IMG/VR virus record: IMGVR_UViG_2606217106_000021
DNA from: a virus
Taxonomy: Duplodnaviria > Heunggongvirae > Uroviricota > Caudoviricetes
Length of the DNA: 20,633 nucleotides
Reading direction: 5' to 3' (one strand)
In this document: one piece after another, positions 1 to 20,633 of the stretch
How positions within the stretch are numbered: the stretch's first letter is position 1
How the letters are laid out: each line of letters starts with the position of its first letter
Notes under the pieces: generated by a model
What the model saw: the letters and a program-made list of their open reading frames with translations, nothing else
Databases searched by the model: none
Told to the model about the DNA's origin: nothing
Translations under genes and position numbers: made by a program

Positions 1-171
1 TCAATAAATCCCATCATTGCGATCAACCTCATCCTTAACCATTGATGCGAGCAGTTCTTCCAGTTTCTGCGCTGATAGCTTTACCTGGTGATCTTCAGCA
101 TCTTCCCGGGCTATTGTGGTTCGCGAAGTGGCTGATTTTGCTGACATCACCACAGGGGGCAGACGGACCAT
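1..171 (-). CDS. Hypothetical small protein (about 56 aa if started at MVRLPP...; the six-frame ORF runs 1..282)
   Basis: Minus-strand ORF ending in TGA at 1-3. An internal ATG at 169-171 is preceded by GGAGG about 10 nt upstream. The longer 93-aa version overlaps the hairpin after the tfa fragment, so the short start is preferred. No recognisable motif. Confidence 0.25.
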   Translation of the reverse strand: MVRLPPVVMSAKSATSRTTIAREDAEDHQVKLSAQKLEELLASMVKDEVDRNDGIY

Positions 172-237
172 TGAACCATGGCCTCCGGAACAAATAAGGG
201 CAAAAATAACAACCACTATCGAAAGCTCACAAACTAA

Positions 238-271
238 CCGCAGCACGTTCCTGCATACGACGTGTCTGCGG
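238..271. terminator. Imperfect hairpin (ccgcagcacg ... cgtgtctgcgg) just downstream of the tfa fragment; diverged copy of the hairpin at 1288-1320
   Basis: Inverted repeat read directly from the sequence; the arms carry a one-base bulge. It lies about 15 nt past the stop of the 286..555 ORF. Confidence 0.35.
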
Positions 272-285
272 CATAATCCCAATGA

Positions 286-555
286 TTACTCCCTGACAGG
301 ATTTGCAGGCCACTCAATATCAGGTGCAGTTGATGTATCAACACGATTCAACAATACCCGATATTTATTCCATGCCTCCAGCAACGATCTTTCTTCCTCC
401 GTTGCGATTTCCAGATCTACAGCATCCTGCAGTGGCGCAATATACTCACTGAATTCCTGGATGTAGAACTGTGTGGTGACGGTCTTCCAGCCATTCGGCT
501 CCTGCTGTATCGAAGCATACCAGGCTATTTCAATATCGCTATGCTGCGGCAGCAT
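286..555 (-). pseudogene. Tail fibre assembly protein C-terminal fragment (tfa remnant, 89-aa ORF)
   Basis: The C-terminal ~55 aa ([50 protein letters not shown]) are near-identical to the C-terminus of the full Tfa at 1335..1919. The N-terminal ~35 aa are unrelated. DNA of about 236-450 repeats about 1285-1500. Confidence 0.6.
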
Positions 556-611
556 TTAACCCCTTGTAATTCATCGCCATAATTGATTTAATTCACAAAT
601 AAAACTATAAC

Positions 612-1280
612 ATGGTGAAATCAATGAAAAAAAACACAGATGATGGGGCTAAAATTTACACACCACTTACCCTAAAGCTTTATGACTGGTGGGTTTTGGG
701 AGTATCAAATCGGCTTGCATGGGGATGTCCTACAAAGGAACACCTTCTTCCACACTTTCTGGAACATGTAGGTAACAACCATCTGGATATTGGTGTTGGA
801 ACTGGGTTTTACCTTACTCACGTACCTGAGAGTAGTCTGATATCTTTAATGGATTTGAACGAAGCTAGCCTGAACGCGGCATCTACAAGGGCTGGGGAAT
901 CAAAAATTAAACATAAAATTAGCCATGATGTTTTTGAACCTTATCCCGCGGCGTTACATGGTCAATTTGATTCCATTTCCATGTTTTACCTTCTTCACTG
1001 CCTGCCTGGAAATATATCTACAAAAAGCTGTGTAATACGCAATGCGGCGCAGGCCTTAACTGACGATGGAACTCTATACGGAGCCACAATTCTTGGCGAT
1101 GGAGTTGTGCACAATAGCTTCGGTCAAAAACTGATGCGCATTTACAATCAGAAAGGCATCTTTTCAAACACAAAAGATTCCGAAGAAGGCTTAACACATA
1201 TACTCTCAGAGCATTTCGAGAATGTTAAAACCAAGGTTCAAGGTACTGTAGTAATGTTTTCCGCTTCAGGGAAAAAATAG
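612..1280 (+). CDS. Class I SAM-dependent methyltransferase (222 aa), cargo gene
   Basis: Only long ORF on the plus strand. It has the SAM-binding motif I signature LDIGVGTGFY. The gene is AT-rich relative to its neighbours, has an AT-rich upstream region (556-611) and ends 8 nt before the 11-bp hairpin at 1288-1320. An alternative start is at 624. From memory, the DLP12 prophage of E. coli K-12 has a methyltransferase pseudogene (ybcY) between tfa fragments. Confidence 0.75.
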   Translation: MVKSMKKNTDDGAKIYTPLTLKLYDWWVLGVSNRLAWGCPTKEHLLPHFLEHVGNNHLDIGVGTGFYLTHVPESSLISLMDLNEASLNAASTRAGESKIKHKISHDVFEPYPAALHGQFDSISMFYLLHCLPGNISTKSCVIRNAAQALTDDGTLYGATILGDGVVHNSFGQKLMRIYNQKGIFSNTKDSEEGLTHILSEHFENVKTKVQGTVVMFSASGKK

Positions 1281-1287
1281 CATCCAA

Positions 1288-1320
1288 CCGCAGCACGTTC
1301 TTGCTTAAGACGTGCTGCGG
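1288..1320. terminator. Perfect 11-bp stem hairpin between the convergent methyltransferase (+) and tfa (-) genes; probable bidirectional terminator
   Basis: ccgcagcacgt-tcttgcttaag-acgtgctgcgg is a perfect inverted repeat. On the minus strand a T-run (tattttttcc) follows about 8 nt after the stem. Confidence 0.5.
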
Positions 1321-1334
1321 CATAATCCCAATGA

Positions 1335-1919
1335 TTACTCCCTGACAGGGTTCGTAGGCCACTCAATATCAGGTGCAGTTGATGTATCAACACGGTTCAG
1401 CAACACCCGATACTTTTTCCAGGCTTCCAGCAATGAGGTTTCTTCCTCCGTTGCAATTTCCAGATCTGCAGCATCCTGAAGCGGCGCAATATGCTCACTG
1501 GCTACCTGCATCAGGTTGTTTTTTGTTTCTTCCGCCTCCCGGATCCGGAACAGTTTTTCTGCTTCTGCATCTTTCACCCAGGTTGTGCCGTTCCACTTCT
1601 GAAACTCCCCTTCTGGCGATAACCAGGTAACATTTTCCGGTAATAAGCCGAGTTCAGAAATAAATAACGCGTCGCCGGAAGCTACGTCATAAACCGTTTT
1701 ACCCCGATGATCTTCAACGAGATGCCACGATGCCTCATCACTGTTGAAAACAGCCACAAAGCCAGCCGGAATATCTGGCGGTGCAATATCGGTACTGTTT
1801 GCTGGCAGACCTGTATGAGGCGGAATATATGCGTCACCTTCACCAATAAATTCATTAGTTCCGGCCAGCAGATTATAAATTTTTATGGTCCGTGCTTGTT
1901 CACTCATTCTGAATGCCAT
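1335..1919 (-). CDS. tfa: Tail fibre assembly protein Tfa (194 aa)
   Basis: Near full-length identity to lambda Tfa as I recall it ([78 protein letters not shown]...), same 194-aa length. Its ATG overlaps the stf stop as TAATG at 1917-1921. Confidence 0.93.
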
Positions 1920-4900
1920 TATGCAAGCCTCACAATATAGTTAAATGCGATGTTTTTGACGGTGTTTTCCGCGTTACCCGCAGCGTTAACGGTGATGGTG
2001 TGTCCATGTGAACCAATCGCAACGGAGTGCGTATGCGCACCAATACCTACAGTATGTGCATGTGCGCCAGAACTTGCTGCAGTACCAGACAGCGAGTGGG
2101 TATGAGCACCTGCTGACTGTGTCTGAATACGTTGATAATACGATCTATAGGAAGAAGTCCCCGGGCTTACTTGATACTGTGAATTCTGGACATAAGTGAA
2201 CCCACCGCCATCATAAAATGCTAACGCAGAACCGCCGCCTCCTGGCCAACGAATACCATTACCATGAGTATGAACACCGGCAGACCCCGTAGAGCCACTC
2301 AGACTGTGCGTATGCGCCCCGGTGTTATTCGTGGATTTAGTGCCGTAATCAAACGACGATGTGGTTTTCGTCCCCAAATCCGTACTGGATGCGCTGGCGC
2401 TGTGGGTATGCGATTTAATGCCGTCCTGTTCCTGAGACAATACGGCCCGACCACTGGCAGGTTTGCCCTTAATCGTCCAGCCACGCATATCAGGGATCAC
2501 GCCTGACGGATAAGCGGCTGCAAGTTTCGGGTAGGCAGATTTGTTAAAAGTCTGCCCCTGCATCAGGGCATAACCAGACGGAACGGTATCTGATGGCCAC
2601 GGGATTGGTGCGCCAACTGGGTAGCTTTCTGGTGGAAGATTTTTCGAGGTATAAACTTCTGCCCAGTCTTCCTCAAAACCATAACCGTCTCTTGAAGAAC
2701 GGTAGAACAGACCACGATTTCTGTAATGCGCCTTCATCTGCAGGGTCCGGCAACTTCCGACTCCGGTATAGAAGTTAACCAGAATATAGCTGTCGCCAGA
2801 GCGGGTGACATTGTAAGCGCCTGATTCGGCATTCCAGGGAACGGCTCCATCCGAATCCGCATAAGCCCCCGTCGAACGTCGGGCAAATGCACCAATATTT
2901 TCCGACGTGAGGTTAATATCCGCCGAGCCATCAAACTTAACACCGTTAATTTTTGGGGCTGCCGCAAGTTTCGTCGCGGTATCGGCGTTCCCCTTCAGTG
3001 CCCCGGTGATCCCATCAGTAACAGACAACGGACCTGAAATAGTCCCTCCAGTCGTTGGCAGCGCTCCAATATCTGATGGTGTAGGTTTCTGATGTGAGCT
3101 ATACATCGTATAAACAACACCACCGGTAACGCTGGAAGGCTTACTCGCTGAATATGTTGGCGAGGTATAAATAGAAACTGACGCATTTGTAGTACAATCC
3201 CAATGGATATTTACACTCGTCGCATAATTGCCAATCTCAACGTAAATATCATATGTATCGCCGGATGTGTTGATCCAGGCGAAATTCGTTAATCCGACGG
3301 CTGTACGCTTCCACAAAGCTCCGGTAATCCCTTTGGGCTTTCCATTGCCTGCTCGTAGAACCAGTTCTGAAATGCCTGCCTGCTGTGGGGAGCCGACGTT
3401 GTAACCAGCGCCACCAATCAATGCGATGTAAACGATGGAACTCGCTTGTGGCATGGTAACCGTTGCCAGTTTGAACCACCCTGCCCCGCCAGAGAAAGAG
3501 ATCGTTACTGAATTTAAAGTGCCAATATCTTTCGGTGTTAATGTTATATCCGCAGTCAGTGCTTTCCCGTTAACTTTTCGGTTAGATGGTACCCTGCCAT
3601 TCGCATTGTCATTCGCTGCTTTAACTGCCTTCGGTGTCGCGGCAAGCGTTTCAGATGTGCTGTTGGTCGCACTGCTGAGCTGTACTATCCCCTTTTTCGT
3701 CGTACTTGCATCCTCAAGCGCCACGGCGGATGCAATATCCTCTGCCCGTTTTGCCGCTGTCTCGGCGCGCGTTGCCGCGGATTCCGCCGTACTTTTGCTC
3801 TGTGCTGCCGCCGTCGCACTGCCAGCTGCCTCTGTCGCCTTCGTGGATGCTGTCGTGGCGCTGCCCTTCGCTGCTGACGCCTGTCTGGTCGCCTCATCTT
3901 TTGAAGCTGACGCCGATGATGCCGATGACGCCGCCGAACTGGCGGACGATGCGGCAGCCGTTTTTGAGGATTCTGCGCTGGTTTCCGACGCTTTCGCGTT
4001 CGTCTCGGATGTCTTCGCTGCGGAAGCAGACCTTGCTGCTGCACTGGCCTGTTCAGTGGCTTTGCCAGCCTTCGTTGTGGCTGTTGAAGCGGATGATGCG
4101 GCGCTTTCTGCCGATTTTCCGGCGGCGGTGGCACTGGCTGAGGCCTGCCCGGCACTTGTTGACGCGGCACTGGCAGATGATGCAGCCGCTGTTTTTGAGC
4201 CTGCCGCAGCTGAGGCACTCTGTCCCGCTGCCGTTTCAGAAGACCTGGCGTTCGTCTCGGACGTCTTTGCCGCCTTCGCGGAATTTCCTGCCGCCGTTGC
4301 CGAGGAAGCTGCACTACTGGCACTTGATGATGCATTCGTTTCTGAAGATTTCGCTGCCTCTTTTGAGGCCGCCGCACCCCGTGCCGAGGTGGCAGCTTCT
4401 GACGCCTTCGTGGTCGCTGTGGATGCAGAAGTGGCTGCCGATTTTTGTGATGCTGCGGCATTCGTTTCTGACGTTTTCGCGGCACTGGCGCTGGTAGCTG
4501 CCGCGCTTTTTGATGACTCTGCAGCAGCAGCACTTTTTGCTGCTTCACGGGCCTTTGTCGATGCCGTTCCTGCGCTGGAAGACGCTGACTGAGCCGACGA
4601 CGCGGCCTGTCCGGCTGGCGTGCTGGCGGCACGTGCTGAGGCTGCAGCATCGGTTGCATGAGTTGCCGCCTCGCTGGCTGATGCACTGGCATCGCTGGCT
4701 GATTTTTTCGCGGCTGCCGTATTCTGTGCAACCGCGGAGGCGTTACGTGACACCTCTTCCACCATCTGCTCAAAGCGGCGCAGTGCCTCCGGTCGGACAT
4801 CATCCTCCGTCATGGCACCGAGAAAATCATTCAGCGTACCTGGTCTGGAACCTTCATAGACGGTAATGGTCCCGGCATGTGAAGGCGGAAAACCTTCAAC

Positions 4901-5089
4901 CAGCAGGGTGACGCTGTACTGACCATGCTCAACATCCATGCTGTAACGTCCGGCTTCATCCGGATTTTCAGAGGCCACCGTGTTCACCACCACCGTGCTG
5001 CTGGTTCGTCTGGCCTTCAGCACAATGGTGCAGTTCTGTACTGGTTTTCCTGTGCCATCTTTAAGCACGCCAGAAATTTTTACTGTCAT
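1919..5089 (-). CDS. stf: Side tail fibre protein Stf (1056 aa), unsplit
   Basis: The N-terminal ~120 aa ([22 protein letters not shown]...[14 protein letters not shown]) and the C-terminal ~250 aa (HxH repeats, ...[24 protein letters not shown]) match lambda Stf as recalled. A long Ala/Ser/Thr-rich repetitive central region accounts for the spurious antisense ORFs. The middle of the protein (about residues 480-800) does not match my recollection of lambda. Confidence 0.9.
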
Positions 5090-5103
5090 ACTTTTCCACC
5101 AAT

Positions 5104-5135
5104 AAAAAAAGCCCGCAGCAGTGACGCCACGGGCT
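5104..5135 (-). terminator. Hairpin plus T7 run immediately upstream of the stf start (minus-strand sense)
   Basis: Minus strand reads agcccg-(14-nt loop)-cgggct followed by ttttttt, ending about 15 nt before the stf ATG. The stem is only 6 bp with a large loop, so it is of modest strength. Confidence 0.4.
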
Positions 5136-5240
5136 TCAGGACAGTGTAACTTTACGTTTCCTCAAACGCAGTTCACCCCATAAAGTGGATGAACCTGCGT
5201 ATCATAACAATATTTACAGAAGATAAATCGGCGTCTGTTG

Positions 5241-6164
5241 TCAGAAACGGTAACGGGAAGAAGCCACCACTCCTTCAGACAACGCCTGTGCATCCTTAAT
5301 GGCTCCATAGCAACGAATCCCCTCTGCTGCCGTATTCCCCAGCACCAGCGTGCCCTCCGGCAGATAACGTTTTTCGGTACCGTCCTCTGCCACATAAGAC
5401 GTTTTCGCTACCACAATGGCCAGATCGCCGTAATACCCCTTGAAGGATACCACTGCGCCCAGATCTTTCACTGCCGTTTCGAGTTGTGAATTTGAACCGC
5501 GACGGGTATCCATTTTTTCGCGGAAAAGCTTAAAGCCATTCAGCAGACGCCAGACGGTACCGTCCATAATGGCAATATTCACAAGACCACTGGCCTGATC
5601 ACAGAAAAGGTCGATATCATATGTCGGGTCGAACGTGTCACGATCCTGTTTTGACCACTCCTTACCGCTACCTTGTATGATGTTATTCTTCGTCGATCGG
5701 CCAAAATCGACTTCAATTTTCTCGAACTGGTCTCCTTCCATCGTATATTTGCCATACAGCACGGCATTCACCGCCTGCATTTCTTCCACCTGCACAATAG
5801 CGTGCTCTTCCTGTTTGAGGTTATCAGTGATGATACGCAGACGACGGTAGGCCGGGTCGTTCAGCTGAGCCGGATCTTCACCGGGAAGGCGCTCAACCGC
5901 CTGCTGGTAATTAAATTCGTGTTTCGGCTTGACGTAGCCAGGACGCAACACGCGGGTTTCACCACCACGATGGCGCAGCACTTTTCCTTCAACGATCGGG
6001 GAGACATAGGCCGCCACCGGCGTTTTTCCGGTAATTTTGTCCAGCATCACCTCTTCGGTGTGGAAATTCACCGTACGGCGGAAAAACAGCTCCAGAAATA
6101 GCGCACGGAATTTAACTTTTTGTTCGGTATAACCGAGTAACTGGCGGGTCGTAAACAATCCCAT
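5241..6164 (-). CDS. E: Major capsid protein E, C-terminally truncated (307 aa, lambda E is 341 aa)
   Basis: Matches lambda E over most of its length (YVSPIV.G.V.R.RGG, PGYVKPKHE, QVEEMQAV.AVL.GKYTM, DTRRGSNS.LETAVKDLG, GDVAIVV). It ends ...SSRYRF* where lambda continues for about 35 more residues. Confidence 0.85.
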   Translation of the reverse strand: MGLFTTRQLLGYTEQKVKFRALFLELFFRRTVNFHTEEVMLDKITGKTPVAAYVSPIVEGKVLRHRGGETRVLRPGYVKPKHEFNYQQAVERLPGEDPAQLNDPAYRRLRIITDNLKQEEHAIVQVEEMQAVNAVLYGKYTMEGDQFEKIEVDFGRSTKNNIIQGSGKEWSKQDRDTFDPTYDIDLFCDQASGLVNIAIMDGTVWRLLNGFKLFREKMDTRRGSNSQLETAVKDLGAVVSFKGYYGDLAIVVAKTSYVAEDGTEKRYLPEGTLVLGNTAAEGIRCYGAIKDAQALSEGVVASSRYRF

Positions 6165-6221
6165 AAATCAGTTCCTTTCATTCAGAAATCAGTCAGGCCA
6201 CCATGGTGGCCTGATAACGTG

Positions 6222-6569
6222 TTACGGCAGAGCCGCGTGACTCAGGGCTGTGCCGGCAAAGGCATTTGCCTTTTTGTGTTCATCCACACTGTCAGGCCAG
6301 CGGATTGCCTCCGTCGCAAAGGTCCCCGACTTGTAATAGGTCAGCACCGTCTCTGTGCCTTCAAGCGGCAGTACCAGTATGCCAACCGCACTACCGGCTT
6401 TCTGTCCATCCCAGACCACCAGTTTCCCGGTGGCTTCATCCAGCATCAGGGGCGTCAGAGCCGGTGTTGCAGAAGAAATCCCGCTGCTGCCTGTGGCGGT
6501 ATGAGCCGGATCATTACCAGCAAAAATACGTACTTCCGCACGCTGTTCAGTGATGGTTTTCGTCACCAT
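6222..6569 (-). CDS. D: Head decoration protein D (115 aa)
   Basis: Matches lambda D as recalled: DPAHTAT, TPLMLD, KLV(A)WDG, AVGIL, TYYKSGTF, AFAGTA. Confidence 0.85.
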   Translation of the reverse strand: MVTKTITEQRAEVRIFAGNDPAHTATGSSGISSATPALTPLMLDEATGKLVVWDGQKAGSAVGILVLPLEGTETVLTYYKSGTFATEAIRWPDSVDEHKKANAFAGTALSHAALP

Positions 6570-6605
6570 TTTGTTAAAACCTCATATTGATGGTCAGCAC
6601 TGACT

Positions 6606-6944
6606 TCATGGCATGGCCATGAGCATTTTCACGTCCGCATCACCGTCTGCTGACGTCTGTGACACGCCACCCCGCACCGCTGCCGGTGAATGATTCGCCA
6701 TGAAATGTTCAAACAGGGCGGTTGTGGATGCAGAGACCGGTTCGGCCTTACCTGATCCCGCAGCCAGCACAGCCCGGGCGTTCTCCACGGTCATTCCCGG
6801 GCAGGCCGCCAGTTTTTCAGCCTGCGCTTCTGCCCCTTTTGCCTCATCCAGGGCCATGATCTGATCACGAAGTGAGGGCCCGGCATCCGCCAGTGGTGCA
6901 GCCGCCAGGATCGGGCGGGCTTTTTCCACCGTCATCTCCGGCAT
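6606..6944 (-). CDS. Nu3-like scaffolding segment (112 aa), in a different frame from C
   Basis: Contains PGMTVEKARPILAAAP and a second PGMTVENARAVLAAGS copy, resembling the lambda C/Nu3 C-terminal region (ETPGMTVKTARRILAAAP). It overlaps the C stop by 13 nt and is out of frame with it. Confidence 0.55.
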   Translation of the reverse strand: MPEMTVEKARPILAAAPLADAGPSLRDQIMALDEAKGAEAQAEKLAACPGMTVENARAVLAAGSGKAEPVSASTTALFEHFMANHSPAAVRGGVSQTSADGDADVKMLMAMP

Positions 6945-7546
6945 CGCCGCCAGCGTTGACCGGCATAGCTGACATGGCTCATCATCACGCCAATGGAGCC
7001 GATACGGGATGTCTGGGTAACCAGCCGTCGGGAGCAGGCCGACGCCAGCAGCATGGCTGCAGAACAGGCCGTGTCATTGCACAGTGCCCAGACCGGCTTC
7101 TGCTGACGGAGGCGGTAAATCATGTCAGCGCAGTCAAACGCGCCGGCGGCCTGCCCGCCCGGACTGTCAATGTCCAGCAGTACGCCCCGCACCTGGCTAT
7201 CCGCCATTGCCTGCTGAAGACAGGCGACAATACCGTCATAGCCTGTCATTCCGGAAAATGGCCGCATACCACCCAGCCGGTGCACCAGCGTGCCGGTCAC
7301 CGGCAGTACAGCAATACCGTTCACCACCCGGTAAACACGGGCCGGTCGTTTACCTCCGGCCATGTACTCGTCCGTTTCAGCCAGCATCCCGGGAGCATCA
7401 AGCTGTACCTGCTGTTGCGGTACCGAAAGACTTGCTGCCCCCATCTCGCGCCCCAGCGCGCAAAAGAAAACCCGCGCATAGGCGGGCTCCAGAAGCAGCG
7501 GTTCATTGAATGCTGCTGCAATAATGTGTGAAAGATTACGTCTCAC
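6932..7546 (-). CDS. C: Head maturation protease C, protease domain only (204 aa, lambda C is about 439 aa); probably disrupted
   Basis: The N-terminus (AFNEPLLLEPAYARVFFCAL ... GMTGYDGI ... GVLLDIDSPGG ... AGAFDCAD ... KPVWAL ... RRLVTQT.R.GSIGVM) matches lambda C (S49-type). The ORF stops where lambda C continues for more than 200 residues. Confidence 0.7.
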   Translation of the reverse strand: MRRNLSHIIAAAFNEPLLLEPAYARVFFCALGREMGAASLSVPQQQVQLDAPGMLAETDEYMAGGKRPARVYRVVNGIAVLPVTGTLVHRLGGMRPFSGMTGYDGIVACLQQAMADSQVRGVLLDIDSPGGQAAGAFDCADMIYRLRQQKPVWALCNDTACSAAMLLASACSRRLVTQTSRIGSIGVMMSHVSYAGQRWRRCRR

Positions 7547-9128
7547 GTGGTGTTGTCTCCTCTTCCGGCCTGCGACTCTCCGCTATCTGCTGCTGATACG
7601 CCTGCGCTATCCACACCGGACGTGAGAGTCCGGCTTTTTGCCGCTCAGCAGATTCCCTGACCTGCTGGCGGAAAATGTCCTGATAATCCTCGCCCATCAG
7701 CGCCAGCTCTTTCTCATACGTGCTCAGTCCGGCCTCAATGCGCATCACTGATTCCTGGACTTCCTTGAGCCCGTCAATGGCCATTCTTCCGGCACCAATC
7801 CACTCTGCCCGTGACCAGGCTGATCGCGCCTGATAAAAATCAAAACGTGCCCGTGGCGGACGAATAATCCCCCGAAGAAGTGCCTCTTCCAGCCAGCAGG
7901 AAAACATCTGCGTGGCCAGCCGGGCCGCAATAAATTTTCGTCGCCCCATAAAATAGCGCCACGACTCATTGGCGGAGGCGCGGGCACTTGAGTAACTGAC
8001 CTTCGAGTAATCACGGGACAACTGTTCGTAGGAAACGCCAAGACCGGCGGCGATATACCGCAGCAGCGCCTGTTCAAGCGCAGAAAATCCATTGTCTGAA
8101 TCCTGCGCAGTCTGTAGTTTCAGATCATCACCAGGGAAAAGGTGCGGAATTTTGACACCGCCCAGTGTCACGTTATTCGTGTCATACCAGCTGGAGAACT
8201 TCTCCAGAATATTAATAAGCGGATTATCCTTCTGCTCCTGTGGCGCGCCGGCGATATATTCAAAGGCCTTTTCGGTATCAAGTTCACTTTCAATCGTCGC
8301 TGCATACATCGCCTTCACTATGGCCGACTGAAGCTGTGTTGCCTGCAGGGAATCGAGCATCTTCAGCCGTTCCATGACGCTGTAAAACTGATTAGCCCCA
8401 CGGGTCTGCCCGTCCTCCACCGGCTCGAAAATATGCAGCATGGCCGGACGCCCGGTGGGAAGTTCACGCGGGATCCGTTCCCATCGTCCACTCCCAGAGA
8501 ACGGAAAATCATCCTCACAAATATGGTACGCGACGGCACGGCCATATCGATCGACCTCCACACCGGCCCGCAGAAAACGGTTCCCCATACCGTGTCCAGG
8601 CGTGTCCACCCGTTTCGGACTCACGGCTTTAAAACGCGTACGGAATAACTGCGTGGTTTCCGTATCCCAGACCGGCTGCACAAAGATTTCGCCGTTAAAC
8701 GCATGAACGCCCACACCTTCACGGATAAATTCCGTGAACGTGCGTTTTCCTTCCACGTCGATCTCGCCAAACATCCCTTCGGCGTATTCCGACCAGGCCG
8801 CCTCCACCTCATCGACAAAGCTTTTTGCTGCGGTCTCCCGCATCCCCAGCCAGCGCCAGTTCGGACGGTAGCTGATCAGAAACATATGCCCGACAATATG
8901 ATCCTTATGCAGGGCCACCGCATTAGCCGCTATCCCGTTATTGCGCACCAGATCATCTGCCCGGGCATTCCCCAGACGCAACGCAGGCAGCAGGGCTGCA
9001 TCGGCACTCTGCGCCGGTGGCAACCACTCCGCCATTTGCCCGCCAAATCCTGCGCCGCCCCCGTTGTAGCTGAGACTCTCACGAAGCGGAACGCCGTTCA
9101 CATCAATCAGGACAGGCGTTCGTTTCAT
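7536..9128 (-). CDS. B: Portal protein B (530 aa)
   Basis: Matches lambda B along its length (GNARADDLVRNNG.AANA, FEPVEDGQTRGAN.FYSVME, LQSAIVKAMYAATIESELDT, LLRYIAAGLGVSYEQLSR, GRMAIDGLKEVQE). Lambda B is 533 aa. Confidence 0.93.
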   Translation of the reverse strand: MKRTPVLIDVNGVPLRESLSYNGGGAGFGGQMAEWLPPAQSADAALLPALRLGNARADDLVRNNGIAANAVALHKDHIVGHMFLISYRPNWRWLGMRETAAKSFVDEVEAAWSEYAEGMFGEIDVEGKRTFTEFIREGVGVHAFNGEIFVQPVWDTETTQLFRTRFKAVSPKRVDTPGHGMGNRFLRAGVEVDRYGRAVAYHICEDDFPFSGSGRWERIPRELPTGRPAMLHIFEPVEDGQTRGANQFYSVMERLKMLDSLQATQLQSAIVKAMYAATIESELDTEKAFEYIAGAPQEQKDNPLINILEKFSSWYDTNNVTLGGVKIPHLFPGDDLKLQTAQDSDNGFSALEQALLRYIAAGLGVSYEQLSRDYSKVSYSSARASANESWRYFMGRRKFIAARLATQMFSCWLEEALLRGIIRPPRARFDFYQARSAWSRAEWIGAGRMAIDGLKEVQESVMRIEAGLSTYEKELALMGEDYQDIFRQQVRESAERQKAGLSRPVWIAQAYQQQIAESRRPEEETTPRET

Positions 9129-9331
9129 AACCTCACTCCCAGCGGACGACGGCGACGTCGGGTTGTCCCCAGTACCGACTCCGCATCATTGATCGCCCGG
9201 TTAAGCTCATCCAGAGAAGCCGCCGTATATTCAATTCTGCGACCATCTTTCTGGACAGACACCACCCGTTTACCGGTTAATAAATCAAGGCGCGCCTGAC
9301 GCAGCGCCTGTAGTTCAGCGACTGTAACCAT
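9125..9331 (-). CDS. W: Head-tail joining protein W (68 aa)
   Basis: [23 protein letters not shown] matches lambda W ([23 protein letters not shown]). Its stop overlaps the B start as ATGA. Confidence 0.8.
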
Positions 9332-11408
9332 TCACTCCTCCGGACAGCTTCGCTGCCAGTTCTTTAAGGGTTGGCCGGGTCGTCTCTTCTTCCCGGGATT
9401 TTGCCAGTACAGCCAGATCAAGCTGCCAGCGTTGCACGGACACACGTAATGCCGCATAGGCATACACCAGGCAGTCCAGCGCTTCGTTACGCCGCTTTTT
9501 GTTATCCCACAGCAGACGCATCTTTCCTTTTTCCCACTTCTCCACAAGCTCTTCCGCGACCAGTTGCTGCGCCTCTGTCTGCGAAAAAATCTCCGGATCA
9601 TCAGGAAAATGGATGGCATACGACGTGGCTTCATCCGCAGGAGTGGGATCGGCTTTCATACGGGCATAGAGAATTTCTTTTGCGGTGTCCGTCCCCACTT
9701 CACACAGATACACGCCCCGCTGATTGCGGGTTTTCGGCATGGTGATCACCGGCTTGCCATAGACAGATGCGCCTTTTACCGGCAGCACCCGGAAAACACC
9801 GTGTTTTTTTGACCTCTGATAGACAATTTCACCATCGATCCCCCCGGTGTCCCAGCAGACACGGGAAATGGTCATTTCGGTTCCGTCTGCATGGCAGTAT
9901 TTTTTGTTGATCGCCGCATCCACACGTAACAGCGTCTCTTCCTCATCGGGACGGCCCATAATGATGATTTTATCCACCAGAAAAGCTTCCTCTCCCGGTG
10001 CCCATCCCCAGACATACATCTCAAAACGGTTTCGCTGCGAGTCAATGCCCGCCGTCAGATAAACCACCCGGGCTGGCACCGCCGCCGTGTAATGCACGAC
10101 CTTATCCATCAGTACCTGGTGATCGAGTTTTTCGCCCACGGCCTCTTCAGAAGCCACATCGGATGCTTTCGCGATTTCAGTTTTCACAGCATCAAGATGT
10201 ACGGGTGATATATCAGGGTATTTACGCTGCAGTGTCTGAGGGACACGGACAAGGATCCCTGATATATTCTGTGCCACTCGCTGAAAGATGTAGGTAAATA
10301 ACTCCGTCTCGAGGACAAGGCCTTCCTCACGAGCATTTTTCAGCTCCTGTGCATCGGCCTGTGCCTTCGTCAGTCGGTAACGTTCGTAATCAATGGTGCC
10401 GGGCTGAAGGTCTGATTCGCTGGCAGCCCTCAAATCCTCGATCTCTTTACGGAGTTTTTCGTTTTCAATATCAGCTTCCCTCTGCGCATACCACTGAATG
10501 GCAGCAGTTGTATCAAAAACTGATTCAGTCCCTTTCCCTCCACCAGAAACTAGTGGTAACCCCTGACTCTGCCAGGCGGTGACTGATGCCGGACTTCCAC
10601 CGTGACACTGCGCCGCCAGCCCGGCAAGGTCAGCACGGAACTGCTGTACCATTGCAAGAAATGCTGCTGGCTGCTGGGCGTAACTGGCATTCGTCATATC
10701 GAATTCCCCCTGCATCCAGCATATCGCCAGCAAAACGTTTTTCGGGTTTTTCTGCAATGCTGCCTTCGTGCGGAAAAGCAGATCCTGATATAACGGCTTA
10801 CCCACTCCCCAGCGAGCCGAATCCTGACTGGCCCCCGTGGACTCGCTGAATGTCCCCTCCGTGCCCTGGGTGAATGCCGAACCACCACGACAGCATGGTA
10901 CCAGCAGGATCCCCGCGTTATTAGGGATATACGGAAGCAGTTTTTTGGCAATATGTAAGCCCTGTCCGACACAGCCGTACTGCCCTTTGCTCAGGTCAGC
11001 CCGGGGATGGTTAATCGTACTCATATCCTGAACATCATGCAGACAATGGTCAGCAGGAATGATGTCGTTAAATACGCATACTTCACCACCGGGAGTCACT
11101 GTGTTACGACGGGCCAGTTGCTTAATGCGCGGATGGGGCGCATCGTATGAATCCGGCAGCGGAAGCCCTTCACCGTAAGCCATGGCATTGGACTGCCCGG
11201 CCAGTACGATGACGTAGTACCAATCCGGCTCAGTTGCACCACTGACCACCACATCACCTTCTGCTGCAATCGCCTGCATCAGGGTATAAGGGGTTATGGC
11301 CACCGGACTACCAAACGGCTGCCAGCCCTCCTTCAGTTTTTGTGTCAGTCGTTTCGCAAGGTCTGACGGCGATACCGCCCTGACCACGTCATAGTGTTTA
11401 AATGCCAT
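9315..11408 (-). CDS. Chimeric ORF (697 aa): DUF1737-like/SASA-type esterase-like N-terminal region joined to the terminase large subunit (gpA) C-terminal domain
   Basis: Residues about 430-697 match lambda gpA's C-terminal region ([64 protein letters not shown]). Residues about 60-300 carry a [11 protein letters not shown] motif typical of SASA/SGNH sialate O-acetylesterases, which I associate with prophage nanS-p genes. A coiled-coil-like linker (about 310-420) matches neither. No terminase ATPase N-terminal region and no upstream nu1 are present. Confidence 0.7.
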
Positions 11409-11600
11409 GAATCCTCCCGGCCGGGATAATATTGTGAGTAAAATAAGGAGCGGGCTGAAGTCCGGAAGTTACAGGACAATGGCAGAAGAGAGACGACAGC
11501 CCGCAATTCGAAAAAGACCGCGCAGTTGCGCAGAGTGATTACTATGGGGTATTATTCGCCAGCTGAAATATTACTTCACGTTTTATTGTTTATTCCTTGC

Positions 11601-11630
11601 CGCCCGCGTCTCCCAGCGCGGGCTTTTTTT
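11601..11630 (+). terminator. Plus-strand rho-independent terminator-like hairpin
   Basis: cccgcg-tctcccag-cgcggg followed by cttttttt on the plus strand. Confidence 0.5.
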
Positions 11631-11635
11631 GCCCA

Positions 11636-11885
11636 CAAGAAAACCCCTCCGGAGAGGGGCTAAAGCCGCGTATCTGTATCATCATGCACATGGTGCCGGG
11701 TGCCTCCCGGTGAGTTCAGCCCGGTGCCACTAAACCCGCGTCATTCTCGTTTTGATAATCAGAGATTATACCGTCACCAGTCGCCCCTCCGCTCAGGGGG
11801 ATTCACCATGCGAAATTTTTTTAACAAATGCCCAGTCTGACAGGCAACTGTCAACTTACTGAATTGTGAGCAACATAGCATTTAA
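11636..11885. repeat. Repeat unit A of a diverged direct repeat (partner at about 12122-12340)
   Basis: Shares identical blocks with unit B: aaaacccctccggagaggggct, catggtgccgggtgcctcccggtga, cccctccgcNcagggggattcaccatg, ttttaacaaa, gtcaac, ctgaattNtgag. Sequence between the blocks has diverged. Confidence 0.7.
11637..11660 (-). terminator. Minus-strand rho-independent terminator (repeat unit A)
   Basis: Minus strand reads cccctc-tccg-gagggg followed by ttttcttg. It is back to back with the plus-strand terminator at 11601-11630. Confidence 0.55.
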
Positions 11886-11904
11886 CGGGGAACCTGTTTT
11901 CTGC

Positions 11905-11934
11905 AGTAAAAAGGCCCACCGGAGCGGATGGGCC
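11905..11934 (-). terminator. Minus-strand terminator-like hairpin
   Basis: ggccca-ccggagcgga-tgggcc; on the minus strand it is followed by tttttactg. Confidence 0.45.
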
Positions 11935-12121
11935 TGGAAGGATAGCGGTCATGTGATGCCGGTTTCCCGGTAACTCAGCACCGGTATCTGAGTCAACGTT
12001 TTCTCTACTGGGTCATTTCCGATACGCCCTGCCTGCTGACAGGCTTTCATCACATCTGAAAATATAGCACCCTGACTGATACTGTAGTACCTAAGGTTCC
12101 AGAAACTGTGATGTATCCGGC

Positions 12122-12148
12122 ACAGAAAAGCCCCTCCGGAGAGGGGCT
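12122..12148 (-). terminator. Minus-strand rho-independent terminator (repeat unit B)
   Basis: Minus strand reads gcccctc-tccg-gaggggc, a perfect 7-bp GC stem, followed by ttttctg. Confidence 0.6.
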
Positions 12149-12340
12149 GGAGAGTGGCGCTATGTGCCATTGCATGGTGCCGGGTGCCTCCCGGTGAATT
12201 CAGTACCAGCACCTGAATCCGCGATTATCCCATATACCTACTCGCTGATTGCCCCTCCGCACAGGGGGATTCACCATGCCAGTTTCTTTTAACAAACTCC
12301 CCGCAAACCAGACAACAGTCAACCGCCTGAATTATGAGAC
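12122..12340. repeat. Repeat unit B (partner of 11636-11885)
   Basis: Same conserved hairpin blocks as unit A. The hairpin cccctccgcacaggggg differs from unit A only in the loop (a versus t). Confidence 0.7.
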
Positions 12341-12344
12341 ATTT

Positions 12345-12368
12345 AAAAAAAAGCCCGCAAAAGCGAGC
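12345..12368 (-). terminator. Minus-strand terminator-like hairpin just downstream of the tRNA cluster
   Basis: Minus strand reads gctcgc-tttt-gcgggc (6 bp with one G-U pair) followed by a T8 run. Confidence 0.5.
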
Positions 12369-12383
12369 CAGGGAAAATAAGTG

Positions 12384-12460
12384 TGGCGCGTTGTACTGGA
12401 TTCGAACCAGTGACCGATTGCTTAGAAGGCAATTGCTCTGTCCGGCTGAGCTAACAACGC
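12384..12460 (-). tRNA. argO: tRNA-Arg (anticodon UCU)
   Basis: Reverse complement folds as a cloverleaf: acceptor GCGTTGT/ACAACGC, T-loop GGTTCGAATCC, anticodon loop CTTCTAA, 3' GCCA. The symbol is by analogy with the ileZ-argN-argO cluster of Stx-type lambdoid phages and is not verified. Confidence 0.85.
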
Positions 12461-12473
12461 ATGATGCAGATAA

Positions 12474-12550
12474 TGGACCGCCATCGGGGACTTGAACCCC
12501 GCGCAGCCAGCTTCGAAGGCTGGCGCTCTTTCCTGATGAGCTAATGGCGG
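12474..12550 (-). tRNA. argN: tRNA-Arg (anticodon UCG)
   Basis: Reverse complement: acceptor CCGCCAT/ATGGCGG, T-arm CGGGG-TTCAAGT-CCCCG, anticodon loop CTTCGAA, 3' TCCA. Symbol by analogy only. Confidence 0.8.
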
Positions 12551-12557
12551 TATGTGA

Positions 12558-12633
12558 TGGTGGCCCTTGCTGGATTTGAACCAGCGACCTGGCGATTATG
12601 AGTCGCTCGCTCTCACCACTGAGCTAAAGGGCC
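12558..12633 (-). tRNA. ileZ: tRNA with CAU anticodon, Ile2 (lysidine) type
   Basis: Reverse complement GGCCCTTTAGCTCAGTGGTGAGAGCGAGCGACTCATAATCGCCAGGTCGCTGGTTCAAATCCAGCAAGGGCCACCA closely resembles E. coli ileX-type tRNA (anticodon loop CTCATAA). Symbol by analogy only. Confidence 0.8.
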
Positions 12634-12661
12634 GAGCCAAAAAATAATAATCAGATGAAAA

Positions 12662-13375
12662 TCAATAATCAAGCCCTTGCCTGGATACATATCTGTCTGG
12701 CGGGAAGCCATAATAGCGGTGAAATACAGAAATAAAGTAGGACCTGCTTGAATAACCGCATTTTTCTGCTATAGCCTGTCCATATCCATGCCGGGAACAT
12801 AACATATTTACAGCAACACGCATCCGCTCTTCCAGCAACAAGCGACTGAACATGCCCCCTTCATTTTTCAGTTTTGTCTTTAACAAACTCTCACTCATAT
12901 GCAACTGTAGAGCAATCGCACCAAGCGTCCAGCTTGCTGATATATCTGTCTGAATTATCGCCCTGACTTTGGCACTTATGCTGGATAAACATCCACTTAA
13001 AAACAATGACATCCGTTCATCTGTTTCAAACAGAGACAGGCAGGCCATCATAAGAAACATATCCGTGGCCTCTCCGGAAAATCCCTGGCTGGTAATTAAA
13101 GCCGCAGCCAACGCAGGATTGTTGGGTTCCAGCAACAGGTAAAGCGGAATGTCAGTCAGACGAGTCCTCGTCAGCTTATGCTGACTTTCCAGATATTGAC
13201 TTACGACGGATTCGCTTATATCGACAATTTTAACTTTGCCATAATGCATAAGGAAAAGCTCCCTGATGCATTTGGTGGCCAGAACAACTGAGCCTGGCTT
13301 AAGTGACAACGTATCCTTTTCAAGAAAAATATTAATTGGGGAGCAAACCATGATAACTGAACAGACAACAGCCAT
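12662..13375 (-). CDS. AraC/XylS-family transcriptional regulator, AppY-like (237 aa)
   Basis: C-terminal AraC-type HTH (AIAEKCGYSSRSYFISVFHRYYGFPP). The N-terminus MAVVCSVIMVC...KIVDI resembles AppY (MDYVCSVVFIC...RIVDI, recalled from memory). AT-rich; the 13376-13509 gap upstream could hold its own promoter. Confidence 0.85.
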   Translation of the reverse strand: MAVVCSVIMVCSPINIFLEKDTLSLKPGSVVLATKCIRELFLMHYGKVKIVDISESVVSQYLESQHKLTRTRLTDIPLYLLLEPNNPALAAALITSQGFSGEATDMFLMMACLSLFETDERMSLFLSGCLSSISAKVRAIIQTDISASWTLGAIALQLHMSESLLKTKLKNEGGMFSRLLLEERMRVAVNMLCSRHGYGQAIAEKCGYSSRSYFISVFHRYYGFPPDRYVSRQGLDY

Positions 13376-13495
13376 TATAATTTTACTTTCATTAGCAATT
13401 GGTTAGCTCAATTATAGCCCCAAAAGGTAAATTATCATCAACACATAAGCAAAGGACTGACAGGTGTCGCCCCCCCACCAGCCGCCCATTCACCA

Positions 13496-13523
13496 CAAAT
13501 AAAAAGCCTTCAGGACTGAAGGC
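13496..13523 (-). terminator. Minus-strand terminator overlapping the stop of the 65-aa ORF
   Basis: Stem gccttca/tgaaggc with a ggac loop; on the minus strand it is followed by tttttatttg. Confidence 0.45.
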
Positions 13524-13707
13524 GTCTGTAACAACCGCACTGATAGTCTGCCAGACCCGCCATAACAAGCTGGGTCAGTATTAACTGGCAGCGTTCGCGT
13601 GAAAGGTAAGTATTCTGCGCAATCTCCCCGACTGTCGCCGGTTCGGTAACGCTTAATTCATCAAACACAACTCTGGCGGTTTCTGTCATATCCTGCTGTT
13701 TCAGCAT
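13510..13707 (-). CDS. Hypothetical small protein (65 aa), possibly a DNA-binding protein
   Basis: ORF with its own terminator hairpin at its 3' end. I did not recognise a family; the idea of a small helix-turn-helix fold is only an impression from composition. Confidence 0.4.
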   Translation of the reverse strand: MLKQQDMTETARVVFDELSVTEPATVGEIAQNTYLSRERCQLILTQLVMAGLADYQCGCYRRLQS

Positions 13708-13831
13708 GTCTTTTTACCCTTTCCGGTTAACGTGACATACCAATAACTCTTGTCTAAAAAGCCAGCAAGATAAAAAGCCAGTATTCACGACCACCAGCGT
13801 GTTTACTGTACTGCACCAAGTTTACAGGTAC

Positions 13832-13853
13832 AAAAAACCCGCTCAGTGGCGGG
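13832..13853 (-). terminator. Minus-strand rho-independent terminator after the ~205-aa cargo gene
   Basis: Minus strand reads cccgc-cactga-gcggg followed by ttttttg. Confidence 0.55.
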
Positions 13854-13985
13854 TTTAAGTTGTGTGGCGAAGTAACCACTCTTAACACACTAATAGCATT
13901 TTTGTTATAACACAAGTAGCTCATTCAGTATTTTTAGAATCTTGACTTTCTTAAGCACGGCGAACTCTGAATACCAAACATAAAA

Positions 13986-14603
13986 TCAATTATCTTCCAG
14001 GCCGGATGCTATCAACGAAAGCCTCTCAAAAAACGCTGTAGCAGCCTTGTCCAAAGTTGAATAAGTACTGTATTCTCCGTGTTCGGGACCAACCACTACC
14101 CATGGTCGTCTTTTTGGGATTCGGGACTTCTCAGAAATCACTGTTCCAGATATACCAATATCAATTGTTACACCTGTTATTATTTTCTCTTCATCTCTTT
14201 CCCTGAACTCAATTGCCATAAATGCCGTTTTTTTTCGTTTCCCGTTTTTAAAAAAATCAAATAAAGCAAAGCGATGCTCATTAAAATCAACACCCCATCG
14301 TCCTTCAGGATAAAGGGCATGAAAGTTGTCATTTACGCTCTGCATCGTCTCATAAGCTTTAACTTCTAAATCTCCATAGTGCATAGATACCGCGCAGGAG
14401 TCACTGGGTAACTGTATTTTCCCAAGATTGAAAACCTTTACTGCTCCAGAACTATGGCATCTTGCCCGCAATTTATCCCCATTTATACTAATCGGAGAAA
14501 TATTCCTTAATGTTCCGGGCTGGCTCCCTCCTAAGTAAACGACTGTTAAAGATTGCTTATTTTCAATTGCATCAACTAATACATGCTCTACATTTTTATC
14601 CAT
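13986..14603 (-). CDS. Hypothetical protein (about 205 aa from MDKNVEH...; six-frame ORF extends to 14630), unrecognised family
   Basis: AT-rich ORF directly downstream of Q. GGGAGG lies 5 nt before the ATG at 14601-14603. Its own terminator is at 13832-13853. No motif recognised. Confidence 0.6.
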   Translation of the reverse strand: MDKNVEHVLVDAIENKQSLTVVYLGGSQPGTLRNISPISINGDKLRARCHSSGAVKVFNLGKIQLPSDSCAVSMHYGDLEVKAYETMQSVNDNFHALYPEGRWGVDFNEHRFALFDFFKNGKRKKTAFMAIEFRERDEEKIITGVTIDIGISGTVISEKSRIPKRRPWVVVGPEHGEYSTYSTLDKAATAFFERLSLIASGLEDN

Positions 14604-14678
14604 AATAACCTCCCAATGAACAGGTATCATCAGGAGGTTATAATAAAATATGATTATTTACTTTGATTGAATTTATTA

Positions 14679-15065
14679 CTATATGTAACAATCAATTTCT
14701 AAAGATACCCCCAACATTGCCAGACAACCGTCAATAAACCCTTCAGCTTTCTGCAGTCTGATAACAACCTGATTAAGTGATATCCCCAGTTTTACCCCCA
14801 ACACCCGTAATGTAACCCCATACACATAATACATTTCCAGTAATTCGTATTGATACGGTTCCTTTTTCTTAAGAACTGTCATCGCAGAGCTAATGATCAG
14901 GCCATCGTCATCGCTACATTGCGGGCGGGATTTTACTTTCGAAGGAATTAATCCCTTAAAACCTGCAGCAACAGATGACCATTCCACATCCTCGTGATTA
15001 TTTGCCACCCATGCCCCCCAACGTTCAAGAACCATTTGAATATCACGCATCAACTTTCTCCACAA
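14679..15065 (-). CDS. Late-gene antiterminator Q (phage 82/21 type, QuuD-like; 128 aa)
   Basis: MRDIQMVLERWGAW...GFKGLIPSKVKSRPQC...LQKAEGFIDG resembles my recollection of E. coli QuuD. An alternative start is at M6 (15050). Confidence 0.8.
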   Translation of the reverse strand: MWRKLMRDIQMVLERWGAWVANNHEDVEWSSVAAGFKGLIPSKVKSRPQCSDDDGLIISSAMTVLKKKEPYQYELLEMYYVYGVTLRVLGVKLGISLNQVVIRLQKAEGFIDGCLAMLGVSLEIDCYI

Positions 15066-15067
15066 AA

Positions 15068-16063
15068 TCAGGCCAGCACGCCTATTGCCAGCGCACGATC
15101 GATAAAACGAAATATCAGCTCCAGCTGGGAGCCATACTTCTCTTCAAATGCCACGGTATCCGCATGCAGCTCGTCGTGATGCTTTCTGCACAAAGGCAGC
15201 ACGAAGAGGTCATGCGCTTTTGTACCCATTCCCCCCTGACCGTGGCCTATCAGGTGGTGGGGATCATCAGCAGGCTTTCCACAACATGCACACGGCTGCG
15301 TCTTAACCCAGCGCGTGTACTTTTCATTAACCCAGCGGCGACGTTTGGGGCGTAACATAAAAGACTCCGGCGACTCCGGATCCACTTTCAGCGCCAGCAC
15401 CTTTTTCGCTTTATCCTGGATGATGCTGGTGGCAGGAACCGAAGGCACAAGGTCACTTTCCCGGGTGACAGACGGCACAACAGGCTTCGGTAATCTCAGT
15501 GCCTTACGGGCTGCACTTTCCGGTAAGGCATCCGCCAGGTCATTACGAATCAGCCACCAGCACAGTTCCGGCATTGTCACAACGTGACTGTCATCAAAAC
15601 CGAGATCCCGACGCACAACAGACAACACCCAGCGGGCACAGTTATCCGTTGCCATTGATTCCAGCCGTTCCGTGAACTGATCGCGCAGCTGGTTATCGCA
15701 GTGCCAGCACAGACGGATTGCGCCCGGAGCGTGTCGCATTGTGGTCATGTTCTCGCTGTGCCATCCGGAATGAGGCCACTGGCAGCCTTTTTCACGAAGT
15801 AACCAGCTTTCAAGACATTCCACGCCACCAGCACGACGGATCACTGCCTCATGGCGGAACACGGCCCGAACGGCAGGATCATCCGCCAGCGGTTGTGATG
15901 CCGCCGGAACGGCACCACTGGCGAAAGATGAATAACGCTCCGGCTCAGGCTCCAGCAGGACACGCCCCTGCATAAACAGGGGCATCAGCTCTGAACCTGG
16001 CCTGAACAATACGATCCCCATACGCGGGGCAATTTCAGGGGTCAGTAGTGCTCTCACAGTCAC
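15068..16063 (-). CDS. DUF968 (YdfU-like) protein with a C-terminal Cys/His-rich HNH-like motif (331 aa)
   Basis: C-terminal CACCGKPADDPHHLIGHGQGG...LCRKHHDELH. The position immediately upstream of Q matches the quuQ-ydfU arrangement I recall in the Qin prophage. Confidence 0.65.
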   Translation of the reverse strand: MTVRALLTPEIAPRMGIVLFRPGSELMPLFMQGRVLLEPEPERYSSFASGAVPAASQPLADDPAVRAVFRHEAVIRRAGGVECLESWLLREKGCQWPHSGWHSENMTTMRHAPGAIRLCWHCDNQLRDQFTERLESMATDNCARWVLSVVRRDLGFDDSHVVTMPELCWWLIRNDLADALPESAARKALRLPKPVVPSVTRESDLVPSVPATSIIQDKAKKVLALKVDPESPESFMLRPKRRRWVNEKYTRWVKTQPCACCGKPADDPHHLIGHGQGGMGTKAHDLFVLPLCRKHHDELHADTVAFEEKYGSQLELIFRFIDRALAIGVLA

Positions 16064-16064
16064 C

Positions 16065-16892
16065 TCAATGAACGGTATCGAGCAGCTTTAACAGCTCAGG
16101 AAATCGGGATTCGAAGAAATGCGGCTGCGTCTCGCGCGGATTTGCAGGACTGGTGATGTTCTTGCCGAACATGCAGCCTTTCGCGGTCAGCGACCAGAAT
16201 TTTTTGATGTTGTTAATCGCGGTACGGCTGTATCGTTCGCGTTGTTCAACGATCCCCAGCTTCGCCATCTGGTGATATGCCTGATTAGCCGTCAGGCGGA
16301 TACCATACTGCTTCAGCAGTGCACTCAGCGACAGCGTAGGGCGGCTTGAACCATCTGGCGCATCAGCAGGTGCATCAATGGCATAGATCGGCATAAGTTC
16401 AGGAAGACCAGCTACCTTTGATAATTTCTGGTATGCACCAAGTTTCGAGGAGTTTGACAGATTTAGAGTCTTTGCTGCTGATTCAAGCAGAATGACCCCG
16501 GATTTAATTTTGTCGGATGTGGTTTCTTCTGGTGATGAATTATGAAGCGCATCAAAAGTACGTATCACTTTTAAGCTGAATGCCGGGCTGATCCACATTG
16601 CATATGCATAGACCAGCTCTTTACAGACATACGTCCCACCATTGCGCCCCTGAATGGTGATGACAGGAATACTACGGGAATCTCCCGTAGTTTCTTCTTC
16701 CAATAATTCCACAAGAGCCTTCGTTTCAGGACGACGCATAAACTCGTGAACTTCCAGCGAACGGGAGGAGCGATTCTCACCAGCGGCAAGAAGAGCAGCT
16801 TTCTGAAGGTCGTTAAGACAGTAGTTAGATTCGAAGTACTGACGCACAGAAACGCCATCAATTACAAGCAACTGATTCATTGGTTTCTCCAC
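16065..16892 (-). CDS. KilA-N domain protein (275 aa), possible antirepressor-type regulator
   Basis: The N-terminal region LLVIDGVSVRQYFE...ITIQGRNGGTYVCKELVYAYAMWISPAF fits the KilA-N signature (GGTW/Y...A.WISP.F). The C-terminal half is unrecognised. Confidence 0.75.
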   Translation of the reverse strand: MEKPMNQLLVIDGVSVRQYFESNYCLNDLQKAALLAAGENRSSRSLEVHEFMRRPETKALVELLEEETTGDSRSIPVITIQGRNGGTYVCKELVYAYAMWISPAFSLKVIRTFDALHNSSPEETTSDKIKSGVILLESAAKTLNLSNSSKLGAYQKLSKVAGLPELMPIYAIDAPADAPDGSSRPTLSLSALLKQYGIRLTANQAYHQMAKLGIVEQRERYSRTAINNIKKFWSLTAKGCMFGKNITSPANPRETQPHFFESRFPELLKLLDTVH

Positions 16893-16977
16893 AAATTTTT
16901 ATCCACGAGCGGGACTGCACTCCCTTTTCGTTGATGCAGGATGAACTTACTGCGATTTTTAATAGTTATCAAGGATA

Positions 16978-16997
16978 CACTGTTCATAAATACAGTA
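16978..16997. promoter_or_regulatory. LexA-box-like palindrome (CACTGTTCATAAATACAGTA) about 85 bp upstream of the KilA-N gene
   Basis: CTGT-N8-ACAG with an AT-rich centre, compared with the consensus TACTGTATATATATACAGTA. It lies in the only sizeable intergenic gap of the early operon (16893-17042). Confidence 0.5.
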
Positions 16998-17042
16998 TCT
17001 TTAACGAGGTAATACCCAAATTTAGGGTGTTGCTCAATTCCG

Positions 17043-17438
17043 TTACCGAGTTGCTAATTTGCAACTCGCTTTTTCGTACTTACTGATAGTGATCTCGACC
17101 TTCCCCTCCGGGATAACCGGTCCCCACTCCACCAGCATTCTTTTCACCTGACTGTCGTCTTCCCACACACCCGCGTGGGTCAGGGCGTCAAACAGCGCCT
17201 TGTTATAGTTGTCCAGATCGCGGATCCGGTTATCCGGAGGAAACAACACGATCTCCACTGAAGCAGGTGCCGACGTTGGTTTCGGCAGACGACGTAACTG
17301 CTCAACTATTGCTGCACACGCCGCGCTCTGGAATTTTCGCCCCGCCGCGCTTATCAGGCTCTTACCAGCAAACGCCCCTTTGTTGGGGTGTCGCCAGTAC
17401 GTGTTCACGCTGGGCGGAAAAGGCAGTATTAGCTTCAT
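17043..17438 (-). CDS. rusA: RusA-family Holliday junction resolvase (131 aa)
   Basis: LPFPPSVNTYWRH ... RIRDLDNYNKALFDALTHAGVWEDDSQV matches the RusA family pattern (LPWPPS.N.YYRH ... RRRDLDN..KA.FDALT.AG.W.DD.QV). Confidence 0.85.
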   Translation of the reverse strand: MKLILPFPPSVNTYWRHPNKGAFAGKSLISAAGRKFQSAACAAIVEQLRRLPKPTSAPASVEIVLFPPDNRIRDLDNYNKALFDALTHAGVWEDDSQVKRMLVEWGPVIPEGKVEITISKYEKASCKLATR

Positions 17439-17761
17439 ACTTTCAGGCCCCTCTCATGTAACCAGTGGGCTGCACGCAGCCTGGCGTTTGCCTCACCGGC
17501 AAGCAGGGCGCGGATAATCCCGACCGCCTCGCTGTCGTCGTCCTTCACCGCGGTATGAAGAGTGATACCCCGGGCCACGCCACGCTTTATCGTGATGACA
17601 CCTTTTTTCTCCAGTGCGCGAAGATGCTCCACCGCTGCATTCACCGAACGGTATCCCAGCATGGTTGCCACCTCCTGATTGGTTGGCGGGAAGCCACGTT
17701 CTTTCTGATAAGAAATCAGCATATCCAGCACCTGCTGCTGGCATTGAGTTAATGTCGTCAT
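17435..17761 (-). CDS. LexA N-terminal DNA-binding-domain homologue without the peptidase domain (108 aa)
   Basis: LTQCQQQVLDMLISYQKERGFPPTNQEVATMLGYRSVNAAVEHLRALEKKGVITIKRGVARGITL aligns with the LexA N-terminus ([65 protein letters not shown]). No Ser/Lys peptidase domain follows. ATGA overlap with rusA. Confidence 0.75.
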   Translation of the reverse strand: MTTLTQCQQQVLDMLISYQKERGFPPTNQEVATMLGYRSVNAAVEHLRALEKKGVITIKRGVARGITLHTAVKDDDSEAVGIIRALLAGEANARLRAAHWLHERGLKV

Positions 17762-18411
17762 GCCGCCATCTCCCTGACCAGTTTTTCCGCCTGCTGGCGA
17801 ACCTGCGCCAGAAACGCCTCACCACATGCCTCAAGTTCATCGCGCCCTATGTAGCTGATTGCCGGTCCCTTCCAGGTCTTGTCGAAAACAGCAATAGCAC
17901 CAGCGAAGAAAGCACCTGTTGGCACCTGCTTTTCGTCTTTCGGGATAAACCAGGCAGGCAGTTCAAAACCAATACGCCCGCGAATAAAAGCAATATGATC
18001 TGCATCTTCCGGCCACCACACTTCGCTGGTGGCAGCTTTGATCAGGAAAACATAGCGCCCGCCTTTATCACGCATGGCACTGGCATGTTTCATGATGTAA
18101 CGCATGCCGGTGATGTATTGCCCCTCATGCTGACTGGCGCGGCTGTACGGGGGATTACCAAAGGCAGCACCTTTAAGCTCCGCAAGACGTTCAGACCAGT
18201 CATGCGCCAGCGCGTTGTCTTCCGCAGTGTAATAAGCGGCACATTTGGCGTTATCACCATCAGTGAACAGATCCAGAACAAACGGGCCAAACAGGGTGTT
18301 AATTCCCCAGAAAATGTTGTCCGGCGTGCGCCACTGATCGCCCACTTCCTTCAGTTCATGGGCTGGTTTGTTCCGCAGCTCCACCAGCGCCTGGCAATAT
18401 TTATTACTCAT
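17758..18411 (-). CDS. Phage Dam-type DNA N6-adenine methyltransferase (about 217 aa; six-frame ORF extends to 18444)
   Basis: Catalytic FGNPPYSR (NPPY) motif. The start is probably M12 (MSNKY...), which forms a TAATG overlap with the upstream gene stop at 18411-18413. Confidence 0.8.
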   Translation of the reverse strand: MSNKYCQALVELRNKPAHELKEVGDQWRTPDNIFWGINTLFGPFVLDLFTDGDNAKCAAYYTAEDNALAHDWSERLAELKGAAFGNPPYSRASQHEGQYITGMRYIMKHASAMRDKGGRYVFLIKAATSEVWWPEDADHIAFIRGRIGFELPAWFIPKDEKQVPTGAFFAGAIAVFDKTWKGPAISYIGRDELEACGEAFLAQVRQQAEKLVREMAA

Positions 18412-18905
18412 TAAGCCCCCACGTAATTCCCTGACAGATACCACTCTTCACCCGATGCAGCGCGCTTGCTGCTTTTCCGTAAGCACCGCTCACGATGCGC
18501 CAGAAAATTGTTTCGTTCTGGCTGGGAGTGGCTTTCACGGAATGCCTCCATCCACACCGTTGCAGCTCGACGGAATAAGCCCCTGGACTCCAGTTCTTCC
18601 GCCTGGCGAGTCAGGCACAAAATCACCTGCGGGTCGTTAGTGCCGACACAGAAATTGCGCACAGGTCTGGTTTCACGAACTGGTTGTGGTTCCGGCTCCT
18701 GTGCTCTCTCAGTCAGGCGCGGGAAATGTCTGCGTGTATCTCCTTCACAACGGTGAGCCACACGCCCACTCTGACGTAACTTGCTTGCTGACTGCAGAAC
18801 GCGCTGCCGTGAGTAACCTGCAAAAGCATCCGCAATGTCTCCGGAAGTACACCCCGGATGGGCTTCAATGAATTTCTGAACTTCATTCAAAAGACTCATG
18901 ATCAC
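18411..18905 (-). CDS. Hypothetical protein (164 aa) with a possible PerC-like motif
   Basis: AEELESRGLFRRAATVWMEAF resembles the PerC/Pch family signature as I recall it (LE..G.wRRAA..W). Translationally coupled on both sides. The family assignment is uncertain. Confidence 0.45.
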   Translation of the reverse strand: MIMSLLNEVQKFIEAHPGCTSGDIADAFAGYSRQRVLQSASKLRQSGRVAHRCEGDTRRHFPRLTERAQEPEPQPVRETRPVRNFCVGTNDPQVILCLTRQAEELESRGLFRRAATVWMEAFRESHSQPERNNFLAHRERCLRKSSKRAASGEEWYLSGNYVGA

Positions 18906-19720
18906 CCCCTGAATCCTTCCGGGATCTGGCTGTAGTCCACGTTGTCGTAACTGGCTTTGAAGTACGGGTCCTCGCGTCTGGCTGCAGATACCGCAGGAAC
19001 TTCCCAGGATTCTTCGAAATGACGATCCGGACCAAAGAACGTGACAGCCTGTTTCACAAATTGTGTGCCGCTGTTACCCATCGCAGATACCCAGCCCGCG
19101 TAGCGTTTCACACCTTCCAGCATGGTTTCGGGGTTTACCCCCTCATTCAAACGGGCTTTCCAGGCTTTGAAGGCTGCAGATTTTGAATTGCCACCAGCAC
19201 GTTTGGGGTATGCCAGCCATGCCTGCTCAAACTCCGGAGAGTATTCCGGTCGGTTTGAACGAACTCGCACAGACTCATCAGCAGATTCACCAACAGCTAT
19301 TGGTTCATTGACTGGTTCTTTGACTGGTTCAAAAGAGTGACTGGTTCTGGGTGAATCTCCTGCACTACCCCCTGGTGCAACTCCTGCACTACCTGGTGAA
19401 TTTGCTGCACCAGATAGTGAATTATTTGCACTACCCCCTAGTGAATCTCCTGCACCATCCAGATGAAGGAGATAGATATTACTTGAGTTACCTTTTTCAC
19501 CTTTCCGGGTGACTTTTTTTACCAGCCCGGACTCACAGAGGGCCGCAATATGATTCATCACAGAACGTTTGCTAATCTCGCACTGATCAGCGATATGCTG
19601 ATAGCTGGGCCAGCACTCACCCTGATCGCTGGCATTATCAGCCAGCTTAATCAGAACCAGTTTTCGCAATGGATTTCCCACTCGAATTTTCATCGCTTTA
19701 ACCATCAACTCCATACTCAT
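18902..19720 (-). CDS. Replication initiator (O-like) with N-terminal HTH and internal iterons (about 272 aa from MSMELM...; six-frame ORF extends to 19759)
   Basis: N-terminal LVLIKLADNASDQGECWPSYQHIADQCEISKRSVMNHIAALCESGLVKK is typical of phage replication-initiator HTH domains. The gene contains a direct-repeat array at 19309-19460 followed by an AT-rich stretch. GGAGG lies 7 nt before the ATG at 19718-19720. Confidence 0.65.
   Translation of the reverse strand: MSMELMVKAMKIRVGNPLRKLVLIKLADNASDQGECWPSYQHIADQCEISKRSVMNHIAALCESGLVKKVTRKGEKGNSSNIYLLHLDGAGDSLGGSANNSLSGAANSPGSAGVAPGGSAGDSPRTSHSFEPVKEPVNEPIAVGESADESVRVRSNRPEYSPEFEQAWLAYPKRAGGNSKSAAFKAWKARLNEGVNPETMLEGVKRYAGWVSAMGNSGTQFVKQAVTFFGPDRHFEESWEVPAVSAARREDPYFKASYDNVDYSQIPEGFRG
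19309..19460. repeat. Candidate replication origin: three TGACTGGTTC repeats and five ~21-24 bp iterons (GTGAAT.T.CTGCAC.A.CCC) inside the O-like gene
   Basis: Direct repeats read from the sequence at about 19309, 19321, 19338 (10-mers) and 19351, 19374, 19395, 19417, 19441 (iterons). An AT-rich segment at 19461-19500 follows. Confidence 0.6.
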
Positions 19721-19941
19721 GCAGCACCTCCGAGATGCTTCATGTTTTTTCCGGAGCAAAAGGCTATAAGCGGCATACTGACGCGGTAATTACGGCCCAG
19801 CGGTTCACAAATCACCTTCTGACATTCACGGTCAACCAGGCTAACACGTAGAACATGCCCTGCAGGCGTGGTGTACCACTGACCCGGACGAGGACAACAG
19901 AAAGTATGATTGGTAAACCGTTTGAAAATATTCCGGATCAT
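19717..19941 (-). CDS. Hypothetical small Cys-containing protein (74 aa)
   Basis: Its start overlaps the Rha stop and its stop overlaps the O-like start, both as ATGA. No family recognised. Confidence 0.4.
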   Translation of the reverse strand: MIRNIFKRFTNHTFCCPRPGQWYTTPAGHVLRVSLVDRECQKVICEPLGRNYRVSMPLIAFCSGKNMKHLGGAA

Positions 19942-20483
19942 TTACGCCCCCTTACCTCTGAAGGGTTCAGCGACAAATTTATGAGACTGGCCAGTAGCGC
20001 CGCGTCGTTGATGCGGTCATACAGACTTACAGCCAGCGGGGATTCGGCTTTTGCCAACATGGGATAAAGCTGCTGCAGCCAGACCTTGTGGATTACCGAC
20101 AGGTGGGAGTAAAGCACGCTGGCGTTATCTGCGGCATCGCTCAGCGTGGATGGCTTTGAAAGCAGTTTTTCCATCTGGTTAAAGGCATTTATGTATGCCT
20201 CTTTGAACCGGGCAGCACGTTTACCAGTGAAGCCCATGGCAAGAAACGCAAAACCGTCGCGGGTGATTTGGTAACAAGGGAGTTTGCGGCCTGATGCGTC
20301 GGTGTATTCACTTAACACAAAATTGTGTTCAGTAAATTCAGCGGAACATTCGAGGTTTCTAATTCTATCTAAAACCCGCTCATGCCGTTTAGTAAAGTAA
20401 TTAGCTACTGCAAGAGATGTGGTGACAACGCGACCATTGATAATCGTGATTTCAGGGTGAGATTGGGTTGGGAGAGTAGTCAT
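19938..20483 (-). CDS. Rha-family phage regulatory protein (about 181 aa from MTTLPTQ...; six-frame ORF extends to 20624)
   Basis: ITIINGRVVTTSLAVANYFTKRHERVLDRIRNLE fits the Rha N-terminal domain pattern (..V.TSR.IAE.FGKRH.NVLR.I.NL). The start is uncertain because the window ends at 20633. Confidence 0.7.
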   Translation of the reverse strand: MTTLPTQSHPEITIINGRVVTTSLAVANYFTKRHERVLDRIRNLECSAEFTEHNFVLSEYTDASGRKLPCYQITRDGFAFLAMGFTGKRAARFKEAYINAFNQMEKLLSKPSTLSDAADNASVLYSHLSVIHKVWLQQLYPMLAKAESPLAVSLYDRINDAALLASLINLSLNPSEVRGRK

Positions 20484-20633
20484 GGTGACAGCCCCTATGT
20501 TGAATTCAATGAACTCACCACCAAGGCTTTCCACGACCATATAGGTGGTGAGACGTACAGGGGTGGAAATACCGGTCAACATAGAACCCGGCCCAACCGA
20601 AGTTGGCCCTGCACGCCCCACCATAATTTGGGC

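Follow-up and report, generated by a model that had tools for sequence, protein, structure and literature searches.

A methyltransferase cargo gene between two diverged tfa ends in a prophage of Escherichia coli

Background

How does a methyltransferase gene come to lie between two copies of the end of a tail fibre assembly gene, on the opposite strand to both? This question was raised by the first part of a 20,633-nucleotide phage sequence (the window, i.e., the whole stretch of DNA analyzed). The initial annotation, made from the sequence alone, had proposed a cargo insertion that duplicated its target, with direct repeats able to mediate excision. We compared the locus with related phages and E. 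coli genomes, examined the divergence between the repeats and classified the encoded enzyme by profile and fold searches.

Results

Setting and layout of the locus

The window was 100% identical to E. coli 55989, in which the prophage adjoins a truncated ompW beside yciE and the trp operon; the locus would represent the cargo end of a lambda-like prophage sitting in ompW of this strain. The anatomy initially described, with tfa-end repeats and hairpins on either side of an AT-rich SAM-dependent methyltransferase on the opposite strand, was borne out by the repeat search, Pfam matches and GC profile (Table 1), and the methyltransferase is a cargo gene. The intact tfa showed about 92% DNA identity to tfa of lambda. 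The DUF4376 remnant was the third consecutive gene or remnant of the tail-fibre module before the ompW prophage end, after the intact and the truncated tfa.

Table 1. Features of the locus, in window coordinates
Feature	Position	Strand	Evidence
DUF4376 (tail-fibre-related) pseudogene, 3' fragment	1-189	-	RefSeq annotation of E. coli 55989; PHROG phrog_7703 and phrog_1141 'tail fiber protein'
Left direct-repeat copy (tfaX-like tfa 3' end and stem-loop)	236-462		88.5% identity to 1286-1511
Stem-loop after truncated tfa, terminator-like	238-271	-	Folding of 225-285; terminator scan
Open frame of 89 aa: truncated tfa (286-462) and cassette-linked segment (463-555)	286-555	-	Pfam Caudo_TAP; phrog_2341
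AT-rich divergent spacer with promoter-like hexamers	556-611		Promoter scan; GC profile
Class I SAM-dependent methyltransferase, YbcY family, phrog_2132	612-1280	+	Pfam; PHROG; AlphaFold2 model; fold neighbours
Right direct-repeat copy (intact tfa 3' end and stem-loop)	1286-1511		Alignment to left copy
Stem-loop, putatively common to the convergent tfa and methyltransferase transcripts	1288-1320		Folding of 1275-1334
tfa, intact; tail fibre assembly protein of 194 aa and lambda Tfa type	1335-1919	-	Pfam Caudo_TAP (E=4.8e-44); phrog_105
stf, encoding a 1056-aa side tail fibre protein; precedes tfa in the late operon	1919-5089	-	ORF list; annotation

Known relatives and prevalence

The arrangement is already known, as the annotated tfaD-ybcY-tfaX of the cryptic prophage DLP12 in K-12 (b0561-b0563 in MG1655). 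It displays the same order and orientation of tfa, opposite-strand methyltransferase and truncated tfa, with about 99% DNA identity from window position ~375 to ~1855. The K-12 ybcY is a pseudogene, in which a 2-bp deletion in a poly-A run removes the conserved start, whereas the methyltransferase of the window is intact. The last ~90 bp of the K-12 tfaX belong to a different tfa allele, without the stem-loop, and tfaD is fused to other remnants, while the tfa of the window is intact and its prophage still harbors tail genes.

The 823-bp core of the cassette (463-1285), counted as present at 95% identity or more, was found in 3798 of 5426 complete E. coli genomes, at one to four copies each, and the 100%-identity cluster of the methyltransferase encompassed 6589 member sequences. 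Rather than being disrupted throughout its relatives, the reading frame was intact in most of them (RefSeq called it intact in every match listed), even in heavily decayed prophage remnants.

Lambdoid phages carry morons, a concept of Juhala and Hendrix, of which lom and bor of lambda are examples. Like these, the methyltransferase is an extra gene in some otherwise collinear phages, deviates in composition, is accompanied by promoter-like sequences and a hairpin of its own, and stands apart from the essential operon structure. It was missing from lambda, whose homology ended at the base of the hairpin (query from 229-232), and from four otherwise near-identical ompW prophages. The GC content was 41.1% in the gene and 26.8% in the spacer (556-611), against 47-54% in the flanks, in agreement with the AT-rich gene and upstream region initially reported. 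The homologous arms of 227 nt on either side, which stem from a structural gene, do not belong to the definition of a moron. Invertible tail-fibre segments (Pin, Gin and Cin of e14, Mu and P1) also hold two tfa-derived sequences beside a tail fibre gene, but the copies in the window are direct, one is a 3' stump and there is no second fibre C-terminus; the annotation of the stretch between stf and the prophage end includes no invertase. In phage Turner, the cassette adjoins a DNA invertase.

The direct repeats

Repeat search and MAFFT alignment yielded two copies of 227 and 226 nt in direct orientation; the bounds first given (236-450 and 1285-1500, about 215 bp) were correct in place and slightly short. 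The left edges of both copies were sharp (236 and 1286), and similarity faded beyond 462 and 1511. The copies agreed in 201 of 227 columns (88.5%), with a single 1-nt indel located in the hairpin. Chance cannot account for two stretches of 227 nt agreeing at 88% within 1 kb, and the repeats are homologous rather than unrelated sequences. Each comprised 58 sense codons of tfa and the stop, followed by the stem-loop.

The divergence of 11.5% was mostly synonymous (12.5 synonymous versus 9.5 nonsynonymous differences; dN/dS 0.18, p=0.0012), a ratio based on 22 differences, some of them at the fading edge of homology. Since such a synonymous bias is not expected for a copy made in place, the copies were read as two functional alleles. 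The two repeats look like diverged alleles of tfa that recombination between phages placed on either side of a moron. In other phages, similarity to the window broke off at positions 309, 331, ~375, 1320 and 1455, all within the repeats, which indicates that such exchanges in tfa ends do happen.

The truncated left tfa

Positions 286-462 are a pseudogene in RefSeq, a 5'-truncated tfa called TfaX in K-12, and the adjoining 93 nt (463-555) showed no homology to the intact tfa on the right. Within the 89-aa frame formed by both, Pfam Caudo_TAP spanned residues 31-86 only, while phrog_2341 spanned the full length. In tblastn searches against phages, residues 1-26 of this frame were matched only in 22 phage records covering at least 80% of the ORF; these carried the cassette where listed, and the other hits listed started at residue 26 or beyond. 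The frame was split in phage 2G7b and reduced to 61 aa in K-12. Rfam family IS009 (RF02111) matched the right copy at 1378-1576 on the minus strand with 225.7 bits, above its gathering score of 117, and the left copy at 329-532 on the same strand with 112.5 bits, just under it. Both matches sit in tfa-derived coding sequence, and the scores therefore show no RNA gene.

Expression signals

The methyltransferase ORF encoded 222 aa. As all homologues begin at M5, the conserved start probably lies at the ATG of position 624, which gives 218 aa. Promoter-like hexamers faced the gene (TTGATT at 583-588 and TATAAC at 606-611, 17 nt apart), and the scan returned a second match, TTAACC-16-CATAAT, at 556-583. 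The corresponding ybcY/tfaX spacer of K-12, which differs from that of the window by one base and has the same hexamers, was listed as a site of sigma-70 holoenzyme and of H-NS in vitro (Shimada et al. 2014, PMC3946193).

On the tfa strand, the 61-nt segment holding the left stem-loop (225-285) folded at -24.1 kcal/mol (z -3.35). The 60-nt segment holding the right one (1275-1334) folded at -28.5 kcal/mol on the minus strand (z -5.6) and at -23.0 kcal/mol on the plus strand (z -4.9). The terminator scan accepted a U-rich tail at the left stem-loop only, on the minus strand; a canonical U-tract was absent at 1288-1320 on both strands, and at both stem-loops on the methyltransferase strand. The right stem-loop began 8 nt beyond the methyltransferase stop codon and is a putative terminator. 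The same type of hairpin followed tfa in lambda and in Salmonella phage SPF_0923. An Rfam match to CssrB at the hairpin (32.6 bits versus 76) was rejected as noise.

The promoter and terminator of the methyltransferase are thus putative, their case consisting of consensus matches and one in vitro screen in K-12, where ybcY is a pseudogene. The gene would be transcribed on its own as a moron, just past the stem-loop ending tfa and convergent with it, and H-NS probably holds its expression low.

Class of the enzyme

Pfam matches of the methyltransferase comprised Methyltransf_12, Methyltransf_23, Methyltransf_25 and Methyltransf_11, as well as Methyltransf_31 and MTS. The family harbored an invariant DxGxGTG motif and the acidic residue D81, and the protein displayed the hallmarks of class I (Rossmann-fold) SAM-dependent enzymes: a GxGxG motif I, an acidic residue after strand 2 and a seven-stranded alpha/beta fold (AlphaFold2 model, mean pLDDT 89.8). 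Top Foldseek matches were PmtA (8ys9), a juvenile hormone acid methyltransferase (JHAMT), a phosphoethanolamine methyltransferase and SgvM, and the neighbours among solved structures included PmtA (8ys9), JHAMT (7ec0), BelI (9fce), DhpI (3ou2) and RebM (3bus), with only 12-21% identity to the protein. The structural neighbours taken together shared only 10-21% identity with it and were spread evenly across many substrate classes, so that no substrate can be named.

All fold neighbours listed were small-molecule or lipid methyltransferases. The fold and profile search advised at the outset hence gave a class I enzyme, which most likely acts on a small metabolite or lipid in the lysogen and not on DNA, judging from the predicted fold. 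The YbcY family differed from the solved small-molecule and lipid methyltransferases by its own invariant N-terminal motif, YDWWVL..SN..AW.C, and by LLHCLPG.

Other searches gave little. NCBIfam returned only sub-threshold matches (CpaM, RquA and PmtA, 16-18 bits versus cut-offs of 175-390), and assignment as the phospholipid N-methyltransferase PmtA was rejected (15.7 bits versus a cut-off of 390), the likeness being in fold only. By sequence, the PDB offered no more than JHAMT and UbiG, with E-values between 5e-6 and 1e-3; PADLOC gave the methyltransferase no defence-system match, and a viral structure library yielded nothing informative. In Salmonella, Enterobacter and Yersinia, the genes beside homologues with 56-60% identity had nothing in common. 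In the literature, ybcY appeared in list entries only, none on its function, one reporting that a ybcY mutant had no effect on Hha toxicity; a literature search on moron methyltransferases beside prophage tail fibre assembly genes found nothing relevant.

Cassette-less alleles

Among 380 genomes with the same prophage left flank, four carried a single hybrid tfa end and no cassette. The strain comparison proposed initially thus revealed a cassette-less, single-tfa allele at the same locus, which supports the idea of recombination at the repeats. As the cassette-less junction lies in the repeat, homologous recombination between tfa ends is a genuine way for the cassette to be gained or lost. 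The switch from left-type to right-type sequence fell between 266 and 300 in EFF60, while the other three had it at 307-345.

Three of the four cassette-less genomes had near-identical cassette-bearing counterparts, in two tail-fibre backgrounds. EFF60 and the cassette-bearing 4173W12 showed 0 mismatches in the left flank (235 nt) and 0 mismatches over 651 nt of tfa (window 1350-2000, ungapped and register-corrected). This stretch includes position 1700, where a variant seemingly common to all four cassette-less alleles was most likely a slicing artefact. W13E19 and 4173W12 had 0 mismatches in the left flank and one difference in the 3' kilobase of stf, and shared an ash/Rha insertion. The stf end of 190693 was of the 55989 type, with 2 differences to the window versus 313-314 to the EFF60/4173W12 type. 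Loss of the cassette, being more parsimonious, is favoured over gain in this comparison, at roughly 70-75%. The combination of a left-type hairpin with a right-type distal pattern was considered as proof of deletion and dropped, lambda and SPF_0923 being similar.

Discussion

Taken as a whole, we consider it likely (probability of about 80%) that the window harbors a moron locus which originated by recombination between tfa alleles and whose enzyme acts on a small molecule or lipid. Beyond the methyltransferase would lie what remains of the 3' end of another tfa allele, distinct from the first, of the tfaX type and with its own stem-loop. The diverged alleles would have been brought together by recombination of different phages, not duplicated by insertion, and one junction, at 462/463 or 555/556, would be illegitimate. 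The C-terminus of Tfa is conserved across a wide range of lambdoid, P2-like and Mu-like phages, and can thereby serve as a portable homology arm. Recombination within the arms would shift the core between phage backgrounds, and recombination between the two copies would delete it and leave one hybrid tfa end.

The origin first proposed was a mobile cassette inserted at or into tfa, which copied about 220 bp of target sequence in the process, much as in a target-site duplication. The sharp left edges of the repeats, at the same position relative to the hairpin, would suit it, and so would the presence or absence of the cassette as a unit. The far edge is nonetheless unclean, the left copy continuing into the unrelated 463-555, and the copies differ by 11.5% with a synonymous bias (dN/dS 0.18), while the direct repeats left by a transposable element would be short and at first identical. 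At 227 nt, the repeats also far exceed the few bases that transposition duplicates. Neither terminal inverted repeats nor a transposase or integrase was found in 236-1511; inverted repeats flanking 463-1285 were likewise absent, and the only intact gene inside was the methyltransferase. Duplication of the target by insertion was thus not upheld, and this origin appears very doubtful. A better case, if still an unlikely one, can be made for the four cassette-less alleles being ancestral empty sites, the cassette having arrived from a donor phage through homologous recombination: the single-copy tfa of lambda and SPF_0923 is left-type at 255, 258 and 265 and right-type at most distal sites, single crossovers between phage genomes within tfa would yield exactly this architecture, and the breakpoints seen in other phages fall in the repeats. 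Yet the cassette is missing in only 4 of 380 genomes, the four alleles occur in at least three stf backgrounds, two of them with near-identical cassette-bearing counterparts, and one such pair also shares the ash/Rha insertion. Several backgrounds with counterparts would require several independent gains ending in the same structure.

Two further possibilities concern function. The left tfa remnant might be active, as an 88-89-aa TfaX protein or an IS009 small RNA, and the repeat kept for that reason. The frame 286-555 is open with a full-length PHROG match, an AAGGGG motif lies 4 nt upstream of its ATG, IS009 matches occur at both tfa copies, and a sigma-70 site directed at tfaX is listed in K-12 (PMC3946193). 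The RefSeq pseudogene call, the split or shortened frames in 2G7b and K-12 and the left IS009 match below its gathering score point the other way; moreover, a TfaX transcript would begin within the ORF, because the listed -10 hexamer overlaps the ORF start codon, and we regard a functional remnant as improbable. As for the enzyme, the initial annotation had found the position beside the fibre genes unusual for a DNA methyltransferase. Activity on DNA (or RNA), shielding phage DNA from restriction or marking host nucleic acid, is highly improbable: no DNA methyltransferase occurred among the fold neighbours listed, no DNA-methyltransferase family among the Pfam matches, and neither a [DNS]PP[YFW] nor a PCQ motif in the 222-aa sequence.

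Within the reading of a recombined moron with a small-molecule or lipid enzyme, a more specific role is conceivable, if a long shot: the YbcY-family enzyme may be a domesticated lysogenic-conversion factor, methylating an envelope lipid or a small acid or metabolite and altering phage susceptibility or host fitness. Phosphatidylethanolamine, the substrate of the fold neighbour PmtA, is one example of such an envelope lipid. If true, this role would explain why about 70% of E. coli genomes retain the gene intact, prophage stumps included, and the tfa-derived arms would let the methyltransferase hitch-hike among tail-fibre modules of unrelated phages.

As a prophage cargo locus, the structure is both annotated and very common, and it illustrates the usual shuffling of lambdoid modules at conserved gene ends. 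The gene ybcY belongs to the widespread uncharacterised E. coli genes (the 'y-ome'), intact in most strains and dead in K-12, which may be the reason why it has lacked study. The conserved Tfa C-terminus, acting as a homology arm, would offer a simple account of how such cargo spreads and is lost without a mobility enzyme.

Genomic context and organization of the methyltransferase cassette

Positions 1-2000 of the window were 100% identical to the E. coli 55989 chromosome (NC_011748.1), and RefSeq annotates this region as the right-hand end of a lambda-like prophage. Starting on the window's left side, the gene order was the trp operon, yciG/F/E, truncated ompW, a DUF4376 pseudogene fragment, truncated tfa (tail fibre assembly gene), a class I SAM-dependent methyltransferase, intact tfa, the 1056-aa tail fibre gene (stf), lom and gpJ. 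The cassette thus lies in the interval that separates the tail-fibre genes from the attachment site. All elements described in the initial annotation were recovered, namely the repeats, the tfa ends, the hairpins and a low-GC methyltransferase on the opposite strand. The repeats, obtained by repeat search and pairwise alignment, matched at 201 of 227 aligned columns and differed in length by a single 1-nt indel, located within the hairpin; both left edges were sharp, and similarity decayed past 462 and 1511. GC content was 41.1% in the methyltransferase and 26.8% in its upstream spacer (556-611), compared with 47-54% in the surroundings.

Coordinates of features in and around the cassette (window positions)
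Feature	Position	Strand	Details
DUF4376 (tail-fibre-related) pseudogene fragment	1-189 and leftwards (5920-6189 in compared locus L001)	-	Internal stop
Direct repeat, left copy	236-462
Left stem-loop	238-271		60-61-nt segment, tfa strand: -24.1 kcal/mol, z -3.4
5'-truncated tfa (left copy)	286-555	-	Open frame, 89 aa; Caudo_TAP over residues 31-86 only; phrog_2341
Rfam IS009 (RF02111)	329-532	-	112.5 bits, below gathering score 117
Cassette core	463-1285
Methyltransferase, class I SAM-dependent	612-1280	+	Methyltransf_12/23/25/11; phrog_2132 (function unknown)
WP_001309429.1, hypothetical protein	1225-1362	-	45 aa (RefSeq)
Direct repeat, right copy	1286-1511
Right stem-loop	1288-1320		60-61-nt segment, tfa strand: -28.5 kcal/mol, z -5.6
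Intact tfa (3' end = right copy)	1335-1919	-	194 aa; Caudo_TAP E=4.8e-44
Rfam IS009 (RF02111)	1378-1576	-	225.7 bits, gathering score 117
Tail fibre gene (stf)	1919-5089	-	1056 aa

The DUF4376 fragment, located between truncated tfa and the ompW stub, was a third same-orientation gene or remnant of the tail-fibre module, and in some strains (compared loci L005 and L015) an extra ash/Rha gene pair lay between it and ompW. The reading frame of the hypothetical protein WP_001309429.1 overlapped the 3' end of the methyltransferase as well as the hairpin and the region of the tfa stop, and is probably a spurious gene call. The tail fibre gene contained a long Ala/Ser/Thr-rich low-complexity tract (especially about 3435-4800), which caused spurious long ORFs in other frames (3435-4592, +; 3685-4803, -), and, towards its C-terminus, recurrent His motifs of the GAHTHS type (repeat family D2, 2027-2320). 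For its last kilobase, prophages that were nearly identical elsewhere carried at least three widely divergent alleles.

The two IS009 matches were also found at the same places in K-12, in tfaD and tfaX, and the stronger one lay wholly within the intact tfa reading frame. They were rejected as sRNA evidence and read as coding-sequence conservation; what the family models appears to be the coding region of tfa, not a free-standing sRNA.

Prevalence and expression signals

The locus is already known, annotated as ybcY, and is very common. The corresponding genes in the cryptic prophage DLP12 of K-12 MG1655 are tfaD, the pseudogene ybcY and tfaX; their order and orientation match those in the window, and the sequence is ~99% identical to it from about 375 to 1855. 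K-12 ybcY differed by a 2-bp deletion in the start-proximal poly-A run, with loss of the conserved initiator. Of 5426 complete E. coli genomes, 3798 (70%) contained the core at ≥95% identity, in 1-4 copies each; the entire 2-kb arrangement was present in 1113 genomes. Among biological papers mentioning 'ybcY', no functional study of the gene was found.

Alignment of 28 homologues placed the family start at residue 5 of the window ORF (ATG at 624). The spacer contained the hexamers TTGATT (583-588) and TATAAC (606-611), separated by 17 nt. Shimada et al. (PMC3946193) list these hexamers in the K-12 ybcY/tfaX spacer as a site of the sigma-70 holoenzyme, along with an H-NS site. Since a -10 element at 606-611 would put the transcription start after the annotated ATG at 612, the start at 624 was again favoured. 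A consensus promoter scan favoured TTAACC-16-CATAAT (556-583). Downstream, the right stem-loop began 8 nt past the methyltransferase stop codon, where it could act on the two convergent transcripts alike; because it is devoid of a U-tract, it is referred to as a putative terminator.

Predicted function of the methyltransferase

The AlphaFold2 model built from the 28-sequence alignment was confident, with a mean pLDDT of 89.8 and disorder in residues 1-14 only. Top Foldseek matches in the PDB were a bacterial phosphatidylethanolamine N-methyltransferase (8ys9) and juvenile hormone acid methyltransferase, followed by phosphoethanolamine methyltransferases and the keto-acid C-methyltransferase SgvM. 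No DNA methyltransferase occurred in either list of fold neighbours, and no [DNS]PP[YFW] or PCQ motif in the protein sequence, so that both the fold neighbours and the missing catalytic motifs contradict a DNA methyltransferase. NCBIfam and PADLOC gave no above-threshold match. The YbcY family comprised 2296 detectable members in Enterobacterales and beyond, with invariant SAM-binding residues and the family's own motifs YDWWVL..SN..AW.C and LLHCLPG. Homologues at 56-60% identity (Salmonella, Enterobacter, Yersinia) were single genes in unrelated neighbourhoods, and gene context therefore provided no functional clue. We conclude that the enzyme is probably a small-molecule or lipid methyltransferase. 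Its designation as cargo was accepted, while the view that its placement beside fibre genes is unusual was not.

Origin of the repeats, recombination in the tfa arms and probable loss of the cassette

The initial annotation explained the repeats by insertion of a cargo gene that duplicated its target, a reading against which three results speak. The copies diverged by 11.5%, and over 58 common codons differed by 12.5 synonymous and 9.5 nonsynonymous changes (dN/dS 0.18), with replacements below neutral expectation (p=0.0012); most divergence therefore accumulated while both copies belonged to working tfa genes. The left copy also ran past the end of homology for 93 nt (463-555) unrelated to intact tfa. 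This segment, which on the minus strand encodes the first 31 residues of the 89-aa open frame, always accompanied the cassette: its residues were matched in only 22 of 306 tblastn phage records, those covering ≥80% of the ORF, and the remaining matches listed began at residue 26 or later. Its sole origin lead was a weak match to phrog_3893 (residues 3-37). Finally, neither terminal inverted repeats nor a mobility gene was found at the cassette. The left repeat edge (236/1286) coincided with the point where phage lambda similarity stops (query from 229-232), and is a module boundary of the usual kind, lying where the tfa hairpin has its base. In the simplest history, the gene would first have lain directly beyond the tfa hairpin in one phage. 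An illegitimate recombination event would later have linked it to DNA of a different phage, comprising the 3' part of that phage's tfa and the sequence downstream of it.

In other genomes, similarity to the window ended inside the repeats, at about 375 in K-12, at 236 and 1455 in phages 2G7b, ev243 and PhiR49_1, at 331 in the PhiR26/29/30 phages, and at 309 or 331 and 1320 in Kati, Turner and PhiR68_2. Cassette surroundings varied between phages, with a different fibre system and a nearby ompT in 2G7b and a DNA invertase between cassette and tfa in Turner. In the latter (locus L018, 4492-6138), the invertase and ~1 kb of small ORFs without annotated function extended from the cassette hairpin to tfa; this stretch may be what is left of an invertible fibre segment beside the methyltransferase.

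Excision was examined with two successive queries, first a constructed deletion product and then a naturally occurring one. Among 380 genomes sharing the left flank, four (EFF60, 190693, NMBU-W13E19 and JP538) had only one tfa at this ompW site and lacked the cassette, which, together with the breakpoints within the repeats, supports the repeat-mediated recombination proposed in the initial annotation. In their single repeat, the hairpin sites were in the left-copy state and the sites beyond them in the right-copy state, with the switch at 266-300 in EFF60 and at 307-345 in the other three. This hybrid pattern alone cannot separate loss from gain, because lambda and Salmonella phage SPF_0923, never with the cassette at this position, look similar (left-type states at hairpin sites 255, 258 and 265, with most distal sites of the right type). 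More can be read from the flanks. EFF60 matched the cassette-bearing strain 2017C-4173W12 without mismatch over 235 nt of left flank and 651 nt of tfa, with 2 differences in the next stf kilobase. NMBU-W13E19 had no mismatch to 2017C-4173W12 in the left flank and 1 difference in the same stf kilobase, and both carried the ash/Rha insertion. The fibre end of 190693 was of the 55989 type and differed from the window at 2 positions, compared with 313-314 from the EFF60/4173W12 type. JP538 had a third fibre type, and the four strains carried four different yciE alleles. Cassette-less alleles were therefore scattered among sub-lineages otherwise bearing the cassette. Given 4 loci without and 376 with the cassette, recurrent loss through recombination of the two copies with each other is more parsimonious than repeated gain, and we assign it a probability of about 70-75%.

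The methyltransferase was intact in heavily decayed prophage remnants (compared loci L019, L020 and L021): in the E2348/69 remnant (ompT-MTase-'tfa-'int-tRNA-Arg), in an O157 strain where it adjoined IS66, and at potB in strain 605, where an IS3 element separated it from the right-hand tfa remnant. The intact persistence of this very widespread enzyme in prophage stumps suggests that the host may benefit from it.

What the first reader, a model, noticed from the sequence alone, without database searches (positions are those of the whole stretch)
5090..5245. Deletion scar: major capsid gene joined almost directly to the side tail fibre gene
E is cut about 35 codons short, and only about 150 bp, including a terminator-like hairpin, separate it from stf. 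The lambda genes normally between them (FI, FII, Z, U, V, G, T, H, M, L, K, I, J, lom; more than 10 kb) are absent. Together with the C and A lesions this marks a tail-less, defective prophage that nevertheless keeps an intact stf-tfa pair. Retained fibre genes in cryptic prophages can serve as a reservoir for host-range recombination with superinfecting phages.
Basis: partly seen in the sequence, partly recalled or inferred. Interest (0 to 1): 0.5.

Follow-up and report, generated by a model that had tools for sequence, protein, structure and literature searches.

The report
Tail-gene deletion scar in defective prophage
A 13-kb deletion in a decaying lambda-like prophage of E. coli removed every tail gene and joined the shortened capsid gene to the normal spacer in front of the side-tail-fibre gene; this is real but ordinary prophage decay.

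Summary
All genes lie on the minus strand. The capsid gene E' (5241-6164, 307 aa) stops 151 bp before stf (1919-5089, 1056 aa), which is followed by tfa (1335-1919). Against an intact sister prophage at the same ompW/trp site in E. coli O104:H4, the window is collinear on both sides of one point junction. That junction is a 4-bp microhomology, GGTA, at 5249-5252. The missing 12,988 bp carry FI, FII, Z, U, V, G, T, H, M, L, K, I, a small ORF, J and nearly all of lom. E' loses its last 37 codons and ends on lom's own last two codons and stop. The 151-bp spacer, including the hairpin, is the unchanged lom-stf spacer with lom's terminator. It was not created by the deletion. The same 80-mer junction is present in 11 independent contigs, so it is not an assembly error. 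No complete RefSeq E. coli genome carries it. Three further deletions (inside C, A::Nu1, Nu1::SASA esterase) confirm a dead late operon. E. coli K-12 cryptic prophages DLP12 and Qin carry analogous scars. The idea that stf serves as a recombination reservoir is plausible from the literature but was not tested here. Interest is low.

The parts
1335..1919 (-). tfa, tail fibre assembly gene, 194 aa, full length
   Evidence: ORF. Pfam Caudo_TAP_N and Caudo_TAP. Same length as WP_000885576.1 in the intact O104:H4 prophage.
1919..5089 (-). stf, side tail fibre gene, 1056 aa, full length
   Evidence: ORF. Pfam phage_tail_N and Collar. Same length as WP_000216488.1. Viable lambdoid phages match at 92-95% identity over 70-78% of the stf-tfa query (window 1335-5252).
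5090..5240 (-). Native lom-stf intergenic spacer, 151 bp, unchanged by the deletion
   Evidence: 0 mismatches to the O104:H4 prophage spacer, L001 8140-8290. No Rfam family and no promoter-like site. Folds more stably than shuffles, z = -3.4.
5101..5137 (-). Intrinsic-terminator-like hairpin plus T-run, the lom terminator, just upstream of stf
   Evidence: 13-pair stem with 7 GC pairs, tail TTTTATTGGT. Phage Ayreon's record annotates a terminator between lom and stf.
5241..5248 (-). Remnant of lom: the end of its last two codons plus the TGA stop, which now terminates E'
   Evidence: Left-flank identity runs to 5252, inside the annotated Ail/Lom CDS of L001 (8291-8890). Both lom and E' end in ...YRF*.
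5249..5252 (.). Deletion junction J1: 4-bp microhomology GGTA shared by both parental flanks; 12,988 bp missing
   Evidence: The exact 80-mer spanning it is in L002-L012.
5253..6164 (-). E', truncated major capsid gene. The whole ORF is 5241-6164 (307 aa). Codons 1-304 lie here, Tyr305 is encoded by the microhomology, and the last 37 codons are lost.
   Evidence: 99.5% identity to the O104:H4 prophage over 5249-6958. 92.5% DNA identity to phage 21 over the capsid gene (gene 7) and the adjacent head-decoration gene. About 66% DNA identity over the part that aligns and 59% protein identity to lambda E.
6222..6569 (-). Head decoration gene (D/shp-like), 115 aa, intact
   Evidence: Pfam HDPD. Identical codons to the reference.
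6606..7546 (-). C', head protease/scaffold gene with a 565-bp internal, frameshifting deletion (junction J2 at 6958/6959, no microhomology)
   Evidence: Reference C is 501 aa. Here 196 collinear aa are followed by 8 out-of-frame aa and a stop. A separate 112-aa ORF carries the C-terminal frame.
7536..9331 (-). Portal gene B (7536-9128, 530 aa) and W (9125-9331, 68 aa), both intact
   Evidence: Pfam Phage_portal_2 and gpW.
9315..11408 (-). 697-aa triple fusion ORF SASA-esterase'::Nu1'::A'. J3 is at 10145-10148 (CTTC, 1,126 bp lost, removing the A ATPase domain). J4 is at 10581-10582 (GA, 5,265 bp lost, removing lysis genes and the cos side).
   Evidence: Pfam DUF1737, SASA, Phage_Nu1 and GpA_nuclease, with no GpA_ATPase. 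Junctions.

Best explanation
The region is the scar of one illegitimate, microhomology-mediated deletion of 12,988 bp inside the late operon of a lambda-like prophage. The prophage has a phage-21-type head module and sits at the ompW/yciE-trp site of E. coli. The break joined codon 305 of the major capsid gene to the last two codons of lom. Everything downstream of the break is the unaltered parental sequence: lom's stop, lom's terminator, the 151-bp lom-stf spacer, then full-length stf and tfa. The deletion removed FI, FII, all tail genes Z to J, and lom. With three further deletions (inside C, A::Nu1, Nu1::SASA esterase), the prophage cannot package DNA, build heads or build tails. The scar has no function of its own and E' is a pseudogene. 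stf-tfa survive because they lay beyond the breakpoint and the event is recent. Shown here: the breakpoints, the lost gene content, reproducibility across assemblies, and the order of events (J1-J3 before J4). Inferred: that it was a single event, that the mechanism was replication slippage or illegitimate recombination at GGTA, and that E' is non-functional.
For: Window 1-5252 matches the O104:H4 2009EL-2071 prophage L001 at 3051-8302 (98.7%). Window 5249-6958 matches L001 21287-22996 (99.5%). The two alignments overlap by 4 bp, GGTA. The interval missing from the window is annotated in L001 as FI, head-tail joining, tail, U, tail, G, T, tape measure, tail, L, C40 peptidase, tail assembly, hypothetical, J and Ail/Lom. 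The spacer and lom remnant are 100% identical to that prophage. E' ends ...SSRY|RF* where the reference E continues ...SSRYPKHW... for 37 more residues, and lom ends ...GYRF*. The chromosomal flank is the same in L002 and L001: an ompW remnant, yciE, yciF, yciG, trpA, 99.4% identical. The exact 80-mer junction is in 5 NCBI draft assemblies, 3 Logan run assemblies, 2 ENA metagenome scaffolds and 1 IMG/VR contig. There is no IS or other foreign DNA at the junction. A microhomology of 4 bp or more is expected by chance at about 1.6% of random junctions. J3 shows a similar 4-bp microhomology (CTTC) and J4 a 2-bp one. Loci L003, L006 and L007 carry J1-J3 but still hold the 5.3 kb that J4 removed, which shows stepwise decay. 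Carriers differ by 0-1 SNP between 4704 and 10582. K-12 DLP12 (nohD-aaaD'-tfaD) and Qin (nohA-stfQ-tfaQ), and RM10410 (terminase' joined to tail fibre'), show analogous scars with different breakpoints.
Against: The O104:H4 prophage is a sister, not the parent. Its stf-tfa differ in clustered patches (62 of the 66 mismatches in window 1-5252 fall in stf and tfa), so the true parent's interval could differ slightly in length. A single event cannot be told apart from successive deletions that erased earlier junctions. The window appears to stop at a contig end. By arithmetic, window position 20633 corresponds to base 58,769 of the 58,769-bp contig JNRB01000033.1. The early and integration part of the element was therefore not seen.
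Confidence: 0.9

Rival explanations
1. The 13-kb gap is the sum of two or more successive deletions, the last of which erased the earlier junctions, rather than one event.
For: The same late operon suffered at least three other independent deletions, and J4 is demonstrably later than J1-J3. Repeated deletion is therefore the norm in this element.
Against: No intermediate form turned up. Every contig found through the E' protein or the junction sequence carries exactly the same J1, and no complete RefSeq genome has J1 or J3. One event is the more parsimonious reading.
Confidence: 0.07
2. The junction arose by illegitimate recombination between two different lambdoid prophages (E of one, lom of another), not by deletion within one prophage.
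For: In some complete genomes the best matches (99.8%) to the two sides lie in different prophages about 700 kb apart, for example FORC_069. Lambdoid prophages recombine often, and one carrier contig (L003) has the scar module next to ybhB-bioA instead of ompW-trp.
Against: Both flanks of the window, out to the chromosomal ompW/yciE side and to the SASA/tRNA side, are collinear with a single intact prophage at the same site. An inter-prophage crossover at a 4-bp microhomology would also rearrange hundreds of kb of chromosome.
Confidence: 0.03
3. The juxtaposition is an assembly artefact (a chimeric contig or collapsed repeat).
For: Prophage regions are repeat-rich, and the window apparently ends at a contig end.
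Against: The identical 80-mer junction is in 11 contigs from separate samples and pipelines: NCBI isolates, Logan, ENA metagenomes and IMG/VR. The two flanks share only 4 bp, far too little to mislead an assembler.
Confidence: 0.01
4. This is a naturally tail-less functional element, such as a capsid-forming satellite that borrows helper tails, rather than a decayed prophage.
For: Packaging and head genes are present without tail genes, which superficially resembles capsid-forming PICIs (my own knowledge of that family).
Against: The head and packaging set is itself broken. A lacks its ATPase domain, C is frameshifted by a 565-bp deletion, E lacks 37 C-terminal residues, and the cos side is deleted in this form. 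Each break point sits inside a gene that is intact in near-identical relatives.
Confidence: 0.01

Closest known systems
Cryptic prophage Qin of E. coli K-12: nohA (Nu1 homologue) directly followed by stfQ and tfaQ
   Same: A lambdoid late operon with a packaging gene abutting side-tail-fibre genes; all head and tail genes between them are gone and tfa is retained. The window's tfa and stf C-terminal region is 91-95% identical to tfaQ/stfQ.
   Different: In Qin the breakpoints lie in Nu1 and inside stf, so StfQ is a 320-aa fragment. Here they lie in E and at the end of lom, so stf is full length and W, B and D also survive.
Cryptic prophage DLP12 of E. coli K-12: nohD - aaaD (terminase A pseudogene) - tfaD - ybcY - tfaX - appY
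   Same: A terminase fragment joined straight to fibre-assembly genes. The tfa / methyltransferase / tfa-remnant module is the same DNA: window 309-1773 is 96.7% identical to tfaX-ybcY-tfaD.
   Different: DLP12 lost stf as well, and its methyltransferase ybcY is a pseudogene. Here stf is complete and the methyltransferase ORF (612-1280) is open.
Intact lambdoid prophage at the ompW/trp site of E. coli O104:H4 str. 2009EL-2071 (NC_018661.1, 2,891,000-2,923,000)
   Same: Same insertion site, same flanks and same gene order; 98.7-99.5% identity on both sides of the scar.
   Different: It retains the 12,988 bp of FI-to-lom, the complete C, A and Nu1 genes and the lysis genes. The four deletions together account for about 19.9 kb.
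Defective lambdoid prophage pool of E. coli O157 Sakai (Asadulghani et al. 2009, PMC2669165) and lambda x Rac/Qin recombination (De Paepe et al. 2014, PMC3945230)
   Same: Lambdoid prophages with deletions in morphogenesis genes that still exchange DNA with other phages. Lambda acquired markers from the stf-tfa regions of Rac and Qin at about 2x10^-6. Most Sakai lambdoid prophages carry morphogenesis defects.
   Different: Those are experimental demonstrations in other prophages. No recombination, expression or induction data exist for this element.

Membership tests
Lambdoid prophage late (packaging-head-tail-fibre) operon | Collinear gene order Nu1-A-W-B-C-D-E-...-stf-tfa on one strand, with matching protein families | tested here: met
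   Pfam Phage_Nu1/GpA_nuclease, gpW, Phage_portal_2, Peptidase_S49, HDPD, Phage_cap_E, phage_tail_N/Collar and Caudo_TAP, in that order. Collinear with lambda and with the O104:H4 prophage.
Lambdoid prophage late (packaging-head-tail-fibre) operon | Complete tail module (Z, U, V, G, T, H, M, L, K, I, J) | tested here: not met
   No tail-family ORF anywhere in window 1-20633. The interval is missing relative to L001.
Deletion scar of a cryptic prophage (as in DLP12 aaaD-tfaD and Qin nohA-stfQ) | Both flanks near-identical to an intact relative up to a single point junction, with no foreign DNA between | tested here: met
   Alignments end at 5252 and start at 5249, sharing GGTA; there is no IS or insert.
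Deletion scar of a cryptic prophage (as in DLP12 aaaD-tfaD and Qin nohA-stfQ) | The junction is real, i.e. reproducible in independent assemblies | tested here: met
   The exact 80-mer is in L002-L012, from NCBI, Logan, ENA and IMG/VR.
Deletion scar of a cryptic prophage (as in DLP12 aaaD-tfaD and Qin nohA-stfQ) | The element cannot produce particles | not testable with these tools
   Inferred from the loss of all tail genes, the A ATPase domain, part of C and the C-terminus of E. Induction and electron microscopy are needed.
Rho-independent (intrinsic) terminator | GC-rich stem-loop immediately followed by a U-run on the transcribed strand | tested here: met
   13-pair stem at 5137..5108 plus a T-run on the minus strand. 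It is part of the MFE fold. The equivalent site is annotated as a terminator in phage Ayreon. Termination activity was not tested.
Ail/Lom outer-membrane protein gene | A complete beta-barrel ORF of about 200 aa | tested here: not met
   Only the last 8-12 nt, including the stop codon, remain at 5241-5252.
Lambda-type side tail fibre plus assembly chaperone (Stf/Tfa) | Full-length Stf with the N-terminal tail-attachment domain and collar, followed by Tfa | tested here: met
   1056 aa with PF08400 and PF07484, and 194 aa with PF02413. Lengths equal those of the intact relative. Function and expression were not tested.
Capsid-forming satellite (cf-PICI-like tail-less element) | An intact set of terminase, portal, protease and major capsid genes | tested here: not met
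   A lacks GpA_ATPase, C is frameshifted and E is truncated.

The most novel reading that the evidence does not exclude
The tail-less head-fibre module may be more than debris. Copies with no differences over the 5.9 kb from 4704 to 10582 (or over the part of it that shorter contigs cover) occur in carrier contigs from two apparent chromosomal sites (ompW-trp and ybhB-bioA) and next to at least two different early/Q regions. The module might therefore be passed between prophages by homologous recombination. It might be kept because its full-length stf-tfa, still downstream of Q in the late transcription unit, supplies fibre alleles, or fibres in trans, to co-resident or superinfecting lambdoid phages.
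Probability: 0.06. Interest if true: 0.45.

Novelty: new member of a known kind. Interest (0 to 1): 0.15.

Why it matters
It matters little by itself. It is a cleanly resolved example of how lambdoid prophages decay: a nested series of microhomology deletions whose order can be read from sister contigs. It is useful for annotation. E' (307 aa) and the 697-aa 'terminase gpA endonuclease subunit' are fusion pseudogenes, and the hairpin is lom's terminator. The one point of wider interest is that a full-length stf-tfa pair sits in a dead prophage. It is 92-95% identical to the fibres of viable lambdoid phages over 70-78% of the query, which is the substrate shown experimentally (PMC3945230) to recombine into infecting lambda.

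Tried and rejected
1. I tried to read the prophage beyond window position 20633 through exact-protein look-ups: RusA, the 205-aa ORF and two versions of the Rha ORF. All returned other prophages or short metagenome scaffolds. The window appears to end at a contig end, so the early/integrase arm was not seen.

2. A scan of GTDB species representatives for the 29-mer junction found nothing. This is uninformative, because E. coli has only one representative there.

3. An Rfam scan found no known RNA family in the spacer, and the promoter scan found no sigma-70-like site.

4. I counted synonymous and non-synonymous differences in stf and tfa against the O104:H4 copy (22/18 and 10/5). The differences fall in clustered patches typical of recombination tracts, so I rejected this as a test of selection.

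5. The query across J2 against complete genomes was uninformative, because the tool joins the two halves of intact C genes into one place.

6. I rejected the satellite (cf-PICI-like) reading and the IS-mediated deletion reading. The head genes are broken, and no IS sequence lies at any of the four junctions.

Full report
**What is at 5090-5245.** All relevant genes are on the minus strand. The ORF at 5241-6164 (307 aa) is a lambda-E-family major capsid protein (Pfam Phage_cap_E). The ORF at 1919-5089 (1056 aa) is a side tail fibre with the phage_tail_N and Collar domains. The ORF at 1335-1919 (194 aa) is a tail fibre assembly protein. The distance from the E' stop (5241-5243) to the stf ATG (5087-5089) is 151 bp. 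This stretch contains a 13-pair GC-rich hairpin (5137..5108) followed by a T-run on the minus strand.

**Breakpoints.** The nearest intact relative I found is a prophage in E. coli O104:H4 str. 2009EL-2071, locus L001.
- It sits at the same chromosomal site: an ompW remnant, then yciE, yciF, yciG and trpA.
- It has the same left-end module: tail-fibre-assembly remnants, a class I methyltransferase, tfa and stf.
- Window 1-5252 aligns without gaps to L001 3051-8302 (98.7%).
- Window 5249-6958 aligns to L001 21287-22996 (99.5%).
- The two alignments overlap by four bases, GGTA (5249-5252). Nothing foreign lies between them, and 12,988 bp of L001 are missing.
- That interval is annotated as FI, head-tail joining protein (FII), a tail protein (Z), U, the major tail protein (V), G, T, the tape measure (H), M, L, a C40 peptidase (K), a tail assembly protein (I), a small hypothetical gene, J, and the Ail/Lom gene.
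- Mapped onto lambda itself, the break falls after Tyr304 of E.
- The head module is phage-21-like: 92.5% DNA identity. It is only about 66% identical to lambda over the part that aligns.

**What the junction did to the coding sequence.**
- On the minus strand the sequence reads ...TCT TCC CGT TAC | CGT TTC TGA.
- The reference E continues ...SSRY-PKHWLTVG... for 37 more residues.
- Lom ends ...GYRF*.
- E' therefore keeps residues 1-305, with Tyr305 encoded by the microhomology. It then borrows lom's Arg-Phe-stop in frame.
- lom is reduced to its last 8-12 nucleotides.

**What the 151 bp are.** The spacer and the lom remnant have zero mismatches to the O104:H4 prophage. They are the unaltered lom-stf intergenic region. 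The hairpin is lom's terminator, and the deposited record of phage Ayreon annotates a terminator at the equivalent place between lom and stf. Rfam finds no known RNA family there, and no sigma-70-like promoter was detected. A second stable hairpin at about 5165-5199, without a U-run, is part of the same native spacer.

**Not an artefact.**
- An exact-protein look-up of E' found 16 contigs.
- The 10 contigs returned, plus one IMG/VR contig found with a 29-mer across the junction, all contain the identical 80-mer spanning the junction.
- They come from five NCBI isolate assemblies, three Logan run assemblies and two ENA metagenomes.
- E' is deposited as KDY52176.1 from E. coli 2-460-02_S3_C1.
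- The window is 100% identical over 16,164 bases to contig JNRB01000033.1. By arithmetic, window position 20633 is that contig's last base.
- None of 5,426 complete RefSeq E. coli genomes has the junction. None has the A::Nu1 junction either. The scar therefore marks a rare lineage.

**The other lesions.**
- J2: a 565-bp deletion inside the S49 protease/scaffold gene C, at 6958/6959, with no microhomology. It shifts the frame after 196 of 501 codons.
- J3: a 1,126-bp deletion at 10145-10148 (CTTC). It fuses a Nu1 fragment to the last 278 codons of A and removes the ATPase domain.
- J4: a 5,265-bp deletion at 10581-10582. It fuses the N-terminal 275 codons of a SASA-family esterase to Nu1 and removes the holin, lysozyme, Rz and the cos side.
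- Together J3 and J4 create the 697-aa ORF at 9315-11408.
- Contigs L003, L006 and L007 carry J1, J2 and J3 but still hold the 5.3 kb that J4 removed. J4 is therefore the latest event.
- The four deletions total about 19.9 kb.

**Tail genes elsewhere?** None is in the window. To the right of the late region lie three tRNAs, an AraC-family moron, a Q antiterminator, and DUF968, KilA-N, RusA, LexA-like, Dam, PerC-like, replication (HTH_36) and Rha proteins. To the left there are only tfa remnants and a methyltransferase. What lies beyond 20633 could not be retrieved. In every relative seen, that side carries cII, cro, cI and integration genes.

**Mechanism.** The junction is clean and has 4 bp of microhomology. 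Microhomology of that length or more is expected at about 1.6% of random joins. There is no IS remnant. This points to illegitimate recombination or replication slippage, and J3 shows a similar 4-bp microhomology (CTTC). Whether it was a single event is an inference. The scar itself has no function.

**Is the intact stf-tfa pair special?** Probably not. W, B and D are intact too. Carriers differ from the window by 0-1 SNP between 4704 and 10582. The deletions are therefore recent, and point mutations have not yet had time to accumulate. Differences from the O104:H4 copy are clustered in patches in stf and tfa, as expected from recombination. They do not allow a test of selection.

**Comparison with known cases.**
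- K-12's cryptic prophages show the same kind of scar.
- In Qin, the order is nohA (Nu1) - stfQ (a 320-aa fragment) - tfaQ.
- In DLP12, the order is nohD - aaaD (A pseudogene) - tfaD - ybcY - tfaX - appY.
- The window's tfa / methyltransferase / tfa-remnant module is 96.7% identical to tfaD-ybcY-tfaX.
- Strain RM10410 has a partial terminase gene joined to a partial tail fibre gene at the lambda attachment site.
- The breakpoints differ in each case, so there is no hotspot.
- The reservoir idea has experimental precedent. Lambda picks up markers from the stf-tfa regions of Rac and Qin at about 2x10^-6, mainly through Red-beta (PMC3945230). Defective O157 prophages take part in recombination and transfer (PMC2669165).
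- Viable lambdoid phages (mEp332, ev099, PhiR30_1 and others) match at 92-95% identity over 70-78% of the stf-tfa query, window 1335-5252. The substrate for such recombination therefore exists. Nothing here tests whether it is used.

**A loose end.**
- Contig L003 carries the identical J1-J3 module.
- Its tfa end diverges (29 SNPs between 1362 and 1895) and runs into an AraC gene, IS remnants, then ybhB, bioA and bioB. That is the lambda attachment side, not ompW-trp.
- L004, L005 and L012 share the ompW site but carry a different Q/methylase region beyond 12648.
- This suggests recombination between prophages that moved the scar-bearing module.
- The two-site claim rests on a single short-read contig and needs a closed genome.

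**Verdict.** This is an ordinary instance of lambdoid prophage decay and a new member of a well-known kind. Interest is low.

Noticed in passing
window 9315-11408 (-): A 697-aa ORF is a triple in-frame fusion of a SASA-family esterase N-terminus, a Nu1 fragment and the C-terminal nuclease part of terminase A. Two separate deletions made it: J3 at 10145-10148 and J4 at 10581-10582. It is deposited as 'terminase gpA endonuclease subunit' (WP_072006177.1).
   Followed up: yes
window 6606-7546 (-), junction 6958/6959: A 565-bp internal deletion in the head protease/scaffold gene C, with no microhomology. It causes a frameshift after codon 196.
   Followed up: yes
L003 14225-20924 versus window 1-1357: The identical E'::lom' / C' / A'::Nu1' module sits in one contig next to AraC - IS remnants - ybhB - bioA - bioB (the lambda attachment side) instead of ompW-trp, with 29 SNPs clustered in tfa. 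Either prophages recombined or the contig is chimeric. It rests on one contig seen in two samples.
   Followed up: partly
L030 17679-19926 (E. coli RM10410, NZ_CP042350.1): An independent, more drastic scar at the lambda attachment site: a partial terminase large-subunit gene joined directly to a partial tail fibre gene, followed by tfa. The flank (query: tfa, AraC gene, IS remnants, ybhB) is present in 159 complete genomes; whether they carry the same scar was not checked.
   Followed up: partly
L021 20522-20618 (E. coli CP065611.1): A called 1172-aa product combines Peptidase_S49 (gene C) with tape-measure domains. This is probably another head-to-tail deletion fusion (C::H) in an unrelated prophage.
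   Followed up: no
window 309-1773: The tfa / class I SAM methyltransferase (612-1280, + strand, open ORF of 222 aa) / tfa-remnant module is 96.7% identical to K-12 DLP12 tfaD-ybcY-tfaX, where ybcY is a pseudogene.
   Followed up: partly
window 1378-1576 (-); 11631-11840 and 12118-12308 (-); 20541-20628 (-): Rfam hits above the gathering score: IS009 inside tfa, two copies of sRNA STnc100 between the SASA fusion and the tRNAs, and a C4 antisense RNA (P1/P7-type immunity RNA) just upstream of the Rha-family ORF at the window's right end.
   Followed up: no
window 12384-12633 (-): Three tRNA genes: Arg-TCT, Arg-TCG and a CAT anticodon. ARAGORN calls the last one Met, but the homologous gene is annotated tRNA-Ile in RefSeq. 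An AraC-family moron lies at 12662-13375.
   Followed up: no
window 5165-5199 (-): A second strong hairpin without a U-run lies in the native lom-stf spacer. The whole 154-nt stretch folds with z = -3.4 against shuffles. There is no Rfam family. Lambda's own lom-stf spacer is only 64 bp.
   Followed up: partly
window 3435-4803, both strands: Long ORFs (385 aa on +, 372 aa on - in another frame) overlap the Ala/Ser-rich repeat part of stf. They are by-products of the repetitive GC-rich codons, not genes. A 21-bp indel in this repeat (4683-4703) distinguishes carriers.
   Followed up: partly

Follow-up and report, generated by a model that had tools for sequence, protein, structure and literature searches.

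The cryptic lambdoid prophages DLP12, Rac and Qin of K-12 carry stepwise series of late-operon deletions that leave gene fragments and fusion ORFs behind, and they resemble the element analyzed here in being fixed in the chromosome with neither lysis nor packaging. In the lambda terminase large subunit, TerL, the ATPase domain comprises residues 29-366 and the nuclease domain residues 373-623 (PMC10810279). Catalysis by the sialic acid esterase NanS requires both Ser and His (PMC10017367), and the last SGNH block, which supplies the catalytic histidine, reads RSSH, RASH or RPTH (PMC10462455, PMC10792757). The stretch of DNA analyzed here (the window; 20,633 nucleotides, IMG/VR record IMGVR_UViG_2606217106_000021) contains a single ORF in which parts of such genes are joined, and this ORF very probably encodes the product of a chimeric pseudogene in a defective phage-21/lambda-like prophage at ompW, carried by a minority lineage of E. 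coli.

Composition of the chimeric ORF

The first-pass annotation had described one 697-aa ORF at 9315..11408, and the reading frame is indeed found there on the minus strand, with its ATG at 11408 and its stop codon at 9315-9317. The encoded protein is identical to WP_072006177.1, an existing NCBI entry named 'terminase gpA endonuclease subunit', and UniParc also has an entry for the exact protein (n=11). The ATG is preceded at a distance of 5 nt by a Shine-Dalgarno sequence, GGGAGG (11413..11418, minus strand). This is the native translation start of nanS-p, and the DNA before it does not differ from that of intact nanS-p in the related prophage L009. Further upstream, the phage tRNAs already noticed on first reading form a cluster of three at 12384..12633 on the minus strand (Arg-tct, Arg-tcg and Met-cat by ARAGORN), which marks the usual late-operon place of nanS-p. 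The Met-cat tRNA of this cluster is annotated as tRNA-Ile in RefSeq relatives. At the other end, the gpW gene (9125..9331, minus strand) overlaps the chimera's end, in exactly the way seen for gene A in intact relatives.

By DNA mapping the protein is composed of NanS-p residues 1-276, Nu1 residues 20-164 and gpA residues 366-642. BLASTP of the chimera against its parents returned NanS-p 1-276 at 100%, Nu1 9-164 at 94% over the span and gpA 351-642 at 95%; the true limits of the Nu1 and gpA parts were taken from the DNA mapping rather than from these spans. A search of NCBIfam with the chimera gave no match. An AlphaFold2 model based on a 38-sequence alignment reached a mean pLDDT of 38 and a pTM of 0.27, too low for the model to be of use, and was probably harmed by its input, a MAFFT alignment of the chimera with its separate parents.

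The NanS-p part (codons 1-276; 10581..11408, minus strand) contains the DUF1737 domain (Pfam, aa 3-50) and a SASA match (aa 66-262, profile positions 4-157 of 226). The GQSN-type SASA/SGNH motif recognized at the outset is SGNH block I, GQSNA at aa 71-75, which aligns to GQSNA 17-21 of 3PT5 (PMC10792757), and blocks II and III follow at aa 174 (RGGSAF) and aa 232 (MQGEFD). RPTH, the block that supplies the catalytic histidine, is missing, since the NanS-p part stops at residue 276 and THFS is found at residue 358 of the intact parent; in the 3PT5 alignment, His359 of the parent is equivalent to His301 of 3PT5 (PMC10792757, PMC10462455). The lectin-like DUF6645 domain, found by Pfam at aa 468-578 of the intact parent, is likewise not detected in the chimera, and tblastn of NanS-p 277-618 against the window gave no match. 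Truncation of the esterase is shown by the 3PT5 alignment and the positions of the SGNH blocks. The Pfam SASA envelope was dropped as evidence of truncation, as the intact 618-aa parent gives an identical envelope.

The middle of the protein is derived from Nu1 (residues 20-164, chimera aa 277-421; 10145..10582, minus strand), with the first 19 and last 18 residues missing. The nu1 gene had initially been considered absent, but 438 nt of it are embedded in frame at 10582-10145, 100% identical to nu1 of APEC E12049 and different from that of E. coli 55989 at one of the 438 positions, and Pfam Phage_Nu1 matches aa 266-419 of the chimera with E = 3.6e-74 (profile positions 9-162 of 164). The chimera does not contain the complete N-terminal winged helix-turn-helix of Nu1, which binds cosB, as homology starts at codon 19/20. 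In P0003, a Nu1::gpA fusion of related prophages described below, the N-terminus is MNVNKKKLADIFGVDVRTI, and NanS-p sequence takes its place in the chimera. At the other end Nu1 is kept up to residue 164, residues 165-182 being deleted together with the partner helix of gpA.

The remainder (9315..10148, minus strand) comprises gpA residues 366-642, with 97.7% DNA identity to gene 2 of phage 21. In agreement with the nuclease/C-terminal domain first proposed, Pfam GpA_nuclease matches aa 422-656 (E = 1.7e-52, profile positions 51-286 of 294), and the retained residues span the whole of the lambda-equivalent nuclease domain 373-623 with the C-terminal tail, so that this part is a predicted nuclease. 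The ATPase domain is deleted, as had been claimed: Pfam GpA_ATPase is found at aa 46-293 of the intact parent and nowhere in the chimera, and tblastn of gpA 1-365 from the 55989 prophage against the window gave no match.

Junctions and order of the deletions

Breakpoints were mapped against the intact prophages in APEC E12049 (L001) and E. coli 55989 (L008), the latter being the intact counterpart at the same ompW site, and the mapping bears out an in-frame chimera derived by deletion. Junction 1 (GGAAGTCCGGCATCAGTCACCGCCTGGCAGAGTCAGGGG; 10581..10582, minus strand) joins nanS-p codon 276 to nu1 codon 19/20 at a 2-nt microhomology, TC, and corresponds to a deletion of 5,265 bp relative to L009 (886-6150). 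This deletion removed the 3′ 1,029 nt of nanS-p, the holin gene, a YdfR-like gene, the lysozyme and Rz genes, two accessory genes, cosN/cosB and the first 55 nt of nu1. Junction 2 (GCATCCGATGTGGCTTCTGAAGAGGCCGTGGGCGAAAAACTC; 10145..10148, minus strand) joins nu1 codon 164 to gpA codon 366 at a 4-nt microhomology, GAAG, and corresponds to a deletion of 1,126 bp relative to E. coli 55989. The breakpoint had been expected between 10130 and 10500, a range that includes junction 2 at 10145-10148 and ends just short of junction 1 at 10581/10582. Junction 2 falls almost exactly at the linker between the ATPase and nuclease domains, leaving a complete nuclease domain. If the two events were independent, both fusions would be in frame by chance in about one case in nine.

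The order of events is provided by two relatives, L009 and L010. Both encode P0003, a 440-aa Nu1 1-164::gpA 366-642 fusion with an identical junction 2, and keep the whole of nanS-p, holin, lysozyme, Rz and cosN, and both share with the window the gpC and E-lom deletions described below. The chimeric ORF equals L009[58-885] joined to L009[6149-7416] with 0 nucleotide differences, and L010 differs from the window by one mismatch (and one gap) in 8 kb. Because L009 has junction 2 only and its flanks match the ORF without differences, the nanS-p/nu1 deletion was the last and is recent; the reading frame stayed open after it because nanS-p and nu1 are in the same frame and the length of the deletion is a multiple of 3. 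The first-pass annotation had proposed one deletion fusing two genes, which is replaced here by two separate deletions and three genes (nanS-p'::'nu1'::'A). A single event that placed the 3′ part of gene A directly next to the esterase gene, with nu1 wholly lost, would account for one large gap between nanS-p and the terminase genes, but it has hardly any chance of being correct given the 438 nt of nu1 between the two parts, the two junctions each with its own microhomology, and the presence of junction 2 without junction 1 in both relatives.

Comparison with the relatives shows a course of decay in two steps. A 55989-like intact ancestor first underwent three microhomology-mediated deletions, of 1,126 bp (nu1 codon 164 to A codon 366), about 565 bp (the gpC frameshift) and 12.9 kb (E to lom). 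A fourth and very recent deletion, of 5,265 bp, then joined nanS-p codon 276 to nu1 codon 19/20. Microhomologies across the series are 1-5 nt.

Occurrence of the chimera

The exact 697-aa protein is encoded on contigs of two NCBI E. coli drafts (three GenBank protein accessions) and of two ENA metagenome assemblies, and a Logan contig, from one sequencing run, has the same join in a one-residue variant of the chimera. No record covering at least 80% of the ORF was found in 5,426 complete E. coli genomes (0/5,426) or in 50,697 phage records, and none covering at least 80% of a 731-nt probe with both junctions was found in 72,556 plasmids; 30-mers of the junctions were not found in GTDB species representatives or JGI metagenomes. 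Homologues of the full architecture in intact phages had been named beforehand as evidence against a deletion, and the phage records contain none. A single IMG/VR match (L012) agrees with L004 (GCA_000704505.1) in window span and in mismatch and gap counts, and so probably represents one and the same element rather than independent support. Strains in which the allele persists are not alike upstream of the tRNAs and diverge by about 0.1% in the rest.

These records also bear on whether the junctions are real, a sequencing or assembly artefact having been raised on first reading. The source of the window is a draft assembly (JNRB01000033.1), and E. coli genomes contain many similar lambdoid prophages, with up to 16 matching places per genome, such that chimeric joins between repeated prophage sequences could arise in a short-read draft. 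Such an artefact can be given almost no credence here, since the identical product occurs in the two NCBI drafts and in two unrelated ENA metagenomes and the one-residue variant in the Logan contig, so that two assembly sources other than the NCBI drafts show the join; as the three NCBI isolates may be related, independent support comes mainly from the metagenomes and the Logan contig. In addition, the microhomologies of just 2 and 4 nt are far below any assembler k-mer, and junction 2 is also present in L009 and L010. Misassembly of the junction, the other refuting condition named at the outset, is very unlikely, so that neither of the two holds.

State of the prophage

Several other late genes in the window are damaged or missing. 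A truncated gpC of 204 aa (6932..7546, minus strand) results from the loss of about 565 bp within the gene, which shifts the frame and has its junction near 6957; this deletion is common to the window, L009 and L010. The major capsid gene E is truncated to 307 aa (5241..6164, minus strand) by the 12.9-kb deletion, whose junction at 5248-5252 links nt 918 of E with the final 12 nt of lom; FI through J, including every tail gene, are gone, and FI, FII, Z, U, V, H, J and lom are all absent from the window, where tblastn detected no tail genes. The cosN site was not found in the window. The lysis cassette had been reported as absent, and tblastn of the holin, YdfR, lysozyme and Rz of the 55989 prophage against the window indeed gave no match.

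The element can neither package DNA nor lyse, as had been suggested, but the loss of packaging was wrongly ascribed to the fusion of nanS-p: packaging was lost before that deletion, because L009 and L010 carry the nu1::A fusion with nanS-p, lysis genes and cos intact. By the time of the last deletion the ATPase domain was already gone, gpC carried its frameshift, gpE was missing its end and no tail gene remained; only lysis and cos were lost in addition. A satellite or PICI-like element with a redesigned terminase was considered and rejected, because all parts match ordinary prophage genes at 99-100% identity and the known intermediates are simple products of deletion.

Function and selection

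Expression of the chimera would be from the ribosome-binding site of nanS-p, on read-through of Q-dependent late transcription. Judged by its missing parts, the product would have no esterase function because the histidine block is gone, would not recognize cos, with the helix-turn-helix disrupted and the cos site removed, and would not package DNA for want of an ATPase domain. Of the parts that it contains, only the nuclease domain of gpA and the C-terminal tail are complete. The chimera would most likely be a non-functional remnant under no selection. The in-frame fusions, the position of junction 2 at a domain linker and the persistence of the allele leave room for a retained or new activity. 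Neither relaxed nor purifying selection can be read from the ORF, and dN/dS cannot be calculated, because there have been zero substitutions since the last deletion.

One such activity would be exaptation, in which the Nu1-linked gpA nuclease and tail were kept for action against superinfecting phage-21-like phages, by packaging interference or DNA cutting, with the NanS-p sequence a neutral add-on. The nuclease domain (lambda 373-623) is complete, as are the C-terminal residues through which lambda terminase contacts the portal (PMC10810279), the nanS-p::nu1 and nu1::A fusions are both in frame, and strains that carry the allele have different modules upstream. An independent lambda-type fusion of Nu1 to the gpA C-terminus, P0060, is also known, but its junction is elsewhere (Nu1 131 to gpA about 303) and does not respect the domains; moreover, protein searches detect in-frame fusions only, and with so many E. 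coli genomes sampled such fusions are expected to recur. The lambda terminase protomer is catalytically inactive until assembled through TerS/TerL contacts (PMC10810279), and these contacts would be lost in the chimera. With the allele as rare as 0/5,426 complete genomes and no substitutions accumulated for a selection test, exaptation stands a slim chance of being right. The chance is very slim that the Nu1-linked nuclease, as P0003 and later with a NanS-p N-terminus, is a retained decoy that would bind to the portals or terminase partners of phage-21-like phages entering the cell and so block their packaging; if so, it would be a defence made from a broken terminase.

Comparison with known systems

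The fusion gene is ordinary prophage decay and opens no new biological question. Its main value is for annotation, as the RefSeq name 'terminase gpA endonuclease subunit' conceals a chimera of three genes, without the active-site histidine of the esterase or the motor of the terminase, that should be counted neither as a functional nanS-p copy nor as a terminase. It also provides a clean and fully documented case of stepwise decay, with intact, penultimate and final forms and exact junctions, which could serve as a teaching case or lineage marker.

Among known proteins, the first 276 residues are 100% identical to NanS-p of the 55989 ompW prophage, and the chimera shares DUF1737, GQSNA, RGGSAF and MQGEFD with NanS-p (933W NanS-p, phi24B vb_24B_21) and NanS/YjhS (PDB 3PT5), as well as the place downstream of the tRNA cluster and the ribosome-binding site of the nanS-p gene. 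Unlike intact NanS-p, it stops at residue 276 of 618 and is without the RPTH histidine block, about 100 further residues of the esterase fold and the lectin-like C-terminal domain (DUF6645, PDB 6YP6). With Nu1 of lambda and gp1 of phage 21 (PDB 1J9I, 6HN7) it has residues 20-164 in common, whereas esterase sequence replaces the first 19 residues of the winged helix-turn-helix domain, the last 18 residues, part of the TerL-binding C-terminal region, are missing, and the cognate cos site is deleted in the window. The nuclease domain and C-terminal tail are shared with gpA of lambda and gp2 of phage 21, but the chimera has neither the Nu1-binding helix at the N-terminus nor any of the ATPase domain, and so no motor. 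In contrast to DLP12, Rac and Qin, this element has available counterparts in both intact form (55989) and penultimate form (L009, L010), from which the succession of deletions and their exact junctions can be read off directly.

Composition of the chimeric ORF

The minus-strand ORF runs without interruption from an ATG at 11408, with a GGGAGG Shine-Dalgarno sequence 5 nt before it, to a stop at 9315-9317, and comprises 697 codons. A Pfam search places four families in this one protein, DUF1737 (aa 3-50), SASA (aa 66-262), Phage_Nu1 (aa 266-419, E = 3.6e-74, profile positions 9-162 of 164) and GpA_nuclease (aa 422-656, profile positions 51-286 of 294), and the ORF therefore has three parts, which at the protein level are NanS-p 1-276, Nu1 20-164 and gpA 366-642. 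The first-pass annotation had listed nu1 among the missing genes, which the Phage_Nu1 match to aa 266-419 shows to be wrong, while its statement that the ATPase region and the lysis cassette are absent is borne out by tblastn of the window with the proteins of a related intact prophage. That search found no match for the holin, YdfR-like protein, lysozyme or Rz, for gpA residues 1-365 and NanS-p residues 277-618, or for FI, FII, Z, U, V, H, J and Lom; the sole matches in the set were gpC and gpE, both truncated. An NCBIfam search of the chimera gave no match, and an AlphaFold2 model of it was unusable (mean pLDDT 38). Read in reverse, the window matches nt 1-20,633 of an E. coli draft contig (JNRB01000033.1, assembly GCA_000704465.1) without a difference, and the product is already public as WP_072006177.1 / KDY52182.1 under the name 'terminase gpA endonuclease subunit', with 11 E. 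coli entries in UniParc.

Four deletions relative to intact prophages

Breakpoints were mapped against the intact prophages of E. coli APEC E12049 and E. coli 55989, the latter of which shares the chromosomal site of the window, whose end carries the ompW fragment and yciE that 55989 also has. Collinearity with both prophages is otherwise full and is interrupted by four gaps. Δ1 joins nanS-p nt 828 to nu1 nt 56 at window 10581/10582 with a TC microhomology and removes 5,265 bp relative to L009, a contig with an intermediate form of the element; nanS-p and nu1 share a frame across this join, and the reading frame stays open. Δ2 joins nu1 codon 164 to gene A codon 366 at window 10145-10148 with a GAAG microhomology, and its 1,126 bp exactly offset the +1 frame difference between nu1 and A. 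With two separately mapped joins inside the ORF, the single deletion previously proposed to have joined the esterase gene to A is refuted. Δ3, a frame-shifting loss of about 565 bp at a 1-nt microhomology, lies within gpC at about window 6957, where the gpC reading frame ends 8 codons past the join; the resulting truncated head protease/scaffold gene C occupies 6932-7546 (204 aa, junction near 6957), and the C-terminal third of C remains as a separate ORF at 6606-6944, called as 109 or 112 aa. Δ4 fuses E at nt 918 with the final 12 nt of lom at window 5248-5252 with a 5-nt microhomology, and its 12.9 kb take out all tail genes from FI through J.

Downstream of Δ4 the genes for the side tail fibre and for tail fibre assembly survive, with 100% identity to E. 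coli 55989. Window 5248-6965, which covers the 3' portion of C, then D and E, drops to 94.5% identity with the 55989 prophage, against about 99% in both flanks, a divergence that indicates mosaic exchange with another lambdoid phage. Rfam matches elsewhere in the window, all on the minus strand, include a C4 antisense RNA at 20541-20628 (82 bits), near a pRha-family gene at the early end, and an IS009 RNA at 1378-1576 (226 bits) in the tail fibre assembly region.

Reality and rarity of the junctions

Misassembly, which the first-pass annotation had kept open, is very unlikely given the multiple sources of the product and the small size of the microhomologies, which at 2 and 4 nt are unable to mislead an assembler. 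The exact 697-aa product is encoded on contigs of two NCBI draft assemblies (three GenBank protein accessions recorded) and in two unrelated ENA metagenome assemblies (ERZ18534435, ERZ28624562), and a one-residue variant, P0002, is encoded by a Logan contig. A further carrier contig, L004, has 11 mismatches to the window over 12.6 kb and differs in the gene module upstream of the tRNAs, where an N6/N4 DNA methyltransferase (L004 1-1446; 1-1445 in the IMG/VR contig L012) replaces the AraC-type HTH_18 gene at window 12649-13722, so at least two prophage backgrounds carry the allele. Against the window, L012 shows the matched span of L004 and equal mismatch and gap counts, and it is probably the same element.

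The chimeric allele is rare. At least 80% of the ORF is covered by none of 5,426 complete E. coli genomes and none of 50,697 phage records, at least 80% of a 731-nt probe across both junctions by none of 72,556 plasmids, and junction 30-mers are found neither in 185,579 GTDB species representatives nor in the JGI metagenome collection. None of these genome, phage, plasmid or 30-mer searches yielded the full architecture in an intact or inducible phage, so the first of the two findings named earlier as able to overturn the deletion reading did not appear either.

Order and age of the deletions

A homologue search returned a 440-aa protein, P0003, in which Nu1 1-164 is joined to gpA 366-642 with a junction sequence identical to that of the chimera. 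Two contigs encode it, L009 (GCA_907175995.1) and L010 (Logan assembly, run ERR1949031), and both have Δ3 and Δ4 in common with the window. L009 retains an intact 618-aa nanS-p, holin, lysozyme and Rz, as well as a cosN (GGGCGGCGACCT) identical to that of lambda, 181 nt upstream of nu1; a search for cosN in the window found none. The chimeric ORF shows zero nucleotide differences from L009[58-885] plus L009[6149-7416], and between L010 and the window 8 kb contain a single mismatch and one gap. This intermediate and the near-zero differences place Δ2, Δ3 and Δ4 first and make Δ1 the final, very recent event. Before it, the element could already neither package its DNA nor form heads and tails, and Δ1 then took away lysis and cos as well. 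L010 begins (position 1 = L009 5924) exactly at the final base of cosN; the assembly probably broke there at a repeat common to several prophages, and this start may alternatively reflect reads from cos-cut DNA.

Predicted consequences for the three parts

Residues 59-379 of intact NanS-p align to the solved NanS/YjhS structure 3PT5, whose SGNH blocks are GQSNA (17-21), RGGSAF (120-125), MQGEFD (178-183) and R-x-S-H-F-S (298-303) (PMC10792757). The final block is RSSH, RASH or RPTH in NanS-p (PMC10462455), and catalysis requires Ser and His according to mutagenesis described in PMC10017367 (citing Rangarajan et al. 2011). The parent has RPTH here, its histidine being residue 359; as the NanS-p portion ends at 276, the chimera keeps the serine and loses the histidine, together with about 100 more residues of the fold. 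The lectin-like C-terminal domain (DUF6645, PDB 6YP6) is also missing, and without it and the histidine block the chimera would not be a functional NanS-p. The Pfam SASA envelope was rejected as a sign of truncation, the intact parent having the same 66-262 envelope.

True homology to Nu1 extends from codon 19/20 onward, so that the first 19 residues of its winged helix-turn-helix (residues 1-68 in PDB 1J9I) are replaced, and the last 18 Nu1 residues are lost; with the helix-turn-helix broken, the chimera is predicted to fail as Nu1. In lambda TerL, the ATPase domain spans residues 29-366 and the nuclease domain about 373-623 (PMC10810279). As gpA residue 366 here aligns to lambda residue 366, Δ2 removed the whole motor and left the complete nuclease domain and C-terminal tail. 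Portal contacts of TerL involve residues at its C-terminus, and the lambda protomer stays catalytically inert until TerS-TerL contacts bring about its assembly (PMC10810279); these TerS-TerL contacts are deleted in the chimera. The gpA part has 97.7% DNA identity to gene 2 of phage 21, and without the ATPase the protein would fail as a terminase large subunit. Compared with NanS-p, Nu1 and terminase, the chimera keeps only a gpA nuclease domain.

Expression and origin of the fusion

The leader before the ORF contains 14 terminator-like hairpins where 3.3 would be expected, and one stem among them, AGCCCCTCTCCGGAGGGG, is repeated. Two full-length Rfam matches to the STnc100 sRNA family (minus strand, 11631-11840 and 12118-12308, 161 and 136 bits) sit in this leader of about 1 kb between the tRNA cluster and the ORF. 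A minus-strand tRNA gene at 12558-12633 is called tRNA-Met (anticodon CAT) by ARAGORN; RefSeq annotates its homologue in related prophages as tRNA-Ile, which fits the usual Ile/Arg/Arg trio of lambdoid late regions. Translation would proceed from the native nanS-p start once Q-dependent late transcription has got past the leader and its many terminator-like hairpins.

The comparisons show four deletions at microhomologies of 1-5 nt, products of illegitimate recombination, with Δ1 following the other three; the chimeric protein is presumably a non-functional remnant. By chance, both fusions would keep the frame in about 1 of 9 cases and the newest event alone in 1 of 3, which is unremarkable. 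An exapted role of the Nu1-nuclease fusion in packaging interference is highly improbable. A second, independent lambda-type fusion from outside the window, P0060, in which Nu1 1-131 is joined to the gpA C-terminus at about residue 303, lends this role some support, but its junction lies at a different place, only in-frame fusions are visible to protein searches, the chimeric allele is rare, and the sequence offers zero substitutions from which to gauge selection.

Further fusion ORFs among database proteins of E. coli prophages, also outside the window, include the full nu1-A read-through fusions P0051 and P0070 and the 890-aa P0010, in which a NanS-p N-terminus is joined to a tail fibre. For annotation, the consequence is that the RefSeq name conceals the chimeric, disabled nature of the protein. 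Taken as a whole, the feature is real and its biology ordinary, a deletion-made fusion ORF of a known kind in a decaying lambdoid prophage, distinguished by having both its ancestor and its intermediate on hand.

Follow-up and report, generated by a model that had tools for sequence, protein, structure and literature searches.

A cluster of catalogued prophage small RNA genes with tandem STnc100 copies in an ORF-poor segment of a phage sequence

The ORF-poor segment and its neighbours

What is carried by the kilobase that separates a tRNA cluster from the next long ORF downstream in the 20,633-nucleotide viral sequence analysed here (the window)? The initial annotation had called this stretch ORF-poor, and no credible ORF was found in 11409-12383, the longest (87 amino acids, 11949-12212, minus strand) running across two terminators. 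The segment is a cluster of prophage sRNA genes that have already been catalogued, and is not new; a mildly new element is confined to the diverged middle copy. The overall interpretation, to which a probability of about 0.78 is assigned, is that positions 11409-12383 constitute an insertion-tolerant ("moron") segment of the late operon of a defective lambdoid prophage, with four sRNA genes and no protein genes: three follow one another in the same orientation on the late (minus) strand, and the fourth converges with them from the plus strand. The features of the region are as follows:

9315-11408, minus strand: chimeric ORF joining a NanS-p N-terminus, Nu1 and a GpA nuclease domain (Pfam, BLAST segment map)
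11437-11630, plus strand: predicted sRNA gene, with terminator 11602-11623 plus T-run and a promoter-like site at 11402-11430
11518-11533, minus strand: terminator-like hairpin CTGCGCAACTGCGCGG plus T-run (terminator scan, alignment)
11631-11840, minus strand: STnc100 copy A (Rfam RF02076, 161 bits, E 1.1e-36, model positions 1-206)
11906-12079, minus strand: copy B, diverged and STnc100-like (RF02076, 30.1 bits, E 2.3e-4), with terminator 11935-11912
12118-12308, minus strand: STnc100 copy C (RF02076, 136.3 bits, E 2.3e-30, model positions 1-206)
12344-12369, minus strand: predicted intrinsic terminator 3' of the last tRNA (stem 12369-12352 plus T-run)
12384-12633, minus strand: tRNA cluster of tRNA-Met/Ile (CAT), tRNA-Arg (TCG) and tRNA-Arg (TCT) (ARAGORN, Rfam tRNA)

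The location is that of STnc100 genes in Stx phages and prophages, which share the order stx or tRNAs, STnc100, antisense sRNA, nanS-p: in the window, Q (14679-15065) and the tRNAs lie on the upstream side and the nanS-p N-terminus (11408) lies downstream. The gene order matches that of Sakai Sp5, Sp4, Stx1 phages, Stx2 phages and Fels-1. The tRNA cluster, which forms the upstream border of the region in the direction of late transcription, is equivalent to ileZ-argN-argO of Stx phages and has the same order as in Sp5 and Sp4. On the downstream side, the initial annotation had expected head genes; the neighbour is instead the chimeric ORF, which has Pfam matches to DUF1737, SASA, Phage_Nu1 and GpA_nuclease and whose first 262 amino acids correspond to the N-terminal part of a NanS-p-type sialate esterase, evidence that a deletion removed the lysis cassette together with some of the terminase genes. 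The accompanying suggestion that Stx-type phages carry stx and the lysis genes at this position was correct for stx, which lies between the tRNAs and the STnc100 copy, but not for the lysis genes, which in Stx phages lie beyond nanS-p and in the window are deleted. The moron site 3' of pR' is known to carry convergent Hfq-binding sRNAs, in a layout described by Tree et al. 2014 (PMC4104026).

Repeat units, terminators and the STnc100 fold

Two diverged direct repeats had been proposed from the sequence. The repeats themselves are evident from three collinear blocks at a spacing of 468-487 bp (88 nt with 78%, 31 nt with 97% and 28 nt with 89% identity) and from a BLAST alignment of unit A with unit C (71% identity across 196 nt); their number must be raised to three units by the addition of the diverged copy between them. 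The hairpin CACCGGGAGGCACCCGGCACCATG and the terminator stem-loop AGCCCCTCTCCGGAGGGG do not differ between units A and C, and another hairpin, CCCCCTG(A/T)GCGGAGGGG, differs solely in its loop, all as originally reported. In copy C, helix P1 (GCAUGGUG/CACCAUGC) is accompanied by hairpin P2, helix P4 and hairpin P5, with a single-stranded tail leading into the terminator 12148-12129; the leader of this copy resembles that of copy A as far as 12338 on the C side and 11870 on the A side. Copy A has the same core with a different central arm and 3' tail, ending in terminator 11661-11642. Both copies match the full RF02076 model above its gathering score of 47 bits, and these full-length matches, together with the folds, support the proposal that the units are paralogous structured RNAs ending at minus-strand terminators. 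A terminator hairpin with U-run is predicted on every unit, and the 3' ends first suggested (11637 and 12122) agree with those predicted here (~11634-11640 and ~12121-12127). In the RNA-family layout each minus-strand RNA is ~175-235 nt long.

Terminator-like sites are dense in this part of the window, with 12 found in 11300-12700 against 1.4 +/- 1.2 in shuffled sequences. The claim of at least four tandem minus-strand terminators is borne out by five distinct ones (12369-12352, 12148-12129, 11935-11912, 11661-11642 and 11533-11518), and the bidirectional pair noted at 11601-11660 resolves into plus-strand 11602-11623 back to back with minus-strand 11661-11642. Since the plus-strand gene is convergent, these back-to-back terminators are the 3' ends of two sRNA genes. 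The hairpin 11533-11518, also conserved in Sakai Sp5 and Sp4, falls inside the plus-strand gene; it may block transcription that would otherwise continue into nanS-p, or may simply reflect, on the complementary strand, a hairpin internal to the plus-strand RNA.

A covariation analysis across the family, one of the checks put forward with the initial annotation, used a structure-blind MAFFT alignment of 14 family cores, which are related sequences of a mosaic family: 94.4% of cells pair, compared with 39-46% when the partners are slid. Both sides have changed in 17 of the 26 pairs, part of these changes being module swaps and not point substitutions, as the family is mosaic. None of 500 shuffles matched the observed values on all five measures. 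Changes on both sides are found in 7/8 pairs of P4 and 6/8 pairs of P1; helices P1, P2 and P4 are backed by compensatory changes, P5 being predicted but too invariant to covary, and RNAalifold independently yields P1, P2, P4 and P5. The structure of STnc100 is thus present, with these four helices, a terminator and support from covariation. Folding of units A and C, another of the suggested checks, gave minimum free energy (MFE) structures that reproduce the family structure. Single-sequence folding z-scores were modest (-1.8 to -1.9). Between copies A and C, P4 differs by one double change from G-C to A-U and by one change from U-G to C-G. The multi-helix core is 110-125 nt long; in this architecture the long-range helix P1 encloses hairpin P2, a variable arm, the covarying P4 and the invariant hairpin P5, and the core is followed by a variable single-stranded tail and then by the typical Hfq-binding element, an intrinsic terminator rich in GC and ending in a U-tail. 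An outer helix P0, pairing leader with tail in the MFE folds of A and C, is not claimed because natural recombinants with swapped tails break it. The near-invariant sequences of the P2 and P5 hairpins are poorly explained by a plain scaffold role.

That the units might be decayed remnants of a protein-coding gene, an origin that the initial annotation had set against its own proposal, or might encode a small protein, is scarcely credible. Antisense to copy C and to PasD2 (an sRNA discussed below), RefSeq has a partial pseudogene for a "hypothetical protein", an antisense ORF (b70) is annotated there in older phage records, ribosome footprints have been reported on some STnc100 copies (PMC5331693), and an ATG in P1 opens a frame starting MVNPP.RRG in most copies. 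This sense frame, however, is 1-46 amino acids long with no conserved C-terminus, neither Fels-1 copy a nor the second allele of copy B has a start codon for it, and its shared N-terminus is a translation of the conserved P1/P2 nucleotides. The antisense frames (37-90 amino acids) shift in frame and in their ends, and a Pfam search of the 87-amino-acid ORF of the window (11949-12212, minus strand) gave no match. The alignment shows that indels separate the copies, and the pattern of substitutions is that of base pairing. With no conserved ORF on either strand, the small-ORF and antisense-ORF readings were dropped.

The diverged middle copy and related sRNA families

Copy B scores 30.1 bits against the gathering score of 47 in a 1.3-kb search, and is therefore filed as a diverged relative and not as a member at the curated threshold. 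All three units are nevertheless placed in a superfamily of STnc100, EcOnc27 and PasD, with A and C as its canonical members here. It shares its architecture with A and C almost without sequence identity, keeping four helices (P1 AUGUGAUG/CAUCACAU, P2 CCUGUC/GGCAGG, P4 GACUCAG/CUGAGUU and P5 CCGG/CCGG) and a terminator. A family-like fold lies within 2.7 kcal/mol of its MFE, and a second allele of copy B retains P2 via compensatory changes. Copy B was found in 673 of 5426 E. coli genomes.

The modularity of the family invites the suggestion that the conserved blocks are recombination linkers among lambdoid phages, with RNA structure incidental: one core is found with swapped leaders, central arms and tails or terminators across phages, and the two alleles of the unit-B type have an identical central block, an alternative tail being present in 5 viral contigs. 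Linkers, however, need identity and not pairing, whereas P1 and P4 vary yet stay paired, and copy B retains its helices despite having almost no identity to A and C; this explanation is highly improbable.

The STnc100 family (RF02076) corresponds to EcOnc27, or sRNA103, of EHEC O157:H7, the STnc100 copy of the Stx2 phage in Tree et al. 2014, which has the same helices, location and kind of terminator, and a convergent antisense sRNA. In Sakai Sp5 the STnc100 copy scores 207.7 bits and adjoins AsxR on the opposite strand; copy A is 82% identical to it over 152 nt. The window differs from the EcOnc27 locus in having two canonical copies and one diverged copy in tandem within 700 bp, in lacking stx, and in tails that differ from that of Sp5. 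Tandem pairs of STnc100 occur in Salmonella Fels-1, whereas BLAST found no copy in Gifsy-2, and the triple arrangement occurs in phage vB_EcoS-640R1 and in E. coli S88. Over 11409-12383, S88, NU14, UM146 and the E. coli type strain (ATCC 11775 / DSM 30083) each show 99.9% identity to the window.

PasD1 and PasD2 of EPEC E2348/69 (EcOnc13 in EHEC) share with the window units a 5' block GCAUGGUGAAUCC plus hairpin, the P1/P4 layout and a site upstream of nanS-p, and a common ancestry of PasD and STnc100 has been described (bioRxiv 10.64898/2026.05.13.724894). They differ in having their own tail with a UGUGAG seed and a different terminator, and PasD2, which serves as a comparator for copy B, scores 41.4 bits on RF02076 in an equal-size search, below the threshold. 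A BLAST search with PasD2 found no match in the window, and only the shared 5' block of ~30 nt matched the Sp5 copy. Assignment of the window units to PasD, for which identity extending through the UGUGAG seed tail and its terminator would be expected, was rejected. Probe sequences for PasA and PasB had no match in the window at up to 3 mismatches. OmrA/OmrB, PrrF1/PrrF2 and Qrr1-5 are likewise paralogous Hfq-dependent sRNAs, adjacent or in several copies, that combine a conserved module with divergent regions (a comparison also informed by the discussion in the preprint of Zhu et al.); such siblings conserve the seed, whereas here the structured 5' core is conserved and the tail, which holds the seed in PasD, is variable.

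A bolder but doubtful reading is that copy B represents an undescribed third lineage of STnc100/PasD, in which the core would have a sequence-specific partner of its own and the tails would be swappable. A protein, another RNA or the ribosome could then be the partner of the structured core; the idea is based on the free covariation of P1 and P4 alongside P2 and P5 sequences that hardly vary between Salmonella Fels-1 and Escherichia. If true, one fixed core would serve a range of interchangeable 3' seed tails, so that a tandem array would provide a prophage with several targeting specificities.

The convergent gene, transcription and distribution

The plus-strand gene is, judged by its sequence, a homologue of EcOnc08/21/42, an Hfq-bound RNA of EHEC, and of the EPEC RNA "E2348C_1409.E2348C_1408.IGR". 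The homology includes the CUUGC(C)G seed beside the terminator, on the same strand and in the same position. Identity to EPEC NC_011601 1444797-1444978(-) and to the Sakai Sp4 locus is ~95% (estimated by eye, not computed), and the sequence of an EHEC Northern probe occurs at 11525-11558 on the plus strand of the window (EPEC sRNA coordinates and probe from PMC8550237 Table S6 and the supplement of PMC4104026). Its 5' end is approximate, at 11437 from the promoter-like site or 11449 from homology to EPEC, and its fold z-score is -2.24. The gene is antisense to the nanS-p 5' UTR. Lambdoid moron pairs such as EcOnc27 with the anti-sRNA AsxR, or those with AgvB, similarly combine a late-strand STnc100 RNA with an opposite Hfq sRNA and shared terminators, but the partner here is longer (~180-270 nt, of the EcOnc08/21/42 type). 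AsxR and AgvB, defined as 51-60-nt RNAs with a conserved 42-nt 3' region, were ruled out as the partner: searches of 11380-12700 with RF02703 and RF02702 gave no match at E<=5, while the same search method detected AsxR in Sp5 (88 bits). A weak OmrA-B-like match (25 bits, 11542-11630) was treated as terminator-driven noise.

Beyond what was observed directly, namely the family fold, membership, covariation, gene layout and distribution, analogy with homologues, for which transcription in lysogens has been published, suggests that copies A, B and C would each have a promoter of their own that is active in the lysogen, would bind Hfq, and would base-pair in trans, via their differing tails, with mRNAs of the host or the prophage. 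The stacked terminators would bar sRNA transcription from downstream genes until Q-modified polymerase reads through. PasD1/2 are Northern-confirmed and Hfq-dependent, with RIL-seq targets (PMC8550237). RNA-seq reads were found for each of the eleven STnc100 copies listed in EDL933, and a Northern blot was positive for one of them (PMC5331693). For EcOnc27, an Hfq peak from cross-linking (CRAC) and a Northern band of ~235/247 nt were reported, the probe matching the STnc100 tail (PMC4104026); the existence of longer or processed forms follows from the start of the peak, 39 nt upstream, and from bands exceeding the 178 nt between GCAUGG and the terminator. No 5' end is asserted for the window copies because the published data for homologues disagree. 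Candidate boxes seen by eye are TGTTAAAAA, 7 nt before GCAUGG, CA(C/T)AAT, ~50 nt upstream, and TGcTATATT, before copy B.

The units could instead be cis-acting parts of the late transcript, either stacked terminators or insulators, or 3'-UTR or processing products of an stx or tRNA message. Such insulators would shield nanS-p, lysis and head genes in the lysogen from transcription arriving from the tRNAs and further upstream; in the case of 3'-UTR or processing products, any stable RNA would be a by-product. Five minus-strand terminator-like hairpins within 1 kb are consistent with this, as are the position of the Sp5 copy, 75 nt after stx2B, the start of the EcOnc27 peak upstream of the conserved core, Northern bands longer than core plus terminator, and the lack of any minus-strand match within the region in a scan for consensus sigma-70 promoters. 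A terminator, however, needs a hairpin and U-run alone, leaving the structured core with its compensatory changes unexplained; PasD2 has a 5' end mapped by RNA-seq to the G of GCAUGG, with a good promoter (TTGACT-18-TAAAAA) directly upstream; most copies retain the TGTTAAAAA box; and homologues give discrete Hfq-dependent bands with many RIL-seq partners. A cis-acting explanation is thus unlikely. The sRNA and cis-acting roles are compatible with each other.

The discovery value of the sRNA cluster is small, RF02076 being already labelled by some annotation pipelines and the layout having been published in 2014. STnc100 is nevertheless among the most abundant annotated enterobacterial sRNA families, and SNPs in EcOnc27, next to stx2, have been reported as predictors of haemolytic uraemic syndrome. 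With its differing tails and a copy that has diverged while preserving the fold, the tandem cluster is a source of natural variants from which the important parts of the RNA could be worked out.

A scan of GTDB species representatives with the pattern GCATGGTGAATCCNCCN{3,8}AGGGGC gave 66 matches, the majority of them to an unrelated Streptomyces sequence, and added little diversity. Rfam confirmed STnc100 in 6 of the 9 non-Streptomyces loci scanned (two E. ruysiae, E. coli ECMA0423, Enterobacter sp. kpr-6, a Proteobacteria MAG and a Xanthomonas pisi contig); this last contig and one from a Veillonella MAG match E. coli sequence at 100% identity and are probably contaminants. The 975-bp segment itself was found in ~350 complete E. 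coli genomes (~6%).

Layout of the prophage and its ORF-poor region

The window is a lambdoid prophage in which gene direction is that of the minus strand. The features around the region of interest are, in late-transcription order:

14679-15065, Q antiterminator gene
12662-13375, AraC-type gene
12384-12633, three tRNA genes
11409-12383, ORF-poor region, between the tRNA genes and the ORF starting at 11408
9315-11408 (-), fusion ORF of 697 aa

The fusion ORF is an in-frame triple chimera of the NanS-p N-terminus (DUF1737 and SASA esterase, aa 1-262), Nu1 (aa 266-419) and, from the large terminase, its nuclease half (GpA nuclease domain, aa 422-656). Two deletions have therefore taken away the remainder of nanS-p, the lysis cassette and the ATPase domain of the terminase. 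Tail genes are also missing, and the prophage is defective. None of the complete E. coli genomes contains the stretch 8800-14000 in a single piece. Within 1919-7546(-) lies a truncated head module, in which an S49 protease of only 204 aa is followed by decoration protein D and major capsid E (307 aa). Directly after this module comes a tail fibre gene of 1056 aa, and thus all tail-shaft and tail-tip genes are absent.

The initial annotation described an ORF-poor region at 11601-12372, with direct repeats of conserved hairpins, tandem minus-strand terminators and a back-to-back terminator pair, and each of these features is borne out. No credible ORF was found in 11409-12383: the longest (87 aa) is without a Pfam match and has two terminators inside it. 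The direct repeats consist of three collinear blocks (88 nt, 78% identity; 31 nt, 97%; 28 nt, 89%) at a spacing of 468-487 bp, in which one hairpin varies solely in a single loop base and the remaining two are identical. A scan of 11300-12700 found 12 terminator-like sites versus 1.4 +/- 1.2 in shuffles, including the following distinct sites:

12369-12352 (-), terminator site
12148-12129 (-), terminator site
11935-11912 (-), terminator site
11661-11642 (-), terminator site
11533-11518 (-), terminator-like hairpin within a plus-strand sRNA gene
11602-11623 (+), terminator site, back to back with 11661-11642

The hairpin at 11533-11518 may be a real late-strand terminator or merely the complement of an internal hairpin of the sRNA.

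STnc100 units, their fold and their covariation

An Rfam scan of the whole window identified two full-length matches to RF02076 ("Gammaproteobacterial sRNA STnc100"; gathering score 47), and a permissive scan of 11380-12700 added a third unit:

11631-11840 (-), copy A, RF02076, 161 bits, E 1e-36
11906-12079 (-), copy B, RF02076, 30.1 bits, E 2e-4 (permissive scan)
12118-12308 (-), copy C, RF02076, 136 bits, E 2e-30

The repeats thus belong to an RNA family that is already known, catalogued and widespread, and their arrangement has been published. Members of this modular family combine identical cores with different leaders, central arms and tails; PasD and STnc100 have been judged to have a common ancestor (Zhu, Shabalina and Storz 2026 preprint).

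Paralogous structured RNAs had been proposed from the sequence, with covariance analysis and RNA folding named as checks, and the full-length Rfam matches, minimum free energy (MFE) folds and covariation all agree with that proposal. In their MFE folds, copies A and C both take the Rfam structure, with modest z-scores (-1.85 and -1.80, respectively). Covariation was assessed in a MAFFT alignment, made with no structural information supplied, of 14 family cores: the three units of the window, the Sakai Sp5 copy, EPEC PasD2, two from E. ruysiae, one from Enterobacter, and those of phages PhiR12_2_star, an Stx1-converting phage, Fels-1 (both tandem copies) and vB_EcoS-640R1 (two units). Across the four core helices (closing helix P1, 5' hairpin P2, helix P4 and last hairpin P5), standard pairs occupy 94.4% of cells, versus 39-46% with the 3' partners slid by 1-3 columns; 17 of the 26 pairs have changes on both sides, and none of 500 column shuffles reached the observed values on any of five measures. 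RNAalifold, run independently on the alignment, returned the same P1, P2, P4 and P5. The most informative helix is P4 (both-side changes in 7/8 pairs), which shows a G-C to A-U double change between copies A and C.

P5 and much of P2 are near-constant in sequence and so speak neither for nor against structure. The P5 hairpin and its junction (CACCGGGAGGCACCCGGCACC), like the P2 hairpin (GAAUCCCCCUGnGCGGAGGGG), are near-invariant between Salmonella Fels-1 and Escherichia (window 11715-11737 and 11783-11811 in copy A, and equivalent positions in copy C), whereas P1 and P4 covary freely. A sequence-specific partner for the invariant hairpins is possible. GGAGG occurs in the P5 loop, and the 5' strand of P2 is rich in C (CCUCC in PasD). 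STnc100 copies have been reported to carry ribosome footprints.

The initial annotation's alternative, that the units are remnants of a decayed protein-coding gene, is rejected because no ORF is conserved across the units on either strand. The frame from the ATG inside P1 varies from 1 to 46 aa, two members being without a start codon, and the antisense frames are inconsistent; a partial "hypothetical protein" in RefSeq, antisense to the units, reflects the conserved P5 nucleotides. The remaining interest lies in the unexplained sequence invariance of the two core hairpins and in the strongly diverged copy B.

The diverged middle copy and a convergent plus-strand sRNA

Copy B has almost no sequence identity to copies A and C, and BLAST recovers only copy B itself, yet it keeps the family parts in family order: a closing helix (AUGUGAUG/CAUCACAU, replacing CAUGGUG/CACCAUG), a 5' hairpin, a 7-bp helix ahead of the last hairpin, a last hairpin (CCGG-GAAA-CCGG, replacing CCGGG-AGGCA-CCCGG) and its own terminator. 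A family-like fold can be imposed on it at a cost of only 2.7 kcal/mol over the MFE. As a yardstick for its score, PasD2, a relative of STnc100 accepted in the literature, obtained 41.4 bits in an equally sized search. Copies of the B type were found in 673 genomes, in 5 phage records and in 118 viral contigs, and they vary very little; one allele is at least 99% identical to the window (344 E. coli records) and another 85.8% identical (327 records), their P2 hairpins differing by compensatory changes.

Downstream of pR', the moron site of lambdoid prophages has convergent genes for Hfq-binding sRNAs, such as EcOnc27 and AsxR, 3' of stx2B in Sp5 (Tree et al. 2014, PMC4104026). Rfam places STnc100 (207.7 bits) on the late strand of the Sakai Sp5 locus, abutting AsxR on the opposite strand, which confirms this arrangement; the EcOnc27 Northern probe matches this STnc100 copy in its 3' tail. 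AsxR and AgvB were rejected as the plus-strand partner in the window, having no Rfam match in the permissive scan. Window 11395-11640(+) aligns at ~95%, by eye, both to the EPEC RNA "E2348C_1409.E2348C_1408.IGR" (RIL-seq; NC_011601 1444797-1444978) and to the Sakai Sp4 locus of EcOnc08/21/42, which is Hfq-bound and about 271 nt on Northern blots. Accordingly, the plus-strand terminator marks where a fourth sRNA gene ends:

~11437/11449-11630 (+), EcOnc08/21/42-type sRNA gene, by homology to the EPEC and Sakai Sp4 loci

This sRNA (11437-11630) is antisense to the 5' UTR of nanS-p, which starts at 11408; a form as long as the one reported in EHEC (~271 nt) would extend over the start codon, and the sRNA could thus also regulate the esterase gene in cis as an antisense RNA.

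Distribution and predicted working of the units

E. coli NMBU-W12E19 carries the 975-bp region at 100% identity, and many other E. coli genomes carry it at 99.9%, including several well-known ExPEC (S88, UM146, IHE3034, NU14, ATCC 11775); at least 80% of it is held by 353 of 5426 complete genomes. The three-unit arrangement occurs also in phage vB_EcoS-640R1 and in S88. STnc100-like sequence was found in 354 phage records, mainly of Stx-converting phages, one of which already uses the Rfam name. Salmonella phage Fels-1 has a tandem pair between Q and holin (~12440-12640 and 12830-13020, plus strand), with P1 helices rebuilt from other sequence (CAGUG/CACUG and UUAUGG/CCGUAA); therefore, tandem duplication of STnc100 is not specific to E. 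coli. An 888-bp Xanthomonas pisi contig is 100% identical to the Sakai Sp5 STnc100 and AsxR, and a Veillonella MAG contig to EPEC PasD2; both are probably E. coli contamination of those assemblies.

In EDL933, RNA-seq reads fall on all 11 listed STnc100 copies, one of which gave a Northern band (PMC5331693). EcOnc27 cross-links to Hfq, without which its longer form is destabilised (PMC4104026). PasD1/2 are abundant and Hfq-dependent, and form RIL-seq chimeras with many mRNAs via a UGUGAG seed in the tail directly ahead of the terminator (PMC8550237). By analogy with these homologues, each unit of the window would be made in the lysogen, would bind Hfq by way of its terminator and U-tail, and may act in trans via a tail that differs among copies A, B and C. 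Going by what is established for lambda Q, the stacked terminators may also shield downstream genes from tRNA and sRNA transcription until Q-modified RNA polymerase reads through. The 5' end of PasD2 RNA is the G of GCAUGG, just after a promoter (TTGACT-18-TAAAAA), and a TGTTAAAAA box is conserved at the place of this promoter in most copies; the Hfq peak and Northern sizes of EcOnc27 imply longer forms than a GCAUGG start (PMC4104026). One review leaves the function of STnc100 blank (PMC9029176), and pairing with stx2B or transport in outer membrane vesicles have been put forward as hypotheses only (PMC12370729).

Other RNA families also match the window. IS009 (RF02111, 226 bits, 1378-1576(-)) lies entirely within the tail-fibre-assembly CDS 1335-1919 (Caudo_TAP), and thus a catalogued "sRNA" family overlaps conserved protein-coding sequence; beyond this fibre-assembly gene is a class-I methyltransferase ORF (612-1280, plus strand). 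A full-length C4 antisense RNA, a P1/P7-type immunity RNA (RF01695, 82 bits, 20541-20628(-)), is located directly upstream of a Rha/Ash-domain ORF (19938-20624), with a slight overlap.

Follow-up and report, generated by a model that had tools for sequence, protein, structure and literature searches.

Among the prophage-borne AraC-like regulators of E. coli O157, the closest described system is the pair PsrA and PsrB, whose targets and association with prophages were already described between 2011 and 2015. Published work reports that PsrB contacts the gadE promoter and the hdeA promoter (-132 to -45) directly, makes cells more resistant to acid at pH 2.5-3.5 and aids their passage through the mouse stomach. 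Both PsrA and PsrB raise GadE and YhiF, by which LEE type III secretion is repressed indirectly (PMC10877973, PMC8565820). Deletion and overexpression experiments with acid-resistance readouts were carried out for PsrA and PsrB in 2011 and 2015; deletion of psrA leads to more secretion, and loss of psrB in EDL933 changed secretion little, with effects seen when the gene was supplied in trans or induced (PMC10877973, PMC8565820). Thus, native psrB expression may be low. In recent transcriptomes psrA is expressed, and psrA and gadE transcripts move together (PMC13502914).

Several other regulators resemble the Psr proteins. PatE (z0321, OI-8, EDL933; WP_000246059.1), also an AraC-like protein from a prophage, activates hdeA and gadE and can be aligned with Psr over its full length. 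GadW, YdeO and AppY of E. coli K-12 belong to the same AraC subfamily of ~240-250 aa, with an N-terminal 'M..VCSVI' and a double HTH, and all three feed gadE and the AR2 pathway, which AppY activates directly along with gadE (PMC10057817).

The window considered here is a stretch of 20,633 nucleotides (IMG/VR record IMGVR_UViG_2606217106_000021). On its minus strand, at 12662..13375, it encodes an AraC/XylS-family regulator of 237 aa with an ATG start that is 100% identical to the TOE17 protein WP_000301785.1 and shares 234/237 residues (98.7%) with PsrB of EDL933 (z2104, OI-57/CP-933O; WP_000301797.1). We consider it very probable that the window carries an allele of PsrB type, from the Psr (for prophage-encoded secretion regulator) family found on lambdoid prophages of E. 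coli, and that it plugs into the host GAD acid-stress circuit, a function transferred to the window allele from the 98.7% identical protein, with the details of mechanism taken from reviews. Recognition of PsrB here implies that the prophage remnant probably still feeds the GAD circuit, and contributes to LEE control as well if a LEE is present. The first-pass annotation had proposed a prophage regulator of the kind that reshapes stress and virulence regulons of the host; the proposal stands in that the protein is a PsrB allele, but the matter was not open, PsrA and PsrB having already been characterized.

An intact gene in a defective prophage

Both the frame at 12662-13375 and its assignment to the AraC family were called correctly in the first-pass annotation. 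Pfam places HTH_AraC (E 2.4e-13, in two stretches; 50.3 bits against a cut-off of 26.6) and HTH_18 (E 5.8e-10; 39.8 bits against a cut-off of 33.6) on the protein, together spanning residues 155-230, and the two HTH motifs in the C-terminal ~100 aa that define AraC/XylS proteins are present. The DNA-binding domain of GadX (3MKL) aligns with the protein over 100 residues (E 7e-19). The Pfam matches and this alignment show an intact HTH, where a disrupted one had been named as evidence against a regulator. Compared with PsrA, residues 1-125 give a dN/dS of 0.47 and residues 126-237 one of 0.31; compared with PsrB the value is ~0.3, and across both domains overall it lies between 0.27 and 0.55. 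The gene is intact and under purifying selection.

According to megablast, psr is common in E. coli prophages. It is present in 726/5426 complete E. coli genomes (~13%), 595 of which hold an allele at least 99% identical to that of the window and 130 only an allele at 90-95%. All but one of the 1324 psr places in complete genomes (1323) are chromosomal, and a prophage setting between Q and tRNAs was seen at the window and at every related locus inspected, a subset of the 1324. At least 1000 contigs encode the exact protein WP_000301785.1. A close homolog is present in one of 50,697 phage records (phiSTEC1575-Stx2k, 91.6%), and the other phages have relatives at no more than 40% identity.

The prophage setting that had been proposed, here a lambdoid one, is evident from the neighbors of psr, with RusA, a DUF968/HNH protein and a KilA-N-type regulator encoded upstream of a Q antiterminator gene, and portal, capsid and tail fiber downstream of it. 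The host prophage is a deleted, defective remnant that must have lost its lysis cassette and the ATPase domain of its terminase; tail genes other than those of the tail fiber/assembly stretch are all missing from the window. The whole window was found as a contiguous stretch in none of the complete E. coli genomes, and there is no type III effector gene within its 20.6 kb.

Such a prophage might be thought to hold psr as intact yet silent cargo, kept off for example by H-NS and making no natural contribution to the host, a reading that we regard as unlikely. The GC content of psr, 43.8% against 51.3% for the window (as implied by the earlier description of the gene as AT-rich), and its richness in rare codons would suit silence, but dN/dS values of 0.3-0.5 and an upstream region with hardly any variation speak for a function that has been kept. 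Likewise, the prophage lacks the lysis cassette, the terminase ATPase and tail genes, yet from psr to the early region the sequence matches that of an intact relative at 99.94% identity despite the deletion of neighboring phage functions, and the spread of the exact allele (at least 1000 contigs) and of the gene (13% of complete genomes) also speaks against dead cargo. The small effect of psrB deletion on secretion in EDL933 (PMC10877973, PMC8565820) has to be set against psrA, which is measurably expressed and regulated (PMC13502914).

Several other features of this prophage were observed in the window. An ORF of 697 aa (9315-11408, minus) is an in-frame fusion of three parts, namely an N-terminal NanS-p esterase portion (DUF1737 plus partial SASA, residues 1-262), the terminase small subunit Nu1 (residues 266-419) and, at the end, the nuclease domain of terminase gpA (residues 422-656). 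There is an abrupt junction at ~5250: bases 1-5252 (methyltransferase, tail-fiber assembly, tail fiber) are 100% identical to E. coli 55989, from base 5248 on, the matches are to other prophages, and truncation is seen in the major capsid gene at 5241-6164. A match to the Rfam sRNA IS009 (226 bits; 1378-1576, minus) lies inside the tail-fiber assembly gene (1335-1919). Near the other end, an ORF at 18411-18905 was assigned to the PerC family (yfdN-like) by correspondence with a related locus and is not a pch gene; the O157 psrA and psrB loci carry PerC/Pch genes. A C4 antisense RNA (Rfam RF01695, 82 bits; 20541-20628, minus), an element familiar from P1/P7-type immunity, lies across the 5' end of a regulatory gene of the Rha/Ash family at 19938-20624 (minus).

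Place among AraC-like regulators and the two O157 copies

Three substitutions (A103V, H196Y and I202V) separate the window protein from PsrB of EDL933 OI-57; none of the three is in a recognition helix, and both recognition helices are the same in the two proteins. H196 is the state found in PsrA, and the I/V202 change is conservative. PsrA itself (Sakai ECs_1087, Sp4) is 90.7% identical to the window protein; of the 22 substitutions between the two, residues 1-125 hold 17. Identities then fall to 37% for the PatE candidate of EDL933 OI-8, 33-35% for GadW, 29-31% for YdeO and 27-29% for AppY, and GadX and EnvY reach ~40% in the C-terminal domain only; by BLASTP, GadW, YdeO and AppY stand at 35%, 31% and 28.6%, the multiple alignment giving identities 1-2 points below those of BLASTP. 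In a neighbor-joining tree the window protein pairs with the OI-57 copy of PsrB, and the Psr clade is sister to the PatE clade, with GadW/AppY, GadX/EnvY and YdeO outside. Database members of the Psr clade reach down to ~55% identity and are all from E. coli or Shigella.

Orthology with the named relatives was considered and rejected in each case. PatE (z0321/WP_000246059.1), at 37% identity, forms a separate group in the sister clade; it is 247 aa long, and it differs from the window gene in the kind of prophage remnant that carries it and in its position there. Scores against the NCBIfam equivalogs for YdeO and GadX (NF007407, NF007432), the nearest NCBIfam families, were 108.5 bits against a cut-off of 348 and 87 bits against a cut-off of 500, respectively; both are far under the cut-offs, and thus the protein is neither YdeO nor GadX. 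AppY, at 27-29% identity, is not the closest paralog and belongs to a separate clade at another prophage position.

The resemblance to AppY from which the first-pass annotation started survives as distant full-length homology (28.6% over 238 aa, E 4e-34), but not as a label, given 98.7% identity to PsrB, and the phylogeny that it had suggested against AppY, GadX, YdeO and PatE put Psr beside PatE and not AppY. Its functional analogy holds despite the wrong family label, because AppY too activates gadE directly. The examples that it had mentioned in passing came nearer, the protein itself being a Psr and PatE its sister clade. Could the window gene nevertheless be a regulator of AppY type, with operons of anaerobic and stationary-phase growth (hya, appCBA) as its main targets, like AppY of DLP12? 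AppY is also prophage-borne, and its outputs overlap in part through direct activation of gadE and AR2 (PMC10057817), but PatE, GadW and YdeO are at least as close to the window protein as AppY is, and AppY lies at the far, ompT end of DLP12 and not between Q and tRNAs (GadW and YdeO are chromosomal), so that we judge such a role very improbable.

The nearest solved full-length structures, both by sequence (Rns, E 5e-16, residues 110-230) and by Foldseek, are those of Rns, CsvR and ToxT, which have ~20% identity to the window protein. An AlphaFold model built with a 12-sequence family alignment is of low confidence (pLDDT 62.8, pTM 0.40); Foldseek ranked the same three proteins at the top for it (E ~5e-9, TM ~0.3), and only the HTH domain superposed well (GadX, TMt 0.62). 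Because of these pLDDT and TM values, we draw no inference about a fatty-acid pocket or the N-terminal domain.

The PsrB name also depends on which O157 copy is which. Published accounts give psrB as z2104 in OI-57, 90% identical to psrA (PMC10877973, PMC8565820); OI-57 spans 1,849,324-1,929,825, and the EDL933 gene at 1,905,274 falls within it. O157 genomes contain exactly two psr copies at the megablast level, 90.7% identical to each other, which fits the published 90% between PsrA and PsrB and thus supports the PsrB identity of the OI-57 copy. The second copy, found with the O55:H7 allele as query in the yccA-adjacent prophage of EC4115 (protein WP_000261909.1), corresponds to Sakai ECs_1087 in prophage Sp4, and the group behind the definition of the Psr family gives psrA as 'ecs1087, Sp4' in a 2026 paper (PMC13502914). 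Reviews put psrA (z1789) in OI-50/CP-933N, the potC prophage (PMC10877973, PMC8565820), but tblastn detected no Psr homolog at the potC prophage in either corrected EDL933 (1,620,001-1,670,000) or Sakai Sp6. We therefore reject this placement, the second copy being in Sp4 instead.

Sakai psrA is annotated from an internal start as a protein of 195 aa (6803-7390 of the extracted locus), and the full 237-aa ORF beginning MVVVCSV is intact there; the many family entries of 195 aa in protein databases probably derive from this annotation. Names of the exact proteins in databases are all generic and without Z numbers, RefSeq calling the window protein 'helix-turn-helix domain-containing protein'. 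PsrA and PsrB go unnamed because of this generic RefSeq name and the 195-aa Sakai start. The value of the identification lies mainly in annotation, since a characterized regulator of virulence and acid resistance that ~13% of complete E. coli genomes carry is left without its name.

Locus arrangement, predicted signals and the tRNA cluster

At the Psr loci checked for gene order (the window, psrB of EDL933, psrA of EC4115 and Sakai, and O55:H7), the order is Q, variable cargo, a 65-aa ORF, psr and then ileZ-argN-argO-type tRNAs. The Q antiterminator gene of the window is at 14679..15065 (minus; Pfam Phage_antitermQ, E 1.5e-47; phrog_79). The psrB locus of EDL933 matches the window in the length of psr, the 65-aa ORF, the tRNAs and the upstream control region, but it has two tRNAs where the window has three and another Q-type gene (DUF1133). 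The psrA locus has the same gene order and a near-identical promoter region; it differs in carrying a CPBP protease after Q in place of the phrog_8498 ORF and in a frameshifted 65-aa ORF.

In the window, the slot between Q and psr, which is variable and holds the CPBP protease at psrA loci, is occupied by an AT-rich cargo ORF of unknown function at 13986..14630 (minus; phrog_8498, E 3e-126). It has a GC content of ~38-41% and is the richest in the window in ATA/AGA/AGG/CGA (8.4 per 100 codons), and its translation likely starts at the ATG at 14603, with GGGAGG ahead of it, for a product of 205 aa. A hairpin (ACCCGC..GCGGGT) followed by a T-run, read directly at ~13836-13862, and a second terminator-like hairpin from a scan (13798-13777) lie 3' of this ORF. 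The 65-aa ORF that accompanies psr is at 13510..13707 (minus; phrog_331, function unknown). Its homologs are labeled 'TrmB family transcriptional regulator' by PGAP; the window and EDL933 OI-57 have the ORF intact, and it is frameshifted at the psrA loci of EC4115 and O55:H7 (3667-3863 and 19667-19863 of the extracted loci). Neither the cargo ORF nor the 65-aa ORF has a match in Pfam or PADLOC, and a defense-system role for psr with these adjoining ORFs was ruled out, PADLOC having given no match.

The end of the 65-aa ORF coincides with a hairpin, GCCTTCAGTCCTGAAGGC, followed by a T-run (13506..13523, minus), which is kept in 4/4 aligned alleles and, being terminator-like, would separate psr from upstream transcription. 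Between this hairpin and psr, we predict a sigma-70 promoter-like site, ATGATA-16-TATAAT (13411..13438, minus; 10/12 matches), 36 nt upstream of the psr ATG. The promoter scan of the region gave 8 sites against 6.3 expected in shuffled sequence, which is no enrichment, and thus the call rests on position and conservation: the ~90 bp 5' of the ATG show one substitution across the window, psrB of EDL933, psrA of EC4115 and O55:H7, whereas the N-terminal coding halves of the same four alleles differ by ~10%. A G-run at ~13470-13480 (minus), ~40 nt ahead of the psr -35, differs between alleles in both length and sequence and is the sole variable patch of the otherwise invariant control region (alignment columns 86-97).

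On the other side of psr, the neighboring tRNA cluster reported earlier is confirmed, three tRNAs beginning 28 nt 3' of the gene on the same strand. ARAGORN and Rfam identify a tRNA-CAT of ileZ type (12558..12633, minus; ileZ1 in Sakai), and these programs and the Sakai annotation identify a tRNA-Arg(TCG) of argN type (12474..12550, minus) and a tRNA-Arg(TCT) of argO type (12384..12460, minus). The CAT tRNA is called Met by ARAGORN and ileZ/tRNA-Ile in RefSeq records; an ileZ-type tRNA reads AUA after lysidine modification. A second promoter-like site, TTGATT-17-TATTAT (12644..12672, minus), overlaps the psr stop codon, is invariant in the 4 aligned alleles and appears placed to drive the tRNA cluster. 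Directly 3' of the last tRNA, a terminator-like hairpin with a T8 run (12352..12369, minus) is likely the 3' end of the psr/tRNA unit.

Judging from this arrangement, psr would be a self-contained 'moron', with a conserved sigma-70-type promoter of its own, 36 nt before the start codon, to drive its transcription in the lysogen. By analogy with the published proteins, its C-terminal double HTH would bind AT-rich sites in the hdeA (-132 to -45) and gadE promoters; GadE (and YhiF) would rise, turning on glutamate-dependent acid resistance and the HdeAB chaperones, and in LEE-positive strains type III secretion would thereby be repressed. The net effect would be a prophage cargo gene that feeds the host GAD acid-stress circuit. 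On prophage induction, antiterminated late transcription could also reach psr through the intervening terminators, because psr lies downstream of Q on the same strand. A further, doubtful possibility is that such Q-dependent read-through couples induction to a burst of host acid-resistance expression.

That psr instead acts primarily on the phage (the tRNA/sRNA cluster or late genes), with incidental effects on host GAD genes, might be suggested by its strictly conserved position between Q and tRNAs at every locus examined and by the tRNA promoter-like site overlapping its stop codon, but this is hardly credible given that there is no evidence for any phage target, that most lambdoid/Stx phages with the same tRNA cluster lack psr (a close homolog in 1/50,697 records), as does the O157 potC prophage, and that the published targets are chromosomal (PMC10877973).

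The psr gene is rich in rare codons, with ATA used for 5/15 Ile and AGA/AGG for 6/13 Arg, far more than in the phage structural genes of the window, and the adjoining ileZ-type and argO-type tRNAs read these ATA and AGA/AGG codons. The psr cassette and the sequence upstream of it to the end of the window are 99.94% identical to the intact relative, with lysis, terminase and tail genes deleted. This combination of rare-codon use and near-identity despite the loss of phage genes allows the reading that psr, the 65-aa ORF, the three tRNAs and STnc100 sRNAs form a self-sufficient, selectively retained cassette in which translation of psr depends on the tRNAs, although we regard this as a doubtful proposition.

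Two copies of the STnc100 sRNA (Rfam RF02076; 161 and 136 bits) are found on the minus strand at 11631-11840 and 12118-12308, in the interval from the esterase remnant to the tRNA cluster. According to a 2026 preprint, STnc100 is related to the PasD sRNAs, and both PasA and PasD sRNAs are associated with esterase genes. At the TOE17 locus, an iraM gene lies between the tRNAs and the esterase gene.

Follow-up and report, generated by a model that had tools for sequence, protein, structure and literature searches.

What is the AT-rich gene that lies immediately 3' of the Q antiterminator gene in a lambdoid prophage, and what does it do for the element that carries it? We addressed this question for a 20,633-nucleotide stretch of tailed-phage DNA (IMG/VR record IMGVR_UViG_2606217106_000021; hereafter the window). 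An earlier note, made from the letters alone, had singled out the gene as cargo of an undescribed kind.

A conserved AT-rich gene next to Q

14679–15065, minus strand: Q antiterminator gene (Q21 family); the RefSeq start at 15050 gives 123 amino acids
13986–14603, minus strand: coding sequence of the WYL gene, stop codon included; 205 amino acids, RefSeq WP_000360285.1

The open reading frame that the earlier note placed at 13986–14630 is present and encodes 214 amino acids from its first ATG; it lies on the minus strand, which had been left unstated. Started at the ATG at 14603, it yields the roughly 205 amino acids that the note gave. The strong Shine-Dalgarno sequence described there (GGGAGG, 14614–14609) stands 5–6 nt 5' of this ATG, and the Q stop (14679–14681) is indeed close, 75 nt upstream of the start. 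The 205-residue start is the conserved one: a second E. coli allele has GTG at the same place, and M1 is conserved in 95% of the family. These observations, with the upstream ATG out of frame in the second allele, rule out the 214-residue start. GC content is low as claimed, at 0.396 for the ORF (0.32 at third codon positions) and 0.253 for the spacer, against 0.513 for the window; that of the Q gene is likewise low (0.421).

The 205-residue protein matches phrog_8498 over its full length (E 3e-126) and belongs to a family of 954 clusters at 50% identity, nearly all of 190–205 residues. Between the two E. coli alleles dN/dS is about 0.23 (0.226), and 0.15 in the WYL domain described below, so the gene is under purifying selection. 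Because of this match, family breadth and dN/dS, we take the ORF as genuine and not as a product of chance.

A WYL barrel joined to a second domain

14409–14603, minus strand: N-terminal WYL domain, residues 1–65, one helix and then a five-stranded Sm/SH3-like barrel
13989–14348, minus strand: C-terminal alpha+beta sandwich domain, residues 86–205, arranged H-EEE, loop, EE-H

The protein had been described as not assignable to any family, and searches with the single sequence returned no match among PDB sequences and none in NCBIfam. That description does not hold. By its fold and its DriD-aligned residues the N-terminal half is a bona fide WYL domain, and in several genomes RefSeq already names the product 'WYL domain-containing protein'. 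The AlphaFold2 model (mean pLDDT 83) has the helix and five-stranded Sm/SH3-like beta-barrel that define the WYL superfamily fold (PF13280), and the sequence carries the signature motif Y23-x-GGSQPG-xx-R33-x-I-x-P37. PF13280 itself matches at 16.5 bits (E 0.0085), below its gathering score of 21.8 bits, and the WYL-domain models of PADLOC-DB v2.0.0 match weakly (E 0.0014–0.0066). A profile built from the family matches the WYL chains of DriD at E 2e-4.

In the DriD alignment, Y23, S27 and R33 pair with Tyr168, Ser172 and Arg178 and are conserved at 97%, 97% and 100% across the family; K56 and F58 are conserved at 100%, and R46 and K62 at more than 90%. WYL ligand-contact residues are retained on beta2, the beta2–beta3 loop and beta5. 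The W-Y-L tripeptide on beta4 is missing and is replaced by R46-A47-R48 (positions by offset from the DriD alignment); the tripeptide of DriD is also degenerate (N-Y-L). The barrel retains the phosphate-binding platform that DriD uses for ssDNA, comprising Y23, S27 and R33 together with R46, R48, K56, F58 and K62, and the domain is basic (pI 9.4). We infer a binder of single-stranded nucleic acid, with ssDNA as its most likely ligand.

HTH-WYL-WCX factors such as DriD, PafBC, CapW and BrxR carry an N-terminal HTH and a WCX domain and are encoded beside the defence or DNA-damage operon they control. The protein studied here has neither domain: no HTH was matched in Pfam or NCBIfam, the chain starts two residues before the barrel-packing helix, and no WCX dimerisation domain follows the barrel. 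Its gene neighbours Q and a putative late-promoter block in E. coli and, elsewhere, unrelated cassettes or phage genes. The protein therefore resembles the sensor half of these regulators and is not a member of their family; it cannot bind a promoter by the route known for them.

The C-terminal domain has conserved positions at G/W102–103, K119, G121 and R166-P167-W168, and an acidic disordered loop (134–160) between its H-EEE and EE-H parts. A structural search gave no convincing relative for it and no recognisable effector domain, and Foldseek against BFVD returned nothing at E <= 0.001. Apart from the generic WYL-domain models, no defence-system model of PADLOC-DB v2.0.0 matched the protein, and our literature search found no paper on it, its accessions or stand-alone WYL proteins. 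The sandwich may serve to form oligomers, to bind a partner or to offer nucleic acid a second binding surface; its basic, conserved R-P-W segment adjoins the acidic loop, which is possibly autoinhibitory. The product is a two-domain, non-enzymatic protein, one of the stand-alone WYL proteins that make up a large and uncharacterised family.

A cargo slot between Q and its putative promoter

13876–13915, minus strand: putative late promoter PR', assigned from comparative layout
13832–13857, minus strand: tR'-like terminator, a hairpin followed by a U-run, recognised by its fold and shared by about 1,440 E. coli genomes
13510–13707, minus strand: 65-aa winged-helix-like gene (phrog_331), with which the conserved backbone resumes after the terminator

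The Q protein matches PF06530 (E 1.5e-47) and the Q21 chains in PDB entries 6JNX and 6P18 (E 5e-10), with no more than 36% identity to Q21 across residues 13–86; residues 73–107 give a weak Sigma70_r4-like HTH match. The slot after Q is hypervariable: in related prophages it is filled by unrelated genes, in one or the other orientation. This Q subtype is present at full length in 74 of 5,426 E. coli genomes and the WYL gene likewise in 74, always with this one subtype; the backbone terminator block occurs in about 1,440 of the 5,426, most of them without the WYL gene. Such presence and absence in collinear phages, with the deviant GC, is the pattern of a moron. The description of an AT-rich cargo gene immediately 3' of Q is borne out by the low GC, the Q21-family assignment and the alternative cargo in the same slot. 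Five other cargo proteins from this slot had no PADLOC match and no significant Pfam match.

The position of the late promoter determines when the cargo would be expressed. A candidate lies downstream of the WYL gene, with a -35 element TTGTGT (13915–13910), a 17-nt spacer and a -10 element TAGTGT (13892–13887), followed by an invariant GTTAAGAGTGG (13886–13876) that spans the predicted start site at about 13880. The layout of -35, N16–19, TAnnnT, GTTAAGAGTGG and terminator recurs in six related loci, and the upstream part of the block co-varies with Q subtype. The curated phage 21 record OL657228.1 has a parallel architecture, PR'-QBE-SDPE-terminator. These parallels point to 13876–13915 as the probable late promoter PR'.

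The terminator is annotated as rho-independent, following Q, in phages SfV and Ayreon, and in Ayreon and one related locus (L004) a copy of it stands on either side of a different cargo gene. We read it as probably ending both a short PR' leader and non-antiterminated read-through from Q and the WYL gene. The hairpin and T-run at 13857–13832 that had been called the gene's own terminator do exist; they form instead a backbone terminator, read here as tR' and present in about 1,440 genomes mostly without the gene. In all the related loci that we examined the 65-aa gene comes next after the terminator block; it is not cargo.

We considered a late promoter directly after Q, in the style of phage 21, and rejected it: in two related loci (L002 and L003) opposite-strand cargo begins 12–15 bp after Q, and between two prophages with 84%-identical Q the sequence right after Q is not conserved, but the block that follows the cargo is. 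Phage 21 has its PR' start 7 bp past the Q stop (OL657228.1; Yin et al. 2019, bioRxiv 10.1101/651190). The present locus shares with that cassette the Q family and a layout in which about 50 nt hold the promoter (here putative), the start site and the terminator; it differs in holding, as do five related loci, 0.5–1.5 kb of cargo between Q and the promoter block, and the phage 21 QBE sequence is not conserved.

The WYL gene thus sits between Q and the PR'-like promoter/terminator block, oriented as Q, 75 nt 3' of it and with no terminator between. No promoter-like site above chance was found upstream of it; by eye only weak candidates (8/12 matches), common to both alleles, can be picked out. 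Since the PR'-like promoter lies downstream, the gene would be the last cistron of the Q-containing early-right (PR) transcript. With such co-transcription, production of the protein would come with prophage induction, and a quiescent lysogen would express little of it or none. The earlier expectation of co-induction with the late operon is contradicted by this arrangement, as far as the comparative assignment of the promoter goes.

The slot also differs from the one that carries Shiga toxin, to which the gene had been assigned. The second allele lies in an Stx2 prophage (L067) with the order Q, WYL, PR'/tR', 65-aa gene, methylase, tRNAs, stx2A. Both kinds of cargo occupy the Q-to-lysis interval of a lambdoid prophage, but stx2 is in a different, more distal slot, downstream of the PR'-like promoter/terminator and past the methylase and tRNA genes, whereas the WYL gene is upstream. 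Between the two prophages Q is 84% and the WYL protein 70% identical in amino acids, and the PR' region about 84% in nucleotides. In the S88 prophage the large terminase gene is frameshifted, so that prophage may be defective.

A leader hairpin over the start codon

14599–14647, minus strand: 5' leader hairpin, pairing the Shine-Dalgarno sequence (14614–14609) and the AUG (14603–14601)

The leader of the WYL gene is predicted to fold into a stable hairpin (MFE -23 kcal/mol, z = -5.25, with no shuffle out of 200 reaching it) that occludes both its Shine-Dalgarno sequence and its AUG. The fold is kept in the 78%-identity allele (-23.1 kcal/mol), where changes in the 3' arm convert two G.U pairs to Watson-Crick pairs. 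No Rfam family matched the leader; the search gave only a sub-threshold STnc130 hit on the opposite strand. Such a hairpin would throttle translation of the gene and suggests that its expression must stay low.

Relatives in integrons and phages

Distant relatives of the protein are integron cassettes or phage morons. A profile scan of genome contigs for homologues returned seven loci. Two distant homologues (L006 and L008) have the marks of integron cassettes, a label that the copy in the window does not share: each small gene is followed by an attC-like repeat about 110 nt long (GCCTAAC...GTTAGGC), and in L008 an integrase fragment adjoins the array. In integron settings the cassettes are flanked by attC and their neighbours include toxin-antitoxin and HEPN genes. 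Among phages, homologues lie directly 3' of a CI-like repressor gene in an immunity region, between the integrase and LexA-like repressor genes of temperate phage PY3, between terminase and Rha in a prophage, in a 209-kb cyanophage and inside a head-gene module.

We sought partners and found few. The genes 3' of the homologues in L006, L008, L009 and L011 are mutually unrelated, which rules out a conserved partner gene, and the only fusion partners found were zinc ribbons and transmembrane segments; some relatives are membrane-anchored. The one real gene link is a fusion/fission with a 150-aa 'domain X' of uncharacterised kind in a Pseudoalteromonas subgroup; the window lacks domain X. Some copies of the WYL gene are frameshifted or truncated (P0003 and P0006).

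What the protein may do

We tentatively favour an accessory, non-catalytic conflict protein of the defence or exclusion type. Such a protein would bind the ssDNA intermediates of competing mobile DNA, whether superinfecting or co-induced phages or incoming conjugative DNA, and would interfere with their replication or recombination to the benefit of the element that carries the gene. We lean this way because the barrel aligns with the DriD WYL domain with contact residues conserved, the gene is under selection (dN/dS 0.23, and 0.15 in that domain) and behaves as an autonomous module across 954 clusters with unrelated downstream genes, and its homologues sit where conflict genes typically do (integrons, immunity regions, integrase-proximal positions). 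The membrane anchors of some relatives, the polymorphism in a hypervariable slot (74 versus about 1,440 genomes), the leader hairpin and the position upstream of PR' add to this reasoning. The earlier suggestion of defence, exclusion or host interaction gains some support from the contexts of distant homologues and none from PADLOC defence models.

Several observations stand against a defence or exclusion role. The protein has no effector domain, its C-terminal domain has no convincing structural relative, and PADLOC and NCBIfam offer no support. The tripeptide is degenerate (R-A-R) and the Pfam score sub-threshold, other cargo of the slot are not known defence genes, and one homologue resides in the 209-kb cyanophage. 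Expression with Q suits a role in the lytic cycle or in counter-defence no less than one in defence, and the exclusive linkage to one Q subtype could point to a Q-related function.

Prophages are known to carry single-protein exclusion or defence genes and morons, among them lambda rexAB after cI, HK97 gp15 and BstA, the last of which joins a nucleic-acid-binding domain to an uncharacterised second domain. The WYL gene resembles these in being accessory, polymorphic in presence, deviant in composition and moron-like in position; some of its homologues, like rexAB, come right after a CI-like repressor gene, and its product would share the domain plan of BstA. It has no sequence or fold relationship to any of the three, and no own promoter turned up for the E. 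coli copy.

A broader statement, which we regard as doubtful, is that the family is an unrecognised single-gene immune or counter-immune module. It would combine a stand-alone ssDNA sensor with a new C-terminal effector or adaptor fold, spread by integrons and as morons, and in lambdoid prophages be locked between the DNA-binding half of Q and its cognate PR'/QBE. Translation would be gated by the hairpin, and the gating relieved, for example, if the RNA were processed or transcription began within the hairpin.

The chief alternative to defence is a counter-defence or lytic-cycle decoy, made with Q, that sequesters ssDNA or a nucleotide-derived signal and blunts induced immunity. We consider it unlikely. 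The sensors so deprived would be host WYL regulators such as BrxR and CapW, RecA/SOS or other sensors of phage replication. It would account well for a gene co-oriented with Q, without terminator or convincing promoter between and upstream of PR', for a product that is small and non-enzymatic, like known sponge proteins, and that shares its ligand platform with DriD, a host sensor, and for the homologues in the cyanophage and the head-gene module. It accounts poorly for the abundance of the family as chromosomal integron cassettes and for homologues in immunity-operon and integrase-proximal positions, which are expressed in lysogens, and an SD-occluding hairpin would be odd if stoichiometric amounts were needed.

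The Sm-like barrel could also bind ssRNA. WYL1, a Cas13d accessory protein, and Hfq both bind ssRNA. The conserved structured leader immediately upstream of the gene and the basic N-terminal domain would suit a post-transcriptional regulator that tunes how transcripts of phage or host are translated or how stable they are, perhaps its own leader among them. This is improbable: the closest sequence and structure matches are to ssDNA-binding WYL proteins, those to WYL1 and Hfq/Sm being weaker; the RHH domain and CRISPR context of WYL1 are lacking; and no Hfq-type hexamer motif is evident. DriD, moreover, prefers ssDNA by far over ssRNA (PMC9186387).

Very improbable, in our judgement, is a modulator of Q-dependent late transcription that affects lysis timing or Stx2 output by binding the non-template ssDNA of the paused PR' complex, nascent RNA or Q itself. 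All E. coli copies of the gene accompany a single Q subtype and its cognate PR' subtype, are wedged between the two and have co-diverged with them, and one allele lies upstream of stx2; most family members, though, are in integron cassettes or in phages without Q nearby, and the linkage is more simply accounted for if the gene hitch-hikes between a determinant of DNA-binding specificity and the site that it targets. Finally, that the gene does ordinary housekeeping for the phage or is a non-functional remnant in decay, as the frameshifted S88 terminase and the broken gene copies might hint, is scarcely credible for a gene in only 74 of about 1,440 backbone-carrying genomes, with a dN/dS of 0.23 in both folded domains and a broad family of confidently predicted fold.

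Implications

To our knowledge, WYL domains have been described nearly exclusively as the sensing part of transcription factors that activate defence or the response to DNA damage. If our reading is true, a widespread WYL family free of DNA-binding domains and equipped with a new second domain would be an ssDNA-sensing module with a direct, non-transcriptional output. With about 950 clusters and carriage by integrons and phages, this 205-residue protein offers a small, testable candidate defence or anti-defence gene. In the Q21-family lineage seen here, a cargo slot lies between Q and its putative promoter, so that cargo would be co-inherited with a specificity pair, the HTH half of Q and its cognate site, and would be expressed with Q and not under Q control. 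As an Stx2 prophage carries one allele in this slot, any effect of the protein on induction or late transcription could bear on toxin output.

The gene and its setting

The window is a lambdoid prophage with argU/intD (DLP12) as its integration site, and the same prophage occurs, identical, in E. coli S88, MS7163 and related strains. All genes around the WYL gene, a 205-aa cargo ORF downstream of the antiterminator gene Q, lie on the minus strand:

16065-16892, minus strand, KilA-N gene
15068-16063, minus strand, DUF968 gene
14679-15065, minus strand, Q
13986-14603, minus strand, WYL gene ORF, 205 aa
13857-13832, minus strand, hairpin plus T-run (tR'-like)
13510-13707, minus strand, 65-aa winged-helix-like gene (phrog_331; weak TrmB/MarR-like winged-helix matches)
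12662-13375, minus strand, AraC-like gene, 237 aa
12384-12633, minus strand, tRNA-Met, tRNA-Arg, tRNA-Arg
beyond the tRNA cluster, minus strand, SASA-family esterase gene and lysis genes

An ORF is present at 13986-14630, as the earlier note had it, but counting from the first ATG gives 214 aa, whereas the real start at 14603 gives 205. The latter start is preceded by GGGAGG, lies 75 nt from the Q stop codon and is the one used by RefSeq WP_000360285.1. It alone is kept in the second E. coli allele (allele 2), with GTG for ATG; the upstream ATG there is out of frame and behind stop codons, and the 214-aa start was rejected. GC content is 39.6% (GC3 32%) against 51.3% for the window.

Several observations show that the WYL gene is genuine and subject to purifying selection. 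It occurs in 74 of 5,426 complete E. coli genomes as two alleles, one at ≥99% nucleotide identity (52 genomes) and the other at ~78% (22 genomes; 70% protein identity). Between alleles, dN/dS is 0.226 overall; the N-terminal domain scores 0.15, the C-terminal domain 0.225 and the linker 0.8. The S88 copy of the prophage is annotated with a frameshift in the large terminase gene and a truncation of one Rha gene (L001, 4201-6127 and 21539-22393), and may be defective; the WYL gene is intact despite these lesions.

Homologues are numerous. The full protein matches phrog_8498 (function unknown; E 3e-126), a first search returned nine proteins, and a profile of those returned 93. With exhaustive profile searching the count rose to 954 cluster representatives (50% identity), of which 608 have E ≤ 1e-10, and nearly all members are stand-alone proteins of 190-205 aa.

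A WYL domain without a DNA-binding partner

The protein, which had at first seemed to belong to no family, carries a WYL domain. An AlphaFold2 model built on a 76-sequence alignment (mean pLDDT 83) has two domains joined by a disordered linker, of which the N-terminal one (residues 1-65) consists of a helix and, after it, a five-stranded barrel. The Pfam WYL match is sub-threshold (16.5 bits, E 0.0085), and the family profile aligns with the WYL segment of DriD (E 2e-4), pairing 'vvYhgGSqPGavReIaPisi' with DriD 'fRYEGGSTPGRTREVTPLGV'. Crystal structures of DriD with ssDNA show hydrogen bonds from Tyr168, Ser172 and Arg178 to the backbone of the ssDNA (PMC9186387). These residues correspond to Y23, S27 and R33, conserved at 97%, 97% and 100% across the family; conservation is complete at K56 and F58 and exceeds 90% at R46 and K62. 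With these positions conserved, the ligand platform of the WYL fold is intact, and the protein would be expected to bind ssDNA, possibly ssRNA. Some RefSeq records already label the gene 'WYL domain-containing protein', so the domain assignment is not new.

The C-terminal domain (residues 86-205) has no detectable relative. Modelled alone (pLDDT 85, pTM 0.73), it is a two-layer alpha+beta sandwich in which a variable acidic loop (family median net charge -6) precedes a conserved basic stretch containing R166-P167-W168 (family median +6). Structural matches included neither the WCX domain of WYL regulators nor any enzyme fold, and the protein presumably acts without catalysis. It also has no HTH domain. 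The WYL gene product thus shares the sensor module of BrxR, CapW, DriD and PafBC but, lacking both their HTH and WCX, stands outside that regulator family. This architecture departs from every characterised WYL protein, and a literature search found no study of the family or of any stand-alone WYL protein.

The cargo slot probably lies upstream of the late promoter

Q belongs to the Q21 family (PF06530, E 1.5e-47; PDB Q21 chains, E 5e-10). In the curated phage 21 record (OL657228.1), the Q stop is followed by 7 bp, a -35, a spacer with the QBEu and QBEd elements, a -10 and the start site; the element SDPE 'TAAGCTG' comes next, with a terminator within 50 nt. The window and five related loci have the same layout, comprising a -35-like hexamer, 16-19 nt, a TAnnnT hexamer, an invariant GTTAAGAGTGG, and a hairpin plus T-run ~25 nt further. 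Unlike in phage 21, where the -35 lies 7 bp past the Q stop, this block is placed beyond the cargo. Its upstream, variable part co-varies with Q subtype.

Variable part of the promoter block by Q subtype (-35-like element and spacer; Q identity is within each pair)
Window and L067 (Stx2 prophage with allele 2): Q identity 84%; TTGTGT-N17
L005 and L070: Q identity 83%; TTTAC(G/A)-N16-TATGCT
L002 and L003: Q identity 58%; CTAACG-N18/19

We also considered a late promoter directly after Q and rejected it. The 75 nt following Q are unconserved between the two WYL-carrying prophages except for the gene's own leader, and in L002 and L003 opposite-strand cargo starts 12-15 bp past Q, which leaves no space for a promoter. 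On this comparative evidence, the late promoter PR' probably lies at 13915-13887, and the terminator of its short leader, tR', at 13857-13832. On this placement, the WYL gene would be the last cistron of the early-right transcript, co-transcribed with Q and outside the late operon.

That Q is followed by a cargo gene holds well, and the slot proves hypervariable. In the loci examined, the same terminator block follows Q and differing, unrelated cargo:

L002 (ST131 strain): two opposite-strand genes
L003: one opposite-strand gene, 339 aa
L070 (phage PhiR40_1): opposite-strand 148-aa gene
L005 (phage 4A7): OmpC-like porin gene
Phage SfV: no cargo; 106 bp after Q the same hairpin, annotated as a rho-independent terminator, then the 65-aa gene

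Three readings in the earlier note give way. The hairpin is not the gene's own terminator but part of a backbone block (window ~13904-13740) found in 1,438 E. coli genomes. Co-induction with the late operon fits poorly with a PR' that would lie downstream of the gene. Nor is this the Stx cargo slot, because stx2A in the allele-2 prophage lies farther on, past the PR'/tR' block (E. coli OkiPb01681, L067 2041-5598: DUF968, Q, WYL, PR'/tR' block, 65-aa gene, frameshifted DNA methyltransferase, tRNA Ile/Arg/Arg, stx2A). Rfam gives a sub-threshold match to STnc130, an enterobacterial sRNA (window 13742-13864, plus strand; 28.3 bits against a gathering threshold of 55, E 0.086); it overlaps the terminator block on the strand opposite the genes and is probably not meaningful.

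The 65-aa gene comes after the terminator in every related locus, is present in ~1,400 E. coli genomes and would head the Q-dependent transcript. Between it and the esterase and lysis genes sit the AraC-family gene and the tRNA-Met/Arg/Arg cluster. The AraC-like protein is similar to YdeO, GadX and HilD (E 4e-31 to 1e-19) but scores far under their equivalog cut-offs. Its gene is a second cargo gene, inside the late leader, and may encode a regulator of acid resistance or virulence.

Prophages with a different Q, of 251 aa (L004 and phage Ayreon, L069), carry a 141-aa cargo gene after the terminator, bracketed by two hairpin copies (in L004, 24 nt and 100% identical, 2324-2347 and 3001-3024; Ayreon terminators, 1113-1156 and 1792-1830). 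That lineage takes up cargo downstream of tR' via terminator duplication, the Q21-type lineage upstream of PR'.

Linkage to one Q subtype and a leader hairpin

Q is matched over its full length in 74 genomes, as many as have the WYL gene, and the 3' half of Q is specific to these carriers. Because about 700 other E. coli genomes share just the first 150-177 nt, a mosaic junction falls inside Q, between the conserved N-terminal part and a C-terminal part with a weak sigma-region-4-like HTH match (residues 73-107). Together with the WYL gene and this PR' subtype, the C-terminal half of Q makes up a single module that is inherited and diverges as a unit. Hitch-hiking is the simplest reading, since recombination with other lambdoid phages cannot readily remove DNA between a specificity determinant and its target; a functional tie to Q is less favoured.

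In the 5' leader (14647-14599), a ~20-bp hairpin (-23 kcal/mol; z-score -5.25; 0 of 200 shuffles fold as well) pairs both the Shine-Dalgarno sequence and the AUG. Allele 2 keeps it (-23.1 kcal/mol), with 3'-arm substitutions turning two G.U pairs Watson-Crick. Its retention in both alleles argues that translation is deliberately kept low or depends on an activating event, which, speculatively, could be processing by RNase III or a start site within the hairpin.

Homologues in integrons and phages

Some family members are integron cassettes and others phage morons. In a Pseudomonadota MAG (L006), Dokdonella (L008) and metagenomic contigs (L007, L009), homologues share same-strand arrays with small genes unrelated to each other, among them the toxin-antitoxin pairs ParE/Phd and HicAB and a HEPN gene; the small genes are divided by ~110-nt repeats (GCCTAAC...GTTAGGC) that we read as attC sites; in L008 an integrase fragment adjoins the array. 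The arrays at L006:3000-12588 and L008:5200-10400 are long and chromosomal, and also hold HEPN_Swt1, DUF4160/DUF2442 and many genes of unknown function.

In a divergent Cro/CI region of two IMG/VR contigs (L055, L056), the homologue comes immediately after the gene for a CI-like repressor. In the temperate Pseudoalteromonas phage PY3 (PY3_2, L071:2006-3115), the WYL module is fused to a 150-aa domain X, between integrase and a LexA-like repressor. Domain X is the C-terminal half of phrog_31886, is also fused to the module in another homologue (P0145), and in Pseudoalteromonas luteoviolacea is a separate gene directly downstream (L011:768-1220), a gene fusion/fission link to a second uncharacterised domain, one absent from the window. 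A Spongiibacter-type prophage has its homologue in the head module, between the large terminase gene and Rha, and another lies in a 209-kb Dolichospermum phage. A few relatives have transmembrane segments. No partner gene is conserved across the loci compared. This distribution is typical of an autonomous accessory gene in mobile-element conflicts, not of a housekeeping gene.

Possible roles

We tentatively propose that the WYL protein binds to, and interferes with, the ssDNA intermediates that competing mobile DNA forms, which would give its carrier a defence or exclusion benefit. A counter-defence decoy that hides ssDNA from host sensors during lytic growth is a possible, somewhat weaker candidate; it would better fit co-transcription with Q, and fits worse with the integron and immunity-operon contexts. 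An RNA-binding regulator is unlikely, and a modulator of Q-dependent transcription is quite improbable. A housekeeping gene or decaying remnant is barely credible.

The WYL gene is a testable candidate, unusual in its position between Q and the putative PR', its leader hairpin, its spread across integrons and phages, and its allele in an Stx2 prophage.

What the first reader, a model, noticed from the sequence alone, without database searches (positions are those of the whole stretch)
16893..17042. LexA-box-like palindrome upstream of the KilA-N gene
CACTGTTCATAAATACAGTA (16978-16997) fits the E. coli SOS-box pattern CTGT-N8-ACAG. It sits in the only real intergenic gap of an otherwise overlapping early operon, about 85 bp before the KilA-N gene. 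KilA-N proteins are often antirepressors, and LexA-controlled antirepressors are a known SOS-induction route in some temperate phages (coliphage 186 Tum, Salmonella Gifsy phages). This suggests induction by antirepressor and not by repressor autocleavage.
Basis: partly seen in the sequence, partly recalled or inferred. Interest (0 to 1): 0.6.

Follow-up and report, generated by a model that had tools for sequence, protein, structure and literature searches.

The report
LexA-controlled promoter before prophage kilA-N
A strong binding site for the bacterial DNA-damage repressor LexA sits next to a conserved internal promoter in front of the kilA-N gene of an E. coli lambdoid prophage, so this gene is probably switched on directly by DNA damage, but nothing supports the idea that it replaces the phage repressor's own self-cleavage.

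Summary
The palindrome is real: CACTGTTCATAAATACAGTA at 16978-16997, in the 162-nt gap between rusA and kilA-N (genes on the minus strand). The bare CTGT-N8-ACAG core is not significant (25 of 100 shuffles). The full 20-mer scores 21.9 bits on a matrix of 27 E. coli operators, mid to upper range of real ones, and 1 of 300 shuffles reaches it.

Comparative evidence is the main support. LexA-box-like sites recur 75-157 nt upstream of kilA-N orthologues in Citrobacter, Edwardsiella, Erwinia, Serratia and Raoultella. Sites of 15 bits or more: 4 of 14,480 upstream positions against 1 of 233,616 elsewhere. A sigma-70 promoter (TTGATA-17-TAAGTT) lies 5 nt downstream of the box, at a position shared by orthologues.

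Best reading: host LexA represses an internal promoter, giving SOS-inducible, CI-independent transcription of kilA-N and DUF968, possibly Q.

The antirepressor reading is not supported. The prophage repressor has an S24 self-cleavage domain. The same box and kilA-N allele occur with two unrelated repressors. The protein resembles no known antirepressor.

Extras: a phage-encoded truncated LexA homologue two genes upstream (as in GIL01 gp6), a conserved leader hairpin, and a second LexA box inside cI, outside the window.

The parts
16978..16997 (-). LexA operator (SOS box), TACTGTATTTATGAACAGTG on the coding strand
   Evidence: PWM 21.9 bits, top site in the window, reached by 1 of 300 shuffles. 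HI-like value 5.3/6.3. Conserved in SfIV, E2863 and AZ187; the last base G>A gives 23.8 bits. Box-like sites at the equivalent place in L059, L041, L054, L009 and L052.
16944..16972 (-). Predicted sigma-70 promoter P(kilA-N): -35 TTGATA 16972-16967, 17-nt spacer, -10 TAAGTT 16949-16944. Predicted start about 16937, so the box centre is about -50.5.
   Evidence: Own promoter matrix gives 11.4 bits; the 90th percentile of the best score per 180-nt segment is 8.8. The consensus scan tool did not list it (8 of 12 matches). Best promoters of orthologous gaps end at the same distance, -59 to -65 from the ATG. Prediction only.
16901..16935 (-). Conserved 5' leader hairpin. Inner stem GGGA/TCCC (16924-16921 / 16914-16911), loop GUGCAG (16920-16915), outer stem ACGA/UCGU.
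   Evidence: 20 of 32 orthologous leaders have a stem of 4 or more pairs with loop (N)U[GA]C[AG]G, against 1.7% of shuffles. On alignment A6, 71.9% of cells pair against 49.1% shuffled (0/500), and all 8 pairs show compensatory changes. MFE fold. No Rfam family. Also present in the box-less Stx2a_1447 and mEp460 alleles.
16065..16880 (-). kilA-N gene, 271 aa: KilA-N domain, long helices, and an uncharacterised C-terminal alpha/beta domain
   Evidence: Pfam PF04383, E 1.3e-15. phrog_129. AF2 model pLDDT 77. SD GGAG at 16890-16887.
15068..16057 (-). DUF968/YdfU gene with an HNH-like C-terminus, 7 nt after kilA-N. The pair is conserved.
   Evidence: Pfam PF06147, E 1.9e-81. Annotation of the identical prophage. 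kilA-N plus DUF968 pair found in 38 of the loci then held.
14679..15050 (-). Q antiterminator gene, 17 nt after DUF968. It is a possible further target of transcripts from P(kilA-N).
   Evidence: Pfam PF06530, E 1.5e-47. Only weak terminator-like hairpins (15134-15116, 15092-15072) lie before it. Q-type genes follow DUF968 in the orthologous loci that extend that far.
17435..17761 (-). Phage-encoded truncated LexA homologue, 108 aa: DNA-binding domain only, no S24 domain
   Evidence: Pfam LexA_DNA_bind, E 2.9e-19. 43% identity to E. coli LexA residues 1-87. Recognition helix RSVNAAVEHLRAL against RSPNAAEEHLKAL. TIGR00498 matched over positions 1-91 only. Synteny LexA-like, RusA, gap, KilA-N is kept in Citrobacter, Kluyvera, Cedecea, Leclercia and Kosakonia.
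17043..17438 (-). rusA, the upstream gene. Its last codons hold the palindrome 17047-17068.
   Evidence: Pfam RusA. The hairpin is terminator-like only on the + strand. There is no U-tract on the coding strand, so read-through from pR is expected.

Best explanation
The 20-bp palindrome is a functional operator for host LexA. It abuts a sigma-70 promoter, P(kilA-N), inside the nin-type region of a lambdoid prophage.

In a lysogen, CI keeps pR off and LexA keeps this internal promoter off. After DNA damage, RecA* triggers LexA self-cleavage and the promoter fires. This gives CI- and N-independent transcription of kilA-N and the tightly linked DUF968 gene. Some transcripts may reach Q.

During lytic growth the same genes are also reached by read-through from pR, because no sense-strand terminator precedes the box.

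The module is a second, direct SOS input into the prophage. It works alongside RecA-stimulated cleavage of the S24-type CI repressor and does not replace it.

Shown here: the site, its score, its conservation and recurrence, the gene layout, and the nature of the repressor.
Inferred: LexA binding, the promoter and transcription start, the extent of the transcript, and what KilA-N does. KilA-N is probably a DNA-binding regulator with two putative DNA-binding modules.
For: - Score: 21.9 bits, within the range of validated operators. It is the best site in the window and 1 of 300 shuffles reaches it. HI-like value 5.3/6.3.
- Conservation within E. coli and Shigella: the 20-mer core is invariant except for its last base, which changes G>A towards the consensus. 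The surrounding gap carries about 10 substitutions and an 11-bp deletion.
- Recurrence across genera: box-like sites lie 75-157 nt upstream of kilA-N orthologues. Citrobacter 19.0 bits, Edwardsiella 18.8, Erwinia 16.7, Serratia 15.1, Raoultella 13.7.
- Enrichment: sites of 15 bits or more number 4 of 14,480 upstream positions against 1 of 233,616 elsewhere.
- Promoter: the best predicted promoters of these gaps all end 59-65 nt before the ATG.
- Box position relative to the promoter: in Erwinia the box covers the -10 of TTGCCA-17-TATATT. In Edwardsiella it lies in the spacer and -10. In the window, Citrobacter and Raoultella it lies 4-5 nt upstream of the -35.
- Operon layout: gaps of 7 and 17 nt to DUF968 and Q. 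No strong terminator in between.
- Precedent: in Gifsy prophages the LexA box lies 1.3 kb downstream of the replication genes, beside the dinI homologue that heads the operon carrying the antirepressor gene (PMC3121763).
Against: - No binding or expression data exist for this site. Literature searches found nothing linking KilA-N and LexA.
- In the window the box lies upstream of the -35 (centre about -50.5). This is not the usual operator position over the core promoter, so repression efficiency is uncertain.
- The promoter is a prediction. Its -10 matches only 3 of 6 positions and the consensus scan tool did not list it.
- Many orthologues keep the promoter and leader but have weak or decayed boxes, or no gap at all: L089, L091, L093, L097-L099, Stx2a_1447, mEp460. 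LexA control is therefore dispensable for the gene.
- My operator and promoter matrices were built from memory of published compilations.
Confidence: 0.68

Rival explanations
1. The site is mainly, or also, the operator of the phage's own truncated LexA homologue (108 aa, 17435-17761). This protein cannot be cleaved and is made from pR after induction. It would re-repress or activate P(kilA-N), and perhaps host SOS promoters. Together with host LexA it would form a two-LexA timing circuit like GIL01 LexA/gp6.
For: - The homologue keeps S39, N41, A42, A43, E45 and the wing ARGI of E. coli LexA (43% identity).
- The order LexA-like, RusA, gap, KilA-N is conserved across several genera.
- The box centre at about -50.5 is a position where activators often sit.
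- The predicted -10 is weak.
- In orthologues whose homologue differs at helix positions 44/45, the site differs in the outer base of the half-sites: GTGG..CCAG in L095 and GTGT..ACAG in L091.
- GIL01 gp6 is a truncated LexA homologue that activates a promoter repressed by host LexA (PMC6182141).
Against: - The homologue is also present in phages without any box or gap (Stx2a_1447, mEp460).
- It is absent near the boxes of the Erwinia and Serratia loci.
- It lacks LexA's dimerisation domain, so affinity for a palindromic operator is uncertain.
- The apparent helix/site co-variation rests on 4-5 loci.
Confidence: 0.15
2. One reading: KilA-N is a LexA-controlled antirepressor that inactivates the prophage repressor, as the induction route (186 Tum or Gifsy type). 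A softened version has it acting in trans on co-resident prophages, in addition to cI cleavage.
For: - The LexA box is in front of the gene.
- Its position in the nin region matches that of the Gifsy antirepressor operon.
- Fels-1 combines a cleavable CI with an antirepressor homologue that is functional when expressed (PMC3121763).
Against: - The repressor is an S24 type with catalytic Ser and Lys and an Ala-Gly site.
- The same kilA-N allele occurs with two unrelated repressors.
- There is no similarity to Tum, DinI, GfoA, AntC or the P22 Ant/KilA-C domain.
- The fold points to DNA binding.
- Box-less alleles are plain early-operon genes.
- A better antirepressor candidate exists elsewhere in the window: the Rha/Ash protein with a C4 antisense RNA.
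Confidence: 0.08
3. The palindrome is a chance or decaying relic at a mosaic junction and has no regulatory role in this phage. kilA-N would be expressed only by read-through from pR.
For: - The box lies in a mosaic block that runs from the end of rusA to about codon 160 of kilA-N.
- Many orthologues have degenerate boxes.
- The bare core pattern is common by chance.
Against: - The full-length score is reached by 1 of 300 shuffles.
- The box stays intact, and even improves, while its flanks mutate.
- It is identical in 186 E. coli genomes and in three phage isolates (SfIV, PhiR49_1, VIT_AJPSC), counting duplicate records once.
- Independent boxes with unrelated sequence occur at the same place in other genera.
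Confidence: 0.07
4. The box controls a + strand (antisense) transcript that ends at the terminator-like hairpin 17047-17068 inside the 3' end of rusA. An example would be a small SOS-induced RNA.
For: On the + strand the hairpin CGAGTTGC-N6-GCAACTCG is followed by CTTTTTCG.
Against: - The best + strand promoter scores 7.8 bits or less, against 11.4 on the minus strand.
- The order box, promoter, hairpin, SD, ATG is conserved relative to kilA-N.
- No Rfam match.
- No convincing + strand ORF.
Confidence: 0.02

Closest known systems
Gifsy-1/-2/-3 LexA-controlled dinI-gfoA/gftA-irsA operon (Salmonella; Lemire et al. 2011, PMC3121763)
   Same: A host LexA box and its own promoter sit inside the right arm of a lambdoid prophage, downstream of the replication genes. 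A palindrome precedes the box. The result is SOS-inducible expression from an otherwise repressed prophage.
   Different: The cargo here is a 271-aa KilA-N protein plus DUF968, not DinI plus a small antirepressor. The palindrome is not a sense-strand terminator. The repressor here is an S24 self-cleaving type, whereas Gifsy repressors are not cleaved. No antirepressor activity is shown or suggested by homology.
Coliphage 186 p95-tum, N15 antC and Salmonella phage SPC32H ant (LexA-repressed antirepressor genes)
   Same: A single E. coli-type SOS box governs a prophage gene expressed on LexA cleavage.
   Different: Those phages depend on the antirepressor because their repressors do not self-cleave. 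Here the defining features were tested and not met: a non-cleavable repressor, homology to known antirepressors, and cognate pairing.
Bacillus phage GIL01 P3 promoter with host LexA and the truncated LexA homologue gp6 (Fornelos et al. 2018, PMC6182141)
   Same: The phage encodes a LexA DNA-binding-domain-only homologue (about 43-44% identity to host LexA in both cases). It also has a host LexA box at a promoter upstream of late-function control genes.
   Different: GIL01 has no dedicated repressor and uses gp7 as a LexA co-repressor. This phage has CI. Binding of the coliphage homologue to this box is untested. The homologue also occurs in phages without the box.
Chromosomal E. coli SOS operators (for example uvrA, uvrB, recN, dinI)
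   Same: A 20-bp TACTGT-N8-ACAGTA-type palindrome with an A/T-rich spacer and a score in the same range.
   Different: In the window the box lies just upstream of the predicted -35, not over the -35, -10 or +1. The target genes have unknown function.

Membership tests
E. coli-type LexA operator (SOS box) | Palindromic CTGT-N8-ACAG core | tested here: met
   CTGTTCATAAATACAG at 16980-16995, the only exact match in the window.
E. coli-type LexA operator (SOS box) | Full 20-bp similarity within the range of validated operators | tested here: met
   21.9 bits against 12.8-27.3 for 27 known operators. Reached by 1 of 300 shuffles. HI-like value 5.3/6.3. The matrices were built from memory of published sites.
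E. coli-type LexA operator (SOS box) | Placement at a promoter it can occlude | tested here: inconclusive
   The predicted promoter TTGATA-17-TAAGTT starts 5 nt downstream of the box, putting the box centre at about -50.5. In orthologues the box overlaps the -10 or the spacer (L054, L041). No mapped transcription start.
E. coli-type LexA operator (SOS box) | Conservation in orthologous regulatory regions | tested here: met
   Kept in diverged E. coli alleles. Recurs in 5 other genera. Sites of 15 bits or more: 4 of 14,480 upstream positions against 1 of 233,616 background.
E. coli-type LexA operator (SOS box) | LexA binding and LexA/RecA-dependent induction | not testable with these tools
   Needs EMSA or footprinting, and reporter assays in lexA+ and lexA(Ind-) hosts.
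LexA-controlled antirepressor induction systems (186 Tum, N15 AntC, Gifsy GfoA/GftA, SPC32H Ant) | LexA box at the promoter of the candidate gene | tested here: met
LexA-controlled antirepressor induction systems (186 Tum, N15 AntC, Gifsy GfoA/GftA, SPC32H Ant) | Prophage repressor that does not self-cleave (no S24 catalytic domain) | tested here: not met
   The repressor of the identical prophage has Peptidase_S24 (E 5.8e-19) with GDSM, KRL and Ala-Gly. The SfIV/PhiR49_1 repressor has the same features.
LexA-controlled antirepressor induction systems (186 Tum, N15 AntC, Gifsy GfoA/GftA, SPC32H Ant) | Homology of the gene product to a known antirepressor family | tested here: not met
   Only KilA-N (Pfam) and phrog_129 'transcriptional regulator'. 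The C-terminal half has no Pfam or NCBIfam hit. No PDB sequence or fold match.
LexA-controlled antirepressor induction systems (186 Tum, N15 AntC, Gifsy GfoA/GftA, SPC32H Ant) | Antirepressor allele co-varies with repressor (immunity) type | tested here: not met
   A 99%-identical kilA-N allele and box occur with two repressors only 24% identical to each other.
LexA-controlled antirepressor induction systems (186 Tum, N15 AntC, Gifsy GfoA/GftA, SPC32H Ant) | Physical binding to and inactivation of the repressor | not testable with these tools
   Needs two-hybrid or pull-down assays and induction assays.
GIL01-type dual LexA circuit (host LexA plus truncated phage LexA homologue) | Phage-encoded LexA homologue reduced to the DNA-binding domain | tested here: met
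   108 aa, LexA_DNA_bind only, 43% identity to E. coli LexA NTD.
GIL01-type dual LexA circuit (host LexA plus truncated phage LexA homologue) | The homologue binds at the LexA-controlled promoter and changes its activity | not testable with these tools
   Only indirect hints: conserved synteny and possible helix/site co-variation.
GIL01-type dual LexA circuit (host LexA plus truncated phage LexA homologue) | Lysogeny maintained by host LexA without a dedicated phage repressor | tested here: not met
   A cI/cro/cII-type immunity region is present in the identical prophage.
KilA-N domain proteins (PF04383) | Match to the KilA-N profile above the gathering score | tested here: met
   57.6 bits against a cut-off of 23.8, residues 14-118. 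The BFVD fold hits are KilA-N proteins.

The most novel reading that the evidence does not exclude
The box is a shared operator for host LexA and for the phage's own non-cleavable LexA DNA-binding-domain homologue, which is encoded two genes upstream.

Host LexA would hold the internal promoter off in the lysogen. SOS would open it. The phage homologue, made from pR, would then take over the site, and possibly host SOS boxes. That would time kilA-N/DUF968/Q expression and damp or reshape the host SOS response.

This would be a GIL01-like two-LexA circuit, but in lambdoid enterobacterial phages, including relatives of Stx phages. The same prophage also has a conserved LexA box inside its cI gene and a conserved structured leader before kilA-N.
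Probability: 0.15. Interest if true: 0.75.

Novelty: new member of a known kind. Interest (0 to 1): 0.45.

Why it matters
If LexA really gates this promoter, a widespread lambdoid module has a direct SOS input that bypasses CI, placed immediately upstream of the late-gene antiterminator Q. The module occurs in 186 of 5,426 complete E. coli genomes, in Shigella serotype-converting phage SfIV, and in relatives across Enterobacterales.

That would affect how fast, and at what level of damage, such prophages commit to late gene expression. It would also assign a first regulatory context to the uncharacterised but very common KilA-N/DUF968 gene pair.

The phage-encoded truncated LexA next to it suggests that lambdoid phages may manipulate LexA-controlled promoters themselves. 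So far this has been shown only for the Bacillus tectivirus GIL01.

The work also corrects the tempting equation 'KilA-N plus LexA box equals antirepressor-driven induction'.

Tried and rejected
- The consensus promoter scan found no promoter in the gap. I then used my own weight matrix.
- Rfam, at gathering and permissive thresholds, found nothing in 16700-17200.
- RNAalifold on the MAFFT leader alignment predicted no structure because the alignment is gappy. I tested a named structure instead.
- One of my IUPAC patterns was mis-specified and is uninformative.
- Four literature searches gave nothing on this locus: KilA-N/LexA/antirepressor, SfIV/LexA, KilA-N/SOS, and LexA/SOS box/nin region.
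- PDB sequence search, Pfam at E up to 10, and NCBIfam gave nothing for the C-terminal half of the KilA-N protein.
- Foldseek against PDB gave only non-significant winged-helix hits.
- I rejected a + strand small RNA or ORF because its promoters are weak and the layout is tied to kilA-N.
- I rejected the rusA 3' palindrome as a sense-strand terminator because it has no U-tract.
- I looked for a promoter next to the cI-internal LexA box and found only weak candidates.

Full report
**What is there**

The window is the right arm and late region of a lambdoid prophage. Its early genes run on the minus strand. In order they are:
- a Rha/Ash-domain gene (19938 onward)
- an O-like replication gene (18902-19759)
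- PerC-like (18411-18905)
- Dam (17758-18444)
- RusA (17043-17438)
- a 162-nt gap
- a KilA-N protein (16065-16880)
- DUF968/YdfU (15068-16057)
- antiterminator Q (14679-15050)

The flagged sequence CACTGTTCATAAATACAGTA is at 16978-16997. On the coding strand it reads TACTGTATTTATGAACAGTG. It lies 97 nt before the most likely start of kilA-N: ATG 16880, with GGAG at 16890-16887. The gap is the only one longer than 20 nt in this gene run.

**Is it more than chance?**

The bare CTGT-N8-ACAG core is not. It occurs once in the window, and 25 of 100 dinucleotide shuffles contain at least one.

The full 20-mer is. I built a symmetrised weight matrix from 27 E. coli operators recalled from the published compilations.
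- The site scores 21.9 bits. Real operators score 12.8-27.3 on this matrix.
- It is the best site in the window; the next best scores 15.4 bits.
- Only 1 of 300 shuffles of the window reaches it.
- A heterology-index-like value from the same sites is 5.3/6.3, in the range of uvrA, uvrB, uvrD and recN2.

**Where else is it?**

The rusA-gap-kilA-N stretch is 98-100% identical in three places:
- Shigella phage SfIV and its near-identical relative VIT_AJPSC
- Escherichia phage PhiR49_1
- 186 of 5,426 complete E. coli genomes

The window is 100% identical to a prophage of E. coli TOE17 over the 3.6 kb compared.

In the two most diverged E. coli alleles (95% and 92% identity), the gap carries about ten substitutions and an 11-bp deletion. 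The box is untouched except that its last base changes G>A. That gives the better TACTGT...ACAGTA, at 23.8 bits.

In the sister allele of Stx2a_1447 and mEp460, the N-terminal ~160 codons of kilA-N differ. There the gap is only 19 nt and there is no box.

**Comparative footprint**

I collected 80 loci that encode relatives of the KilA-N N-terminus, one genome per species.
- Sites of 13 bits or more cluster 75-157 nt upstream of the gene. They are in Citrobacter (19.0), Edwardsiella (18.8), Erwinia (16.7), Serratia (15.1) and Raoultella (13.7).
- Their sequences are unrelated to the window's apart from the LexA consensus.
- Sites of 15 bits or more number 4 of 14,480 upstream positions, against 1 of 233,616 positions elsewhere in the same loci.
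- Further orthologues have weak or decayed palindromes at the same place.

LexA boxes in front of this gene are therefore a recurrent but dispensable feature.

**Promoter**

A simple sigma-70 weight matrix gives TTGATA(16972-16967)-17-TAAGTT(16949-16944) as the best promoter of the gap.
- It scores 11.4 bits. The 90th percentile of the best score per 180-nt segment of the window is 8.8.
- The stricter consensus scan tool did not list it.

Its position is conserved. The best promoters of the orthologous gaps all have their -10 ending 59-65 nt before the ATG. Examples are TTGCCA-17-TATATT, TTGAAA-17-TAATGT, TTGCTA-17-TAATGT, TTGAAG-17-TAATCT and TTGCAT-17-TATTTT.

The box sits differently in different loci:
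- Over the -10 in the Erwinia locus.
- In the spacer and -10 in Edwardsiella.
- 4-5 nt upstream of the -35 in the window, Citrobacter and Raoultella. In the window this puts the box centre at about -50.5.

All three placements are compatible with repression. The last one is the least classical.

The + strand of the gap has only weak promoter candidates, at 7.8 bits or less. The palindrome at the 3' end of rusA (17047-17068) looks like a terminator only on the + strand. Read-through from pR into kilA-N is therefore expected.

**Downstream reach**

kilA-N, DUF968 and Q are separated by 7 and 17 nt. Only weak terminator-like hairpins lie just before Q.

The order methylase, LexA-like, RusA, gap, KilA-N, DUF968 is kept in Citrobacter, Kluyvera, Cedecea, Leclercia and Kosakonia. 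A Q-type antiterminator follows wherever the locus extends that far, and three different Q families appear.

A LexA-gated promoter here may thus also feed Q. Whether it does is not known.

**The antirepressor idea**

Several results argue against it.
- The immunity region lies just beyond the window. In the identical TOE17 prophage the cI-like repressor (230 aa) has an HTH plus a Peptidase_S24 domain. It keeps GDSM, KRL and an Ala-Gly. This is the classical RecA-stimulated self-cleaving type.
- SfIV and PhiR49_1 carry the same box and a 99%-identical kilA-N allele. Their repressor is a different S24 type, only 24% identical. A cognate antirepressor would be expected to co-vary with immunity.
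- The protein matches only KilA-N and phrog_129 'transcriptional regulator'. Its C-terminal half has no Pfam, NCBIfam or PDB sequence match.
- An AlphaFold model (pLDDT 77) shows KilA-N, long helices and a small alpha/beta domain. The only PDB neighbours of the model are non-significant winged-helix DNA binders. The viral library returns only KilA-N proteins.

The evidence fits a DNA-binding regulator better than a repressor-binding protein.

A trans-acting antirepressor role on top of cI cleavage cannot be excluded. Fels-1 combines a cleavable CI with an antirepressor homologue that is functional when expressed (PMC3121763).

**The phage's own LexA**

The 108-aa protein is 43% identical to E. 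coli LexA residues 1-87.
- It keeps the recognition helix: RSVNAAVEHLRAL against RSPNAAEEHLKAL.
- It keeps the wing motif ARGI.
- It has no S24 domain.
- Homologues in other genera keep SPNAA but vary at helix positions 44/45.

This resembles gp6 of Bacillus phage GIL01. gp6 is a truncated LexA homologue that activates a late promoter which host LexA represses (PMC6182141).

The coliphage protein might bind this box. Against a dedicated pairing, it also occurs in phages without the box, and it is missing near the boxes of the Erwinia and Serratia loci. I keep this as the most novel reading that is not excluded.

**Leader hairpin**

Between the predicted start and the SD lies a hairpin with stem GGGA/TCCC and loop GUGCAG (16924-16911).
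- A hairpin with loop (N)U[GA]C[AG]G and a freely varying stem is found in 20 of 32 orthologous leaders. Only 1.7% of shuffled leaders have one.
- It is also present in the box-less Stx2a_1447 and mEp460 alleles.
- On a 26-sequence alignment, 71.9% of cells pair, against 49.1% in shuffles (0/500). All 8 pairs show compensatory changes, and slid controls score lower.
- It matches no Rfam family.

Its role is unknown. It could affect mRNA stability or translational control, or serve as a protein-binding site.

**Comparison with known systems**

The closest known system is the LexA-controlled dinI-antirepressor operon in the same region of Gifsy prophages. The window differs from it in cargo, in having a self-cleaving repressor, and in lacking any antirepressor signature. 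I file the finding as a new member of the known kind 'LexA-repressed prophage promoter', and not as a member of the antirepressor-induction family. Three defining features of that family were tested and not met.

No paper in the searchable library links KilA-N genes to LexA.

**Verdict**

- Confidence that host LexA regulates a promoter here is about 0.68.
- Interest is moderate, 0.45.

Noticed in passing
L006 14198-14217 (E. coli TOE17 prophage identical to the window; about 1.6 kb beyond the window's right end, inside the cI gene): A very strong LexA box, TACTGTATGTAAAAACAGTA (25.0 bits), lies inside the linker-coding part of the S24-type cI repressor gene. It is kept in diverged cI alleles; the O157:H7 allele reads TACTGTATATAAAAACAGTA. 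The codons on both sides vary. This cI occurs in 1,040 of 5,426 E. coli genomes. Only weak promoter candidates lie next to it. Its function is unknown.
   Followed up: partly
window 16901-16935 (-); also L002, L003 and many of L008-L098: A conserved 5' leader hairpin before kilA-N has a conserved loop, GUGCAG/UUGCAG (UGUACGG, UAUACGG or AUGCGG in Morganellaceae), and freely co-varying stems. It is followed by a conserved GGATAAAAA..GTGGAGA stretch. It matches no Rfam family.
   Followed up: partly
window 17435-17761 (-): The phage encodes a LexA DNA-binding domain without the protease domain. It is 108 aa and 43% identical to E. coli LexA NTD. It is conserved directly upstream of rusA in lambdoid prophages of several Enterobacteriaceae genera, including Stx2 phages and mEp460. 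It is analogous to GIL01 gp6 (PMC6182141).
   Followed up: partly
window 20541-20628 (-): An Rfam C4 antisense RNA match (82.4 bits) lies within or at the start of the Rha/Ash-domain ORF. That ORF has PHROG matches to anti-repressor families. This P1 immI-like module is a better antirepressor candidate in this phage than KilA-N.
   Followed up: no
window 11631-11840, 12118-12308, 12387-12633 (-): Two copies of the sRNA family STnc100 and three tRNA genes (annotated Ile, Arg, Arg in the identical prophage) lie downstream of Q. This is typical of Stx-phage-like late regions.
   Followed up: no
window 1378-1576 (-): An Rfam IS009 match (225.7 bits). An identical hairpin, ATATCAG-GTGCAG-TTGATGT, is repeated at 324 and 1373 on the + strand.
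   Followed up: no
window 17047-17068: The palindrome CGAGTTGC-N6-GCAACTCG lies in the last codons of rusA and is terminator-like only on the antisense (+) strand. The box-less allele has a different hairpin, GGCGG-GTGCAG-CCGCC, at the same place; that one is the leader hairpin.
   Followed up: partly
window 12979-12998: The second-best LexA-matrix hit in the window is TGCTGGATAAACATCCACTT (15.4 bits). It lies inside the HTH-protein ORF 12662-13375 and one half-site is imperfect. It is probably chance.
   Followed up: no
L041 1241-1435 (Edwardsiella anguillarum): In this locus the LexA-like gene lies downstream of kilA-N, inside the putative LexA-controlled unit, and not upstream of rusA.
   Followed up: no

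Follow-up and report, generated by a model that had tools for sequence, protein, structure and literature searches.

How is a LexA-type DNA-binding domain put to use by a phage when the domain through which LexA is cleaved is no longer part of the protein? The question is raised by a small gene on the minus strand of a lambdoid prophage (17435..17761), located in a stretch of 20,633 nucleotides that was analysed as a whole and is referred to as the window. In the initial annotation its product was described as the N-terminal winged helix of LexA without the autocleaving domain, and it was connected with a LexA-box-like site some 500 bp away. The gene itself is not a discovery: it belongs to a phage family which is already catalogued, very common and annotated, and which is functionally uncharacterised; no published work on the enterobacterial protein or its function was found in the literature searched.

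Domain identity and integrity of the gene

The open reading frame begins with ATG and encodes 108 aa. It is annotated by PGAP as 'LexA family transcriptional regulator' (WP_000210152.1 in strain TOE17) and belongs to PHROG 362, the profile of which (106 positions) is matched from end to end (E 4.2e-59, aa 1-108 against profile 1-106/106) and carries the label 'transcriptional repressor', which is inferred only. In Pfam, aa 1-65 cover the complete LexA_DNA_bind profile (PF01726, positions 1-65/65) with an E-value of 2.9e-19 and 69 bits against a gathering cut-off of 23.7. The best PDB matches in phmmer searches were entries of E. coli LexA (1lea, 1jhh, 3jso; E about 1e-15 over aa 2-70), followed by other bacterial LexA entries and, as the weakest, Thermotoga LexA. 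Since E. coli LexA is the best PDB match, the gene was probably derived from a gammaproteobacterial lexA.

The peptidase domain was searched for by profile. No Pfam match to Peptidase_S24 (PF00717) was obtained for the 108-aa protein at E<=0.01, and the lexA equivalog model of NCBIfam (TIGR00498) reached 70.7 bits, below its curated cut-off of 110.95, with only profile positions 1-91 of 203 aligned. The Ser119/Lys156 dyad is absent and the chain ends at aa 108 with ...RGLKV. Together with the PF01726 match and the predicted fold (see below), these searches bear out the description as a LexA winged helix that lacks the autocleaving domain. As the catalytic domain is absent, the protein should be blind to RecA*.

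The reading frame is nevertheless complete and not that of a broken lexA, since its start overlaps the stop codon of the upstream dam gene (ATGA, 17758..17761, minus strand) and its stop overlaps the start codon of rusA (ATGA in the sequence at 17435..17438, minus strand). With both ends fixed in this manner no extension is possible, and as a length of 104-112 aa is also kept across genera, an interpretation as truncated pseudogene was excluded.

Predicted structure and DNA-contacting residues

Two AlphaFold2 models were obtained, with pLDDT values of 79.6 and 81.3. Codons 1-68 (17558..17761, minus strand) are predicted to form a winged helix-turn-helix with helices at 6-22, 28-35 and 40-52 and strands at 56-59 and 65-68, for which the top PDB match in Foldseek was 3jso_B from a LexA-DNA complex (rmsd 1.4 A, 68 columns, 50% identity). 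A disordered linker at 71-75 separates the winged helix from a family-specific helical hairpin at codons 75-103 (17453..17539, minus strand), which consists of helices 75-87 and 93-102, is predicted with a pLDDT of about 88 and contains the invariant A97. This helical tail of 35 aa replaces the C-terminal domain of LexA and is conserved in the family. It had been overlooked in the initial annotation, as had the fixed place beside rusA and the fact that the gene belongs to a phage family already named and found in ~41% of complete E. coli genomes. Comparison of the tail with PDB chains and Pfam families yielded no significant similarity, and Foldseek matches of the model were confined to the winged helix, with the tail uncovered. 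The hairpin may act as a dimerisation or partner-binding module.

DNA would be bound via helix 3, the recognition helix (codons 40-52; 17606..17644, minus strand), where the sequence from S39 onwards reads S39-V-N41-A42-A-V44-E45-H as against S-P-N-A-A-E-E-H in LexA. The DNA-contacting residues of LexA are S39, N41, A42, E44 and E45 (PMC3091678). Four of these five are present in the window protein (S39, N41, A42, E45), V stands in place of E44, and the wing R64-G65-I66 is present too. Because four of the five contact residues are retained, binding to LexA-type boxes is plausible, as far as can be judged from the sequence. In an alignment of 27 diverse family members S39, N41, R64, G65 and I66 are invariant; E44 is retained in none of the members aligned and always replaced, some clades have L, I, V, G or A at position 45, and the recognition-helix positions 42-45 differ between clades. 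A variable position 45 would be odd if the target were the invariant SOS box of the host. Members of a Klebsiella/Raoultella clade (P0263, P0268, P0293; 130 aa) possess a low-complexity N-terminal extension of 25 aa and display L-L at 44/45, which may be regarded as the strongest hint of a clade-specific DNA specificity.

Distribution and selection

At >=95% identity the gene was detected in 2233 of 5426 complete E. coli genomes (about 41%), and it is carried by phages SfV, SfII, mEp460, PhiR49_1 and Stx2a/Stx2c phages, among others. Profile searches revealed the family across Enterobacteriaceae, in Salmonella, Citrobacter, Cronobacter, Klebsiella, Raoultella, Kosakonia, Atlantibacter and Hafnia, with 40-57% identity and the same two-part architecture; length and architecture are kept across at least ten genera. 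The window protein fits the pattern of the family, which comprises a winged helix and a two-helix tail with invariant A97 in 104-130 aa. For 58 distinct sequences from one diverse clade, dN/dS was 0.20 in the winged helix and 0.19 in the tail, compared to 0.08 in the adjacent rusA. Values of about 0.2 in each part point to purifying selection, so that winged helix and tail are both functional. Between clades the LexA-like protein evolves faster than its neighbour, with identities of 44-50% versus 71-77% in RusA.

Some proteins of 140-350 aa (P0131, P0133, P0148, P0151, P0152, P0156, P0160 and others) contain two tandem LexA DNA-binding domains and may represent single-chain pseudo-dimers that dispense with a dimerisation domain. 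Database entries in which a LexA domain is fused to Dam (P0024, P0092, P0121, P0262) or to RusA (P0260) probably reflect frameshifts or faulty gene calling where the ATGA overlaps occur, not true fusions.

Gene neighbourhood and expression

All relevant genes of the prophage are encoded on the minus strand, in the order Rha, HTH_36/DnaD-like replication protein, PerC-like YfdN, dam, LexA-like gene, rusA, KilA-N, DUF968 and Q, followed beyond Q by tRNAs, an AraC-type regulator and then the morphogenesis genes. The LexA-like gene is thus a nin-region gene between the gene of a Dam-type N6-adenine methyltransferase (PF05869; 17758..18411, minus strand; the longest ORF extends to 18444, and the PGAP start is the equivalent of 18411) and that of the RusA Holliday-junction resolvase (17043..17438, minus strand). 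In the closest genome, E. coli TOE17 (99.9% identity over 8.5 kb), it is situated downstream of cI/cro in the early rightward operon, and the same order was found in phage PhiR49_1. A search for a sigma-70-like promoter upstream of the LexA-like gene on the minus strand found none; GGAG is placed 8 nt upstream of the ATG, and translation may be coupled to that of dam at the ATGA. Because the gene has no promoter of its own and overlaps with both neighbours, its expression would be tied to the early rightward operon.

RusA is a constant neighbour in nearly all relatives examined: in four clades, 79/79, 2/2, 77/77 and 38/56 loci have rusA as the next gene downstream, and in the last of these clades an insertion often separates the two genes. 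The upstream gene usually encodes a DNA methyltransferase, albeit of varying family (PF05869 Dam, D12, MT-A70-like, C5). When the sample was based on RusA, 73 of 80 close relatives carried the LexA-like gene directly upstream, and in the other seven dam abuts rusA precisely. On account of these seven relatives, the comparison of gene order marks the LexA-like gene as a dispensable cassette. Clean absence with dam abutting rusA was seen in loci L096, L101, L132, L134, L149 and L174 and in seven of L324-L402, and this presence/absence polymorphism would provide natural isogenic controls for studies of function.

Several features of the surrounding prophage are reported for completeness. An ORF of 697 aa (9315-11408, minus strand) combines DUF1737, a SASA sialate esterase (NanS-like), Nu1 and the C-terminal nuclease domain of GpA terminase; compared with TOE17, the lysis cassette and the ATPase part of the terminase are missing, and the prophage copy in the window appears defective. 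The tRNA cluster (12384-12633, minus strand) consists of Arg-tct, Arg-tcg and a tRNA with CAT anticodon, called Met by ARAGORN and Ile by PGAP, and is adjoined downstream of Q by the gene of a 237-aa AraC-family regulator (12662-13375, minus strand). This position downstream of Q is a typical cargo site of EHEC/EPEC-type prophages. PADLOC yielded no meaningful match to defence systems.

The LexA box near the gene

The LexA-box-like site which the initial annotation had pointed out is real: CTGTTCATAAATACAG at 16980-16995 is a perfect CTGT-N8-ACAG and the only one in the window. The LexA box TACTGTATTTATGAACAGTG (16978..16997, minus strand) agrees with the consensus in 16 of 20 positions and lies in an intergenic insert of 150 nt between rusA and KilA-N, 438 nt downstream of the LexA-like gene and 98 nt upstream of the KilA-N start codon. 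By count alone, its presence is not significant (0.29 expected in the window; at least one in 25 of 100 shuffles). The exact 20-mer is conserved in 98 viral contigs, and this conservation, together with the palindromic flanks and the intergenic position, makes the site credible as a LexA operator. Via this box the KilA-N domain gene (16065..16880, minus strand; 271 aa, with ATG at 16880 and a GGAG ribosome-binding site) is probably controlled by host LexA; its product possibly serves as an antirepressor or has a killer function.

A dedicated pairing of gene and box, in contrast, was rejected. Only 16 of 80 near-identical LexA-like genes are followed by the box-bearing insert and 64 are without box, and among 80 viral contigs with the exact 20-mer and enough upstream sequence, the LexA-like gene is in place in 73, at another position of the locus in one and missing from six. 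The initial annotation was right about the structure of the protein, but its tie to the nearby box is unsupported by comparative data. Its proposal that the protein might sit on SOS boxes and so modulate host SOS or the switch of the phage itself is a reasonable hypothesis, for which the evidence is mixed. Gene and box are best viewed as neighbours by descent and not as obligate partners, and the box is retained as a candidate target, not as a conserved partner.

In the window allele the KilA-N gene has gained the upstream region (16893-17042) that contains the near-consensus box. In most relatives, which are box-less, the N-terminus of the homologous KilA-N protein differs, and its gene begins immediately behind rusA, the two having no intergenic DNA between them. 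The allele with the upstream region is shared with Shigella phage SfIV and PhiR49_1, and its layout suggests an SOS-inducible variant that is independent of pR. The 3' end of rusA in the window is formed by the hairpin-forming gcgagttgcaaattagcaactcgg (17040-17075, minus strand), of which a near-copy, gcgagttgcagatttgcaactcgg, is located inside the KilA-N coding region of other alleles; RusA similarity to alleles with gcgagttgcagatttgcaactcgg in KilA-N ends at aa 125. The hairpin looks like the recombination joint at which the window allele was made.

Box density across clades

Loci of the E. coli clade contain 95 CTGT-N8-ACAG sites over 1.29 Mb; per 20 kb this amounts to about 1.5, versus about 0.3 expected. 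Near-consensus boxes among them precede KilA-N, lie within cI or sit at the start codon of a putative methylase. Because this enrichment is made up of three recurrent modules in closely related, linked DNA, it does not count as independent evidence. In a Cronobacter-type and a third clade (136 loci) canonical boxes occur at chance density (0.32-0.34 per 20 kb), and most phages of distant clades are without them; enrichment of LexA boxes as a property of the family was rejected, given chance density in both distant clades sampled in depth. Alternative spacings (CTGT-Nx-ACAG, inverted and direct, x = 0-20) were counted in the window and in three clades, where none was consistently enriched and the counts were dominated by conserved coding DNA. 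A search for a conserved alternative palindrome across clades likewise found none.

Two of the recurrent boxes lie within coding sequences. One of them, the near-perfect TACTGTATGTAAAAACAGTA (17/20; TOE17, locus L186, 19074-19093), is placed inside the cI ORF, in the part coding for the linker that joins the XRE HTH to the S24 domain (...KSNTVCKNSI...), and some 23 of loci L002-L081 also carry a cI-internal box, at -3.0 to -5.6 kb. Such a box might act as a roadblock or as an SOS-controlled promoter within the gene. The other, TACTGTAAATATAAACAGTG (L019, 13920-13939), overlaps codons 3-9 of a 350-aa ORF downstream of the nin region, and some 24 of loci L002-L081 have a box of this type, at +3.6 to +6.1 kb. 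With its DPPY motif, the ORF looks like a putative DNA methyltransferase.

Proposed role and alternative explanations

The reading preferred here, to which a probability of roughly 0.4 is given, is that the LexA-like protein is an SOS-insensitive regulator that binds LexA-type boxes (CTGT palindromes). According to this proposal, an ancestral lexA would have kept its winged helix, lost the S24 protease/dimerisation domain and gained the two-helix tail. The gene would be expressed only on derepression of the early rightward operon, by infection or induction, and its time of expression would coincide with the destruction of host LexA. In the E. coli clade the protein would then bind CTGT-type palindromes as an SOS-insensitive repressor, pairing on DNA through wing contacts, as the N-domains of LexA do, and/or through the helical tail. 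Because LexA N-domains pair on the operator, where an extensive interface stabilises the dimer about 1000-fold (PMC3159453), a standalone domain could in principle fill a canonical box. Candidate targets would be the LexA boxes of this phage group and the SOS operators of the host. Against occupancy of SOS boxes stand the consistent loss of E44, the variable position 45, the chance density of boxes in distant clades and the diverged specificity of gp6, the LexA homologue of phage GIL01.

The same observations agree with a second explanation, in which the protein is a phage-specific regulator of diverged specificity that recognises an operator of its own and represses or activates a phage promoter, with little effect on host SOS. 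GIL01 gp6 sets a precedent for such a regulator (PMC6182141), and the fast evolution compared with RusA, the differences at positions 42-45, the replacement of E44 in every member aligned and the scarcity of canonical boxes in distant clades are all in its favour. However, neither a conserved alternative palindrome nor an alternative CTGT spacing emerged across clades, the window protein retains four of the five LexA contact residues compared with one of five in gp6, and the phages already have Q for late control. We consider an operator of this kind a possible but somewhat less probable target than LexA-type boxes.

A more far-reaching idea is that lambdoid phages, Stx2 phages among them, produce a RecA-blind LexA mimic at an early stage of lytic growth, which re-occupies SOS boxes once host LexA has been cleaved, thereby silencing the host SOS regulon as well as the LexA-controlled antirepressor or killer genes of co-resident prophages, and confining expression of the phage's own genes with a LexA box, such as KilA-N, to a pulse. 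This is regarded as rather unlikely, but would, if true, mean that inter-prophage competition and host take-over proceed through the SOS operator code. 

The gene is carried by phages that convert Shigella serotype and by Stx2-converting phages, which rely on SOS for their induction. Should the protein occupy LexA boxes, as in the preferred reading, an induced phage could silence SOS and the LexA-gated antirepressors of rival prophages, with effects on toxin-phage induction, antibiotic-triggered mutagenesis and the dynamics of polylysogens.

A role as accessory factor in DNA transactions, in which the protein targets or modulates RusA or the methylase during recombination or replication and the tail contacts the partner, is improbable. 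It would suit the constancy of rusA as downstream neighbour in nearly all relatives examined, the start/stop overlaps, and an upstream gene that nearly always encodes a DNA methyltransferase while the family changes. Yet RusA does not need the LexA-like protein, since dam abuts rusA, with no LexA-like gene in between, in about 9% of phages that are otherwise identical, and the linkage within a conserved operon is equally explained by descent. LexA-type winged helices, moreover, are sequence-specific operator binders.

Very improbable is a function as decoy or substrate, with the stretch LLAGE (aa 86-90) engaging the active site of host LexA or RecA* owing to its resemblance to VAAGE of LexA (Ala84-Gly85). 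HMMER does align aa 2-90 to LexA 2-86, the TIGR00498 alignment covers positions 1-91, and A-G-E is also found in the Salmonella and Kosakonia clades; but Citrobacter members have A-N at this place, the Klebsiella clade has A-E-E and the Cronobacter clade E-R-E, and the motif is located inside a confidently predicted helix, not in an extended loop. As a functional scissile bond A88-G89 was rejected, being unconserved across the family and helical in the models, and LLAGE is most simply seen as a relic of the point at which the ancestral lexA was truncated. The possibility that a host lexA was captured and left only a functionless remnant, as might be suspected of a truncated host-gene copy in a prophage that itself appears defective, is effectively refuted by dN/dS of about 0.2 in both domains, by the length and architecture conserved in at least ten genera and by the presence of the gene in the functional phages SfV, SfII, mEp460 and PhiR49_1 and in Stx2 phages.

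Comparison with known systems

With the N-domain of E. coli LexA (1LEA, 3JSO) the window protein shares the winged-helix fold, about 50% identity, S39, N41, A42, E45 and the R-G-I wing; it differs in the missing S24 domain, in V for E44, in the hairpin tail and in a score below the TIGR00498 cut-off. E. coli LexA is autoregulated, whereas the LexA-like protein is phage-borne and expected to be made from a lytic operon. It resembles the N-terminal cleavage fragment of LexA (residues 1-84) in that the DNA-binding domain is uncoupled from RecA*-triggered inactivation. The natural fragment binds DNA with reduced affinity and, once cleaved off, is broken down by ClpXP and Lon (PMC3159453); the phage protein has another C-terminus (...RGLKV) and carries an extra helical module. 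LexA(Ind-) mutants that resist cleavage, among them G85D and S119A (PDB 1JHF, 1JHH), keep the C-terminal dimerisation domain, which the phage protein does not have. By analogy, fragment and Ind- mutants may be taken as models of how an 'SOS-blind' protein would function when it occupies SOS boxes.

In the antirepressor loci GfoA/GfhA of the lambdoid prophages Gifsy-1/3, an accessory gene that lies outside the immunity region is preceded by a LexA box and is linked to SOS in this way (PMC3121763). The KilA-N gene of the window shows the same layout of the LexA box, but the Gifsy loci involve host LexA only, with no phage LexA-like protein, and KilA-N is unrelated to GfoA-type antirepressors.

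Many standalone LexA_DNA_bind proteins of 65-150 aa and the same fold are also known from viruses, among them Mycobacterium phage Wildcat, Tectiviridae and uncultured Caudovirales. The only phage LexA-domain protein that has been studied is gp6 of the tectivirus GIL01, a truncated LexA homologue of 66 aa, which activates the late promoter P3, where it binds GaCACAnnTGTGaC, a non-LexA palindrome (PMC6182141). Both gp6 and the window protein match PF01726, both are standalone LexA DNA-binding domains of temperate phages, and both would be early gene products that act once host LexA has been removed. In contrast to the window protein, gp6 has no tail and agrees with LexA at one of five contact positions (S-H-K-T-A-H-R) instead of four, and its critical recognition-helix Lys38 aligns with N41, which is N as in LexA. 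Moreover, gp6 drives a late promoter, whereas the window phage uses Q for late control, and no gp6-like palindrome was identified at the late-promoter -35 in the window phage. BLASTP produced no alignment between the two proteins. Since pairwise similarity is not detectable and contact residues and tail differ, the sequences indicate that GIL01 and the lambdoid phages captured the same host domain independently. If the enterobacterial protein recognises an operator of its own, it would join GIL01 gp6 as a second, independent instance in which a phage has turned the host SOS repressor's DNA-binding domain into a private regulator.

Follow-up and report, generated by a model that had tools for sequence, protein, structure and literature searches.

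The replication origin of phage lambda lies inside the gene of its own initiator, O, where four phased, dyad-symmetric repeats at spacings of 20-24 bp separate the region coding for the N-terminal DNA-binding module from that coding for the C-terminal partner-binding module, and where a 40-bp AT tract follows downstream. The locus described here has the same layout, with five such repeats at 21-24 bp in the middle of the initiator gene, between regions coding for a DNA-binding and a putative partner-binding module. As in lambda, the N-terminal specificity module changes together with the iterons, and the C-terminal module matches the helicase-delivery partner. The locus differs from oriλ in that its initiator is an HTH_36 protein without detectable similarity to O, that there is no P gene, that the strongest AT-rich patch lies upstream of the iterons and not downstream, and that the downstream element consists of near-invariant, moderately AT-rich GAACCAGTCA repeats in place of the AT tract. 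Comparison of lambda O with the initiator by BLASTP and phmmer gave E values of 0.16 or worse, and Pfam reported no match to Phage_rep_O (PF04492), so the analogy with lambda is one of architecture.

Iteron plasmids provide a second comparison. In pSC101 (RepA), R6K (π) and RK2 (TrfA) a single Rep protein acts together with host DnaB-DnaC, on which replication depends; the iterons of plasmids mostly lie between genes, and DnaA boxes are a further component of these origins. The present locus resembles them in having one winged-helix initiator, tandem iterons beside a candidate unwinding element, and neither helicase nor loader of its own, and differs in that its iterons lie within coding sequence and that its host dependence is something we infer.

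Among Shiga toxin (Stx) phages the closest described systems are the Eru replication regions, which have been classified by gene content only; how Eru phages replicate is stated as not known, and the word "iteron" is absent from the paper that describes them (PMC8951638). The Eru6 type is defined by HTH_36 and Rha-family proteins in the first two positions next to cI (PMC8951638). The Eru6 representative Stx2a_WGPS2 (AP012537) has an initiator 97.8% identical to ours, and a Rha/Ash-domain gene lies upstream of our initiator at 19938-20624, as described for Eru6 (PMC8951638); the window stops short of cI, the reference point of the Eru6 order. In contrast to Eru6 phages there is no stx gene in the window, and the prophage appears degraded. 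It has lost late genes, and this particular copy may for that reason never fire.

In the searchable literature we found no experimental evidence on replication by this initiator family, and no match for "initiator-solo" modules. The 2006 review of phage replication modules by Weigel and Seitz reportedly uses the term "initiator-solo", and SfV and ST64B may be among the initiator-only modules that it lists.

Here we present a computational analysis which suggests, with a probability that we put at about 0.8, that the repeats at 19309-19455 serve a lambdoid E. coli prophage as its replication origin, embedded in its own initiator gene. On sequence grounds this would be a new case of an already known origin type, namely a lambda-type origin within the initiator gene, with an initiator that is unrelated to O.

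Results

An HTH_36-type initiator with a repeat-encoded linker

Coordinates refer to the window, i.e. the whole stretch of viral DNA that was analysed (20,633 nt). The features are:

18411-18899, minus strand: PerC-family regulator gene (YfdN homologue), 162 aa from ATG, from Pfam, PHROG and RefSeq
18902-19720, minus strand: replication initiator gene, 272 aa, from Pfam HTH_36, PHROG 270 and likeness to SfV orf39
18905-19252, minus strand: C-terminal domain, aa 157-272, from AlphaFold2 models and PHROGs 26426, 3729 and 1701
19253-19456, minus strand: predicted disordered linker with both repeat classes, aa 89-156, from AlphaFold2 (pLDDT 30-40)
19301-19348, minus strand: 10-mer repeat zone, 58% AT, three perfect copies and a partial one
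19322-19348, minus strand: 27-nt block AGAACCAGTCAC-TCTTTT-GAACCAGTC, from codon identity across seven lineages
19351-19455, no strand assigned: iteron array of five 15-bp imperfect palindromes, from TRF, shuffles and relatives
19441-19455, 19417-19431, 19396-19410, 19375-19389 and 19351-19365: the five iterons
19457-19720, minus strand: N-terminal winged-helix domain, aa 1-88, from AlphaFold2 model and Foldseek
19469-19498, no strand assigned: least stable 30-mer (70% AT), N-terminal to the iterons

Because the gene lies on the minus strand, the order along it is AT-rich patch, iterons, 10-mers.

The initiator gene begins with an ATG at 19720, preceded by GGAGG and overlapping the stop codon of an upstream 74-aa ORF (ATGA). 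Its product matches Pfam HTH_36 (E = 1.8e-11; score 44.1 bits, cut-off 25), PHROG 270 "replication initiation protein" (E about 1e-88) and PHROG 8540 (E = 5.7e-62), and is 98.9% identical to the "replication protein" orf39 of SfV; the plaque-forming phage mEp460 is 97% identical over the replication module. Judged by these matches, the protein is one of the HTH_36-type phage replication initiators (PHROG 270 / 8540 / 391), and the replication module of the prophage is of the SfV / mEp460 / ST64B type. An earlier note on this DNA had placed the repeats inside an O-like ORF; they do lie within the ORF at 18902-19720, but its product is an HTH_36 and not a Phage_rep_O protein, and is no homologue of lambda O.

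AlphaFold2 modelled the N-terminal domain as four helices and a beta-hairpin (pLDDT ~85), with a predicted recognition helix at about aa 50-57 (SKRSVMNH). Foldseek matched this domain to winged-helix proteins of a generic kind, the DnaD N-domain 2v79 among them; on the initiator, Pfam DnaD_N scored under threshold, and other HTH families were also reported. The repeats encode residues ~89-140, and the translation agrees with the Gly/Ser/Ala/Pro-rich linker that had been described from the sequence. The C-terminal domain has a helical core at aa ~162-214 (pLDDT ~77 for aa 160-215) and a tail that ends ...IPEGFRG. Searches of PDB sequences with the initiator protein and with a C-domain profile returned nothing useful, and no structural match between the C-domain and the DnaD / DnaB_2 (DDBH2) domains of DnaD and the Firmicutes replisome-organiser proteins reached significance.

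Phased palindromic iterons that co-vary with the recognition helix

On the gene strand all five iterons have the consensus GTGCA-N5-T(T/G)CAC, each with internal dyad symmetry, at spacings of 24, 21, 21 and 24 bp (TRF array score 77). Four occurrences of the 15-mer core GTGAATCTCCTGCAC with at most 3 mismatches fall within the 105-bp array, the iteron at 19417 being a fifth copy with 4 mismatches, and only one further match was found outside it on both strands of the 20.6-kb window. The shuffle expectation is 0.51 matches per window, and 5 were reached in 0 of 100 shuffles. The outlying site (18734-18748, 2 mismatches, in the PerC-family gene) was taken as chance, since it is a single match where 0.5 are expected in the window. 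Rfam has no family covering the repeats. The three 10-bp and five ~22-bp repeats were in place where the earlier note had reported them.

Every relative of the N-domain carries 3-6 such palindromic repeats at the same position in the gene. In the first seven relatives, from Salmonella, Aeromonas, Vibrio, Escherichia (Stx phage F451), Klebsiella and Stenotrophomonas, the array starts ~260-290 nt into the gene and comprises 3-5 tandem repeats that recur every 21-24 bp, each with a dyad-symmetric core of 15 bp; some relatives have perfect palindromes, e.g. GTGACAAAATGTCAC and GGGCAGGAGCTGCCC. Read by eye, the sequence upstream of the 27-nt block shows this layout in all 72 of 72 distinct IMG/VR sequences. 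The iteron core varies by lineage and the encoded linker peptides are unrelated; two reading frames are even used for the same iteron DNA in mEp044 and in Vibrio phage 252E42.2. It is the architecture of the DNA that is conserved, and not the protein.

Two observations connect the iterons with the DNA-binding domain. First, among 128 loci with 33 distinct helix strings, a count inflated by many near-identical E. coli prophages (there are roughly 10-15 independent lineages), each helix class pairs with one iteron class: SKRSVMNH with the core GTGCAGGAGATTCAC, SKSAVRxH with TGCC-N7-GGCA (e.g. TGCCACCAGATGGCA), DRSTVRRH with GTAGGCCCAGAAAGCAC, and RSTVKxH with GGGCAGGAGCTGCCC. Secondly, N-domain, iterons and block move as one module, and the C-domain and helicase genes are exchanged. 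The Eru5 phages F403 and F451 share the N-domain and the block with our locus and differ in iteron class.

Repeat copy number was counted in loci returned by an N-domain alignment search, which yielded 99-100% identical copies only. Five iterons with three 10-mers were commonest (57/81 loci), and the 10-mers ranged from 2 to 5 copies. Proteins 97-99% identical to the window initiator over the aligned residues range in length from 242 to 302 aa, and for the most part they differ by whole repeat units, gained or lost in blocks (other deletions in 2 of 13). Some natural variants have 1-2 iterons only, in which case either few iterons suffice or the copies are dead. Since copy number of both repeat classes varies at 99-100% identical N-domains, the linker evidently tolerates changes in length.

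Copy number that changes by whole units is also what replication slippage would give, and it could be hypothesized that the repeats are a slippage-prone, low-complexity coding linker without DNA function, with the origin elsewhere or replication driven by recombination. That the encoded peptide is Gly/Ser/Ala/Pro-rich and predicted to be disordered, and that all iteron spacings in the window are multiples of 3, would agree with this. Such a linker leaves unexplained, however, the dyad symmetry of every unit, the recurrence of the same architecture with unrelated peptides in every lineage, the co-variation of core and recognition helix, the reading of iteron or 10-mer DNA in two frames, and the synonymous-site identity, which is 100% in the block and 40% in the folded domain (see below), and we consider it extremely unlikely.

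A 27-nt block under selection at the DNA level

The 10-bp repeats had been regarded as part of the iteron array. They turned out to be a separate element, which stays almost unchanged where the iterons of the lineages differ. On the gene strand GAACCAGTCA occurs at 19338-19347, 19321-19330 and 19309-19318 (reading TGACTGGTTC on the plus strand), with a partial fourth copy, GAACCA, at 19301-19306 (plus strand TGGTTC); the gene strand of this zone is A-rich (19 A, 9 T). Two of the 10-mers belong to the 27-nt block, which starts two bases (CC) after the last iteron, and they are read there in two frames, as RTSH and EPV. In the window, the third 10-mer extends the block.

Across seven lineages from six host genera, with N-domains merely 66-81% identical, the codons of the block were identical in 171 of 171 comparisons, versus 466 of 1166 (40%) in the winged-helix domain. 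Some 37-40 nt across the block match 140 phage records and, among the matches listed, every annotated one is a gene for a replication, primosomal, DNA-binding or regulator protein. The exact 27-mer is present in at least 120 IMG/VR stretches, and the block is near-invariant in phages of Enterobacterales, Vibrio, Aeromonas, Stenotrophomonas and Pseudomonas. DNA-level selection within coding sequence is unusually clear here. More distant relatives keep the 10-mer repeat character in degenerate form, which suggests that the block has a sequence-specific function. A role as promoter is unlikely, because a scan of 18300-20633 gave 0 sigma-70-like sites, against ~2.2 expected by chance.

In another reading the GAACCAGTCA block is a homologous-recombination junction, retained because it lets phages swap N-terminal (specificity) and C-terminal (helicase-partner) modules or else spread by such swaps, and is not a component of the origin. 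Similarity between lineages stops within a few codons past the block, and at least four types of C-terminal region occur with the same N-domain and block; moreover, a junction role has been discussed for the conserved AT-rich segment in lambda, phi80 and 82. Recombination alone, however, cannot keep 27 nt invariant across phages when synonymous change has saturated the codons on either side, and the degenerate repeats of the distant relatives again speak for a function of the sequence itself. We therefore find it unlikely that the block is a junction and no part of the origin, although the two roles could coexist.

Candidate unwinding elements

Lambda, analysed with the same pipeline, gave iterons 20-24 bp apart inside O and an adjacent AT-rich segment with a peak of 83% AT. 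In our locus the 30-mer at 19469-19498 has the lowest stability in the gene and the 200 bp to either side of it (z = 3.2), and is the only patch that reaches 70% AT. The enrichment is modest (63% AT in the zone 19456-19520, versus 50% in the whole gene), and the 30-mer encodes the conserved wing KGNSSNIYLL of the winged-helix domain. The codons at this position are not conserved between lineages, and the AT-richness may consequently reflect amino-acid composition. In six of the eight family members analysed, a low-stability patch is found at or just after the block. We regard the 30-mer as one candidate unwinding element, and the 10-mer zone as a second candidate zone for unwinding or helicase entry. 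An AT-rich stretch after the iterons had been reported previously; the stretch exists, in modest form, but on the N-terminal side of the iterons, opposite to lambda. The proposed lambda-style arrangement was supported in each comparative test, by the phased palindromes, the same gene position in relatives, and the co-variation with the helix.

The lack of a strong AT-rich unwinding element next to the iterons bears on the possibility that the repeats are initiator binding sites serving mainly in autoregulation, as a roadblock or attenuator of the rightward transcript through the initiator's own gene, and not, or not only, as the start of replication. Iteron-binding initiators of plasmids (the pSC101, R6K and P1 replicons) commonly autoregulate, and the sites here lie within a transcribed gene. 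Against this, five phased sites and a conserved flank between the DNA-binding and helicase-partner modules reproduce the layout of oriλ; N-domain, iterons and block are exchanged as a unit relative to the C-domain, as expected of an origin with its specificity determinant; and the phage that carries this module must have an origin, for which we saw no other candidate element. Autoregulation in place of an origin is in our judgement quite improbable, and the two roles are compatible.

The C-terminal domain follows the helicase partner

The type of C-terminal region corresponds to the gene that follows. A lambda P homologue was present after the RothC-type region in all 17 loci with sufficient flank; BUCT709-type regions were followed by DnaB (9/9), and S137/F451-type regions by a primase-helicase (4/4). 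With the SfV-type C-domain, as found here, a DnaC-like gene (with or without DnaB) was present in 5 loci and no helicase gene in 58. Within this C-domain type, complete proteins ending ...PxGFRG, or a one-residue variant of it, were without phage helicase or loader in the available flank in 58 of 58 cases (one flank being short), whereas those ending ...DYGxSxxNW or ...SDKLTF were followed by a DnaC-like gene in 5 of 5.

Modules with an initiator and a DnaC-like gene are represented by Aeromonas phage AsXd-1, Stx2_14040 (the Eru7 representative) and Burkholderia phages DC1 / Bcep22, in which the C-terminal domain is homologous to ours (46-72% identical) and AsXd-1 shares the N-domain, iteron class and block as well. 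These phages differ from the window phage in encoding their own IstB/DnaC-like ATPase, usually also DnaB, and in having initiators with the ...DYGxSxxNW or ...SDKLTF ending and not ...IPxGFRG; Pfam identified IstB/DnaC-like and DnaB proteins downstream of this C-domain in AsXd-1, Stx2_14040 and DC1. A second protein search, seeded with the DC1 C-domain, gave 29 matches.

Profile searches found no helicase or loader in the window, and none of the genes annotated in the viable phage mEp460, whose genome is complete, is a helicase, loader or primase, which bears out the earlier observation that no P or DnaC-like gene follows the initiator. The same module is carried by a 44.6-kb circular, phage-genome-sized element in E. 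coli, for which typing listed no rep type. Its sole "AAA family ATPase" gene adjoins the integrase, far from the replication module. As the phage encodes neither helicase nor loader, the helicase must be host-derived. Given that the C-terminal domain tracks the helicase partner, we infer that it is the module recruiting the helicase or its loader, in this phage probably the host DnaB-DnaC.

The gene immediately downstream had been described as that of an unrecognised 164-aa protein. It is a PerC-family regulator (Pfam PerC, E = 2.4e-8; PHROG 1324 "transcriptional activator", E = 1.6e-77; also PHROG 2608), named yfdN in RefSeq, with an N-terminal MarR-like winged helix and an NCBIfam ANR match below threshold. 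Profile searches detected no AAA+, IstB/DnaC or lambda P signature in it, and only PerC and the regulator PHROGs matched. Its position could nonetheless suggest a new kind of helicase loader or adaptor in place of lambda P: it starts 2 nt past the initiator stop codon, and a yfdN-type gene directly follows the initiator in 55 of 61 SfV-type loci without helicase or loader in the available flank, most of the 55 being near-identical E. coli prophages. In initiator-only modules of other lineages the yfdN gene is absent, an unrelated 108-aa ORF following in Vibrio D67 and a DUF977 protein in E. coli phage 813R8. This absence and the regulator matches led us to reject the protein as a loader, a role that we hold to be very improbable, and the gene was not counted as part of the replicon.

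Discussion

The origin that we favor would operate in three steps. Binding to the iterons and unwinding are putative, as are the helicase entry site and the role of host DnaC. First, the N-terminal winged-helix domain of the initiator would bind the five 15-bp palindromic iterons as dimers and, with a spacing of about two helical turns that puts the sites on one face of the DNA, form a nucleoprotein complex resembling the lambda "O-some". Secondly, this complex would destabilise a flanking segment, either the conserved GAACCAGTCA block just downstream or the 70% AT patch just upstream. Finally, the C-terminal domain, held on the flexible linker that the iterons themselves encode, would recruit the replicative helicase from the host, most likely as the DnaB-DnaC complex.

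We tentatively extend this to the family, and suggest as a possible reading, in which our confidence is limited, that the 27-nt block is an undescribed core origin element of a large family of gammaproteobacterial phage initiators, and that in initiator-only phages the IPxGFRG tail captures host DnaB-DnaC. If so, the block would be the DNA-opening site for the iteron-bound initiator, or a set of weak half-sites that extend the initiator oligomer. It would also be compatible with at least five arrangements for helicase delivery, i.e. a P-type loader, a phage DnaB, a primase-helicase, a phage DnaC-like loader, and no phage helicase gene at all, and in the last of these (the window phage and the Eru6 Stx phages) the ...IPxGFRG tail would make a phage loader unnecessary.

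The module is common. Among 5,426 complete E. coli genomes, 897 cover the initiator gene over at least 80% of its length, and the module is the replication region of Stx2c, Stx2k and "Eru6" Stx2a phages. The Eru papers link genome amplification after induction to toxin production (PMC8951638), and an origin with its specificity determinants would give a concrete handle on the post-induction genome amplification of toxin-carrying phages. More generally, with one DNA-binding module, its iterons and the block combined with several helicase-delivery solutions, the family amounts to a clean natural experiment in the modular design of initiators.

Results

An iteron array lies within the initiator gene

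In the window's right-hand part every gene is on the minus strand; the replication module there is arranged as follows.

Replication module, in minus-strand gene order
19938-20624, minus: Rha/Ash-domain gene, first in order
between that gene and the initiator, minus: 74-aa ORF
18902-19720, minus: initiator gene (272 aa)
18411-18899, minus: PerC-family gene (164 aa), next after the initiator
then, minus: Dam methylase, LexA-DNA-binding-domain protein, RusA, KilA-N protein, DUF968/HNH protein and antiterminator Q

An earlier note on this DNA had reported three 10-bp and five ~22-bp repeats inside the initiator ORF, and both sets are indeed there. Perfect copies of the 10-mer TGACTGGTTC lie at 19309, 19321 and 19338 on the plus strand, with a partial copy at 19301, and the five longer units (21-24 bp) start at 19351, 19375, 19396, 19417 and 19441. 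On the gene strand each iteron reads GTGCA-N5-T(T/G)CAC, an imperfect palindrome. Allowing up to 3 mismatches, a 15-mer iteron core gave four matches in the 105 bp of the array and one elsewhere in the window; 0.51 matches were expected per whole window, and five were reached in 0/100 shuffles. The lone outside site, GTGTATCTCCTTCAC (18734-18748, plus strand, 2 mismatches), falls within the PerC-family gene and is consistent with chance, given the 0.5 matches expected per window.

Proteins 97-99% identical to the window initiator over aligned residues range from 242 to 302 aa, and most of the length variation comes as whole repeat units gained or missing in blocks, with other deletions in 2/13. 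Among 81 loci whose N-domains are 99-100% identical, iterons number 4-6 and 10-mers 2-5; the commonest form, which the window shares, has five iterons and three 10-mers (57/81).

The AT-rich stretch noted earlier is present, but its enrichment is modest: of all 30-mers in the gene and its flanks, 19469-19498 has the lowest stability, at 70% AT (z = 3.2), and the lambda control gave 83% AT with the same script. Along the gene the AT patch comes first, followed by the iterons and then the 10-mers, so that the patch lies on the other side of the iterons than lambda's. It also codes for KGNSSNIYLL, the conserved wing in the DNA-binding domain. Both this patch and the 10-mer zone are candidates for an unwinding element.

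The initiator resembles lambda O in layout, not in family

Pfam searches of the initiator returned HTH_36 at residues 17-67 (E = 1.8e-11), a sub-threshold DnaD_N match and no match to Phage_rep_O. PHROG 270, 'replication initiation protein', spans the whole protein (E = 1e-88), and separate PHROGs match either its N-terminal or its C-terminal half only. In an AlphaFold2 model built on a 34-sequence alignment, aa 1-88 form a confident winged helix (pLDDT about 85), aa 90-156, exactly the repeat-encoded part, are predicted to be disordered (pLDDT 30-40), and aa about 162-214 form a helical C-terminal core (pLDDT about 77). Foldseek matched generic winged-helix proteins only, the DnaD N-domain among them, and no significant structural match came up for the C-domain fold. 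Since neither BLAST nor phmmer detected similarity to lambda O, the term 'O-like' used earlier stands as a statement on function and layout and fails as one on family membership.

The iterons as probable DNA sites

It could be argued that the 22-bp repeats merely encode a repetitive linker and are not protein-binding DNA. Four independent lines favor DNA sites. First, every N-domain relative examined (Salmonella ST64B and S137, Aeromonas AsXd-1, Vibrio D67 and 252E42.2, Stx2a_F451, Klebsiella RothC, Stenotrophomonas BUCT709, E. coli mEp044, Psychrobacter Y8A and Aggregatibacter S1249) carries a tandem array of 3-6 units that repeat every 21-24 bp, each with dyad symmetry in a core of ~15 bp; the array begins at a like position about 260-290 nt into the gene. 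Read by eye, the same layout stands upstream of the conserved block described below in 72/72 distinct IMG/VR sequences. Secondly, the cores differ among relatives (GTGACAAAATGTCAC, GGGCAGGAGCTGCCC, GCACACCCCCTGTGC, TGCCATCTGATGGCA and GCATAGCCCCTATGC among them) and the encoded linker peptides are unrelated (PSDKMSP, GGAGAA, STPVPPE and PMPSDGT among them), yet the architecture persists; the conserved feature is the DNA architecture. Thirdly, among the 128 block-carrying loci, whose counts are inflated by closely related prophages, the iteron class can be told from the predicted recognition helix.

Predicted recognition helix and iteron class, 128-locus comparison
SKRSVMNH: GTGCAGGAGATTCAC
SKSAVRxH and close variants: TGCC-N7-GGCA (e.g. 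TGCCACCAGATGGCA)
DRSTVR(R/K)H: GTAGGCCCAGAAAGCAC
(S/G)RSTVKxH: GGGCAGGAGCTGCCC
DKRTAMRH: GTGAT-N5-GTCAC

Fourthly, in mEp044 (locus L215, 2501-3493) and Vibrio 252E42.2 (locus L217, 2501-3418) the iterons GTGACACAGAGTCAC and GTGACAGAGAGTCAC are read in two frames within one array, which a repeat under peptide-level selection could not do.

Initiators with the same C-domain and an unrelated N-domain (Stx2_14040, Burkholderia DC1 and 813R8) also hold in-gene tandem repeats of their own (relatives' loci L006, 2840-2995; L011, 2882-2950; L010, 2713-2796), for example AAACCCAATTTCG x3 or three 23-bp units, and lack the GAACCAGTCA block. An origin placed inside the initiator gene appears to be a general feature of such modules.

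A conserved block follows the last iteron

The 10-bp repeats are an element separate from the iterons. Two of them fall in a 27-nt block, AGAACCAGTCAC-TCTTTT-GAACCAGTCA, which runs from 19348 down to 19321 and lies two bases (CC) past the last iteron. Translated as (A)GA-ACC-AGT-CA(C), the first 10-mer encodes RTSH; the second and third, translated as GAA-CCA-GTC-A.., encode EPV, so that one DNA word is used in two reading frames. We compared codons wherever two lineages share an amino acid, across seven lineages from six host genera with N-domains 66-81% identical to the window's. The same codon was used in 466/1,166 comparisons (40%) in the winged-helix domain and in 171/171 over the nine codons of the block, where the only substitutions seen (ACC->ATC, AGT->TAT and TTT->TTA) each alter the amino acid. 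This pattern is the signature of selection on nucleotide sequence and not on peptide.

About 37-40 nt across the block match in 140 phage records, with hosts in Escherichia, Salmonella, Klebsiella, Vibrio, Pseudomonas, Stenotrophomonas, Aeromonas, Pectobacterium, Serratia and Aggregatibacter; all matches listed with annotation lie in genes annotated as replication, primosomal, DNA-binding or regulator proteins. The exact 27-mer occurs in at least 120 IMG/VR stretches, and distant relatives hold degenerate versions (mEp044, AACCAGTCA...AACCAGTAA; Psychrobacter Y8A, GAACCTATCAAT x3). The block occupies the position of the conserved AT-rich segment of oriλ, its end AGTCAC equals the right half-site of the GTGAC-N5-GTCAC iteron class, and it sits exactly where similarity ends between lineages with different C-terminal regions. 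Neither a promoter-like site (promoter scan) nor an Rfam family was found over it. Candidate roles are an unwinding or helicase-entry site, weak half-sites extending the initiator oligomer, a host-factor site, and a recombination junction for swapping N- and C-terminal modules.

The initiator tail sorts with the helicase partner

That no loader follows the initiator, as the earlier note had it, was borne out. The 164-aa product of the next gene, then called unrecognised, is instead a PerC-family protein (Pfam PerC, E = 2.4e-8; PHROG 1324 'transcriptional activator', E = 1.6e-77) with an N-terminal MarR-like winged helix and the RefSeq name yfdN. With these matches, and with no AAA+ or lambda P signature in profile searches, we rejected it as a helicase loader. 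Nowhere in the complete genome of mEp460, a viable phage, is a gene annotated as helicase, loader or primase. The same module occurs in a 44.6-kb circle, about as large as a phage genome, that was deposited as a plasmid of E. coli; its typing lists no rep type, and its one 'AAA family ATPase' gene adjoins the integrase, far from the replication module.

Among the 128 block-carrying loci, many of them near-identical prophages, the C-terminal type of the initiator tracks the next gene.

C-domain types (named after phages) and the gene that follows
RothC type: lambda P homologue, 17/17 loci with enough flank
BUCT709 type: DnaB, 9/9
S137/F451 type: primase-helicase, 4/4
SfV type (the window's): IstB/DnaC-like ATPase with or without DnaB, 5 loci; no helicase gene, 58 loci

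Pfam confirmed the IstB-like and DnaB assignments in AsXd-1, Stx2_14040 (the Eru7 representative) and Burkholderia DC1. Within the SfV type the last residues split cleanly by partner: an end in ...PxGFRG, or a one-residue variant, goes with no phage helicase or loader in the available flank (58/58 complete proteins, one flank short), and an end in ...DYGxSxxNW or ...SDKLTF with a phage DnaC-like gene next (5/5). The tail codons lie at 18905-18925 (minus strand), and the sorting is also seen at the relatives' loci L003, L006 and L010. E. coli phage 813R8 ends in IPPGFRG and has an unrelated N-domain and no loader. The tail may be a short partner-binding motif. Solely from gene neighborhood, we infer that the SfV-type C-domain works with a DnaC-type loader and, in initiator-only phages, engages the host DnaB-DnaC complex.

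Distribution of the module and state of the prophage

In its right-hand part the window shares 97% DNA identity with the early-right region of coliphage mEp460, and many Stx2c and Stx2k phages match this part equally well. The window initiator shows 98.9% identity to orf39, the 'replication protein' of Shigella phage SfV, and 97.8% to the Stx2a_WGPS2 protein, from the phage representing the 'Eru6' replication type (PMC8951638). The E. coli TOE17 chromosome holds an identical copy of the gene, which is at least 80% covered in 897/5,426 complete E. coli genomes.

The Rha/Ash-domain gene has at its 5' end a C4 antisense RNA (Rfam RF01695; 20541-20628, minus; 82 bits, gathering score 45), the RNA by which P1 and P7 control their antirepressor gene ant. 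Its presence suggests c4/ant-type control ahead of the lambdoid replication module.

Other features of the window
1335-1919: tail-fibre assembly gene, overlapped by an Rfam IS009 match (1378-1576, minus, 225.7 bits)
1919-5089, minus: tail-fibre gene
5241-6164, minus: major capsid gene
9315-11408, minus: 697-aa ORF, an in-frame chimera of NanS-like esterase (aa 1-262, DUF1737 and SASA sialate O-acetylesterase domain, NanS-p-like), Nu1 small terminase (aa 266-419) and the nuclease half of large terminase GpA (aa 422-656, ATPase domain missing)
11631-11840 and 12118-12308, minus: two copies of STnc100 sRNA
12384-12460, 12474-12550 and 12558-12633, minus: tRNA genes Arg-TCT, Arg-TCG and Met/Ile-CAT, downstream of Q
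12662-13375, minus: AraC-family gene, just upstream of the tRNA genes

Stx phages have tRNA genes downstream of Q; no stx gene was found in the window. The prophage looks defective, since the terminase has lost its ATPase domain and the stretch from the tRNA genes to the 697-aa ORF contains no lysis cassette. One short gene-sized gap separates the capsid and tail-fibre genes, and the absence of tail tube, tape-measure and tip genes there indicates a second large late-region deletion. With the late functions of the prophage lost, the window's copy of the probable origin may be a relic, although its repeats are of the commonest form.

Discussion

The module probably shares the classical lambdoid layout, in which the origin lies in the initiator gene, the N-domain is matched to the iterons and the C-domain to a helicase-delivery partner. 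It differs from lambda in that the initiator is not detectably related to O and a dedicated loader is absent; iteron plasmids that rely on host DnaB and DnaC likewise have none. The papers defining the Eru types sorted these regions by gene content, describe their replication as uncharacterised and never mention iterons (PMC8951638 among them). In the searchable literature we found no origin description for SfV or ST64B. Initiator-only modules are reportedly described in a 2006 review by Weigel and Seitz. The conserved block, together with the correlation between initiator tail and helicase partner, may be the new parts of the finding.
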